From NCBI RefSeq assembly GCF_046119375.1, contig NW_027362769.1, forward strand, positions 364,994,001-365,058,000: a stretch of 64,000 nt of DNA, given 5' to 3'. Under the pieces are notes generated by a model. It saw only the letters and a list, made by a program, of their open reading frames with translations, ran no database searches and was not told where the DNA came from. Positions 1 through 64,000 of the stretch are shown here, piece by piece; positions within the stretch are counted from its first letter, which is position 1, and the number at the start of each line of letters is the position of its first letter. Origin of the DNA: Phyllobates terribilis (lineage: Eukaryota). A program made the position numbers and the translations under genes.

Positions 1-1227
1 GTTACAACACTTGTCATAACATTTATGGCTCCAGGATTTAATTTCACTGGTAGACCAATCCAGTACAGGATTGTGAAATTTTAACCAGGGCAATCCCAAT
101 ATTACTGGAGAAGGCAAGTTATTCAACACTACCAAATCCAATTTCTCATGGTGAACACCATTAATAGTGAGAGGAAATTCACAGACCTTGAGAGTAATAT
201 TCTTCAAAGGGGAACCATCCACAGAAACCACAGCAATGGGGGATGATAAAGGTTCAGGTTTTAAATTGAGTCTTTCCACGAATCCCCCATCAATTACATT
301 CAGAGTAGACCCGCAATCAACAAACACCCGAAATTCCAATAATTTTTTCTGAGCAATCGTGGAAGCAGCTAAAAATATACCCTTGGAATTTAAACAGGCA
401 ATACGGGCGTGACTGACCATTTTTTTTTCTTTCCTCATACGAAGCTCACAGCCTTTAATCAAATGACCAGATTTTCCGCAATAGAAACACAAGCCTTCAG
501 AAAATCGACGGTCTTTTTCTTGAGAGCGAGGTGCCACCGATCCAATCTCCATCGGTTCACCTCTGTTAGTACACACATTCTCATAACCAGAAACTGACAT
601 AGCAGAGGATCTGCTCTCATTAACCCTTGCACGCAGTCTTCTATCCACCCGTATAGCTAATTGCATAGCCTGTTGCAAATCTTCAGGTGTAGGGTAAGCA
701 ATTAGCAGGTCTTTAACCCTTTCACTGAGCCCAGCAAGAAATAGACTTTTCAGAGCAGAATCGTTCCACCCTGTTTGAGTAGACCAACGACGGAAATGAG
801 TACAATATTTTTCCACATTACCTGATCCCTGTTTTAAACGTCTCAACTCAGTCTCAGCTGATGCGACACGGTCAGGATCATCATATAATAGTCCCAAAGC
901 AGAAAAAAAACTATCCACTGATCTGAAGCATGTATCACTAGGTTGCAAAGAAAAGGCCCACTCCTGAGGCTCTTTGCGCAAAAGTGACGTTATGAACCCT
1001 ACGCGCTGGGATTCATCCCCAGAGGACTTAGGTCTCAAACGAAAATACAATAAGCAAGCATTTTTAAATGAAAAAAATTCTCGGTGTTCACCAAAAAATA
1101 AATCCGGCAAACATACCTTAGGCTCCAAGAAATGTGCTCCAGGACAGTTACTCACGTGCTGACGGAGCTCGGCCACCTCCAGAGAGAGTCCCTGCAGGCG
1201 ATGAACCAAATCCTGAACCGACACCAT
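1..1227 (-). CDS. Gag (retrotransposon gag domain, CCHC knuckle) fused in frame to aspartic protease; partial
   Basis: Manual translation from ATG 1227 is open to base 1: MVSVQDLVHRLQGL...RLKQGSGNVEKY...CFYCGKSGHLIKGC...VFVDCGSTLN...ILGLPWLKFHNPVLDW. It is absent from the ORF track, probably because there is no stop before the edge. Confidence 0.9.
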   Translation of the reverse strand, partial: MVSVQDLVHRLQGLSLEVAELRQHVSNCPGAHFLEPKVCLPDLFFGEHREFFSFKNACLLYFRLRPKSSGDESQRVGFITSLLRKEPQEWAFSLQPSDTCFRSVDSFFSALGLLYDDPDRVASAETELRRLKQGSGNVEKYCTHFRRWSTQTGWNDSALKSLFLAGLSERVKDLLIAYPTPEDLQQAMQLAIRVDRRLRARVNESRSSAMSVSGYENVCTNRGEPMEIGSVAPRSQEKDRRFSEGLCFYCGKSGHLIKGCELRMRKEKKMVSHARIACLNSKGIFLAASTIAQKKLLEFRVFVDCGSTLNVIDGGFVERLNLKPEPLSSPIAVVSVDGSPLKNITLKVCEFPLTINGVHHEKLDLVVLNNLPSPVILGLPWLKFHNPVLDWSTSEIKSWSHKCYDKCCN

Positions 1228-1697
1228 GATGGAACAGAAAAATCTTTCCTTAGAGAATTTGCTGGCTGGACTTACTGTTATGTTCTGCTACCAGAGCTAA
1301 GGAAAGAGAGGAGATCTGTCCCTACGATAGAACTCAGCTTAATCCCTACGATGTAACAGGGGACCTGATCCTGCGATCAGACCTGCTAAAGTCCTAAGCT
1401 AGTCTGTACGGAGACCTATAGATGTGGGGAAGGAATCCCTACAAGTACTAAGGACTGGGAGGAATATGGGACACCTCCTAACAGAAATAGTAGCAGACAG
1501 ACGAACAAACAAAATATATAGAACATAGAGGTCAGTAGACCAAGCAAACTAACAGAGCAAGACACAGAGCACAGGCTAGCTAGAAAGTAGATATACAATG
1601 AAGTCCAGCAAAGCCAGAAGGGCGGAGCAGGATTAAATAGGCCAACAAGGTCATGTGACCAGCAAAGGAAAAAAAACCTAAGAGCAAGGTTCTAACA
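1..1697 (-). mobile_element. Ty3/Gypsy (Tf1/sushi-like) LTR retrotransposon A, 5' part, runs off the left edge
   Basis: LTR at 1276-1697 with TGTTA...TAACA ends, followed on the minus strand by a gag-protease ORF. Confidence 0.85.
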
Positions 1698-2654
1698 ACA
1701 GTACCTTGCCATATGTCCGGGTTGATTGCAGCGGTGGCAGATGGGTTGTCCGTCCTCGTTGTATCGGTCGCTGGGTTTTCCTCTGGCCGGTGGGGTCCTC
1801 CTTGGTCGGCGCCACGGGATATCCTCCGGTCCGGATGCCAGCTGGATCTTCCCTGGAGTAGAAACCTGTAAAGACTGCACAGTTCGGGTTAGCGCAGCAA
1901 CGCTTTTAGTTAGCTCTTGGACCTGATGGTGCAGGTCTGTAGCCGGGTCATTGTTTAAAGCCTGCGCATCAGCTCCCACAGGCCCTGCCGACAAGGGCGC
2001 CGTCTCCTGGTGGTAAGTGGTAGTAGGGCGTCTGTGGGTCACAGCGCCACCTGGTGCCGGTTCTCGGAGCACCCGGATGGCTCTGTCCTTGAACTGTGCA
2101 AAGTCCAGATGAGGGTCCTGTAAGGCCATTGCCCGCAACTGGGTTCGGTGGGCATTGCAATGTAGACCCTCTATAAATTGTTCAGTCAACAGCTTGTCTT
2201 CGTTTCCCACGCCGTCAGGGTCGGCCTGCTTAATGGCTCTCAGGGCCTCTTGTAGGTTTAGTGCATAGTCCCTTATATTCTCATGTGCTCGCTGCTTGCA
2301 CCCGTAGAATCTAAGCTTGATCTCGGCTGAGGTACGGGTATCAAAGGTGTCCTTCAGCTGGGCTAGTATCTCTGCGACAGTCCTCCTCCTCCCGAGTGGC
2401 CAGGACTTTACCTCCCTTTGGGCTGCCCCTTTTAATTGAGCCACCAGGATGCTCACTTTTTGCTCCTCTGTGAGGGGGTACACCTGGAAGAGGCTATCCA
2501 GCCTTTCTCTGAAGTCATTTAGGGTATGTGACTCCCCTGAGTACTGGGGTAGCCAGGCTGCCCCCGGGATATAGGGCATAGTGAAAGGCATGACCGCAGC
2601 AGCGGTGGCGCTGGCGGTGGCTGTGGCAGTGAAGCTCTCCTCTGTATCCGACAT
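1692..2654 (-). CDS. Gag of element B (PNMA-like, CCHC knuckle CHRCNQPGHMARYC)
   Basis: 320-aa ORF with gag-like helical region and terminal knuckle; the last Cys and the stop come from the LTR of element A. Confidence 0.8.
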   Translation of the reverse strand: MSDTEESFTATATASATAAAVMPFTMPYIPGAAWLPQYSGESHTLNDFRERLDSLFQVYPLTEEQKVSILVAQLKGAAQREVKSWPLGRRRTVAEILAQLKDTFDTRTSAEIKLRFYGCKQRAHENIRDYALNLQEALRAIKQADPDGVGNEDKLLTEQFIEGLHCNAHRTQLRAMALQDPHLDFAQFKDRAIRVLREPAPGGAVTHRRPTTTYHQETAPLSAGPVGADAQALNNDPATDLHHQVQELTKSVAALTRTVQSLQVSTPGKIQLASGPEDIPWRRPRRTPPARGKPSDRYNEDGQPICHRCNQPGHMARYCC

Positions 2655-4142
2655 CCTCCTCCCCCCTAGTGGACCGTGGCCTACCTTGCGATGATCCTCT
2701 TCCGTAGGCCGCGGCTCCGCAGTGGAGCGTCAGGGTTGAGGACCTTCCGTCGCGCTCCTGTGACGTCGGCGTCTGCTGGGCTCCTTCCAGGACCTTACGC
2801 AACGTCCGGACGTGAGGCGGAGCTTCAGTTCTCGCGCGCTTTCAGAGTCTACGCCCCTCTTCTTCCCGCGCGGCGTCCTCAAGATGGCGTCCAATGGCGG
2901 GAAAACTCCACGGATGGCGTGAAGAAGGCAGAAGATGGCGTCGGATGGCGGGAAAACTCCACGGATGGCGGGAAGAAGGCAGAAGATGGCGTCGGATGGC
3001 GGGAATCCTCATCACAGGTAAGTTTAACAGTCTCTTTTTTTTTCAGGCACGCAGTACCCGGTGGTTGCGGGCACCGGATCCTGCCGACTACGCCAAAGTT
3101 GAAGCGCCCCCTGGGCCTCTGTTGTGTAGCGTTGTGCACGCGGGGACTACCCGGAGCCGGATCTGATAGGGGTAGTAGTCATCGTGGCGACGATCCGGTC
3201 CGTGCCCAGGGTGTCAAACCAAGTGGCAGAATTTAGTAGAAGATGTTATAGTGTTCGACTACGCCACCCGTTGAATGCGGTTATGAAGCCGCCGCTGCAG
3301 GGCAGACCGCTGAGGCCGGTGGTACGGTTGTGCAGCGTGGATAGTATAACCCCCAACGGGAGGGGTATGGCCTCAGGGCAGCGGACGTGGATGATGGGGA
3401 TAGCAGAATTGCACGCAGGCACTAGGAACCACTCAGAGACGGTGCGGTGTAGTTCAGGGTCTTTACTGGTGGCAAAGGTAGACCCTCCCAGGCGTACTGG
3501 CTAGCGATCGGGGCCTGGTCAGTCTGTGAGCAGATAGAATCTCCCCCGGCCAGGCGGAGTTGTAGGCCTCCCCGACTTATTGTACTCTCCCTGGCTACCT
3601 TGCTAGAAGCGGGTAAAAGTAGCCCACGTCCCTGAGTGTACCGTGTGGTGCTCACCCGTATGGCCGGTGACTCGGGGCCTTCTGGTAGCCTCCGCTCCAC
3701 AACGGCGGTGCTGGTCCCTTGCGTGTGACCGTGCCTTCGGGTTTCTTGGCCAGAGGACCTGAAATCCCCTGCCGGTCGGTTTCTGCTGCTGGGTATGGAT
3801 CAGTCCCCACTGCCTCGGACTCCGTGTCCGGTGAGATCTCTTCAGTCAGGACGAGCTCTACAGCTTCCAGTCTCTGACCCCTTTTATCACTGCTCCCACA
3901 TAGCTCCTGATCTTGCTCTCTCTGTATCTGCTCCACTCCAGACCAGACTGTGTCTCTGTCTGGGACTCCTCTTCTTCTCCTCTAACCCCGCCTCAGCCCC
4001 AGTTTATATAGGGGAAGTTCTTCCCCTCCCTGGACTGGGCATGAAGTGTTGCATGCTTAGGGTTCCTGACCAGGAGACCTCCCACCTGCTCTCAGACGTA
4101 ATATTGCTATTACTGTGGTAACCAGACACCTGGGGTGCCACA
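1698..4142 (-). mobile_element. Ty3/Gypsy element B: 5' LTR (3100-4142), tRNA-Ser PBS and gag, truncated by element A
   Basis: LTR reads TGTGGCACCCC...GGGGCGCTTCA on minus and is homologous to the solo LTR at 50193-51164; PBS at 3078-3095. Confidence 0.8.
3078..3095 (-). promoter_or_regulatory. Primer-binding site complementary to the tRNA-Ser 3' end
   Basis: TGGCGTAGTCGGCAGGAT 4 nt after the LTR; complement ATCCTGCCGACTACG-CCA matches the vertebrate tRNA-Ser(AGA) 3' end as recalled. Confidence 0.8.
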
Positions 4143-4619
4143 TGTAGCGTCGGCGTCCCTGCCTCCTGCTAGGCTGGGACGCCGTTCCCCTCACCTCTCC
4201 GCTCCAGGCTCGGCGTCTTCCTCCCGCTCTGCTGGCAGCGCGCGCTTCCCGGCCTCTGTGCTTAGGGCGCGCGCGCTCCCCCTCTCTTAAAGGGGCCACG
4301 CGCGTCGTCCTAAGGAGTCCCCGGCCAATGGCCAGAGGACCTCACCATATATAAGGCACCTCCTCCAAAATGGAGGTGCCCGAGCAATGTTGTTGCAAAG
4401 CCTTTCAACTCTGCTTCAGCCCTCAGGTCCCGTTACCAGTTACCTGCCAGTCACCTGCCAGATTCCCGCTTGATACCTGCCTGATTCCTGCCAGATATCT
4501 GCTTACCTGCTTGCTATCCTGTGGTCCGACAGTCTGCCTGCCAGCACCTGCCAGTCTGTCTATGGATCAGTCCACCTGCGACCAGGAAGTACCTACCAGA
4601 TACCTGCCTGATACCTGCC

Positions 4620-5100
4620 TGCCTGTCCAGAGACTCTTACTCGCTCACCTGGGAGCGCTCACCTGCTACCTGCCTGCTAGCCTACCTGGAGGCTTAGCCG
4701 TCACTTGCTGTGACCACCTGCCTGTCCAGAGACTCTTACTCGCTCACCTGGGAGCGCTTACCTGCTACCTACCTGCTAGCCTACCTGGAGGCTTAGCCAT
4801 CACTTGCTGTGACCACCTGCCTGTCCAGAGACTCTTGCCCGCTCACCTGGAAGCGCTCACCTGCTTCCTGCCTGCTAGCCTACCTGGAGGCTCTGCCGTC
4901 ACTTTCCGCGACCACCTGCCAGTCCAGAGACTCTTGCCCGTTCACCTGGGAGCGCTCACCTGCTACCTGCCTGCTAGCCTACCTGGAGGCTCTGCTGTCA
5001 CTTGCCGTGACCACCTGCCTGTCCAGAAACTCTTGCCCGCTCACCTGGGAGCGCTCACCTGCTAACTGCCTGCTAGCCTATCTAGAGACTCTTTCCCTGC
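4620..5100 (+). repeat. ~96-bp tandem repeat inside the LTR of element C (also about 10040-10420)
   Basis: Unit CTGTCCAGAGACTCTT...GTGACCACCTGC repeated; the 5' LTR is about one unit longer than the 3' LTR. Confidence 0.85.
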
Positions 5101-5355
5101 TGTCACTTGCCGTGACCACCTGCCCATCTAGAGACTCTTACCCTGCTGTCACTTGCCGTGACCATCCGCCTGTCAAGAGACTGTCCCCGTCACTTGCCGT
5201 GACTTCCTGCCCTTCTACCCAGAGACTGTCCCTGTCACTTGCCGTGACTACCTGCCCGCCTTCCCTGGGAGCCACCCGCTTCCTTACAAGGACTGCCCCT
5301 TTGTATAGTTGCTCAGAGGTTCCACCTCTCAGACCCGTTACAGTTTGCTCGGGCC

Positions 5356-6288
5356 ATGGAACCCGGTGGCACCCAAGCTCCCTCGCTCTCGGACCTATGT
5401 CATGAACTTTCCCGTCAGAGGTCCCAACAGGAGTCCATCCTGAGCCACCTGCGTAGTGTTAACTCCCGCCTGGACACACTGACTACCTCTTCGGGACCTG
5501 CTTCCAGTCCCACGACTCCTACCCCGGCAGTGCCGCTGCCCATCAATTCCATGGCAACTCTTCCCGGTCCTCGCCTCACCGCCCCGCCTCGTTTTGGACG
5601 AGATCCCGGACAGGCACGGGGCTTCATTAACCTGTGCACTCTGCACTTCGAACTGTTGGCACACCAGTTTTCCACCGACCGAGCCAAAGTAGCCTTCATC
5701 ATGTCCCATCTCACGGGAGAGGCGCTGGCTTGGTTAAATCCTCTATGGGAGAGAGGAGACCCCCTGGTATCCAACCTGCCATCCTTTCTCACGACTTTCC
5801 GGAAGGTCTTCGACGAACCAGGATGGAGGACCTCATCCGCCTCATCTCTGCTACGCCTCCGCCAAGGAAGTCTCACCGTGGGTCAATATGCCATACGGTT
5901 CCGTACCCTTGCTTCGGAGCTTGCCTGGGATAACGACGCTCTGGTGTCCGTCTTCTGGGAGGGTCTGTCCGGCCGTATTAAAGATGAACTCGCCGGTCGG
6001 GACATTCCTACCACTCTTGACGACTTAATTACACTTGTCACCCGGATTGACATCCGGTTCCAGGAGCGCACCAAAGAGGCCACCCGTGAGAGGAGGTTTC
6101 CACGCCTTGCCCCTACCTTCCAGAGATCCGTCACTTCCTCCGTTACTCCCCCGGCGCACTCACCCGAGCCTATGCAGGTCGACCAGACCAAGATGGTCAA
6201 GACCCGTCAAGAATTACGCCGTGCCGAGGGGAGCTGCTTCTACTGTGGCAATAAGGAGCACCGGATCCGTTCCTTCCCGGAGAGGTAG
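5356..6288 (+). CDS. Gag of element C
   Basis: 310-aa ORF with RTL1/PEG10-like gag (LRQGSLTVGQYAIRF) and a degenerate knuckle CFYCGNKEHRIRSF. Confidence 0.85.
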   Translation: MEPGGTQAPSLSDLCHELSRQRSQQESILSHLRSVNSRLDTLTTSSGPASSPTTPTPAVPLPINSMATLPGPRLTAPPRFGRDPGQARGFINLCTLHFELLAHQFSTDRAKVAFIMSHLTGEALAWLNPLWERGDPLVSNLPSFLTTFRKVFDEPGWRTSSASSLLRLRQGSLTVGQYAIRFRTLASELAWDNDALVSVFWEGLSGRIKDELAGRDIPTTLDDLITLVTRIDIRFQERTKEATRERRFPRLAPTFQRSVTSSVTPPAHSPEPMQVDQTKMVKTRQELRRAEGSCFYCGNKEHRIRSFPER

Positions 6289-9200
6289 GGAAACGCCTGT
6301 GTCTAGGGTCGCTCTGAGAGGTCGCCCTAGACAGAAATAAACCCTCTCCATCTCTAATGCTGTCGGTCTCTATCATCTGTGGGGAGAACCGTTATTTTGA
6401 ACTGACTCAATTTGACTCTGGAGCTGCCGGAAATCTCATTTCTCAGTCCCTGGTAGAGAAATACCGCATTCCCACCAAACCTCTGGCTGTACCCTTATCT
6501 GTCGCCGCCGTGGATGGAGGCCTCTTACCTCATCCCATCCAACTCATCACCGAATCCATAACTTTGCAGGTGGGAATGCTGCACTCTGAGAGCATCTTCT
6601 TTCATGTTCTGCCTGGACTCTCTCACGCCCTCTAGCTAGGCCTACCTTGGCTCCAGAAACACGCACCCGTGCTTGATTGGCAGACCGGAGAAGTTCTTCG
6701 CTGGGGACAGGACTGCCATAAGACTTGTTTAGTTCCCGTTCATCCTGCCCATCCTTCTCCTACCCCAGCCAATCTACCCGGCCTACCGGTTCCCTATTGG
6801 TCTTTTGCGGACGTCTTTAATAAAAGAGAAGCAGAGACATTACCCCCTCATAGACCATACGACTGCCCAATTGACCTGATGCCCGGCGCTACTCCTCCCC
6901 GTGGGCGTATTTACCCTTTGTCCGCTGCTGAGACCCGGTCCATGTCTGAATATATTGAGGAGAATCTGGCCCGGGGATTTATCCGGAAATCTACCTCCCC
7001 GGCGGGAGCAGGCTTCTTCTTCGTCAAGAAGAAGGACGGCTCACTCCGTCCCTGTATAGACTATAGAGGCCTTAACCAGATCACAGTGAAGAATAAATAC
7101 CCCCTTCCGCTCATTCCTGAATTATTTGACCGTCTGAGGGGGGCTAGAATCTTCACCAAGCTGGACCTCCGTGGGGCGTATAATCTGGTCCGTATCCGTC
7201 AGGGGGATGAATGGAAGACGCCATTCAACACCCGGGATGGCCAATATGAATACCTTTTAATGCCCTTCGGTCTCTGTAATGCTCCCGCCGTCTTTCAAGA
7301 GTTGGTCAATGACATCTTCTGTGACCTTCTCTACTCCTGCGTGGTGGTGTACCTGGACAACATCTTGGTCTTCTCTCCAGATCTTCTCACTCACCGGAGG
7401 GACGTTCGTCAGGTCCTGCTCAGGCTCAGGCAGAACCACCTCTATGCTAAATATGAGAAGTGCCTCTTTGAGCAGACCTCGCTTCCGTTTCTGGGCTACA
7501 TAATCTCTCAGACCGGCCTACAAATGGACCCTGAGAAACTGTCTGCCATCCAGAAGTGGCCCCGACCAGAGGGGTTGAAGGCTATTCAGCGGTTCCTGGG
7601 CTTCGCCAACTACTACCGCCTCTTCATTCCGCACTTCTCTTCCCGGACTGCCCCTATCTCGGCGCTCACCCGTAAGGGCGCTAATCCCAGAGAATGGCCG
7701 CCCGAAGCAGAGGAGGCCTTCCTTTCCTTAAAACGAGCTTTTTCCTCCGCCCCTGTGCTGCATTGTCCGGACGGCAACAAACAATTCTTTCTAGAAGTCG
7801 ACGTTTCCTCCTCCGGAGCCAGAGCAGTACTTACCCAAAAGTCGTCTTCCGGAAGAATGGTAACCTGCGGCTTCTTCTCCAAACTCTTCTCCTCTTCTGA
7901 GCGCAATTATTCTATAGGAGACCGAGAATTGTTGGCCATTAAGCTGGCACTGGAGGAGTGGCGTTACCTGCTCGAGGGGGCTCTTCACCCGGTAATAATT
8001 TACACGGACCACAAGAACTTGGCTTACCTCCAGAGTGCCCAGAGACTTAACCCGCGCCAAGCCCGGTGGTCCTTGTTCTTCACCCGCTTTAATTTCATTC
8101 TTCATTTTCGCCCGGCTGACAAAAACATCAAAGCTGATGCTTTATCCCGATCCTTTTGGTCTCTGATCTTGAGGAGGAGCCTAAACACATCATCGACCCC
8201 GCCAAAGTAATGCAGGTGGCCCCCGTGAATCTAAATCGTCTTCCACCCGATAAGACGTTCGTATCTGTTCCTGATCGTGAGAGGGTTCTACACTGGGGAC
8301 ACTCGTACAAGCTAGCTGGCCATGCTGGTCAGAAAAAGACCCTCCAGCTTATTTCCCGGCATTACTGGTGGCCTACCCTGCACAATGACGAAATAGACTT
8401 TGTTTCAGCCTGTGTGTCCTGCGCCCGCAACAAGGTTCCGAGACATCTGCCAGCCGGCCGTCTCCTTCCTCTTCCTGTACCTGCTGCCTCGTGGCAGCAT
8501 ATAGCTATGGACTTTATTACGGACCTCCCTGGCTCTGCCGGTTGTACGGTCATATGGGTGGTCGCTGACCGCTTTTCCAAAATGGCTCACTTTATTCCCC
8601 TGCCGGGTCTCCCGTCTGCATCAGAGTTAGCTAAAGACTTGATTCATCATGTCTTCCGTCTTCATGGTCTTCATCTCCACATTGTATCCGACCGAGGGGT
8701 TCAGTTCACCTCTCGTTTTTGGCGAGCCATGTGTAAACTACTGGGGGTCACCTTGGACTTTTCTTCTGCTTTTCACCCACAGTCCAATGGCCAAGTAGAA
8801 CGGATCAACCAAATTTTAACCAGTTACCTCCGGCACTTTGTTAATGCTCACCAACCCGACTGGGTGGATCTTTTACCGTGGGCCGAATTTTCTTACAATA
8901 ATCACGAGAGCGAATCTTCCTCCAAATCCCCGTTTTTTGTAGTCTTCGGTCAGCATCCTCGGATCCCGTTTCCCTTCTCCGCTTCGGTGGACAATCCGGC
9001 TGCGGAATCTCTCGTTAACGAATTTTCCTCCATTTGGGAAAGTACCAGATCTGCACTTCTTCAGTCATCCGAGCGGATGAAAAAACAGGCTGACAAAAGA
9101 CGTCTGGATCCACCACAATTCCGTCCTGGAGATAAGGTCTGGCTCTCGTCCAAATATGTCCGGCTCAAGATTCCTTCCTACAAGTTAGGGCCTCGGTTCA

Positions 9201-9706
9201 TCGGTCCACTGGAAGTTATCAAACAGATCAATCCGGTGGCCTATAAATTGAAACTCCCGGCCAATTTGCGGATCCCTAACTCCTTCCATGTATCTCTACT
9301 CAAACCCGTGATACTTAACTCTTTTTCCAAGTCTACAGGTACGCCTCCTGCTCCGGTTTCCGCTGAAAATGAGTTTGAGGTAGAGAACATTCTGGCCACC
9401 AAAAGGGTAAGAGGAAAATCCTTTTTTCTAGTGGATTGGAAGGTGTTTGGTCCTGAGGAGAGAACATGGGAGCCCCGGGAGAACATCCATGCCCCTCTCA
9501 TCCTTGATAAATTTCTCTCCGGCCTAAAAAAAGGGGGGCCTAAAGGGGGGGGTACTGTAGCGTCGGCGTCCCTGCCTCCTGCTAGGCAGAGACGCCGTTC
9601 CCCTCACCTCTCTGCTCCGGGCCCGGCGTCTTCCTCCCGCTCTGCTGGCAGCGCGCGCTGCTTCCCGGCCTCTGTGCTTAGGGCGCGCGCGCTCCCCCTC
9701 TCTTAA
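6289..9706 (+). pseudogene. Disrupted pol of element C (protease, RT, RNase H, integrase, chromodomain)
   Basis: FDSGA protease motif; stop at 6633-6635; RT motif YLDN instead of YLDD; frameshift near 8156-8210; integrase MDFITDLP and PQSNGQVERIN; C-terminal chromodomain FEVENILATKR..FLVDWK. Confidence 0.9.
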
Positions 9707-10664
9707 AGGGGCCGCGCGCGTCGTCCTAAGGAGTCCCCGGCCAATGGCCGGAGGACCTCACCATATATAAGGCACCTCCTCCAAAATGGAGGTGCCCGAG
9801 CAATGTTGTTGCAAAGCCTTTCAACTCTGCTTCAGCCCTCAGGTCCCGTTACCAGTTACCTGCCAGTCACCTGCCAGATTCCTGCTTGATACCTGCCTGA
9901 TTCCTGCCTGATATCTGCTTACCTGCTTGCTATCCTGTGGTCCGACAGTCTGCCTACCAGCACCTGCCAGTCTGTCTATGGATCAGTCCGCCTGCGGACC
10001 AGGAAGTACCCACCAGATACCTGCCTGATACCTGCCTGCCTGTCCAGAGACTCTTACTCGCTCACCTGGGAGCGCTCACCTGCTACCTGCCTGCTAGCCT
10101 ACCTGGAGGCTTAGCCGTCACTTGCTGTGACCACCTGCCTGTCCAGAGACTCTTACTCACTCACCTGGGAGCGCTCACCTGCTACCTGCCTGCTAGCCTA
10201 CCTGGAGACTTAGCCGTCACTTGCTGTGACCACCTGCCTGTCCAGAGACTCTTGCCCGCTCACCTGGGAGCGCTCACCTGCTACCTGCCTGCTAGCCTAC
10301 CTGGAGGCTCTGCCGTCACTTGCCGTGACCACCTGCCTGTCCAGAGACTCTTGCCCGCTCACCTGGGAGCGCTCACCTGCTACCTGCCTGCTAGCCTATC
10401 TAGAGACTCTTTCCCTGCTGTCACTTGCCGTGACCACCTGCCCGTCTAGAGACTCTTACCCTGCTGTCACTTGCCGTGACCATCCGCCTGTCAAGAGACT
10501 GTCCCCGTCACTTGCCGTGACTTGCTGCCCTTCTACCCAGAGACTGTCCCTGTCACTTGCCGTGACTAACTGCCCTCCTTCCCTGGGAACCACCCGCTTC
10601 CTTACAAGGACTGCCCCTTTGTATAGTTGCTCAGAGGTTCCACCTCCCAGACCCGTTACACGGT

Positions 10665-10680
10665 GGCTCTGAAAAGAGCC
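10665..10680 (-). terminator. Histone 3' stem-loop of the H4 pseudogene
   Basis: GGCTCTTTTCAGAGCC on minus. Confidence 0.95.
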
Positions 10681-10712
10681 TTTTGGTTGTCAGGATGGAG
10701 CAGAGAATACAA

Positions 10713-11033
<321 letters not shown>

Positions 11034-12204
11034 TCAGCTGAAAACTGTGACGAAGCCCCACGGACTCTTCTTTTTTTTAGCGGATGGGTGGACCAGAGAG
11101 AAGACTGCAGAGGTGATGCGTTTCCAGGGCGGGTCTTACAGAATCTACATTAGCTCCTCCTTCCTCTGCTGATTGGCTGAACACTGAACTGCTGGGGAGT
11201 TTGAATTTCCAGTTCATTGTGCAGTTTCTGCAGTTCTTTCCAGCTTCTACTCTATGTAACTTATTTCCCTGTGAAGAGAAATATCCCAAATATTGTCATC
11301 ACCTTTCCAGATCATGGTGGAGAAATCTAATCAATGAAATTCATAGTTGGAGAAATAACCTGACAATCATAAATGAAAATGAATATATTTTTATAACATG
11401 AATACAAAACCACCAAGGACACACAACATAACAGATTTGAAGAGCAAAAACTCAACAACAAAAAAAAAACTCAGGATGTAGTGCTCTTCAATGAGAATTA
11501 ACCAGGTCTTTACTGAAAATTCCACTGAACACTGAAAGAACAATTTTACAAATATATTAATACCACATATGTGTGTTTTTTTATTTTTTAAGTTTCTCTG
11601 ATTTAAACGGGAGTAATTGGGAAGTGATTCCACCCTGTGATCATCTGTTTGCCTGTACTATGCACAGCGCTGTATACAGCTATAGTATATAGCTATAGCC
11701 ATGGTTACCTGTGAACATCAGCCGTGAGCTGGCTTATATAGACGTGCAAACATGACAGATATGAGGGTCTTCAGCAGACCCCTTGCTTTCATGACACCCC
11801 TATTCAAACTGCCCATCACACGTTCTGAGTCTTTGTGCCCACGATGCGTTTTTTAAGCGTTCCCGCAATGGCAATTCCGCTGCAGAAACGCTTAAAAAAC
11901 GCTTGATAGAAGGTCTGCCATGGTCCCCAACGATTATCCGCATGTGTTGTGCACATGCTGCGGAAATTTCTGCTGCCGATTATCATTGCGGAAAAAAACG
12001 CAGCACTACCAATTATTTTGCGAAAGAGCTGTATTTTCACCGCCATTGACTTGCACTGGAACGCTTGGATTCCACATCACTGGATCTGTACATGCGGATT
12101 CCATGCGTTTCAATGTGCGGATGTTACCCGGGTGTGCAGCACAGGAGACTCTCCTCCAGACCCAGGTACCATAGAACCTGTAAAAAAAAAGAATAAAATG
12201 AAAA

Positions 12205-12435
12205 AATAAACATTATACTTACCTTCTGATGGCCCCCGGTGTCTTTGTTCTGGCTTGCCGGCAGATCGCGGTGGACTCAAGGACATGCCATGACGTCATT
12301 TAGTCATGTGACGGGTCACGCGACCGCTGACGTTGGCAGGTCCTTTCAGTGCACCGCGAGCCGCCGGCAAGCCGAGACGCATCGAATAAAGACTCCGGGG
12401 GCCATCAGAAGGTAAGTATAAATTTATTTTTTATT
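12205..12435. mobile_element. Small foldback/MITE-like element
   Basis: Terminal inverted arms TATACTTACCTTCTGATGGCCCCCGG / CCGGGGGCCATCAGAAGGTAAGTATA. Confidence 0.6.
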
Positions 12436-13530
12436 TTTTAACATTCTTTCGGTCACACTATATAAATCTATGCCGGCTGCGTGGATTTATATAGTGTGAC
12501 CAAGTTGTCAAGCACTTTCCAGGTGATGCTAAAATCGCTTGGAAAGCGATTGACAACTCGCATGTGGAAATACATGTGAAGAACGCTTCACATCCGCTTG
12601 TCCCTGGCAGGAAAAACGCATGTACAATCCGCATGTGTTTTTTCTGCCAGGGAGATGTAGAAACTTTCAGGAAAAAATCTGGAGCATTTCTGCATCGTGG
12701 ACACATAGCCTGCATCACTGTGATAGACTGAAGAAGTTAAGCTCCTCTCAAGACTGTTGCAGGCGGATGATGGCTGAATAACTCAACCATCAACTGTCGG
12801 CAAAGATACCGGCTTAGTTCCCTACACACCAGGAGTATAATAATTAAATAACATCCTACTGGTGTATAAGCTTACACTAACATTATTCAATGGAATGGTG
12901 GCGCTAATGGTTAAGACCTATATCTGCTGCAAGAGAGGACAACTACCACAGTTGTCTGACGTTTTCAAGATAAAAAATATATAAAACAACTTGCGCTAGT
13001 GTATAGGGTATGTGGCAAGAAATAACAATGAAGATGTTAAAAATGACCAATTTTATTAAATACGTAGGTTACGAGAAGTTAAAAATCATTGTTTTAAAAG
13101 TTGGCTAGTAGGCTAAAAGCAATGGGAGGAGGGAAGATAGTCATAATGGGAGCCCTAGAAGTTTTTCCTGGTTGAGAGGCAGTTATGAGCTTCCTGGAGG
13201 GTCTTTTGATGACCAGGTAGGAGGGTCCCCCTTATATGGAGAAAAGTTAATTTGCACTCTTCTTGTCAGTTGTGGACCTCCAATGTCAGTGGACCTGTGT
13301 GGCTGCCGGTCCGTGTGGCAGAAGAAGCTTCCTCCACTATATGAATGAGCGCTTGTGGCATGGTGCAGAGAGGGGAGGTGCAGGGTCCCGGCCAGAGACC
13401 CGCCGCTCTCACCAATCTCTGTGTTTATCGGCACTCGGCGGTGCAGAAGAGAACCTGCGCGCTTGTGCACACTGGCAGCTTGAGGACCTGTGTGACGTCA
13501 CGTAGGTGAGTACCGGTACGGTGGCCTAGG

Positions 13531-13589
13531 GGGATCAGAAAGGCTGATGCGTTTCAGAAACTCCGGTTTCCTTCTTCAGAGCTGATCCC
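13531..13589 (-). ncRNA. Minimal type I hammerhead ribozyme motif in the Penelope 3' region
   Basis: GGGATCAG-CT-CTGAAGA-AG-GAAAC-CGGA-GTTTC-T-GAAA-CGCA-TC-AGCCTTT-CTGATCCC: CUGAnGA and GAAA cores with stem I and stem II. Confidence 0.65.
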
Positions 13590-13652
13590 TAGGCACTTCT
13601 GGGTCCTTTTTATAGGTCTATGGGTGGGAGTTTACCAATGGGCAGGTAGCTG

Positions 13653-14081
13653 TCACTTTTTTTTTTTTCTCTTTCCTTTTTTTTGGCCGTCAATCTTCAT
13701 TAATCGCAACAGTTCGATTTCTGAGTTCAAGCCTCTAGGTTTTAGAGAGTCAAACATAAAGATCCATTTACTCTCAACTCGAGACATTTGTTTTGGGTAG
13801 TCACCTTTCCACCATTGTTTTGGCACGTTTTGTATAGCTGTCACCACAGTTCCTGCTATGGAACCCCCATGTTTTTCAGCATAGTGTTTTGAAAGTGGGT
13901 GCCCGTCAAACTTGGTGGTGATATTCCGTAGGTGTTCATTAATGGGGCATTTCGTTCTGCCTACGTATAGTTTTTTGCACGGACATTTTAAGCAATAAAT
14001 AACCCCCTCTCTTGTGCATGTAATTAAATCTGGTATGGTATGTGTTACGTCTCTTTCGGTTATTATTTTTTGTTTTTTCAT
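13653..14081 (-). pseudogene. Penelope GIY-YIG endonuclease fragment
   Basis: GVIYCLKCPCKKLYVGRT motif downstream of RT fragments. Confidence 0.8.
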
Positions 14082-16225
14082 ATTTAGTTTTTTTCATACT
14101 GTGCATTTTTGACATGGGAAGAAGCCGCAGATATCTTTAGTAAAGGAGAGGGTTCCATTTTTTAGGGGGGTAATTTTGGACTGTGGCACAAGATTTCCCA
14201 GGTTGCATGCTTTCTTGTATATAAAGCGTGGGTTCTTTGCTAGTTTGTCACCAATAATCTTTTCATTTTGTAGGATACTCCAGTGTTTTTTAATGATTCT
14301 CTTTAGTAAATGTGTATTTGAGTTATAGGGTGTCATAATGGGTACATTCAAATCATTAGATGCTACCTGAATCGTTCTAGTGGGGCACTTTAGAATGTTT
14401 TCACGTGGAATTTGTTTTACTAGATTTTTGGTTGAGGTGAGGAAATGGGGGTCATATCCTTTATTTTGGAATTTGGTGGTTAGTACTCCTGCTTCCTCCT
14501 CAAAGTATTTGGTATCTGAACAGTTTCTATGAAGTCGCATAAATTGGCTCTTTGGGATGTTGAATAACCAACTAGGGAGGTGGCAACTGTCCAGGGAGAT
14601 GTAGCTGTTTGCATCTGTGGGTTTGGTAAAAGTGCAGTTGTGGATCTGATTATCACGTACATGGATATTGAGGTCAAGAAAATTGATTTGTTGGGTACTC
14701 GTGGTTGAGGTAAAATGTAAAGTCATTCTGGTTAATCTCCTCAATGAATTTGTCCAGAGAGAGTTGGTTGCCAGACCAAATAAAAATGATCTCATCGATA
14801 AAGCGATGCCATAGGACCAGGTTCGATCTCAGCGACCCACCCGGGTAGATGGTGGAGTCTTCCCATTTTCCGACGTATAGGTTTGCATAACTGGGCGTGA
14901 ACCTGGTCCCCATCACTGTGCCCCATTGCTGGGTATAGTAGTTCTTCCCGTGTTTGAAGTAATTGTGTGAAAGAATGAAATGCATACATTCATTGATGAA
15001 TGAAATCTGGTACTCCGGTAGTTTATTCTGTTTTTTTTAGGAAATATGGAGCCGCTTGGCATCCTTTTTTATGTTGGATTACTGTATATAGTGATGTGAT
15101 GTCAAGGGTGCCGAGGATGTAATTTTCCTCCCATGTGACTTGTTTTAGTAGGCGTAGTACATGTTGGCTGTCCTTGATGTAGGCCGGTAGGCGTGGGACC
15201 AAGTCATGTAGATGGTTGTCAATGTATCTGGAAAGGTTTGCAGTGAGGCACTGTATCCCTGAGATGATGGGTCTTCCTCTTGGATTGGTAAGAGATTTGT
15301 GAATCTTAGGAAGATAATAGAACACGGCTAATCTAGGTGATCGAATGTTAATATAGTCAAATTCTGCTTTATTCATAAAACCTGCTTCTAGTCCCTTTTT
15401 GGTAAGTTGTCTCTATTTGTTATAGTAGGTAGAGGTAGGGTCGTTAGCAAGTACCTTAGTGCCTCATTTTGATAATGTTTGCTATCTATGATGACGAGGC
15501 CTCCTCCTTTATCTGCAGGGCGTATGATTATGTCATGGTTGTTTTGTAGGGATTTTATTGCCTTTCGTTTAGCCATGCTTAGATTATTTTTCCGTTTTGT
15601 GCATCTTTTATCACTGAGTGTACGTATTTCGGTAATTACATTATGCTGGAAGCTTTCAAAGGCTGCCGAGTATTCGTTGAGAGGGTGTGTATCAGGGCTG
15701 GCGTCACCTCCCTGCGCACCCGGGCAAGTGCCGGGGCCCTGGACTAACAGAGGGGCCCACTGGCAGTCTGGGACAACGCTGCTCACTCTGGGAGTGTCTA
15801 AAATGGAGTTTCTCCCGGGAGGTGATGATGCGATTGGAAGGGATGGTGTCTCCTCCAGTTCAGTCCCCACCGATACCAGGAAGCAGCGTGGTGCTGCTGA
15901 GGCTGCTGTATATGAGGTGATGCTTCACTACAGATCCTAGGAGGGCTGAGGAGCTGCATAAGTGGTCAGTGTGGAGACAGAAATTATGTATTTAGTTTTT
16001 ATGTATAGGACAAAGTGTAAATGGTCTGATACTGTGTTTTGGGGGCATAAAAATGTGGATCAGGTTGCTACATGAGGGTTGCATGTAGTGGGTCTTGCAC
16101 ACAGAATGTGCACAGTTCTGCAGGTTGTGAGGGCTTACATAACTAAAGGTGTGATGTTGAGGGTCTTGCACATAGAGGGTAGTGATGCATACATGTGCTG
16201 GATGTTGTGGGGCCTTTCACAGGGA

Positions 16226-16682
16226 AGGGATTGTCCACTGCTAGAACAACCCCTGTTCATACCCCACGCTTGGCCCAGATAAAATAAAAAAGCCTATACT
16301 CAGCTCTGATGCCGTTTCAGCGGTGTCCGTACGAGCGGGCTCTGGGCTCCCGTGCGGTTGTTGTGTCACGTGACCCCAGCACCCAGTCAGCGCTGGCGTC
16401 ACTGTTCCCACCTTCGTACAAACTGAACATGAAGAGGAAGTCTGAGATCAGCCACAGCCCTGACTTCCTGTTGATGTTCGATTTGTACGAAGGTGGGGAC
16501 AGTGACGCCAGCGCTGACTGGTCGCCGGGGTCACGTGTCACAACAACCGCACGGGAGCCCAGAGACCACTCGTACCGACACCGCTGAAACGGCATCAGAG
16601 CTGAGCATAGGCTTTTTTATTTTATCTGGGCCAAGCGTGGAATATGAAAAGGGTTTGCCCTAGGAGCGGATAACCCCTTTAA
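16226..16682. mobile_element. Palindromic MITE (TTAA-ending, T2/Kolobok-like)
   Basis: About 170-bp near-perfect inverted arms around 16445-16460; right end GGATAACCCCTTTAA. Confidence 0.65.
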
Positions 16683-18317
16683 TGCAGTATGTTGTGGGTC
16701 TTGCACAGGGAAGGGGGGGAAGATGATGTACATGAAATGTGCTGATGCTTTATGCACAGGACTGCCTGCATGTTGTGGGGCTTGCACAGTGAAGGGGGTG
16801 ATGCATGTGTGACGCCTCTACTCAGAGAAGCCCGTGTTTTACCCTGGGTGATGGGGGACTCGGTGTCGGGCCCTGTGATGGAGAGATGGGATGCAGCCGT
16901 GGCCTGGGCCTGACTCGTGCTCAGGGCCGTCACATTAGAAAGAGATGCTGTGGGCTTGTCCGGGTTGAGTGGCTTATTTTAATGACTACGCCACCTGTGG
17001 TGCCTGGTGAAGGGTCACCAGCGCCGCTGCAGTCCGCTGAGGCCCGGTGTCATGGCGGCTAAAGTTCTCGCTGCTCCCCACAGGCGGAGCAAGGCCTCAG
17101 GGCAGGCAAACAGGAAAGAGAGGGGGTAGTAGTGTTGGGAGTACGGGCACCGCGTCGCATGGTATGCCGCGTAATGAACAGTCCGGAGGCCATAGGGGTG
17201 AACTTCCAATGCTTTACTCACTTAGAGATGTCAGCGGGAAGGCGTCTCCCTGCTCCCTGCGGAGTCCTGCGGCCACCAGGGACGGGGGTCCGACTACCTC
17301 CGAGAAAGTCCAGTGTTCGGTAGCGACCCTACACCAGAGTGTTCCTGCACTATAAACTTCACCTTTTCCCGTCTGTGCGTGTGTAGATAGGCCGGGTCTC
17401 CCTCTGAGCTCCTCTCAGGACTAGGGCACGGGTGGCAATTCCTCTCCATCCGATGCCCGGTGGGATCCTCAGGGCCTAACCGGGCTTTCCCGTCCAGGAC
17501 ATAGAGTACAAGGTCGGGTGTCGAGGGCCGGTACCCCTCTTGCAGCCGGAATCCCTCTGAATAGATCAGGTAGTCGAGGACAGGTGGCGTGCTCCGCTCC
17601 GTCTGCATCCTCCCCGGGACCCATTTTCTGGGGAGCCACACTCTAAAGCTCCCAGGGCCTTCTTGATCCTGGTCCTTGGCCGGGTTGAGACATTACTTGT
17701 CTACAACCTACCTCTCGTCCCAAGGCCAGGGTACGAGGGCTGTGTCCCTTACCGGCGCAGGCCCACACAGGATCTGCGCTCCCGGAGGGAAGTCACATTA
17801 CACACAGTATTTTGACTGCAAAGAGACAGCCGACAGACTAGCAAAGGCTAGACAAAGGACCAGAGAAGAACAACAGACCAAGATCAAAGATGGCTTTCTA
17901 TTAAATATGAAATTTAAGGTGTAACTAACTTGTAAGTCCTCCACCCACACCCACTAACTGCTTCCTACCACTTTGTGTTCCCCAGTCTCCCTGTAACCAG
18001 GGGAGCAACACCTAGTGCATACTAGCTCCCTCTGGTGGAGAAGTGTGGTGTTGGATGCAAGGCTGGGTCGCGACCATCACACCGGGCTTACCTCAGAGGA
18101 GGAACACTACACTCCATTAGAGAAGCGCAGCATTCCTGTGGCGGTCGAACCCTCAGGGGCGCCACATTACCCCCTGGTAAAACACAGCACGTCCGCGGGC
18201 TGCAAAAGAAGCAACACCCAGGATGTTTTCTTTTTATGATAACATGCAAAACTATCATCCCTTTATGGGAGGCACATTTCTTAAACGTTACATAACAAGG
18301 TGAATAGTATAAAAGTA

Positions 18318-20351
18318 TCTACTATATAATTGTCTTATCCCGTCTGTCTGTCTGTCTGTCTGTCTATCTGTCTGTCTTTCTGTCTGTCTGTCTTTCTGTC
18401 TGTCTGTCTGTCCTGGAAATCCCGCGTCGCTCATTGGTCCGGCAGAGGCCAATCAGCGCCGCGGGATTTCTAAAAAAAGATGGCGGCCGTTAGCGGCTCA
18501 TCTGACGGACGGAGGTCAGCGGCGATGCAGCGGGGAGATGAGCGGCGCTAGCAGCACAACTACCCCGACCGGCGCCGCTGAACTCCATGCGACTAACGTC
18601 GGAAGATCAGCGGCTTGGCCCGCTGATCTCCCGACAGCAAGTGTGAACGGAGGACCGGGGAGCGGCGCCGCTGGTCGGGATGCTTCTGCTGTGAGCAGCC
18701 GCTCATCTCCCAGCTTCTCGCAGCAGAAGGAGCCGCACAAGCAGCGCCGCTCCCCGGTCCTCGCTAATACGGAGCTGCACAAGCAGCGCCGCTCCCGGGC
18801 CCACACTAATACCACGCTGATTGGTCGCGGTGGCCGGCCGCGACCAATCAGCGAGATGGGCGGCAAATTTAAACGCCGCTCTGCTGATTGGTTGCTGCCG
18901 GCCACCGCGACCAATCAGCGAGATGTCCGGCAAATTTAAACGCCGCTGTGCTGATTGGTCGCGGCCGGCTACCGCGACCAATCAGCGAGATGGACGGCAA
19001 ATTTAAACGCCGCTCTGCTGATTGGTCGCGGTAGCCGGCCGTGACCAATCAGCGAGATGGGTGGCAAATTTAAACGTTGCTCTGCTGATTGGTCGCGGCC
19101 GGCCACCGCGACCAATCAGCGAGATGTCCGGCAAATTTAAACGCCGCTCTGCTGATTCGTCGCGGTGGCCGGCAGTCCGCGACCAATCAGCGAGATTGGC
19201 GCCAAATTTAAACAACGCTCTGCTGATTGGTCGCTGACGCCAGACGCGACCAATCAGCGAGATTGGCGCCAAATTTAAACAACGCTCTGCTGATTGGTCG
19301 CGGACGGCAGACGCGACCAATCAGCGAGATTGGCGCCAAATTTAAACAACGCTCTGCTGATCGGTTGCGGTGGCCGGCCGCGACCAATCAGTGATTTTGG
19401 TGCCAATTTGAAACACCGCTCTCCTGATTGGTCGCGGTCACCGGCCGCGACCAATGAGCAGTATTGGCGCCAAATTTAAACCCCGCTCTGCTGATTGGTC
19501 GCCACCGCTGGCCACGACCAATCAGCGATTTTGGTGCCAAATTTAAACAACGCTCTGCTGATTGGTCGCGGTCGCCAGCCGCAAACAATCAGCAGTATTG
19601 GCGCAAAATTTAAACCCTGCTTTGCTGATTGGTCGCGACTGCCGGGCGCGACCAATCAGCGATTTTGGCGCCAAATGTAATCTCCGCTCTGCTGATTGGT
19701 CGCCAGCCGCGACCAATCAGCAGTATTGGGGCCAAATTTAAACCTCACTCTGCTGATTAGTCGCAACCACCTGTCGTGACCAATCAGCGATATTGGCGCC
19801 AAATTTAAACACCGCTTCGCTAATTGGTCGTGGTGGCCGGCCGCGACCAATCAGCGATATTGGCACCATATTTAAACACCGCTCTGCTCATTGGTCGCGG
19901 TTACCAGTCACGAATAACCAGCATTATTGGCGACAAATTTAAACACCGCTCTGCTGATTAGTCGCGGCCGTAACCAATCACCATTACTGGCGCCAAATTT
20001 AAATAACGCTCTGCTGATTGGTCGCGACCGCCGGCCGCAACCAATCAGCATTATTGCCGCCAAATTTAAACCTCACTCTGCTGATTGGTCACGTTCGCTG
20101 GCCGCGACCAATCAGCATTATTGGCGCCAAATTTAAACCCCGCTCTGCTGATTAGTCGCGACCGCCGGCCGTGACCAATCTGCGATATAGGCGCCAAGTT
20201 TTAACACCGCTTTGCTAATTGGTCGCGGTTGCTAGCCTCGACCAATCAGCGATTTTGGCACCAAATTTTAAAACCGCTCTGCTGATTGCGCCCGGTCGGC
20301 CGCATACCTATTCTAGAATACCCGATGCGTTAGAATCGGGCCAACATCTAG
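18318..20351 (+). mobile_element. Non-autonomous Helitron with a ~67-bp hairpin array
   Basis: A|TCTACTATATAA 5' end; hairpin CCCGAT..ATCGGG at 20321-20340; CTAG|T 3' end; no TSD. Confidence 0.85.
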
Positions 20352-20751
20352 TAAAATTATAAAAGTGCTAGCATTTTTCCAGAGACATTATTGCAGACAG
20401 ACAGGTAAAGTGCAAGGACACCGAGTCAGTTCAGAAGTGCGAGGGACCGGTCCTAAACCCTCCACGTTGGCCCTGGGGTGGCTGCAAGGCATGCAGATCC
20501 AGAGTTGGACCTCCCGGAGAGCCACCCTAACAGGTTTTTCTTCTGAGGTTTTGAGGTAGAGAATATCCGCGGTTTTGCATAAAACCAATATGGAGCACCT
20601 AAGGAGATGCAAACTATATACAGGGTGAAAGAGTCTGTCTGCTAGTCCGCAGGGACAGGTGTCTCTAGAAACCGGGTTAGAAATTAAGCATAATAGGAAA
20701 AGTCAACTTTTAAACTTGTAAACAAAACTGCAACAACAGCCGGGGGCTGCT

Positions 20752-20913
20752 TTAAACTTCGGGTTGCCGTCTTGGAAAGGGCTCATTCCTCCCGACGGTG
20801 GCTAGCCGGTCCCCTGAGGCTGAGCGCGGGGTGGCGTCACTCCCGGACACTTTGTGTACGTCCAGGGCGTACCACCCACGCTCCCCCTGGTGGCGAGTGA
20901 AAGTCACTGTGTC
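20752..20913 (-). pseudogene. Cold-shock-domain protein of element D, C-terminal part (strands beta4-beta5)
   Basis: Manual translation just past the CR1 tail: DTVTFTRHQGERGWYALDVHKV...PEV*. Confidence 0.7.
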
Positions 20914-21122
20914 ACATAGGTGTCACATAGTTAGTAAAGCCGAATAAAGACTTGCGTCCATCAAGTTCGACCTGTTAGGTCTGTAATTGCTAAAGTTGAT
21001 CCAGAGGAGGGCAAAAACCCCAAATGATTTGGCCAATCTTCACCTGAGGAAAAATTCCCTCCCGACTCTGAAACCAGCAGTCAGAATAAATCCCTGTATC
21101 AACCTACTATTTTATTCTATTG

Positions 21123-24023
21123 TTAAGTATATGCAGAAATCTGCCTGGTATCTAGAAAAGCATCCAGTCCCCGCTTGAACTGGTGTAGTGAATCCGACAT
21201 TACCGTCTCCTCACTCAGTGAATTCCATATTCTCACTGCTCTTACCGTAAAGAACCACTTCCTATGCTGGTGCTGAAACCTTTTCTCTTCCAGTCTTAGT
21301 GAATGCCCTCTTGTTACCGTAATATCCCTCCTTTTGAACAAATCCCGGGCAAGGTCTCTATACTGTCCCCTAACATATTTGTACACATTTATTATGTCCC
21401 CCCTCAACCTTCTCTTTTCCAGGCTGAATAGTCCTAGTTTTGCCAACCTCTCTGGGTATTGCAGTCCCTCCATTCCCCTTATTAATTTTGTTGCCCTCCT
21501 TTGTACCTTTTCAAGCTCATTTATATCCTTTCTATATATTGGGGCCCATAACTGAGCACAGTATTCCAAGTGTGGTCTGACCAGTGCTTTGTACAGTGGA
21601 AGAACAATGTTCTCATCCTTTGCAGCTATACCTCTTCTGATACATCCCATTACCCTGTTTGCCCTTACAGCAGCGGCCTGACTTTGGGCACTCCAATTTA
21701 GTTTGCTATCAATCAAGATGCCCAAGTCCTTCTCCATCTCTGAATTCCCCAATGATTTCCCATTCAGTGAGTACTGGTGACTTCCATTTTTCCTTCCCAT
21801 ATGTATGACCTTACATTTCTCCTCGTTAAACCTCATTTGCCATTTAATGCTCCACCTACCCAGCTTATCCAAATCCCTCTGTAGGTCTGCACTGTCCTCT
21901 TTTGTATTAATTGTTTTACATAACTTTGTGTCATCTGCAAATATTGATATTTTACTATTTATCCCGTTGACTATGTCGTTAATAAAGATATTAAATAACA
22001 TTGGGCCTAGTACAGACCCCTGTGGTACCCCACTAGTGACGCTTACCCAATCTGAGTATATTCCATTTATAACCACCCTCTGCCTTCTATCCTTTAGCCA
22101 GTTAGCTACCCACTTGCAGACATTTTCCCCCAGCCCCATCATTCTCATTTTGTATACCAACCTATTATGTGGCACGCTATCGAACGCTTTTGAGAAGTCG
22201 AGATACACGACATCCACTGGTTCCCCCTGATCTACTCGAGAGCTCACCTCCTCGTAGAAGTCAATCAGGTTTGTTTGGCAGGAGCGATTCCTCATGAATC
22301 CATGTTGGTTCGGGGTTAATAGATTATTAGCATCAAGATGCTCCATGATTGCCTCATTAATAAAGCCTTCAAAAATTTTGCCCACAACGGACGTCAGACT
22401 CACCGGCCGATAGTTTCCGGTGATACTTTTTGCTCCCTTTTTGAATATTGGCACTACATTCGCCTGTCGCCAATCAAGTGGTACAGACCCAGTCTCAACA
22501 GAGTCCTTAAATATAAGATATAATGGTCTGTCTATCACATTACTTAGTTCCCTTAGTACCCGTGGGTGTATGCCATCAGGTCCTGGTGATTTGTTTATTT
22601 TAATGTTACTGAGGCGTTTCTGTACCCCAGCTTGGGTTAGATTTGTCATACTTAGTGGAGGATTAAGCTTGTCACTTCTCATTTCGCCTGTTAGTTCTTT
22701 TTCCTTTGTGAAAGTTGACGAAAAAAATTTATTTAATAGATTAGCTTTATCCTCATCTTTCTCTATGATTTTGCCTTCATCACTTTTTATCGGTCCAATA
22801 TTATTCAATTTAATCCTTTTACTATTTATATACGTAAAGAACAGTTTGGGATTTGATCTACTTTCCCTAGCAATACGTCTCTCTGTTTCCTCCTTTGCTA
22901 TTTTTATTTGTTTTTTGCAGGTTCTCGTTTTTTCCTTGTAACACATTAGTGCCTCCTTACTGTTTTCCTGTTTTAATCTCTTGAATGCCTCTTTTTTGCT
23001 ATTTAACGCCCCTTTTACGTTCTTATTCAACCATATTGGTTTCCTCTTATTTCTGGCCCTTTTATTCCCATACGGTATATACCTCTCGCACTGAGTATTC
23101 AGAATTCTTTTGAAGGTTTCCCATTTACTATTCGTATTTCCTTGATTAAGAACTTTGTCCCAGTCTATAAGTTGAAGGTTTTCTTTCAGCTGATCAAACT
23201 TCGCCCTCCTAAAGTTTAATGTTTTAGTTGTTCCCTTATTGATAACCCTACTGAAGGGCATTTTGAAATTGATAATATTATGATCGTTATTACCTAGGTG
23301 CCCCCCTATCTGTACCTCAGTTATTCTATCAGGCCTATTAGTCAATATTAAGTCCAACACTGCCTTCCCTCTCGTTGGTTCCTGCACTAGTTGGGAGAGA
23401 TAATTATCCTTGATATTTGTCAAGAACCTTTTTCCTTTCTGCGATCTACAGGTTTCTGTTTCCCAGTCAATATCCGGGTAGTTGAAGTCCCCCATTACAA
23501 TCACCTCATTATGTTTTGCTACTTTGTCTATTTGTCCTAATAGCAGTTTCTCATTCTCATCTGTTATATTGGGTGGCTTATAGCAGACCCCCAGTAATAT
23601 TTTATTATTATTTTTTGCCCCCTCTATCTCTACCCACATGGACTCGACCCCCTCTTCTCCCTCTCCTATATCTTCCCTTAGTCTGGGCTTTAGACGTGAC
23701 TTTACATATAAGCAGACTCCTCCGCCCTTCCCCTGTTTCCGGTCCCTTCTAAATAAACTATAATCTGTTAAATTTACCGCCCAGTCGTAGCTATCGTCTA
23801 GCCAAGTCTCTGTTATACCTACGATGTCATACCTCTCCTCCGATATAAGCGCCCGCAGCTCATCCGCCTTATTGGTCAGGCTTCTTGCGTTGGTCAGCAT
23901 GCAAGATAAAACTTTGGGGTTATTTAGCATCCTATTCTTCTCTAACGATCTAACTGTACTATCCCCACCCACCTCTCCACCCTCATTATATTCACTTCTC
24001 CCCTTCCCCCTTGCTTGCCTCAC
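21123..24023 (-). CDS. CR1 ORF2: APE endonuclease plus reverse transcriptase
   Basis: 966-aa uninterrupted ORF; GITETW, GDFN, YLDFSKAFD, GVPQGSVLGP, FADD motifs. Confidence 0.95.
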   Translation of the reverse strand: MRQARGKGRSEYNEGGEVGGDSTVRSLEKNRMLNNPKVLSCMLTNARSLTNKADELRALISEERYDIVGITETWLDDSYDWAVNLTDYSLFRRDRKQGKGGGVCLYVKSRLKPRLREDIGEGEEGVESMWVEIEGAKNNNKILLGVCYKPPNITDENEKLLLGQIDKVAKHNEVIVMGDFNYPDIDWETETCRSQKGKRFLTNIKDNYLSQLVQEPTRGKAVLDLILTNRPDRITEVQIGGHLGNNDHNIINFKMPFSRVINKGTTKTLNFRRAKFDQLKENLQLIDWDKVLNQGNTNSKWETFKRILNTQCERYIPYGNKRARNKRKPIWLNKNVKGALNSKKEAFKRLKQENSKEALMCYKEKTRTCKKQIKIAKEETERRIARESRSNPKLFFTYINSKRIKLNNIGPIKSDEGKIIEKDEDKANLLNKFFSSTFTKEKELTGEMRSDKLNPPLSMTNLTQAGVQKRLSNIKINKSPGPDGIHPRVLRELSNVIDRPLYLIFKDSVETGSVPLDWRQANVVPIFKKGAKSITGNYRPVSLTSVVGKIFEGFINEAIMEHLDANNLLTPNQHGFMRNRSCQTNLIDFYEEVSSRVDQGEPVDVVYLDFSKAFDSVPHNRLVYKMRMMGLGENVCKWVANWLKDRRQRVVINGIYSDWVSVTSGVPQGSVLGPMLFNIFINDIVNGINSKISIFADDTKLCKTINTKEDSADLQRDLDKLGRWSIKWQMRFNEEKCKVIHMGRKNGSHQYSLNGKSLGNSEMEKDLGILIDSKLNWSAQSQAAAVRANRVMGCIRRGIAAKDENIVLPLYKALVRPHLEYCAQLWAPIYRKDINELEKVQRRATKLIRGMEGLQYPERLAKLGLFSLEKRRLRGDIINVYKYVRGQYRDLARDLFKRRDITVTRGHSLRLEEKRFQHQHRKWFFTVRAVRIWNSLSEETVMSDSLHQFKRGLDAFLDTRQISAYT

Positions 24024-24057
24024 ATCCCACCTATTTCCGTGGTTTCCCCCCCCATCT

Positions 24058-25026
24058 CTAGTTTAAAAACTCCTCCAACCTATTAGCCATCTTCTTCCCC
24101 AGCACCGCTGCACCCTCCCCATTGAGGTGCAGCCCGTCCCTACGGTAGAGCCTGTAGCCGACAGCGAAGTCGGCCCAGTTCTCCATGAACCCAAACCCTT
24201 CTGCCTTGCACCAACTCTTTAGCCACTTATTCACCTCCCTAACCTCCCATTGGCGCTCCTGTGTGGCTCGCGGGATTGTTAGTATTTCTGAGAAAACTAC
24301 CTTGGAGGTCCTTGCCCTAAGCTTCCTACCTAGATCCCTGAAATCATTTTTAAGGACCCTCCATCTACCACTCACTTTGTCATTGGTGCCAATGTGGACC
24401 ATGACCGCTGGGTCTTCGCCAGCCCCACCCAGTAACCTGTCAACCCGATCCGCGATGTGCCGGACTCGAGCGCCAGGGAGGCAGCACACCGTTCGGCGAT
24501 CCCGGTCTTTGTGACAGATTGCCCTGTCTGTCCCCCTAATAATAGAGTCACCCACTACCAGGACCTGTCTAGCCTGCCCTACACTTCCCCCCTCCCCCTC
24601 ATTACTGGAGCATACACTCCCCCGGCGGTCAGAGGATCTGTCGTGCTCCAATAATGCCGGTTCTGAACCAGCCTTCCTATACTTCTTCCCTCTATCCCTT
24701 CTAACTGTTACCCAGCTCCCTGCCTGTTCAGCCTGCGCTTCCCCACTAAGCTCCACCCCCAGTGTTGACCCATTGAGTGTCTGCTCGGTGAGCAGCAAAC
24801 TCCGTTCCATGTTGTCGATGCTCCTCAGTACCGCTATCTGAGCACTTAGATCCAGGATTTGGGCTTCCAAGTGCACGATATGCTCACATCTCTCGCAGCA
24901 GTATGGATCCCTGAGCGGTAGCTCAGGGAATGCATACATTGCGCAAGATGTACACTGCACGGCTCCGGCCAACATGGACGTCATTCTAAATATGGGGATA
25001 CAGTCAGTATATATGTACAAGTACAA
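24058..25026 (-). CDS. CR1 ORF1: Cys-rich N-terminus plus SGNH/GDSL esterase-like domain
   Basis: 322 aa; VVGDSII, HIGTND and DGLHLN motifs. Confidence 0.9.
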   Translation of the reverse strand: MYLYIYTDCIPIFRMTSMLAGAVQCTSCAMYAFPELPLRDPYCCERCEHIVHLEAQILDLSAQIAVLRSIDNMERSLLLTEQTLNGSTLGVELSGEAQAEQAGSWVTVRRDRGKKYRKAGSEPALLEHDRSSDRRGSVCSSNEGEGGSVGQARQVLVVGDSIIRGTDRAICHKDRDRRTVCCLPGARVRHIADRVDRLLGGAGEDPAVMVHIGTNDKVSGRWRVLKNDFRDLGRKLRARTSKVVFSEILTIPRATQERQWEVREVNKWLKSWCKAEGFGFMENWADFAVGYRLYRRDGLHLNGEGAAVLGKKMANRLEEFLN

Positions 25027-25039
25027 AACACAATTATTT

Positions 25040-25780
25040 ATATATAGGTGTATGGACGGGGATCAATTAGGGATGTGCAAGTGTATCGATTAGATATCGG
25101 CGCGGGATCAGTTAAGTATGGACGGGGGATCAATTAAGTATCAATTAAGTATGGACGGGGGATCAGCTGAGTGGGTCAGGTGGATTAATTAAGTATGCAC
25201 GGTGTGTCAATTAACTATGGACTGGGATCAATAAGTATGAACTGGGGAAATAATTAATTGTGGACTAGGGAATCAATCAATTAATTATGGACAGGGGGTT
25301 TAATTAAATAGGATTTGGGGTAAAGCAAATAAATAGGTATGGACGGTGGGTCAATTAACTAAGGACTGGGGATCAATAAGTATCAATAATATCAATAAAT
25401 ATGGACTGGGGAAATAATTAATTGTGGTCTGGGGAATCAATCAATTAATTATGGACAGGGGTTAATTAAATATGGTGGGGGATAAGGCAAATAGATAGGG
25501 ACTGGGGATGAGTAAAAGTGGACAAGGGGAATCTATTAAATAGGACAAGGGGGATCAATCAATTATGGGCTGGTGGGGTCAATCATTTAAATGTGGTCAG
25601 GGGGATCAATTTAATATGGACGGGGGGTGGTCGGGGATCAATTAAATGAGGACGGGGGGGTCAATTTAATGTGGTCAGAGGGATCAGTTAAATATGGACA
25701 GGGGTGTTCAGGGGAATCAATTTAAATATGGACGGGGGGGTAATCAATTAAATATGGACTAGGGAATACAATACAATTAC
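25040..25780. repeat. Degenerate minisatellite in the CR1 5' UTR
   Basis: Recurrent TATGGAC..GGGGATCAATTAA units. Confidence 0.7.
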
Positions 25781-26070
25781 AATACAGATACAAATACAAT
25801 ACAGTACAGTACACACTTGGGTTCAGTAGGGCCGCTTATCGCGGCCTCCTGCCCCTCACTCACCTCCTCTAGGGACGCTGCACGCTATCACAGCGCGCTT
25901 GTCCCTCCGGTCGCCTCTTACCGGTCCTCCTGATCACCTCCTGGTCACCACCACCTGGCACCCTCCGCTGGCCGGCACTGCACGCTGCCACAGCGCTCTC
26001 TTGCGCTCGTCCCTCCGGTCGCCTCCTACTGGTCCTCCCGGTCCGCTCGGTCACCTCCGCCTGGCTCTCC

Positions 26071-26400
26071 TCCTGGGAAGAGGTTCCGACCGGGGTGTCC
26101 CTTCTTGAGGCGCTGCTCGACTTCCCGCTGGCTGACGAACACATCGTCCTGGAACTGGGGACACCGGATGAACCCCCACCCCGCCTCACGATGAAAACGG
26201 ACGACTTGGCCTTCGTACCGGGGACTGGGACGGGTGGCCTCCTCCTGACGCGCCCGAGTTTTTGCAGCTTTGGTCCTGACCTCGAGGTGCTCGCAGCGCT
26301 GCTCCCGCCGACGCTGCTCCCATGCGAGCTGGAATATCTGGTCGCTGCACCACTGGATCCTCCTCCGCGCTTCAGCCCTGGTCTCCCGGGGGAAGCCCAT
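26071..26400 (-). pseudogene. Cold-shock-domain protein of element D, N-terminal part (strands beta1-beta3)
   Basis: YEGQVVRFHREAGWGFI...DDVFVSQREV with RNP1- and RNP2-like motifs. Confidence 0.75.
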
Positions 26401-27002
26401 TAGGTCGCCCCCCTAGTTTTCCCAGGCCCAATCCTCAGCCTCGGGCCAGGTTCCTGCCATGCAGGTAGCGGGGTTAGAACGGGTTGCTGCGAGTCCTCTG
26501 TAGACGCGGACCAGTCCGGGTTGGAGCCGGTAGTTTCCTCTGCAGCTTCAGGCACCTCCGAATCAGGGTTTGGGCGGCATCGCAGGTCCTCACACATGGC
26601 TGCCGATTCCAGCTCTGGAGCCAACGCTTGCTCCCAGGTGACCTCGTGGGGAATCAGGTACTCCGACATGAGGTCCAAGATAGTCACGGTAGGCTCTGCA
26701 GCCAGGGCAGGGGTTGCACACTCACCCGCCGCTGGGCCGCTCTCGACCTCTGTCACCGAGTCGACTTGTCCTGGGACCTCTACTCCTTGACGGCGGTCCC
26801 GGATACGCAGCAGCATCTCTTCCCGCCACGCAGCCGTCGCCGCCTCCTGGGCCTCTATCTGCCTTCTTAGGAGTTCCGGAGCTTCCTGCTGGAGAAATGT
26901 AATATCTCCCGGGGTCAATACGCTGCCGCCTTGCTCTCTGCCGGGTGAAGGGCCTGAACCGGGTTCAGTAGATGCGTGGTCTTGCTCCCCAGAGGCATCC
27001 AT
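26400..27002 (-). CDS. 200-aa acidic ORF of element D, unknown function (gag position)
   Basis: Lies between the PBS and the CSD ORF; short helical segment ELLRRQIEAQEAATAAWREEMLLRIRDR; no recognised family motif. Confidence 0.4.
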   Translation of the reverse strand: MDASGEQDHASTEPGSGPSPGREQGGSVLTPGDITFLQQEAPELLRRQIEAQEAATAAWREEMLLRIRDRRQGVEVPGQVDSVTEVESGPAAGECATPALAAEPTVTILDLMSEYLIPHEVTWEQALAPELESAAMCEDLRCRPNPDSEVPEAAEETTGSNPDWSASTEDSQQPVLTPLPAWQEPGPRLRIGPGKTRGAT

Positions 27003-28425
27003 GTCTGCCTCCGTTGACTGCCAAGCTCCAACTGCAATGGCCGAACCTTGTTGCTTTGCTTCTTCCTCCTCTCTCGGGGCGGTTCCTGGGCGGAATGCTG
27101 ACAGGCCCGCCTTTGTTCAGCCCATCCAGTTTGATGGGCATTACCCCGCGGACAGTCTCTGATGGAAGGGGCAGTCCACCTTTTTGGCGCCAAGCGGGAG
27201 CCCAGCCCACGATGGGAGGTGTTCAAAGACAGTCTTTTCACAGCATTATGGCGTCTGTTCTTCTTGGGCGGGCGCCATTTTAAGTGTAAACAACAGTTCA
27301 AGGTGTAAGGCACACAGTACCCGATAGCAATGGGCACTTCTTCCTTTGCTGCGGGCACGCGATCCTGCCGACTACGCCAGGTTGTGACGCCTCTACTCAG
27401 AGAAACCCATGTTTTACCCTGGGTGATGGGGGACTCGGTGTCGGGCCCTGTGATGGAGAGATGGGATGCAGCCGTGGCCTAGGCCCGACCCGTGCTCAGG
27501 GCCGTCACATTAGAAAGAGATGCTGTTGGCTTGTCCGGGTTGAGTGGCTTATTTTAACGACTACGCCACCTGTGGTGCCTGGTGAAGGGTCACCAGCGCC
27601 GCTGCAGTCCGCTGAGGCCCGGTGTCATGGCGAAAGTTCTCGCTGCTCCCCACAGGCGGAGCAAGGCCTCAGGGCAGGCAAACAGGAAAGAGAGGGGGTA
27701 GTAGTGCGGGGAGTACGGGCACCGCGTCGCATGGTATGGCGCGTAATGAACACTCCAGAGGCCATAGGGGTGAACTTCCAAGGCTTTACTCACTTAGAGA
27801 TGTCAGCGGGAAGGCGACTCCCTGCTCCCCGCGGAGTCCTGCGGCCACCAGGGACGGGGGTCCGACTACCTCCGAGAAAGTCCAGTGTTCGGTAGCGACC
27901 CTACACCAGAGTGTTCCTGCACTATAAACTTCACCCTTTCCCGTCTGTGCGTGTGTAGATAGGCCGGGTCTCCCTCTGAGCTCCTCTCAGGACTAGGGCA
28001 CGGATGGCAATTCCTCTCCATCCGATGCCCGGTGGGATCCTCAGGGCCTAACCGGGCTTTCCCGTCCAGGACATAGAGTACAAGGTCGGGTGTCGAGGGC
28101 CGGTACCCCTCTTGCAGCCGGAATCCCTCTGAATAGATCAGGTAGGCGATGACAGGTGGCGTGCTCCGCTCCGTCTGCATCCTCCCCGGGACCCATTTGC
28201 TGGGGAGCCACACTCTAAAGCTCCCAGGGCCTTCTTGATCCTGGTCCTTGGCCGGGTTGAGACATTCCTTGTCTACAACCTACCTCTCGTCCCAAGGCCA
28301 GGGTACGAGGGCTGTGTCCCTTACCGGCGCAGGCCCACATAGGATCTGCGCTCCCGGAGGGAGGTCACATTACACACAGTATTTTGACCGCACAGAGACA
28401 GCCGACAGACTAGCAAAGGCTAGAC

Positions 28426-29938
28426 CAGGGGTCCTCAAACTACGGCCCGCGGGCCACATGCGGCCCGCGGAGGACTTTTATCCGGCCCGCCGGGCTATGG
28501 GTGGAGGAGAGGGGAGCGGTGTCAGCACCCGCCCTTCTCCCCCGCTTGCTCAGGGCCCCGGCAGGCGGATACTTACCTCTCCCTGTGCCTCTGCAGATCC
28601 GCTGTCTTCCTGCTCTGCGCTTTCTGTGACGTCTCAGGTCAGAGGATGCGGTGACGTCTTTACACCGCACCCTCCCGAGTGCCGTCACAGGCAGCGCAGA
28701 GCGGGACGACGCCGCCGCGACGCTGGAGTCCAGACCAGAGTAGGGCAGCGGCAGCGGCAGCAGGTGAGAAGTGAGGTGAGTATTGGATTTTTTTTTTTTT
28801 TTTAATGTATGGAGGCATAGGTCATTATATGGAGGAGTGACATCCTGCAAGGGGTATAATATGGGGAGGTGACATCCTGCATGGGGCATGATATGGGGGG
28901 TGACATCCTGCATGGGGCATTATATGGGGGGGTGACATGCTGCAAGGGGTATAATATGGGGGGGTAAACATCCTGCATGGGGCATGATATGGGGGGGGTG
29001 ACATGCTGCATGTGGCATTATATGGGGGGGGGGGTGACAAGCTGCATGTGGCATTATATTGGGGGGGTGACATGCTGCATGGGGCATTATATGGGGGGTG
29101 ACATGCTGCATGGGGCATTATATGTGGGGGGTGACATGCTGCATGGGGTATAATAAAGACAGGGGAGAGTTATCCTGCATGGGGCATTATATGGGGGGTG
29201 ACATCCTGCATGGGGCATTATATGGGGGGTGACATCCTGCATGGGGCATAATATAGGGGGGGTGACATGCTGCATGGGGCATAATATGGGGGGGTGACAT
29301 GCTGCATGGGGCATAATATGGGGGGTGACATGCTGCATGGGGCATTATATGGGGGGGTGACATGCTGCATGGGGCATTATATGGGGGGGGGAACAGCCTG
29401 CATGGGGCATTATAAGGGGTGGAACAGCCTGCATATGGCATTATAAGGGGGAAACAGCCTGCCTATTTGGAACATTTACCTGCCCATTGAGGACCTATGC
29501 TGCCTATTGGGGACATTTACCTGCCTATTGGGGACCTATGCTGCCTATTGGGTACATTTACCTGCCTATTGGGGACCTATGCTGCCTATTGGGGACATTT
29601 ACCTGCCTATGGGGGACATTTACCTGCCTATTGGGGATATTTACCTGCCTATTGAGGACCGATGCTGCCTATTGGGGACATTTACCTGCCTATTGAGGAC
29701 CTATGCTGCCTATTGGGTACAGTTACCTACCTATTGAAATACCGGTTGATTTAACTTTACTTGTTCTTCATTTTAAATATTGTATTTGTTCCTGTATTGT
29801 TTTTTTTACTACAAAATAAGATATGTGCAGTGTGCATAGTAATTTGTTCATAGTTTTTTTTAAAAACTATATTCCGGCCCTCCAATGGTCTGAGGGACCG
29901 TGAACTGGCCCCCTGTTTAAAAAGTTTGAGGACCCCTG
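28426..29938. mobile_element. Non-autonomous hAT (Charlie-like) element inserted in the 5' LTR of D
   Basis: Perfect 16-bp TIR CAGGGGTCCTCAAACT; 8-bp TSD GGCTAGAC; empty site present in the other LTR; internal ~30-bp and ~20-bp minisatellites. Confidence 0.95.
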
Positions 29939-30263
29939 GGCTAGACAAAGGACCAGAGAAGAACAACAGACCAAGATCAAAGATGGCTTTCTATTAAATA
30001 TGAAATTTAAGGTGTAACTAACTTGTAAGTCCTCCACCCACACCCACTAACTGGTTCCTACCACTTTGTGTTCCCCAGTCTCCCTGTAACCAGGGGAGCA
30101 ACACCTAGTGCATACTAGCTCCCTCTGGTGGAGAAGTGTGGTGTTGGATGCAAGGCTGGGTCGCGACCATCACACCGGGCTTACCTCAGAGGAGGAACAC
30201 TACACTCCATTAGAGAAGTGCAGCATTCCTGTGGCGGTCGAACCCTCAGGGGTGCCACACATG

Positions 30264-30620
30264 CATGGCATTGCATATTGTGGGGAATTGCATAGGGAAG
30301 TGATGTTGCATGTTGGGGACTTGCATATATAAGTGGGTGATGTTGAGGGTCTAGCAGAGGGAAGGGCGTGATGCATGCATGGCACTGCATATTGTGGGGA
30401 ATTGCATAGGGAAGTGATGTTGCATGTTGGGGACTTGCATATATAAGTGGGTGATGTTGAGGGTCTAGCAGAGGGAAGGGCGTGATGCATGCATGGCACT
30501 GCATATTGTGGGGAATTGCATAGGGAAGTGATGTTGCATGTTGGGGACTTGCATATGTAAGTGGGTGATGTTGAGGGTCTAGCACAGGGAAGGGGGTGAT
30601 GCATGCATGTGTTGCATGTT
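30264..30620. repeat. About 3 copies of a ~114-bp tandem unit inside the outer hAT
   Basis: GCATGCATGGCACTGCATATTGTGGGG... repeated. Confidence 0.75.
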
Positions 30621-32830
30621 GTGGGGGCTTTTACAGGGAATGAGTTATGGGCACACCATCTGTACTGTCAACGCTTTGAACGCAGTATACTTTATGCTGC
30701 GTCCAAAGCGCTGCACGCAGGTGAATCCGCATGTGTTCATTGAACCATGCGGATTCACCCCATCCTATACATTGCACTGATCTAATTTCTCTTGTGGAGA
30801 CTAGCGACTCCGCAAGAGAAATTGACGGAAAGACGCGCCGCAAGTCCGTGTCCGCGGGTGATCCGCAGGTGCCTGGAGATGCATAGTGGGCATGGGATTT
30901 CTTCAAATCCCATCCACTTTGCTTGTATTATCGAATGCTGTGGTTTGCACGCAGCGCAAGTGTGCTGCATCCAATCAGCAGCGTTTACTGACCGTGTGCA
31001 CATACCCTTTATGTTGCATGTTGGCGCCTTGCATATGTAAGGGGGTGTTGTTGCATTTCATTCCTCTTGCATGTAGAATTTGACTGATGCTGCATGTTGG
31101 GGGGCTTACACACTTAAGGGGTGCATCTGGAATCATAATATCTGTTAAAGGGGCCCACTGAGACTCTTTCGCCCGGGGCCCACAAAAACCTGGAGCCGGC
31201 CCTGGTGTGTATATACGATGAAGTGGGCGGATTAGCTTGATCCTGTGTTGGAGTTTGGGTTTCCTTTTTTATGTAATATTTTTTGAGAGCCAATTTTCTC
31301 ATGAATTGTTTGATTCCAATAAAGGCCTGAAATTTGTTAAGGCCTATCGAGGGGGCAAACTTCAGGCCCTTATTAAGTAGGTTGATTTCATTGGGTTTTA
31401 GGTTGTGTTTACTTAGGTTAAAAATAGAATCACCTTTACTGTTTATCTGTTCTAATTGTTTCTTCTTTTTGGAGAATTGCCCTACTCTACAGCCCCTTTG
31501 GCACCTTTTCTTTGGGCCAACTGAAAAAAATTTGAGTTGCTGGCCCTTTTACTAATTTGTGGGTGTTGAGAGTTCGATCTGGTTCTCAAGCCGTTGTCTT
31601 GGGAGGCGGTAGGATATTGATTATTATTGCTAGGGTATTCATTAATTTTTTTCCAGTGGGTCAAAGCGGTTTTGTGTGTTAATGGGCGTAAGTATTGGGG
31701 AGGTAGCTTCAGTGGAAGGTTGAGGGCTGGTTGTTGTGCCTCTATGGCCATCCAGTTGTGTTTGATGATAATAGTCTGGTGTTGGATGGGTGGAAAATCT
31801 GTCCTCTGATATTTGGGTGTCCGATGGTGGTGGACTGGCTATGGCCTCGTTCACAACTTCAAAAACTAATCCTTCCCGTATGCGATATTGTGTGTTAATG
31901 TCTGGGATAGCGTCACGTCCAAATTTCAATCTTTTCAAATTTCTATACCGAGCAATGATTTTTAACTTCTTGTAACCTACATATTTAAATAAAATTGGAC
32001 ATTTTTAACATCTTCAATGTTATTTCTTGCCACATACCCTATACACTAGCGCAAGTTGTTTTATATATTTTTTATACTAACATTACGTTAAATAACATCC
32101 GCCTGGAATATAATCATATACACCTCTTGTAGAAAAACGATGCCCCCTGGAATGTTTGGTGGCCAGTGTGAACATGGGCCTACACAGTGCATGCACATGC
32201 ATTTATTTTCCACTTTTTCTCTTTAGGCTTCGGTTTCAGGATTTTTGCACTCTTTGCAAATAAAGGAGTGGTTTCCTTTTTCCTTGAGCTGGACATTACA
32301 TTTGTATATTTCTCCATGGCTGGGTGTCCATTAGCCAGGTCTCAGGCCTTCTCATCCCTTATTAACATTACGTCACTTTACATACGTAAGGTTTTAAGAC
32401 TAGAGGTTAGGATTCCTTACCTTTCCATGGTTCCCAGGATGGCTTTAGCTCTGCTACATTGACATGACAGGCTGGATCGCAGCAGAACGCTGCCATCCAG
32501 TTTGCCATGCCGCAGACACTGAGAAGCTCCTCAGTGAAGCTCCTCAGTGTCTGGCTGTGACGGCATCCAGATGAGTCGAGTTCATGTCCCCCATTTTAAT
32601 AGCTAGTAAAGGCTAGGTATTCAGCTGGGGGCTGATATTAGTAGCCTGGGAAGCTCCGTGGGAATTACCCCCTTCCCAGGCTTCAAACATCTGCCCCAGC
32701 CATCTGCTTAACCTCCGCTAGAGACTAAAATAACAGGGAACCCCACGCCAATTTTTTTTTTAATAAATCCTTTATTTTAACACTAAATGACAAGTACAGT
32801 AACCAACACTGTCACTGTACTTATTATATA

Positions 32831-35800
32831 CTAGATGGTGGCCCGATTCTAACGCATCGGGTATTCTAGAATAGGTATGCGGCCGACCGGGCGCAATCAG
32901 CAGAGCGGTATTTAAATTTGGCGCCAAAATCGCTGATTGGTCGAGGCCGGCAACCGCGACCAATTAGCAAAGCGGTGTTAAAATTTGGCGCCTATATCGC
33001 AGATTTGTCACTGCCGGCGGTCGCGACTAATCAGCAGAGCGGGGTTTAAATTTGGCGCCAATAATGCTGATTGGTCGCGGCCGGCGGTCGCGACCAATCA
33101 GCAGAGCGTTATTTAAATTTGTCGCCAATAATGGTGATTGGTCACGGCCGCGACTAATCAGCAGAGCAGTGTTTAAATTTGTCGCCAATAATGCTGGTTA
33201 TTCGTGACCGGTAACCGCGACCAATGAGCAGAGCGGTGTTTAAATATGGCGCCAATATCGCTTAATGGTCACGGCCGGCCACCACGACCAATCAGCGAAG
33301 CGGTGTTTAAATTTGGCGCCAAAATCGCTGATTGGTCGCGCCCGGCGGTCGCGACCAATCAGCAGAGCGGGGTTTAAATTTTGCGCCAATACTGCTGATT
33401 GTTCGCGGCCGGTGACCGCGACCAATCAGCAGAGCGTTGTTTAAATTTGGCACCAAAATTGCTGATTGGTCGTGACCGTCGGCCGCGACCAATTAGCAGA
33501 GCGGGGTTTAAATTTGGCGCCAATACTGCTCATTGGTCGCGGCCGGCGACCGCGACCAATCAGCAGAGCGGTGTTTTAAATTGGCACCAAAATCGCTGAT
33601 TGGTCGCGGCCGGCCACCGCAACCAATCAGCAGAGCGTTGTTTAAATTTGGCGCTAATCTCGCTGATTGGTCGCGTCTGCCGTCCGCGACCAATAAGCAG
33701 AGCGTTGTTTAAATTTGGCGCCAATCTCGCTGATTGGTCGCGTCTGGTGTCAGCGACCAATCAGCAGAGCGTTGTTTAAATTTGGCGGCAATCTCGCTGA
33801 TTGGCCGCGGCTGCCAGCCGCGACCAATCAGCAGAGCCTTGTTTAAATATGGCGCCAATCTCGCTGATTGGTCGCGGATGGCAGGCCACCGCGACCAATC
33901 AGCAGAGCGGAGTTTAAATGTGCCGCCCATCTCGCTGATTGGTCGTGGACGGCCACCGCGACCAATGAGCAGAGCGGCGTTTAAATTTGCCGGCCATCTC
34001 GCTGATTGGTCGCGGCCGGCCACCGCGACCAATCAGCAGAGCGGCGTTTAAATTTGCCGCCCATCTCTCTGATTGGTCGCGGTCGGCCACCGCGACCAAT
34101 CAGCAGAGCGGCGTTTAAATTTGGCGCCAATACTGCTCATTGGTCGCGGCCGGCGACCGCGAACAATCAGCAGAGCGGTGTTTCAAATTGGCACCAAAAT
34201 CGCTGATTGGTTGCGGCCGGCCACCGCAACCAATCAGCAGAGCGTTGTTTAAATTTGGCGCTAATCTCGCTGATTGGACGCGTCTGCCGTCCGCGACCAA
34301 TAAGCAGAGCGTTGTATAAATTTGGCGCCAATCTCGCTGATTGGTCGCGTCTGGCGTCAGCGACCAATCAGCAGAGCGTTGTTTAAATTTGGCGCCAATC
34401 TCGCTGATTGGCCGCGGCTGGCAGCCGCGACCAATCAGCAGAGCGTTGTTTAAATTTGGCGCCTATCTCGCTGATTGGTCGCGGACGGCCGGCCACCGCG
34501 ACCAATCAGCAGAGCGGCGTTTAAATGTGCCGCCCATATCGCTGATTGGTCGCGGTCACCGCGACCAATCAGCAGAGCGGCGTTTAAATTTGCCGCCGAT
34601 ATCGCTGATTGGTCGCGGTGGCCGGCCGCGACCAATGAGCAGAGTGGCGTTTAAATTTGCCGCCCATCTCGCTGATTAATTGCAGCCGGCCACCGCTACC
34701 AATCAGCAGAGCGGCGTTTAAATTTGCCAGACATCTTGCTGATTGGTCGCGGCCGGCCACCGCGACCAATCAGCACAGCGGCGTTTAAATTTGCCGCCCA
34801 TCTCGCTGATTGGTCGCGGTGGCCGGCCGCGATTAATCATCAGAGCGGCGTTTAAATTTGCCGCCCATCTCGCTGATTGGTCGCGGTGGCCGGCCGCGAT
34901 TAATCAGCACAGCGGCGTTTAAATTTGCCGCCCATCTCGCTGATTGGTCGCGGCCGGCCACCGCGACCAATCAGCAGAACGGCGTTTAAATTTGCCGCCC
35001 ATCTCGCTCATTGGTCGTTGTGGCCGGCCGCGATTAATCAGCAGAGCGGCGTTTAAATTTCCCGGCCATCTCGCTGATTGGTCGCGGTGGCCGGCCGCGA
35101 CCAATCAGCACAGCGGCGTTTAAATTTGCCGCCCATCTCGCTAATTGGTCACGGCCGGCCACCGCAACCAATCAGCACAGCGGTGTTTAAATTTGCCTCC
35201 CATCTCGCTGATTGGTCGCTGCAGCCACCGCGACCAATCAGCAGAGCGGCGTTTAAATTTGCCGCCCATCTCGCTGATTGGTCGCGGCCGGCCACCGCGA
35301 CCAATCAGCAGTGGGGCGTTTAAATTTGCCGCCCATCTCGCTGATTGGTCGCGGTCGGCCGGCCACCGTGACCAATCAGCAGAGCGGTGTTTAAATTTGC
35401 CGCCCATCTCGCTCATTGGTCACTCCCGGCCACCGCGACCAATCAGCAGAGCGGCGTTTAAATTTGCCGCCCATCTCGCTCATTGGTCACTCCCGGCCAC
35501 CGCGACCAATCAGCAGAGCGGCGTTTAAATTTGCCGCCCATCTCGCTGATTGGTCGCGTATGGCCACTGCGACCAATCAGCGTCGTATTAGTGTGAGCCC
35601 GGGAGCGGCGCTGCTTGTGCGGCTCCGTATTAGCGAGGACCGGGGAGCGCCGCTGCCTGTGAGGCTCCATCTGCTGCGAGAAGCCGGGAGATGAGCGACT
35701 GCTCGCAGCAGAAGCGTCCCGACCGGCGGCACCGCTCCCCGGTCCTCCGTTCACACTTGCTGTCGGGAGATCAACGGGCCAAGCCGCTGATCTTCCGACG

Positions 35801-36051
35801 TTAGCCGCATGGAGGTCAGCGGCGCCGGTCGGGGTAGTTGTGCTGCTAGCGCCGCTCATCTCCCCGCTGCATCGCCGCTGACCTCCGTCCGCCAGATGAG
35901 CCGCTAACGGCCGCCATCTTTTTTCAGAAATCCCGCGGCGCTGATTGCCCGCTGCCGGACCAATGAGCGACGCGGGATTTCCAGGACAGACAAACAGAAA
36001 GACAGACAGACAGATAGACAGACAGATGGGATAAGACAATTATATAGTAGA
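32831..36051 (-). mobile_element. Second copy of the non-autonomous Helitron, longer array
   Basis: Same TCTACTATATAA 5' end, hairpin and CTAG 3' end at an A|T site, in reverse orientation. Confidence 0.85.
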
Positions 36052-37679
36052 TGTGACTCACATGTTTCTATCTGTCTAATCTATGTGTGATGCTCTATTC
36101 TTTCTGTTCTAAATTGTCGGGTAATGCCACATCTACCAAGGCTGTGACATTACAGTGAGTGGTAGACAATCCCTGTATGATTGGTGCTCTAAATAGCGCC
36201 AAACATGCAGTATTCGGCGAGCTCCCAGCATCTCGAGTACTGAGATGCTCGGCGAGTACCGAGCAGTGGCAAGCATGGTCGCTCATCACTAGTGTTCCCA
36301 CATTCCACTGAGTCTGAGATCACCGAGGCTGATCAGCTGATCTTCAGCTTATGAACCCAAGTGACCTCACTCTTGCAGCTGCAATGTATACTGGCAGTAG
36401 TGATTACACCCCTGTCAGTGTACATTGCTGTCTTCTACAGCAGTGACATCAGTGATTGCTGAAGTCACTGCTGTAGATGTGACCCGGATCGCCGAGGGAC
36501 AATCTGGATTGCGTCATGATAGCGGACATGTGAGGGATATGGTTGTTTTTTATTTTTAGTTATTTTACAAAAGATAGGGCTTCGGGGATTGAGCATATAA
36601 TAAAAAAAAATATTAAAACAGCTTTCAGATGCCCCAGAAATTACATGAATGGGAATGCTGATGAAAATTGGGTGAATTGGATTAGCTTACACCTAGCTCT
36701 TTTGTTTGGTGATGACAAAATGTCAATCAGACCCTGTCATTACCAAGCCTAAATAAAGTAAAGTAAAGAGTTAAATAAACACACAGACACAGAGTAAACA
36801 CTTTATTTGAAATACAACAGACACATTCTGTTAAGGGAATCTGCCACCCCCTGGGAGATATCAGACCTCTACTATGGGCATACAGGTTGTAGAAAAGAAA
36901 ATCTATACATACCTGTATGGCTCATAGTAGAGGCTTGATTGCAGAGAAAAGTGTTTTCATCTACTCTATTTTCCACAGGCTTGGCATCCCCCGAATGCCA
37001 ATAAATCCCCACCTAACTGTATATTGTTCCCCAAAATATCCGCCTATATGGTTAGTTACCTTATTACCCCACTGCCCTACACGTCACACGGCCCTGTGAT
37101 GTGCTCTGTTCTACCTCACTTCTCGGGCATGAGCAAAGTGCCGCTCACATAAGGCGCGCTTTGCTTCATCCTGGCGCCGTCCCTCTCTGCACTGCGCCGC
37201 AGGGTTCCATTGCGCAGGCACCGGGAAGTGATAGTTACTGCATACGCAATAACAGTATAGGAGACCCACTCTTTAATAATGGGAACAACAAAGCATAGCC
37301 AGCTGATGGCTTATTCACTCTTTATATCCATGAAAGGAAACCGAAGCATCCCTGACCCCGGGTCTTGTATTACAGAAAGCGGAGACTGCTCAACTAAAAT
37401 CTCCAGACTAATGTATGGGATGTAAACGACCAATGATCGCTGAACACAAGCTGCTTTCCCGATATAGGTCGGTCATAGAACCTTGTGTTATATGGAGACA
37501 AAGAACAGAAAAGCCATCAGCCGCTGAGCGGGAACTTCAAACTCATGAACAAAAAGTCACGTGACCTGTGTAGGCTGCGTCTTATTGGTGTTTCCACAAG
37601 TCTGCTTCACATTGGCGGCTTCAGATCCATCCAATGATAAGGTAGGAGGTCGGGGCAGCGGTGGATAAAAAGCGACTGA

Positions 37680-38087
<408 letters not shown>

Positions 38088-38156
38088 TAAGCCTGTACAT
38101 ATAACAGGCGCCTCCAGCTCCGGCCTCAGTGGTTTGTTGTAGTTCCGCAGCACACG

Positions 38157-38813
38157 ATGGCAGAGACCGCACCAGCCGCCGCTCCCCCTCCCGCGGAACC
38201 GGCCGCCAAATCCAAGAAGCAGCCGAAGAAATCCGCCGCCGGGGACGTCAAAAAAAGCAAGAAGCCCTCCGGTCCCAGCGTCTCCGATCTGATCGTGAAA
38301 GCCGTGTCCGCCTCTAAGGAGCGCAGTGGGGTGTCTCTGGCCGCCCCGAAGAAGGCTCTGTCTGCCGGAGGATACGATGTAGAGAAGAACAACAGCCGCC
38401 TGAAGCTGGCCGTCAAGTCTCTGGTCACCAAGGGCGCCCTCCTCCAGGTGAAGGGCAGCGGCGCCTCCGGGTCCTTCAAGCTGAACAAGAAGCAGCAGGA
38501 GACTAAGGACAAAGCGGCCAGGAAGAAGTCAGCAGCTGCGGCCAAGCCCAAGAAGCCTGCTGCAGCCAAGAAAGCCGCCAAGTCTCCGAAGAAGCCCAAG
38601 AAGGCTCCGACCGCGGCCAAGAAGAGCCCGAAAAAGGCCAAGAAGCCCGCAGCAGCAGCCAAGAAGGCGGCCAAGAGCCCCAAGAAGCCAAAGGCCGCTC
38701 CGAAGCCCAAGAAGGTGACGAAGAGTCCGGCTAAGAAAGCTGCTAAACCCAAAGCTGCCAAGAGTCCTGCTAAGAAGGCAGCTAAAGCCAAGAAGCCCGC
38801 AGCTAAGAAATAA
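38157..38813 (+). CDS. H1: Histone H1 (218 aa)
   Basis: Globular domain [19 protein letters not shown] and Lys/Ala/Pro tail; upstream GC box, CCAAT and TATA; stem-loop 38844-38859 with one mismatch. Confidence 0.9.
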
Positions 38814-38859
38814 TCCAAAGCCGCCCTGTTATTACCCCACAAAGGCTCTTTTCAGATCC

Positions 38860-39520
38860 ACCACCTTGTTCCCTGCAGAGCTGTATGATCAGTGCCATCA
38901 TCTTGTCCCCTTCATAGCTGTATGATCAGTGCCACCACCTTGTACCCTGCAGAGCTGTATGATCAGTGCCATCATCTTGTCCCGGCAGAGCTATATTATC
39001 AATGCCACCACCTTGTACCCTGCAGAGCTGTATGATCAGTGCCCCCACCTTGTCCCCGGCAGAGCTGTATGATCAGTGCCCCCACCTTGTCCCCGGCAGA
39101 GCTGTATGATCAGTGCCACCACCTTGTCCCCTTCAGAGCTGTATGATCAGTGCCACCACCTTGTACCCTGCAGAGCTGTATGATCAGTGCCACCACCTTT
39201 TCCCTGGCAGAGCTGTGACCAGTGCCACCACCTTGTTCCTTGTAGAGCTGTGTGATCAGTGCCACCACCTTGTCCTCGGCTGAGCTGTATGATCAGTGCC
39301 ACCACCTTGTCCCTGGCAGAGCTGTATGATCAGTGCCATCACCTTGTCCCCGGCTGAGCTGTATGATCAGTACCACCACCTTGTCCCCTGCAGAGCTGTA
39401 TGATCAGCGCCACCACCTTGTCCCCTGCAGAGCTGTATGATCAGTGCCACCACCTTGTCCCCTGCAGAGCTGTATGATCAGTGCCACCACCTTGTCCCCG
39501 GCAGATCTGTATGATCAGTG
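38860..39520 (+). repeat. About 18 copies of a 37-bp unit directly after the H1 stem-loop
   Basis: Unit CAGAGCTGTATGATCAGTGCCACCACCTTGTCCCC(T/G)G. Confidence 0.9.
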
Positions 39521-40116
39521 CCCTTATATGCTGCCGCTTCTAGATTATAGTGTGTACAGGGAGCGGCTCCAGTGTTATAATGAATAAGCTTTTCCCCACA
39601 TCTCCGCATAGAGCTGCGCTGTGTCCCGATCACACCAGTGCAGGTGACCGATCAGTGTAATCAATGGAGGGAAGGGGCCGATGTCCTACAGAAATCTACA
39701 TCATCCTAATCAATCACCACTTGTAATCTGCGTCTTTATTAGTGAAAGGATTAGTGTGCGGTTATTACTTCGATGTGAGAATTGGAGAACCAGTGATTTG
39801 ACTGATGATAGATTAGAGCCTGTACAGCTCCGTGTACTGGTGACATAGAACAGTGACGACTGCGGCTCTTGCTGTAGAAGCCGCATGTAGACATGGTGTG
39901 ACCCTGTGCCAGTATCCGCAGCCAGAAAAGAGTGTGAACAGAGACCCTGCCCCTCTTTATGAGGGCGGGATTACTGGGTGTTGGGTTGATTTCGTGAATA
40001 ATGTTTGGTCGCAGACATCGCACGTGTTTTGGCGGCTCATGTTAATTTATGAACTAGCCAATAGAATTGTAGGGGGCGTGTTCACATGACGCGCTAACAG
40101 GAGCAGAGGAGTATAA

Positions 40117-40581
<465 letters not shown>

Positions 40582-41827
40582 ATCCGTCCTACACGTCTGA
40601 CTATAACACAAAGGCTCTTTTCAGAGCCACCAAATCCTCCATAATAACGAGCTGATCCCTCACATCTGCTTCTCTACCCTGATTATTGAATGTCAGCTTT
40701 ATATAATCTATTTGGAGTCTGGACTGTGTTGTGAAAGAATCTAGAAAGCATGCGCAGATTTCTTGGTGTATATGATGCGATCATTATAGGACGTCCATTA
40801 TCCAGCGCTATCTCCTGTGAACACTCGCTGACTCCTATCAGCCGCACGGGTCTGATCCTGAAAACGCATCAGGATTAAGAGACTAATATCCTCTGCAGCT
40901 CTGTAGTAGGTTTATCTAGATAATATTAACCTACATTTTATAAAATCCCCACCTCCTTCTTTCAAAGTTCTCTGTAAACTGCAGTATCTCGTTTCTTTAT
41001 ATTCCCGGCACTCGGAATATTGCTGGTGTGATGGAGTCACCATTGTTAGAATCAGTTCTGCACTTTGTGTTTATAGAAAGCGGATACTGTTCCCTGGATC
41101 CTGGAAAACAAGATTCCTGTATGGAACCAAGAGACCATTGATCGCTCAACACAAGCAAATTTCCTGATTTCCGAGAGTCCTGAAACTACGTGATCCAGAA
41201 GGACAAAGAAGAGAAAAAGCCATCAGCCCCTGAGCGGGAACTTCCTATTCGGTAATTCTTAACATTAGCTCCTCCCCTTCCTCTGCTGATTGGCTGAACA
41301 CAGGACGTTAGGGAGTTTGAATTTCCCGCTCCTTGTAGTTTCCGCAGCTTCTACATGTAATTGTGTTACTACTTCTGCTGTGAAGAGAAGTGTCCGGTCT
41401 ATAGATAAACTCCACTGACCACATTCATGTAATCACCTTCCAGATCACAGTGTATTCTCCATTGGATATGGGACCACTGGAATGAGAATCAATCAGCTGC
41501 TCAGTGATTATGTTACTTATACGGTTCCTTTTTTATTTGACCAATCTGAGCTGTTGTCATTATCTTCTACAGGAATAATTCTGTTCCCAATTGATAACAG
41601 TACTGTCCTGCCATTATCGCTTGCAGGAAGAGACCCTCTGTAAGCCAAACTGAGGGGATTCCCGGCTTATGAGCTGGTGTCAGTATCGGAGCAGTGCTGC
41701 TGACCGCGGGATGATGAGGGGAGTAGTAAGGTGCGGAAATGACCCTTCCTGGACATTAGTGAATAGCATGTTACGAATATGCTGGTATGATGGAAGTGGG
41801 GGTTAATCACTGTCAGTGCCGTTATAG

Positions 41828-42346
<519 letters not shown>

Positions 42347-43400
42347 TTGTGTTCTCTGCTCCATCCTGACAATCCAAAGGCTCTTTTCAGAGCCACCACA
42401 TCTTCTAAGTGAGGCTACAATTTCCTGCTGGCGAGTAATAATCCCTGTGCTTCTGTGAATGTCAGTGCGAGATTTATACTCTGTTTAATAGGAATTAAAA
42501 TACTCAGTCATTGTTCACAAGGAGCTCTGAGAATACTGGCACTGAAGGGTTAATAGTTTCTTGCGGTTGGAATGATTTCTAGTCAATCACCGATTACGTC
42601 CAATACAGGAATCTGTAGATCTCCCGAGTTATGGAAGCAGTATCCGCTTTCTGTAATACAAGGTACATTCCTGCTCCCATCAATAGCGATGTTCCGAGTG
42701 CTGCTCGGAGAAAACCTTGAATGATGGTGAAGATTGTTAACCCGAAAATAATTAATAATTGAGGCCCACCCTTCTCTCTACGATCACTGTGATTGGGGTA
42801 AGCGGCTCTGCGCCGTACAGTGGGGTAGAGCTTCCCCCAGACCAGATAGCGTTCTCCCTACAAGCAGAGGAGCCGGTAATATGACAAAAGACAAAGAACG
42901 ATTGAGCGGGAAATTGAAAACAGCCAACGGATCTGTGATCAGCCAATGACAGACAGACATCCTCAGGCGCCGATCAATACCGGATACAAGTATTTCTGCC
43001 ACTGTTTAACTCTAGTAGCCGTGTGTTTTGTTGATCCCCACTCCGCACTTACACATGCTTTACAGAAGCGGGGTCTTCCCCAGACCCCGCGACGCTCACA
43101 TCAGGCTCCTTGTAGAACCTGTGAGACTTCTCCTCAGTTGGATCGGAGCGAACACCACAGGGTATCAATGTAGATTAGTGGGTGAATGGGGAGCCTCCTG
43201 GATGTGTAGATGGAGCGGAGTAGAAGCATCAGATCACTGCTGAATATACAGATAACGGCACTGAATGGAATTAACCCCTCTCCCGCCATCCCCTACTTGA
43301 GGATTGAATGGCGCTCATAGAACCCACTCCCAAAATAAGTCAGATTTTTAAAAGTTCGCTCTTCTAGAATTAGGACCTTGTTATCCTCAGGTGATCGGGG

Positions 43401-44410
43401 TGTGTCACCCCAGGCCTGGATGCCACAAATATTATAGGCTGTGTCTGAGAGCAGGAGTTAGGTTCCCTGGTCAGGGACAATTAGCATACAGCACCTCCTG
43501 TCCCAGGCCAGTAGGTGGAGCTGGCTGCCCTTATAAAAGCTGGAACTGAGGGCAGGGTTAGAGAGAACTGGACGACCTAGCTCAGGACTGAGACTAGTCC
43601 CAGAGAAGGAGGGACAGTTCAGCTGTAGCCAAGGAGTCCGTGAGGCAGAGGAGAAGCTGCGAGCCAGGGACAGAGGCGACGAGAGCCGGTTCTGGATGAG
43701 AGAACTACACCAACGGACATTGGGGTCCGAGGCTGTCAGGGTTGCAAGCCCAGCAGCAGAGAACCAACCCGCGAGGGATTTCAGGTCCCTTGGCCTAAGA
43801 AGCCTGGAGGCTCCGCCACACAGAGGGACCGGTACAGCACGAGGAAGCAAAAGGTACCCAAGGCCCGAGTCGCAAGCCATACAGGCGAAGTACATGGCCA
43901 GCTCAGGGACGTGGGCTATTACACCACGAAAAGGGGGATAGTCAGCAAGGGCAGAGTGAGAACGGTAGGCCTTCACACTCACCCTGACCAGTGGGGCTCG
44001 CCCGAATGCTCTCAGACACCCAGGCCCATTCCTACCCGGTACTCCTGTCGGGTCATTAGTAATACCTACAATAAAGACCCTGGACTGTTTGAAGCGGATT
44101 CTGAACTCTTATTATTGCGGCCTGCACTATCACCACCAGCATTCACATACGCTTCCCTGAGGCTACACTCTTCCCGTTGGGAGTTATCCTATCCCTGTGC
44201 TGCACACTAGCATCAGCGGTCTGCCTTGCAGTGGCGGTCATCCCTGACCGCAACCCACGGGTGGCGTAGTCGGACATTCATAACTCTACAAATAGACTGC
44301 CACAGCATTTGGTCTGACCACCCTGAGCCACGGGATGGGGTTGCCACTACTACCCCCATCATCGCACTAAAGCCCGGTTCCGGGTGCCCCACGGCTCAGG
44401 GGGCAAGTCA
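43401..44410 (+). mobile_element. Solo LTR distantly related to element B LTR
   Basis: TG...CA ends; TSD GGGG; similar empty site near 55488; shared start motifs with the B LTR. Confidence 0.75.
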
Positions 44411-47400
44411 GGGGCAGATCTAAGCTCTTTTCCCACAGATCCGGAGGTCCAGCAAGTTGTCTTTGTGCAAGTTTGTAAACAGTTTAGTGAGGAAGGCTGT
44501 CAATTGTATGACTTACCTTATTAGCAGCCGCATTGTATGTATGAAAAACTGGCTTCTCACGGGCAAGGACCTAATGTTCACCCTTCCCCGTTGTCCCTTG
44601 TACTCTTCAGTATAGACTATATCACTGTCCAGCATGAGTAAAGCAACCATTGCGCTATAACAGGAGTAACATGTACGAGGACCAAGCTATGAGTCCTCTG
44701 CAGCGGCCCTTAAAGGATCAACAGTCGGCCCTCACTATTGTTAGAGGGCCATCAACCGGCTATGCTTTGTTGTTCCCATTATTAAAAAGTGGGTCTCCTT
44801 TACTGTTATTGCGTATGCAGTAACTGTCAATTCCCGACGCCTGCACAATGGAACCCTGCGGTACAGTGCACGGCGAGACGGGGCCAGGATGAAGCAAAGC
44901 GCGCCTTATGTGAGCGGCATTTTGCGCATGCCCGAGTAGTGAGGTAGAACAGAGCTCATCACAGGTCCCTGTGACGTGCAGGGCAGTGGGATAATATGGT
45001 AACTAAGCATATAGGCGGATATTTTGGGGAACAATAAACAGATGGGGATTTATTCGTTTCCGGGGGACACCAATCCTGTGGAAAACAAAGTAGATGAAAG
45101 CACTTTTCTCTGAAATCAAACCTCTACTATGGGCCATACAGGTATGTATAGATTTTCTTTTCTTTAACTTGTATGCCCATAGTAGAGGTCTGATATCTCC
45201 CAGGGGGTGACAGAATCCCTTAAAATAATGTGTCTGTTGTATTTCAAATAAAGTGTTTACTCTGTGTCTGTGTGTTTATTTAATTCTTTACTTTATTTTA
45301 TTTAGGTTTGGTAATGAAAGGGTCTGATTGACATTGTGTCATCACGAAACAAAAGAGCTAGGTGTCAGCTAATCCAATTCACCCAATTTTCATCAGCATT
45401 CCCATTCATGTAATTTCTGGGGCAGCTGAAAGCTGCTACTTTTAGCCTAGGAAGGTGCCATTAGTCAAACATGTTCCCTGACTATAATAACAGCTCACAG
45501 TTGTTTCATTAGCCTATGACGTAGCATATTTTTTCTGTCTCAAAAACACGGTGTTCTATTGCCGCACTTTTGTTGTCGGTACATGTGAATCCACCGCATA
45601 AAATGAAACTTCAATCGGTTAACATCTGCAGCAGAAACTAGCTACAGAAATTGACATGCTGCGGGTGAGTTTGGGGATATGGCCACGATCAGGAGCCGCT
45701 GCAGGTTTGACGCTGCGTGTTTTTAAAGGATGAAACCTGCAGCGTTGAGATGTTACAGGATAGTGGATGGGATTTCTAGAAATCCCATGTCCACTATGCA
45801 TGTATCTGAGTGTGCGTATCACCCGTGGACATTGTCATGTGGCGCGTCTTTCAGGACCGCAGCATGTCAAATTCTCTTGCAGAGACGCTAGTCTCCGTAA
45901 CCGAAATGTGACCTCTAGAATGCATTAAATGTGGTAAATCCGCATATTTTAGTGAACACATGTGGATTTACCTGCGTTCAAAAGAATGCAACGTTTTGGA
46001 AGAATATGTGTCTAAAGCCCTGCAAAGTCTGAATCATGGGCACAGAGCCTAAAATTTTTAAAAAATTATGGCATGGGCTCCTGAGTCATTTTTATAACCA
46101 GCAAAGGGAAAGCCGGCCGCTGGAGGCTGATATTAGTAGCTTGGGAAGGGGCCATTAGCCCAACAATGTTCCCTGGCTATTAATAACAACCTATAGCTGT
46201 TTGCTTAGCCTTTACTGGCTAGATTACAGTGGGATCCCAGAAAAAAATTGACATAGGGTCCCCCTATTAATTCTAACCAGAAGAGTCTATACAGACAGCT
46301 GCATGCTGATATTAATAGCCAAGGAAGGGGCCATGGATCCTGTCCCCTCCGCGGCTAATAATATCACCCCTCAGCAGTCCCAGAAATGGCGCATCCGCTT
46401 TTCTCACTGCCCTGTAGCAGTGGCGAGTGTGGTAATGGGGTCTGGGTTCATGTCAGCCTTGTATTGGCGGCTGACGTGAAGCTCAGGTTAGTAATGGAGG
46501 GCGTCTATAAGACGCCCCCATTACTAACCGTGTAGTAAAGTTTTCACCGCTTTGTAAAATAAAAAAAAGTTTTCACTGCTTTTTAAATTAAATAAAAGAC
46601 AAGGCCAGAATAAAGTATTTTAATGAAATAAAAATACCCACGGTTTTAATATTTTTTTTATTATATGCTCAGTCCCCGAAACCCTCGATCTTCTGTAAAA
46701 AAAATAAAAAACAACCATATCCCTCACATGTCCGCCATCATCACGCAATCCAGATTGTCCCTCGGCGATTCGGGTCAATTCTACAGCAGTGACATCAGCA
46801 ATCACTGATGTCACTGGTGTAGAAGACAGCAATGTACACTGACAGGGGTGTAATCACTACTGCCAGTATACATTGCAGCTGCAAGAGTGAGGTCACTTGG
46901 GTTCATAAGCTGAAGATCAGAAGATCAGCCCCAGCCCGGTTATCTCAGCCTCTGTGGAATGTGGGAACATTCTTGAGAATGTTCCCACGCAGCACCGGTG
47001 CCGTAAAGTGAGGTCACGTGAGCTCTGAGCTGATCTTCAGCTGAGAGCTCATGTGACCTCAGGTCCTGGCAGCGCAGCAAAGTACACTGCTGGAAGCGAG
47101 CACTCTCCCAGCAGTGTACCGCCGGCCTCCGGGCTGAACACGTCACCGGGGACATTGTAAGGACCAGGAGGACATCGGGAGCTGTCAGACAGGTGAAGAT
47201 AGTGATTTTTTATTTTTTCTTACACAGCGCGCAGCCCCGACTCGGCTGAGAACACTGCTGATCCCCTCAGCCGCGCCGCTCTCGCTATTATCAGCGGGAC
47301 TGGTGGTCGGATGATGGGAGTAGTCGCCCTCCCCAGCCAATCCGGGTACCACTCTATGTGCGTTTCTGCAGCGTTTCCCGCCCATTGACTTTAATGGAAC

Positions 47401-47426
47401 CGCAGCAAATCCACAAGTATAAATAT

Positions 47427-47585
47427 TAGTAGATGGTGGCCCGATTCTAACGTATCGGGTATTCTAGTATATATATGCGGTCAAGCCGAGCGCAATCAGC
47501 AGAGCGTTGTTTAAATTTGGAGCCAAAATCACTGATTGGTCGCGACCGCCGACCGCGACCACTCAGCAAGGCGGTGTTTAAATTT
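47427..47585 (-). mobile_element. 3' fragment of the same Helitron family
   Basis: CCCGATTCTAACGTATCGGG hairpin plus about 1.5 array units. Confidence 0.7.
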
Positions 47586-47589
47586 GCAT

Positions 47590-48010
47590 TTGTCAAAACC
47601 TGACAAATGCAATGGACGAGAGAGTTCAGAAGCTCCTTTCGAACAAGGGGTCCTATGTGCAAATGTAACATCACCTAGAATAAAGTTTTGAGTTGAAAAC
47701 TGTTTGATTTCAGTTTGTAATAACCTGCTAATGCTTATAATTTCAAAAATGACCATTTTTTTTGTTCTTTATTAAAATGAAAAGGTTGAAAACTCTGCTG
47801 TGCATAATAATTTGGAACATGCATTTTGAGTGCAGTTTGAGTTTTTTATTTTTTTTTAAAATATACTGTTATCATAGGCAGTTTGTACAAAAACCTTTCA
47901 ATCGTACTCTAATAGTTATTTGACTGGAAAATTACAATGACTGCAATTCATATAGGTAATTTGGGAAAATCTGAGAAAATATTATTTGCATAATAATTTG
48001 GAACACAGTG
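47590..48010 (+). mobile_element. Tc1/mariner 3' fragment
   Basis: Transposase C-terminus LTNAMDERVQKLLSNKGSYVQM*; two TGCATAATAATTTGGAACA direct repeats (IR/DR); ends at TA. Confidence 0.75.
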
Positions 48011-49331
48011 TATATAATTGTTGTGTAGTCTGTGCACTATATACAGCTGTGCTCTGTGTGTAGACGCTTCATTTTGTGTCTTCTCTCAGTAGTTCACCTT
48101 TTGCACAATAGTGGGGTGTACTTATATTACAGGTCAGGGAGGCCATTACCTGTGTTACCCTTCTGGGCTCTCAGCAGCTGCAGATCGTCTCCACATCGTA
48201 CAATCCGCTTTCTGTACGACAGACATTATCCGGGCAGAGAAGCACAACTGGAGTGCGGAGCTTCACTCTGTTGGGAGGAGACGGGGCCCATGTTCAGTGT
48301 CAGTGGATAAAGAGGGAGAGGACAAGAGGAAGAGCAGAAGAGCGATCAGTACCTGAGCAGGAAAGAATCTCCTGAGGAGGATGTGATGACTGAGGATCTA
48401 ACTGCATGCCTGACCTATACTGCATGCCTGACCTATGCTGCATGCCTGACCTATGCTGCATGCCTGACCTATACTGCATGCCTGACCTATAGGCTCCTGA
48501 CAGCAGAGTGTAATGTTCTGAGCAATGAACTCTCAGCAATCTGCAATCCACAATCGTACGAGTCCTGTCACAAACCTCCTGCCTTTAGCTGTAGAATTGA
48601 TCTGTAAATGGATTACTGGAAAACTGCTGAGGAGATGATCGGGGAGACATAATGAGATCTGCATGGGAAAGTAGAATTGATCTTTCTAGAAATGTTTCTT
48701 GTAGGATAAATCCCCGATCAGTATATAGTCCTCCACAATAGTGATTGTGATGCAATGTACTGAAGAAAAAGATCTGCTGCCCTAATCCCGAAACTCTACA
48801 GACTCCTGTATGTGATGTAAACGAGGAATAATCGCTGCACACATGCAGGTGTTCCCGATATCGGCCCGACATAGGACCACGTGTTATATGATGACAAAGA
48901 ACAGAAAATCCATCAAGCACTGAGCGGGAATTCACCCATTGGTAACATTAGCTCCTCCTCTTCCTCTGCGGATTATGAATTTCCCGCTCATTGCAGTTTC
49001 CACAACTTCTAAATGTAATGATGTAATTTCTTCCTCTGTGAAAAGAAGTGACCGGAATTATAGATAAATTCTACACAAATATCTCATGTTATTCGGAGAA
49101 ACAAGAACTAACCGAATCAGGTTATACCGGATGGAGGAGACCCCGGAATATCAGATCTGGGGAGCAAGTGGTTGAGTAAAAAGCCACTGAACACAGGACA
49201 ACTCGCTCATAAGATTACTGAAAGGATCAGAGCTGTGAAGGAACTCATTCATAGGTTTCACCATCAGTCTAGAAAGGGTTAATCGGCTCTACTAGCGCCA
49301 CCTGCCATTTATCCTGTGAATAGACAGAACA

Positions 49332-49478
49332 CAGGAGCAGCCACAGCTCTGATGTAGACGGGAGAGGACACAGGAGCAGCCACAGCTCTGATGTAGACGG
49401 GAGAGGACACAGGAGCAGCCACAGCTCTGATGGAGACGGGAGAGGACACAGGAGCAGCCACAGCTCTGATGGAGACGG
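49332..49478 (-). repeat. About 4 copies of a 39-bp unit after the H2B stem-loop
   Basis: CCGTCT(C/A)CATCAGAGCTGTGGCTGCTCCTGTGTCCTCTC. Confidence 0.85.
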
Positions 49479-49533
49479 GGTGGTGGCTCTTAGAAGAGCC
49501 TTTGGGGTGATGGCGAGCAGCAGACGGANNNNN

Positions 49534-50170
<637 letters not shown>

Positions 50171-50192
50171 CTGAGGAGACAGAAGGGGCATT

Positions 50193-51611
<1,419 letters not shown>

Positions 51612-52963
51612 GCGCCGCTCCTCCACATCTGTCCGAACAACCAAAGGCTCTTCTAAGAGCCACCACATCCTCCTCATCAGAGCCGGCACCGCTGGTGGAT
51701 AAGAGAACCATCGCCTGCAGCGTCAGATAGAACTACACGATACATTGTTTACTATAGAGTAGAAGCATTAAATGCACAGGTCGATCCTGCTACATGTTAC
51801 TGGTGTGGTGATGGTGCAGCGATTACTTTTACCTGGCTGGGCAGTGATCTAGTATATTCAGCACATTATAGAAGGGATGATTGGTAAATATTTGCATAGG
51901 GGAAGATTAAGCATGGAGTCCAGTCATTTTTATTCCAATAAACCTATAAATTGGACGATTATTTTTGCCTGGGTTTTCTGAGCTCCACACAATCCTCATG
52001 TAGGGGATGGGGGGAGAGGGGGTTAATTCCAATCAATGCCGTTATCTGTATATTCAGCAGTGATCTGATGCTTCTCCGCTCCATCTACACGTGCAGGAGG
52101 CTCCTCACTCACCCACGTATTCTTTGCGGATTCCCTGTGGTGTCGGCGCCGATCACTCCACAGACTAAGACAAGTCTCTGAGGTTCTACCAGGAGCCTGA
52201 TGTGAGCGCTGCGGGTCTGGAGTGGGGGAAGGAGCCGCTTGTGTAAAGCATGTGTGTGATCAGCAGTCACACGGCCACTAAGGAGTTAAACGGAGGAGGA
52301 AACCCTTATATCTGGTTCCTAGTCATTGGCTAAACAGATCCGCGGTCATCACATAGGAGTCTACATACCGGGTACACAGGGCGGCCATCTATCCAGCTGC
52401 CTCATGCAGTGAATATTCGCTGCCCCTGCGTCCTACACTGATCTGAAAAAAATATCATGTAGCAGAATCAACACATTCATCTCATGGCAAGACTTGGATT
52501 TCTGTTCTGTAATAACCGCATCACAGCAGGGTATGAGCTGTGTGCACAGAGCTATATGTATCACCACTCCCCCGCATCCACCGTGTGTAATATTTATGTT
52601 ATAGATCCATAAGAAGACACATCACATCACCCAAAGTCAGCGGTGTCAGCTCCAGAAGTGAAAGACTGCGGAGCAGACACACCAGTACATGTCAGGAGTG
52701 TATAACAGACACGTCCCAGGCTGTAACAGCTACCAATATTACAGGCAGCCGCACAAAGGATCTCGTACTCTGCATATACACTGAGCCTGGTGCTAATCAG
52801 GACATACAGTCCACAGCTCTGCGCAATTATTAACGTTTCCGACTCCCCAGTATGTGGAGCACGAAACTTGATACCAGAGCGATCTACCAGCAAGAGGAGA
52901 AATCAGCAGAGCGCAAATCACCCCCAGCACAACAGGAAACTAGCCTCTCACTTAGATTTGGGT

Positions 52964-53032
52964 GGCTCTGAAAAGAGCCTTTGTGTTGCCAGGGTGGAGC
53001 ATCTTGACAACCCAAAGGCTCTTTTCAGAGCC
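52964..53032. other. Two orphan histone stem-loops, back to back
   Basis: GGCTCTTTTCAGAGCC on minus (52964-52979) and plus (53017-53032), 37 nt apart, with no CDS. Confidence 0.9.
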
Positions 53033-54208
53033 ACCACATCTTCTAAGTGAGAGGCTACAATTTCTTGGGCTGGGCACTGATCTCTCATGTGCTCTGTATT
53101 CTTGCTGGTAGGAAGCTCGGGTGTCTGGTTCTCATCAGTGCAGGGTTCATGCTCCGCATACTGAGGTGTTAGATAATGTAAACAGTTGTTTAGATCGATG
53201 GACTGTAATTCTAACACTAATGGGTTAACTCTGATCCGGGATTCCGGTTAATGTCATGTGATGTGTATGGCGGTTGGTTCTGTGACTTGATGATTGGTTG
53301 GTTGTAAGATTTGAAATTCCCGCTTTGAGGCTGATTTTTTTCATACAGTGTGTGGTCAGTACTGGCGACTATAGGACGATCTGTGTTGTGTAACGATCGC
53401 TTGCTCTAGACTGCCTCTGGATACTAGGTCTCTAGGTTTTCCGGATTAGGGGAGCAGTATTCTGATAGAAGACCCGGGGTTCAGCGAGGGTTAATGGGTA
53501 TAAAGACTGAAGCCGCATCAACCAGATGAGATGGTGTCTTGTCTGCTCCCCCAGTCTTTCCACTCTGGAGCTGACACCACTGACTTCGGGTGATGTTTCT
53601 TCCCATTGATCTATAACATAAATATTACACACGGGTGTATGGGGAGGGGTGGTCGTACATATGTACCTCTGTGCACACAGTCCATACCCATTGTGATGCG
53701 TTTACCACAGAGCATTAGATCCAGGTCCTGCCGTGAAATGAATGAGTTGATTCTGCTACATATTTCCGGATCAGATCCGTGTGGGTTACAGATGGCAGCG
53801 AATATTCACAGTGAATATCGATGTATGAGGCAGATGGATGGATGGACGCCCTGTGTACCTTGTATGTAGACGCCTATTTGATGCCCGTGTTCTGGGAACT
53901 AAATACTGGGGTTGACGGCGGCCTCTGAAGGTTAATACCCTCACCAGAATAATGATGGCGGCTCATCCTCCACCGGCCGATCAGGGGAGCGATCACCGTG
54001 TTTGGGTGACAAGCGGATCCGGAGAGCAGGACCCTGTATTCCCAGTGGGTACAGCTGCCCCCAGACCGGATTGCTCAGATTGCGATCTCCACTACAAGCA
54101 GAGGGGCCGGTAATAATCCGACAGATTTAGAACAACGATTGAGGGGAAATTCAAAACTGTGATCAGAGAATGAACGAGAGACCTCAGCCAGCGCCGACCA
54201 ATACCCCA

Positions 54209-55143
54209 TACAAAGAAAAAACCTGGGAGTCTGAACTGAAACGTAAATTGATGTGCATGCAAAATGTAAATGCATGTTCACATAAGGCCACTAGACAGAG
54301 AAAAACCAAAGACAAGCAAAATACCCAAATAACTGGAATTAAATCGATAAATCTCAAGTGCATAAAAATAATGATAAATAATAAAGGGTATTTAGTTAAC
54401 ATAATTTTGATCAAAATAATGTAAAAGCCATCCCGCACGTCACGGCAACCCTTATGCGACAGTCCTAACTCTAATATTAAAACCTTACCATTTGTCAAGT
54501 GACATACATATGGATAAGGGCAGAGAGACTGAACCCTAGTAGAAGCATGGACCTGAGAGGCAGAATGAACCTTTCAGCTCAGACAAAGGGCGGCCACACC
54601 CTTATATGCACTGAAGCACACTAAACTACAAAGAAAAAACCTGGGAGTCTGAACTGAAACGTAAATTGATGTGCATGCAAAATGTAAATGCATGTTCACA
54701 TAAGGACACTAGACAGAGAAAAACCAAAGACAAGCAAAATACCCAAATAACTGGAATTAAATCGATAAATCTCAAGTGCATAAAAATAATGATAAATAAT
54801 AAAGGGTATTTAGTTAACATAATTTTGATCAAAATAATGTAAAAGCCATCCCGCACGTCACGGCAACCCTTATGCGACAGTCCTAACTCTAATATTAAAA
54901 CCTTACCATTTGTCAAGTGACATACATATGGATAAGGGCAGAGAGACTGAACCCTAGTAGAAGCATGGACCTGAGAGGCAGAATGAACCTTTCAGCTCAG
55001 ACAAAGGGCGGCCACACTCTTATATGCACTGAAGCACACTAAACTACAAAGAAAAAACCTGGGAGTCTGAACTGAAACGTAAATTGATGTGCATGCAAAA
55101 TGTAAATGCATGTTCACATAAGGCCACTAGACAGAGAAAAACT
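54209..55143. repeat. 418-bp tandem duplication (about 2.2 copies)
   Basis: Units start at 54209, 54627 and 55045 and are almost identical. Confidence 0.9.
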
Positions 55144-55789
55144 AGTATTTCCTCCATTTAACTCCTTAGTAGCCGTGTGTCTGCTGATCCCCGCTTCACA
55201 CTTATTTTCATAAGTGGAGACTTCCCCCACATCAGACTCCTGGTAGATCATATGTGGCTTGTCTTAGTCTGTTATAGGATCGGCGCAGACACTACAGGGA
55301 ATCCGGATAGAATATTACGTGGGTGAATGAGGAGCCTCCTGCCTGTGTAGATGGAGCGAAATAGAAGCACTGACAGGGATTAACCCCCTCTCCCGCCATC
55401 CTGTAACCGCAGATTGAGTATCGCTGGTAGAACCCAGATACAGTAGTTAGAATGATCTTATTGAAGTAGGACTCTGTGCAGTGATCGGGACAGATCTAAT
55501 CTTTCTCCACAGATCCGGAAAGCCAGCTGGACGTCTTTGGGCATGATTGTAAACCGTGTAGCGTGGAAGAATGTGGATTTTAAGAAATGGCTCATTTGTA
55601 GACGATGCTGAAGTTGGTTTCTTATTCGTCCAGTTTCTTTTTTTTCAGGATTAATTACAAAAACAAAAAAATACAGTAATAAAATTTATTGCAGCGAAGT
55701 CCCCTTATGTGAATACTCTTAAAAGGGGCTACAGAAGTCATAAAACTGGCACAAAAATGAGCATCGAAGTGGGCAATGAAGGGCGATAT

Positions 55790-56660
55790 TGGAAAGGTTA
55801 AATTACTTTGGGCGAAGGACTAGGATGCCCCACATCTAACTCAAGTTACTGCAGTCTGGCACAAATGGGTTATGGGCATCACAACGGGCATCAAAGTGGG
55901 CAACTAGCCACTTTTCACAGATTTGAATAAGCAACTTGTGTTTTCCATGGGTTAAATTACATTGGGCCACTGATAACACACCACCATTACATACATTCTG
56001 ATGGCGCGCATAAAATTCAGATCACTCTAGGCTGGCCCAAAAGGGTTTTGGGCATCAGAACGGGCATCAAAGAGGGCAAATAGCCACTTTTCACAGATTT
56101 GAATAAGTAACTGGTGTGTTTTAGGGGTAAAATGATTTTGGGCCACTGATCTCACACCACCACTATATACATAGTGATGTCCCACATCAAAAACAGGTCA
56201 CTCCAGACTGGCCCAAATGAGTTCTGGGCATCAGAACCGGCAAATAGACATTTTTCACAGATTTGAAGAAGTAATTTGTGTTTTTCAGGGATTAAATTAC
56301 TTTGGGCCACTGATCTCACATCAGCATTTCATATCTAGTGATGGCCCGCATAAAATTCAGGTCACTCCAGCCTTGCCAAAATGGGTTCTGTGTATCAGAA
56401 CGGGCATCAAAGCGGGCAAATAGCCATTTACTAGTGTTTTTCAGGGGTTAAATGACTTGGGCCACTGAGCTCACACAGCCACTACATAAAGAGTGATGGC
56501 CCGCATAAAATTAAGATCACTCCAGCCTGGCCCAAATGGGTTGTGGGCATCAAAGCGGGCAAATAGCCAGTTTTCACAGATTTTAATAAGTAACTGTTGT
56601 TTTTCAGGGGTTAAATGACTTTGGGACACTGATCTTACACCACCAATACACAGATAGGGA
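55790..56660. repeat. Degenerate ~150-180-bp tandem repeats next to the hAT transposase
   Basis: Recurrent TTTGGGCCACTGAT...GGGCATCAAAG..GGCAAATAGCCA. Confidence 0.7.
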
Positions 56661-57649
56661 TGGCCCACATCATAAAATAGTATCTGATACTAAAACAACT
56701 TTAGTGCACACAGCTTTCAATATCACAATAGCAACAGAAAAAAAAAAAAAAAACAGATTTTGTGCTCTGCAATAAGAAGCTCTGCAGACTGCGCAGAGCA
56801 CAATTTCAACCCAACTAAATGAAAAGATGCACTGCGCTTGCTTGATCACATTAGCAAGTGCAAAAAAAGATTCAAGGTATACTGAGACATGGAGCTCTAT
56901 ACCAGCGGTGCACAGCACTATTGTATGGCACGGGGCCTCTGTTTCTGTCAGTATCTCAGTACTTGCACAAGAACATCAAAAATGTGCTGCACCAGCGGTT
57001 GCAGAGGTACACAGGCCAGGAATTATCTACACTATCTGACTACCACACAAGCGCCCATCTATCTAGCTCATATCTCTCATTACACAGGAGAACACTGAGC
57101 TGCGTCTGTCTCCAGCAGTGACATGGATATAATGGCGCTGAGGGAACATGGCCGCTTTTTATATTGAGAGGACATGTGATTTCTGCAGCCAATTGCAGAA
57201 GCCCTTATGTCTGGACAGTGTAGATGCTTCTTGCGTTATGATTGGCTGGCCGCGCTTTCCTCAGTTAAAGTTACCGCCCACAGGAAAAAAAACAAAACAG
57301 TGTGCCGCTGATCTGACCTGTTCTAAACTCTCCACAGCCCCCACAATCACCTGGCACATGTCACCGCTCATCATACACTTGCACTATGCTAACAAAATTG
57401 TTCAAAACGCCGTGGTTGCCCTGTATTCACGATCCCGCGCAAATTCGTCGAACTTTTCCGATTTTAGGAAAATTTGCTCGCCTTTGCGAACACAAATCCG
57501 AATGTGCCATATTCGTGCCGAATTTGAAACTTTCGAACATTCGCCGAACAAATTCGCTGAACACTAATACCCATGTCTGGGTGTGAAGGGGTGCATGGGA
57601 ATAGACTCTTCAAAAAAACCCACTGGATTTGAGTTTATGTTACGATGCT

Positions 57650-60514
57650 ATCATCCAGAGGTATCGAGAAGTCTGGCCCAATCCAACCCTTGTTTATTTT
57701 GATGAGTCAGCCTGTCAGCATTTTCAGTATTTTCAGTTGACAGTTAGATGCTCCTATCAGTTATAATGCCCCCGGCGGCACTAAAAACCCGCTCTGACAA
57801 AACGCTAGTGGTAGGGCAAGCCAGGACCTCCAAGATGTAGAGAGACAGTTCATGACACGTGTCCAGCTTGGATACACAATAGTTGTAAGACACAGAGGAA
57901 TTACGGAGGACTCTGGTACGGTCAGCAAGGTACTTCTTCAGCATCTTCCAAAACTTTTCCCTCCTTGTGAAACTACCCCGCTCATAAGGGCCTGGGCGCT
58001 GGGAGGGTCTGAGAAAACTGCCCCACACCTTTGACAGTGTTCCCCTGCCTCTGCTGGATTGGAGTTCTGTTTCTCTCACCTGCACTCCTTGGTTGTCCAA
58101 GGAACTGTGACCTCTGGCGCCAGCATTGTCAGCAGGGGATTTTTTTAGTAATTCTTCAACAAGGGCCTTCTGGTACTGCAACATTTTATTAGACCTCTCA
58201 GTCACAGGAAGGAGAGATAGAAAGTTCTCCTTGTAGCACGGATCTAGAAGTGTGACCAACCAGTAATTACTGTTGTTCGAAATACGTACAATGCGAGGGT
58301 CACAGAAAAGGCAGCGGAACATAAAGTCAGCCATGTGCGCCAGACAGCCAACAGCCAAGACTTCCCTGTCCCCACAAAGAGGACAACTGTCCATGTTCTC
58401 ATCCTCATCCTGGTCCTCCTTCTTGTCCTCCCCCTTTTCAGTCCATCCACGCTGAACAGACGGTATGAATGTGGTGTGGATAGTACCGTCTTTAGCGCAG
58501 GAAACCAGTTCCTGTTCCTTCTCCTCCTTTTCCTCCTCATTATCACCCAATCTGCATTGAGATAAGGTGAGACTGGGATGTGTGGAATCACCCTGTAAAG
58601 TTCCTTGCTCCATCTCATCGTGCTCCGCCTGCAATGCCTCCTCTTTAATTGTGAACAGAGAGCGTTTCAGTAGACAGAGAAGCGGGATGGTGACACTAAT
58701 TATGGCGTCATCGCCGCTCACCATCTTGGTGGAGTCCTCAAAGTTTTGGAGGACTGCACAGATGTCATACATCCATGCCCACTCATCAGCTCTAATGTGC
58801 TTAGGCTGACCTGAATTACAACTGCCTGTTGAAGCTGGTACTCAGCAACTGCCCTCTGCTGATCACAAATCCTTCCTAACATATGCTGAGTTCCAAAGTG
58901 TGGTGATATCACACACTAGTCGGTCAGCTAGAAGCTGCAAACGCTGCTGAAGCACTGTCAGGGCAGCAGAAGCTGTAGCTGACTTTCTGAAATGGGCACA
59001 CATGGCATACTTTCAAAAGAAGCTCAGGCCGCTCTGGGTAGGTTTTGAGAAACCGCTGAACCACGAGGTTAAGCACATGGGCCAGGTATTATACGTGTGT
59101 GAGGTTGCCAATCCTCAGAGCCGCCACCATGTTCCGGCCATTGTCACCCACGACCATGCCTGGCTGTATGTTCAGTGGTGAGAGACAAAGATCTGCCTGC
59201 TTTGTTACAGCTTTCAACAACTCTGCAGCAGTGTGCAGTTTGTCGCCTAAGCAGATAAGCTTCAGCAGAGCCTGTTGCTGCTTGGCCGAGGTAGTGATAC
59301 AGTACTTTCAGCTTCCAGCTGATGTGGTCCTTTTTATAGATGGAGGCTGAAGAGGAGGATGAGGTGCAGGAGCTTTAGAATGTGGGGGCAATCCGGATTG
59401 ACCCGGGGCCCGCAATCCTCGGCGTCGGGAGGATGTGTACCGTCCCAAGGTCCGACTAGGTCCCGGCTTCCATTATATTAACCCAGTGTGCCGTCAGTGA
59501 AATATACCATCACTGGCCAACTAGTCAGGTGCTTTGCTGTCATGTGCCTGAGCATACTGGTGGTGGTCAGGCTGGTAGTTTTGCTGCTCCTGCTGATGCT
59601 GGCATGGCAGATGTTGCAAATAGCCTTTTTTGGGGTTATCTTGACAGTCTTTAAAAAAGAGCCAGACTCTGGAAGACTAACAGTTGGACTGGCAACTTCT
59701 CTCGTATTGGTGTTTTGGGGAACAGTTGCCTGCCTTGTGTCTGTGGCCACCCCACTGCTTCTTCCTGCTTGTTGTGGTTATACGCCTCTCTCCCTCTCTG
59801 CACTGCTCTCCTTGCTATGCATGTTATTTTGCCAGGTTTGGTCAGTGACTTCATCGTCCACCACCTCGTCTTCCACGTACGCACCCTGGGCCTCTTTCTG
59901 ACTTGCTGGCAATTGTGTCTCATCATCATCCACCTTTTGCGACAGTAATTGCACTTTCCCACCGTCGCCTTCGTGTGATCGTGGCTGCTCAAAATTTTGG
60001 GCATCACTACATGCGTTCTCCTCTTGCCCCGATTGAAGTGGACAAAGCGAGAGGCCAGAATCTATCAATGGAAATGTGAGCAGCTGTTCGGAGTATCCAA
60101 GTGTGAGATCACTTGTCTCTGGACACTCGGTATGGTGGGAGGAAGGAGGATCAGGGTGAGGATTATGTGGTCCAGAGTCACGGCTACTGAGACTGGACCA
60201 TGTGGAAGAGAGGGTGGTGGTAGTGGCAAACTGATTGAAGCATTATCTGCTATCCAACCAACAACCTTTTCACACTGCTCTGTCTTCAAGAGTGGTGCTC
60301 CGCAGCCCCCTAAAAAGTGGGACAGGAAGCTAGGTTGACATGTGTGTGCTTGTTGTGCTCCCTCAGCAGGCACAGTTTCATCTTGCCCACGGCCTTGGGC
60401 TCTGCGTACGCCATCAGCATCACGTCCACTTTCCCGTCCCTTACCATGCACCATGTCCATTTTAAATGGAGTATAATATTTTGCAGCTTCCAAAAATATC
60501 AGGATTAATATCAC
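57650..60514 (-). pseudogene. Degenerate hAT transposase (BED finger, DDE core remnants, hATC dimerisation domain)
   Basis: AICNICHASIS...MLRHMTAKH; GDNGRNM; LAHVLNLVVQRFLK; CPTTSVLSERVFSAAGG; multiple stops and frameshifts. Confidence 0.85.
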
Positions 60515-62329
60515 AGTAATATCTCACCACATGAGATGGACAACTTTCTCTACTTGTATAATGCAGGTAAACAGTATGCAACAGCGGAGACACAGGGGGA
60601 ACAAATGTATATTTCTTTTATTTAACAACTAATATAAACTGTAAAACATGTACTATATTGTAACAATTTGTTTACAACATTTGACAGTAAAATCAGCCGT
60701 AAACCACATAACAGAATAAATCAGAATACACTAGAATTCAGGGGCTGGTAGTTTAAAATGATCTATTGGAGGGAAGGGGAGTTAGATTGTCATTAACTAT
60801 AGTGGGCAAGGGGTAGTCTTTTAAATCTTTGGCAATACTCTGTTCCTATCACAACTTGCTGCCCGTTTCCCCCGTAACTCTCTATCCACTTTTGCAATGT
60901 CGCTCTGGCGTCTGCTGGTCCCAGTCTAACTATTGTCTTTCCCTCTATCCGTTCCCGGTACCGTATGTCCCTGTCAGAGGTAGCGTCTCGTCTCGCGTGT
61001 CATTCCTGGTCACTGACCTGACCGTGAATCTCCCATCTGACACCTCCGGAGCTTCTGCTACGTCACTAGTGCACACGTCTGAGAACCGTGCCACCGAAAC
61101 CTGTTCCCTTTCTGTCGACCGACATCACCCGGCTGAGGAACCTTGACTGTAGTGATGGGTCGGTCGCGAATAGTGATGAGCGAGCACTAAAATGCTCAGG
61201 TACTCGTTGCTCGGGTCGAGCAAATTGGAATACTCGGGTGCTCGACCTGAGCAACGAGCCCAATGTAAGTCTATGGGAAACTCGAGCATTTTTCAGGCGG
61301 CTCTCCCCAGCAGTCTGCAGAGGGCCTAAAAATTACCCAAATCGATGGGAACAGTGCTCAAATGATATGGTAACAGCATGGGGAAGACCCCTGGAAGCAT
61401 TTCTGACTCCCGGGTCACTGCTGTCTGCAATGTTGTCAGAGGTATTACGCCACTTTTACGGACTCACAATAAAACATACAAAAACGAATCCAAAATGGAT
61501 TTTCCTGGGAAATATGTCAAGGAACATCCTTTCCAGGGTAATAACTTGTGAATATGGCAAAATAAATAACCAAAACCAAAAATATTTCTCCACACCTTGG
61601 GCTATGTTCACACGTAGCGTTTTTGATGCGTTTTTGCACTTTTGCATTGCTTTCAACCAAGACAAATGCATTCACTGGGAAATGTCATTTTACAACCTTA
61701 TCTGGCCATCTGGTGTGTGACACATCATCAGAAACATGCATACAGTGCCGAAAAGACATGGGAACAGCATGGGGAAGACCCCTGGAAGCATCTCTGACTT
61801 CCAGGTCACTGCCTAAAAGTGTGCCCATCATAAGTGATCCTTGGCTCATGCAAAGATGCCTCCCGCCATGCACCTGTCGCTGCAGACTTGCAACAATCAC
61901 CGTCCACGTCCTTGTCCCAGTGCAGCGTTCAGTTGTCCCTAACCCATTCCTTGGAATGGAAGCGCAAATATGCAGCCAGCCAACCACCCACCCACAGGCC
62001 GCAATAATATACTGCCAAATTTTTGACAGCTGCTTGCACTTGAAATGTGGCCTTTTAGGCTCATGGAGGGGGAAGCTGTCCACAATCTTATGGTGGCGGC
62101 GACCGAGTATCCATACTCCATACTATCCATATTTGGTTCCCAGCCGCCACTATTTGTCCCGGTGTCTTCTCCACAAGCACGGGTGCCACAACATTACCCG
62201 TGCCCTCCCCAGTGAACTTACTGGGAAGGACCGCCTAACCACAAACACATGGACAGGTGAATGTGGCCAGGGACGGTACGGAGCCAGTCCACAGATTTTT
62301 TTTGCTGAGTTGTATTTCACCACAGCCAT

Positions 62330-62886
<557 letters not shown>

Positions 62887-64000
62887 TCTGCTCCGTCTGC
62901 TGCTCCGCCATCACCATCACCCCAAAGGCTCTTCTAAGAGCCACCACACCATCTACATCAGAGCTGTGGCTGCTCCTGTGTCCTCTCCTGTCTACGTCTA
63001 TTCACAGGGTAAATGGCAGGTGGCGCTAGTAGAGCTGATTAAGCCTTTCTAGACTGATAGTGAAAACTATGAATGAGTTCCTTCACAGCTCTGATCCTTT
63101 CAGTAATTTTTGAGCGAGTTGTCCTGTGTTCAGTGGCTTTTAACTCAACCACTTGCTCCCCAGATCAGATATTCCGGGGTCTCCTTTTTATATATTTATC
63201 TGTGTCACAGAAGAGCAGATCTCACAACTTTCCAGCCTTTACTTAGTAATTTTCCTCCTGCTGAAGTCCTAGATTCCTCTTTCATTGCCCCCATAAAGTA
63301 TGACACCCCATAAAAGTGTCCCCCAAACACAGTATGACACCCACAAGGAGAATGCCTCCACATGCACAGTATAATGAAGCTATTGTACCCCACCTCAAAT
63401 CCCAAGGCAAAGTTTGGTGACCCCAACACAGTATGATCCCCCAATTGTGACCCCTACACAGCCCTCCATACAGCATAATGGGCTTACATACAGTATAATA
63501 GCCCCTACACAGCCCTTCAAACAGTATGATGGACCCCACACAAACTTTCACACCATATAATTTCTTTCATACAGTATAATGGCCCCCCACATAGGCCTCA
63601 AAATATTATAATGGCCCCACCTAGCCTTCCATATAGTATAATGTGCCCTCCATAATCCTCCATATAATATAATGCGCCCCCCATAATCCTCCATATAGTA
63701 CAATGAACTTCCCATGGTCCATAGAATATAATGCACTCCCCCTAGCCCTCCATACAGTATATTACACACCCTATAGGGTAAAATGCAGCCCCCATATAGT
63801 ATAATGCACCCCACAGTCCTGCAATATTATGGGCACCACGTACTCACTGATTTTAAAATACTGTATATTTTATAAAAGCCAACCAGAGTATAAGCCGAGG
63901 CCCCTAATTTTACCACAAAAAAATGGGAAAACGTATTGACTCGAGTATGCATGGCCTCCTCATCCCCCATTCCTGGTATGGATGCCCCCCTCATCCCCCA

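Follow-up and report, generated by a model that had tools for sequence, protein, structure and literature searches.

The window (the whole 64,000-nucleotide stretch analyzed) carries a disrupted member of an abundant LTR element family devoid of gag-pol. The cold-shock domain (CSD) protein of this family is selected, likely binds RNA of the element itself, and likely helps this RNA to enter Ty3/Gypsy particles; we give this reading, taken as a whole, a probability of roughly 0.55. The existence of a non-autonomous LTR family with a CSD gene, proposed in a preliminary description of this DNA, is supported, and the gene was found to be under selection.

An interrupted LTR element and its uninterrupted relatives

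The features identified are listed in Table 1. The LTRs, primer-binding site (PBS), polypurine tract (PPT) and target-site duplication attributed to the element beforehand were all found, with TG...CA ends and a 4-bp duplication. The copy present in the window is a 4.7-kb LTR element interrupted by three inserts (CR1, Helitron-like, and hAT-like), and its LTRs are identical at 1,328 of 1,356 positions. The insert in the 3' untranslated region (UTR), which we take to be Helitron-like from its TC...CTAG ends, sits between A and T and contains 67-bp tandem repeats, and that in the 5' LTR is presumably hAT-like, again judging from its ends. The internal DNA is short and pol-less, as described previously, but its size is 2.0 kb and not about 2.2 kb when the CR1 and the Helitron-like insert are left out. 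Among 20 PBS-matching stretches checked in the genome, five were tRNA-Ser genes, four of them with AGA/TGA.

Table 1. Positions of the LTR element, its inserts and a neighboring Ty3/Gypsy fragment in the window
Feature	Position	Strand	Remarks
5' LTR, PBS-Ser, and gag from a truncated element of the candidate helper family	1692..4141	-	Ty3/Gypsy
Target-site duplication, left copy, 4 bp	16804..16807	.	Right copy 30260-30263; read from the sequence
3' LTR, 1,359 bp, TG...CA ends	16808..18166	-	97.9% identity to 5' LTR
PPT and upstream motif common to CSD families A, B, and C	18167..18210	-
Helitron-like insert in the 3' UTR, later	18318..20351	+	Not in uninterrupted copies
3' untranslated internal region	20352..20751	-	Continued at 18167-18317
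3' part of the gene, with the final two CSD strands, a short tail, and the stop codon	20752..20913	-
CR1 LINE inside the CSD, about 5.16 kb	about 20914..26071	-	Short target similarity blurs the ends
CR1 ORF2	21123-24062		Endonuclease and RT
CR1 ORF1	24058-25062		GDSL esterase
5' piece of the CSD: strands 1-3, RNP1-/RNP2-like motifs, loop helix	26072..26217	-
Motif conserved in families A-C and predicted 49-residue charged helix	26218..26430	-
Acidic, Pro/Ala-rich N-terminal part of the gene, starting at the first ATG	26431..27002	-	No Pfam match
Predicted leader hairpin directly after the PBS	27317..27358	-
PBS complementary to tRNA-Ser (AGA/TGA) 3' end	27362..27379	-
5' LTR, split by the later hAT-like insert	27383..30259	-
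hAT-like non-coding insert in the 5' LTR	28426..29938	.	Terminal inverted repeats, 8-bp duplication

Five of the 20 best genome matches correspond to the window locus and to four duplicates of it located on the same contig, which are 99.2-99.7% identical and in which the frame enters the same CR1 end. In 14 of the other 15, the frame runs through the CR1 site, the two halves of the CSD being joined as had been supposed from the window alone, and in one it stops before this site. The natural gene, which is the only gene in the uninterrupted copies, comprises 402 codons from stop to stop, or 364 from the first ATG, and its C-terminal part consists of the 49-residue helix and the CSD. The rejoined ORF does contain a CSD, but the length of 163 aa initially assigned to it is less than half that of the natural gene, because the copy in the window is also frameshifted near 26,460.

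No gag-pol was detected within the element in any of the 20 copies picked by the LTR end and PBS, the 20 picked by the motif preceding the PPT (3 kb read upstream), or the 20 picked by the PPT and LTR start (1.3 kb read upstream), two of these samples having been selected regardless of ORFs. The element in the window, which had been said to contain no pol, is thus not a lone deletion derivative, since copies elsewhere are devoid of gag-pol as well. At least five pol-less CSD families (A-E) with different LTRs were distinguished, the copy in the window belonging to family A. A 31-nt motif shared among the families gave 21,326 exact matches in the genome, where the copies number many thousands, and related proteins are present in the named records of four poison-frog species. 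Word-based protein searches matched only one unrelated multi-CSD protein and one protein already identified here. No run registered as RNA was listed; contigs from four runs, the type of which was guessed or unknown, cover a family C stretch in 30/30 bins, but as these runs carry no RNA label and have no DNA counterpart for comparison, the coverage speaks neither for nor against expression. A description of such a group of elements was not found among the papers searched.

The cold-shock domain and the selection acting on it

Taken alone, the upstream half of the domain matched positions 2-37 of the Pfam CSD model with an E value of 1.6e-4 and thus failed to reach the cut-off, and the downstream half gave no Pfam match. 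The uninterrupted natural frames tested all passed the curated cut-off of 27 bits for the Pfam CSD (PF00313) (5/5, model positions 2-65, 27.2-32.0 bits), in line with the domain assigned to the rejoined protein. In the AlphaFold model (pLDDT 87.6), the 142 C-terminal residues consist of a single long helix and an OB fold, the predicted five-stranded barrel of which resembles those of CspA and YB-1; a single-sequence model was poor (pLDDT 57). In the ESM Atlas, the whole protein obtained only scores under 0.8, and its 200 N-terminal residues gave no match. The top Foldseek matches of the CSD model were CspB, CspA, and YB-1 (E about 1e-6), and the VIA structural comparison gave a Z of 11.8 and an rmsd of 1.5 over 67 residues. 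The CSD protein would probably bind single-stranded RNA. The RNP aromatic residues are kept; the residues at the positions of the strand-1 Trp and RNP2 His of YB-1 are replaced in families A-E, and any binding could accordingly be reduced or of another kind.

Among solved structures, those of Y-box proteins match the family profile best (48.8 bits vs 42 for CspA), and the CSD is about 30% identical to that of YB-1 and 33-37% identical to that of CspB. Descent from a Y-box gene is possible, judging from these sequences. The near-identical CSD and the Y-box C-terminal tail expected of a vertebrate YBX orthologue or retrocopy were not found, the identity being about 30%, and no particular donor lineage emerged from a CSD tree (26 rows, 73 columns), in which long-branch joins occurred. 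The high-ranking dinoflagellate matches stem from many repeated domains and were not accepted as a sign of transfer.

Purifying selection on the CSD is strong, its dN/dS for variants shared between copies being 0.11-0.12 vs 0.9-1.1 in the 3' UTR. Based on the variants shared among 15 copies of family A, the dN/dS amounted to 0.12 in the CSD, 0.24 in the conserved motif and helix, 0.27 in the whole ORF, and 0.94 in the 3' UTR; no shared stops were present, and the shifted sense frames gave values of 1.3-1.9. After removal of the CpG codons, the CSD value was 0.18, and the contrast between shared and private variants was not significant (p 0.33). In family C (13 copies), the corresponding values were 0.11 in the CSD, 0.14 in the motif and helix, and 1.10 in the 3' UTR, and indels were in multiples of three in 36/36 cases in the ORF vs 41/202 in the UTR, as counted against one reference, so that the events are not independent. 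The N-terminal part of the gene is moderately constrained in families A and C (0.37-0.41). Estimates from copies selected for their protein similarity and frame length were set aside as biased.

Copies that have lost the CSD also exist. Among 20 loci picked by motif, the CSD was deleted in four and partly deleted in one, and the copies with a full CSD all had a long frame (14/14, 410-767 codons). The junction resulting from the deletion is a minor one, with 624 occurrences vs 12,392 intact ones (about 5%, 624/13,016), and the deletion is scattered over the tree (seven changes, at least five of which are forced), as expected for a recurrent, poorly spreading deletion. Four deleted rows form a cluster, the nearest full copy being 90-93% identical in a tree including only 12 full copies, and may constitute a CSD-deleted lineage that spread. 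Splicing was rejected as the origin of the 606-nt deletion, the ends of which are a 9-nt direct repeat and not splice sites. A related pol-less and ORF-less family, found via the PPT pattern (76 exact matches), carries no CSD at any of the 14 loci read, its internal DNA measuring about 1.1 kb. Since this family has spread too, the CSD is not required for spread, and the gene appears to boost it without being strictly needed.

The candidate helper and the proposed role of the protein

The candidate helper is a young Ty3/Gypsy family with a 1,723-codon gag-PR-RT-RH-IN frame, LTR pairs showing 98.3-99.8% identity, and a CCHC knuckle scoring below the Pfam cut-off. This family shares the tRNA-Ser primer site and the PPT with CSD families A-C, 63 nt of PBS and leader with family C (90% identity), and 250-380 nt of the LTR end with families B and C (71-75% identity), and the 7-bp basal stem of the leader hairpin is common to family A, family C, and the autonomous family. 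The sharing of the primer site, the leader hairpin and, in B and C, the LTR end makes this Ty3/Gypsy family the likely helper. What family A has in common with the sampled helper is limited to the PBS region, hairpin stem, and PPT, together with a weak match in U5, and a helper with family A's own LTR ends was looked for and not found. A family with a PNMA-type gag was rejected as the helper of family A, the PBS/LTR matching in 0/30 cases in this unrelated family. Assignment of the helper to the Gmr1-like clade was also rejected: the integrase is upstream of the RT in the gene order given for Gmr in the available text (PMC4131045), whereas the order here is PR-RT-RH-IN.

According to the preferred reading, the Gag, RT, and integrase of the helper would copy the element in trans, in view of the absence of pol and the shared signals. 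The CSD protein would act mainly in cis, on the RNA encoding it, because selection among copies would act poorly on a product available to all of them. The CSD would bind and chaperone the element's own single-stranded RNA, and the conserved motif and long helix may contact the helper capsid. The predicted complex between this capsid and the family C core scored 0.42, as against 0.01 for the best control, with at least 52% of the contacts shared between runs and a partner pLDDT of at least 65. The mark adopted was reached by 51/78 solved and 2/108 mismatched pairs; scores of 0.60 or less included only five of the 78 solved pairs and all four passing mismatches, and 0.42 falls where the tool is more often wrong than right, so that the model lends weak support to a contact. 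Among the three roles initially suggested for the protein, an aid to co-packaging would be the best fit, and the one with the least support is replacement of the nucleocapsid, given the CCHC knuckle of the candidate helper and the lack of a recognizable capsid in the element. We tentatively go one step further and picture an LTR parasite with neither gag nor pol, in which a CSD on a helical arm might be an adaptor tying the element's own RNA to the helper capsid, and which might have radiated in poison frogs into several families and to tens of thousands of copies; if true, this would be a third survival strategy for LTR parasites.

Y-box proteins mask mRNA, and the CSD protein might likewise have a cis role outside packaging, coating, storing or shielding its own RNA as Y-box proteins do in oocytes, so as to stabilize or mask it or let it evade piRNA or decay, with packaging ensured by RNA signals alone. 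The position of Y-box proteins among the solved matches speaks for this unlikely but still credible alternative, as does the spread of the CSD-less relatives; the selection and scattered deletions are compatible with any cis role, and Gypsy RNA is abundant in poison-frog ova according to the available part of one report (PMC6278860). It leaves unexplained, however, both the conservation of the motif and helix (dN/dS 0.14-0.24) and the weak prediction of a capsid contact.

An improbable alternative is an action of the protein in trans, with host or helper RNAs as its targets; it might, for instance, suppress silencing or modulate translation and in this way boost the transposition of the whole group in bursts. 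The CSD-less derivatives and the ORF-less family could then be free riders, and the convergent capture of CSDs by 46 bird endogenous retroviruses (ERVs) has been read as an aid to proliferation (PMC12287698, available text). Deleted forms should take over in this case, but the common deletion junction is still confined to about 5%, and long frames persist in every motif-picked copy with a full CSD.

It is quite improbable that the gene derives from gag by strong divergence, with the CSD taking the place of the zinc-knuckle nucleocapsid, and (co-)builds the element's own particle in the manner of BHIKHARI. The gene does occupy the place of gag, the domain expected to bind nucleic acid lies close to the C-terminus in families A-C, the N-terminal part is moderately constrained, and Bik-1 and Bik-2 are described as pol-less elements encoding Gag only (PMC12067270). 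No Pfam capsid match and no likeness to the helper Gag (best E 0.58) were detected, however; the acidic, Pro/Ala-rich N-terminus is highly variable in length, and the model of the 142 C-terminal residues shows a single long helix and no capsid bundle before the CSD. In the ESM Atlas, the whole protein obtained only scores under 0.8, and its 200 N-terminal residues gave no match.

LTR elements can capture pieces of host mRNA by template switching (PMC5131818, available text), but the idea that the CSD is passive cargo, either a captured host fragment or a gag-pol deletion derivative, is largely refuted by the dN/dS of families A and C and the frame-keeping indels of family C, and also has to face the occurrence of at least five families with different LTRs, an identity to Y-box domains of only about 30%, and the absence of any gag-pol remnant.

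Comparison with known systems

A host-type RNA-binding gene that is the sole, selected gene of an LTR element would point to an unrecognized protein-level step in packaging competition or silencing escape, and the cis-versus-trans question becomes testable. The group, with its more than 20,000 motif matches, may contribute to the expansion of poison-frog genomes and to their unclassified LTR fraction; in D. tinctorius, 66,046 LTR elements are listed as "Unknown" (PMC11152451, available text). The "CSD-containing" genes predicted in poison-frog annotations may in fact belong to transposons.

Non-autonomous LTR elements are usually regarded as non-coding or gag-only. TR-GAG and BARE-2 keep an intact gag without pol, and the TRIM, LARD, and MaLR internal types are non-coding, keep their LTRs, PBS, and PPT, and borrow enzymes. 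Cassandra, as far as the available text goes, keeps LTRs, PBS, PPT, and a host-derived module and also borrows its enzymes (bioRxiv 2023.07.14.548913); unlike the frog elements, neither it nor the TRIM, LARD, and MaLR types are known to have a selected RNA-binding protein gene. The zebrafish BHIKHARI elements Bik-1 and Bik-2 are likewise non-autonomous and pol-less with one intact gene (PMC12067270), but that gene is gag, whereas the frog gene encodes no recognizable capsid or CCHC knuckle and a host-type RNA-binding OB fold instead. LTR-mediated retrocopies provide a plausible route of origin, in which a host mRNA is captured between LTRs and then recopied; those described are young, low-copy, and near their parent genes (PMC5131818), whereas the gene of the frog elements is old and diverged, evolves under selection, and has radiated.

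YBX1/YBX2 and CspA/CspB have the fold predicted here and RNP1/RNP2-like motifs as in the frog CSD, the long loop of which before strand 4 resembles that of Y-box proteins; unlike them, the frog CSD has replaced Trp and His positions, is preceded by a long helix, and is encoded by a mobile element. The bird ERVs, 46 of which are reported to contain a PF00313 domain captured on several occasions, are comparable in that a CSD lies within an LTR retroelement; in the available text (PMC12287698), they are retroviruses that were identified and classified from their RT, and the position of the CSD varies. In the frog elements, by contrast, the CSD gene is the only one, the association is with Ty3/Gypsy, the copies number thousands, and selection is shown. 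Together with the bird ERVs, they add to a pattern in which LTR retroelements have repeatedly captured a CSD.

The window element and its gene

The window carries one copy of family A, flanked by LTRs of 1,359 bp which are 97.9% identical (1,328 of 1,356 aligned bases). Without the three later inserts, the element amounts to about 4.7 kb, of which 2.0 kb is internal DNA. Its primer-binding site (PBS) matches tRNA-Ser: 5 of the 20 stretches checked were tRNA-Ser genes, 4 of them with an AGA or TGA anticodon. The CR1 insert appears to be full length, ORF1 (GDSL esterase) and ORF2 (979 codons) both being open. Near-identical duplicates of this segment (99.2-99.7% over 3.2 kb; G000:C9 of the same assembly, about 363.4-366.0 Mb; loci L002-L005, L071, L073) number at least five with the window's own, and both the element interrupted by the CR1 and the truncated gag element are common to them. 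Since H1-like and H2B-like ORFs are present, the duplicated unit probably represents a histone gene cluster.

Features of the window (positions in nt)
Feature	Position	Strand	Remarks
Whole element, family A copy	30,259 to 16,808	minus	4-bp target duplication
hAT-like insert	28,426-29,938		inside 5' LTR; later insertion; label presumed from insert ends
CR1	about 20,914-26,071	minus	inside gene; later insertion; domains from profile search
Helitron-like insert	18,318-20,351		3' UTR; later insertion; label presumed from insert ends
Truncated gag element	1,692-4,141		same PBS as the family A element
Second Ty3/Gypsy element	about 4142-10300	plus	directly adjoins the candidate helper's LTR; gag, RT and integrase frames in pieces; chromodomain-like end
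Histone H1-like ORF	38091-38813	plus	name presumed
Start of histone H2B-like ORF	49309-49983	minus	partly masked; name presumed
hAT-type transposase fragment	57744-58841	minus	name presumed

A genome search with the upstream half of the gene gave 34,336 first-look candidates, which is not a copy number, and 150 of these were scored. Five of the top 20 matches were the window locus and four near-identical duplicates; 14 of the remaining 15 read in frame across the CR1 site, joining the two halves of the cold-shock domain (CSD) as the preliminary description had proposed, and six of the 15 have frames of 402-417 codons. The 163-residue ORF proposed there has to be replaced by a natural gene of 364 codons counted from the first ATG, only 163 residues having been seen because a frameshift near 26,460 further disrupts the window copy.

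The CSD assignment itself was confirmed. All five natural frames (5/5) scored above the Pfam CSD cut-off, and the structure model obtained from a 23-row alignment (pLDDT 87.6) consists of a 49-residue helix and a predicted five-stranded barrel, as expected of an OB fold, with CspB, CspC, CspA and YB-1 at the top of the Foldseek ranking (VIA comparison: Z 11.8, rmsd 1.5, 67 residues). Y-box domains score highest with the family profile (48.8 bits vs 42 for CspA), although no donor was resolved in the CSD tree. The RNP aromatics are retained, and the strand-1 Trp and RNP2 His of YB-1 are substituted.

Families without pol and a candidate helper

In 20 copies chosen for their long frames, the LTR and a short internal region were always present, and the 3' LTR was in view in 19. 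As a guard against long-frame bias, 20 copies were taken regardless of ORFs from the first 100 entries in a list of 323 exact matches to the LTR end plus PBS: the CSD-family internal region was found in all 20 and the 3' LTR in 16, and none contained gag-pol within the element, the pol matches at three loci falling outside it, which upholds the earlier claim that pol is lacking. In a second sample of 20 loci, drawn from 1,715 matches to the polypurine tract (PPT) plus LTR start, the 1.3 kb read at each contained no gag-pol, and a CSD match was present in 15, one of them short.

A genome-wide Pfam CSD search gave host CSDE1-like copies first, followed by several additional repeat types. Families B, C, D, and E each have LTRs of their own, 1.0-1.25 kb long, and no long pol frame was found in their internal regions, which measure 1.4-2.6 kb; the primer site of family D differs. 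LTR-pair identities (92-98% in family A, 97.7-100% in C, and 98.8-99.4% in E) point to A as the older family and to C and E as young ones. Families A, B, and C have in common a 31-nt motif upstream of the PPT, for which the genome gave 21,326 exact matches, against none for the reversed motif. This motif was used to pick 20 loci from the first 39 Mb of one contig: a full CSD is present in 14 of them and a partial CSD in one, four have lost it by deletion and one is a fragment; none (0/20) contains gag-pol. In a search of 1.84 billion proteins, five single-domain relatives occurred among the best 150; these are named protein records of Phyllobates terribilis, Ranitomeya variabilis, R. imitator, and Anomaloglossus baeobatrachus, labeled uncharacterised or "CSD domain-containing".

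Several other loci were recorded. Loci L235-L248 belong to an LTR family of this lineage that also lacks pol; its internal DNA, about 1.1 kb, contains no long ORF, its primer site differs, its PPT is of the autonomous type, and there are 76 exact pattern hits. Three divergent CSD frames lie within 40 kb (L051/L191, L192, L204; G000:C4 791.48-791.52 Mb), where no LTR pair was detected and the RNP2 His is kept (seen in two); these may represent a relative of the mobile CSD that is either ancient or retained by the host. Loci L041-L048 comprise duplicated intron-poor CSDE1/UNR-like copies (G000:C1 734.44 Mb) and exon-like pieces (C2 702.8 Mb), and L061 resembles a decayed Y-box copy. The PPT-LTR junction of family A has about 39 matches on one strand in a 2-Mb stretch (G000:C1 438.8-440.7 Mb), which suggests a tandem array, and head-to-tail elements apparently sharing an LTR are frequent in these families (L026, L089, L095, L131/L179).

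The truncated gag element belongs to a candidate helper family with 65,955 first-look candidates, the complete members of which encode gag-PR-RT-RH-IN in one frame of 1,723 codons and gave no CSD match. The candidate helper occurs in two arrangements (L079-L082 against L074-L078), with gag and pol joined in this single frame or with a gag of 352 codons and pol in separate overlapping frames. Families B and C have in common with the candidate helper the terminal LTR bases and a 250-380 nt LTR end at 71-75%, and C also 63 nt of PBS and leader at 90%; family A has in common the PBS, the basal stem of the predicted leader hairpin and the PPT. A helper specific to family A was looked for and not found.

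Selection on the gene

For each codon column, private variants were tallied separately from shared ones. The family A analysis used 15 of the 20 copies taken regardless of ORFs (five truncated, rearranged or divergent ones were excluded); dN/dS for shared variants came to 0.12 for the CSD, 0.24 for the motif plus helix preceding it, 0.37 for the N-terminus and 0.94 for the 3' UTR, without any shared stop in the ORF. Shifted sense frames gave 1.3-1.9 and the antisense frame mirroring third positions 0.46 with four shared stops; the ORF without CpG codons gave 0.22. In 13 of the 14 full-CSD motif-picked family C copies (one more distant copy was excluded), the corresponding values were 0.11, 0.14, 0.41, and 1.10, and indels were multiples of three in 36/36 cases in the ORF and 41/202 in the UTR, these not being independent events. 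It follows that the protein made a difference in the copying lineages.

Role of the protein and known systems

Since pol is lacking, the elements would be copied in trans with borrowed enzymes. As a selected protein sits in an enzyme-borrowing element, the easiest account is that it favors its own RNA, and we put the probability that it acts as a cis chaperone or adaptor at roughly 55%. A 606-nt deletion in family C, which lies between 9-nt repeats and removes the helix and CSD, agrees with this: it is scarce (624 sites vs 12,392 intact) and scattered in a tree that comprised 14 deleted copies and 12 full ones (7 changes, of which at least 5 are forced; 83/500 shuffles as low). Four deleted rows group together, far from any sampled full copy, and this cluster and the spread of the ORF-less, CSD-free relative family count against a strict need for the CSD. 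The predicted complex between the helper capsid and the family C core scored 0.42, the best control reaching 0.01 (agreement of contacts 52% or more, partner pLDDT 65 or more), and thus passed weakly: the pass mark was reached by 51/78 solved and 2/108 mismatched pairs, and scores up to 0.60 were seen in only 5 solved pairs and in all 4 mismatches that passed.

Masking in cis by the protein is a less probable reading, and a role in trans is unlikely. It is more doubtful still that the gene is a disguised gag, since in sequence searches its acidic, Pro/Ala-rich N-terminal part showed no CCHC motif, no Pfam match and no similarity to the helper Gag. That the CSD is passive cargo is highly improbable.

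The feature is real, its architecture and selection are firm, and it is the function that we infer. As first proposed, this appears to be an undescribed group of non-autonomous LTR elements with a selected CSD protein as the only gene: no description was found in the literature searched, although Repbase, Dfam, and supplements may list these families without noting the domain, and a word search of the main text of two poison-frog genome papers and a frog LTR survey (PMC6278860, PMC11152451, PMC4131045) found no mention of a cold-shock domain. Bird ERVs have captured CSDs several times (46 elements; PMC12287698), and mRNA capture mediated by LTR elements (PMC5131818) offers a route of origin for the gene. 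Bik-1 and Bik-2 likewise lack pol yet encode Gag (PMC12067270), whereas the only gene of the present elements encodes a CSD protein.
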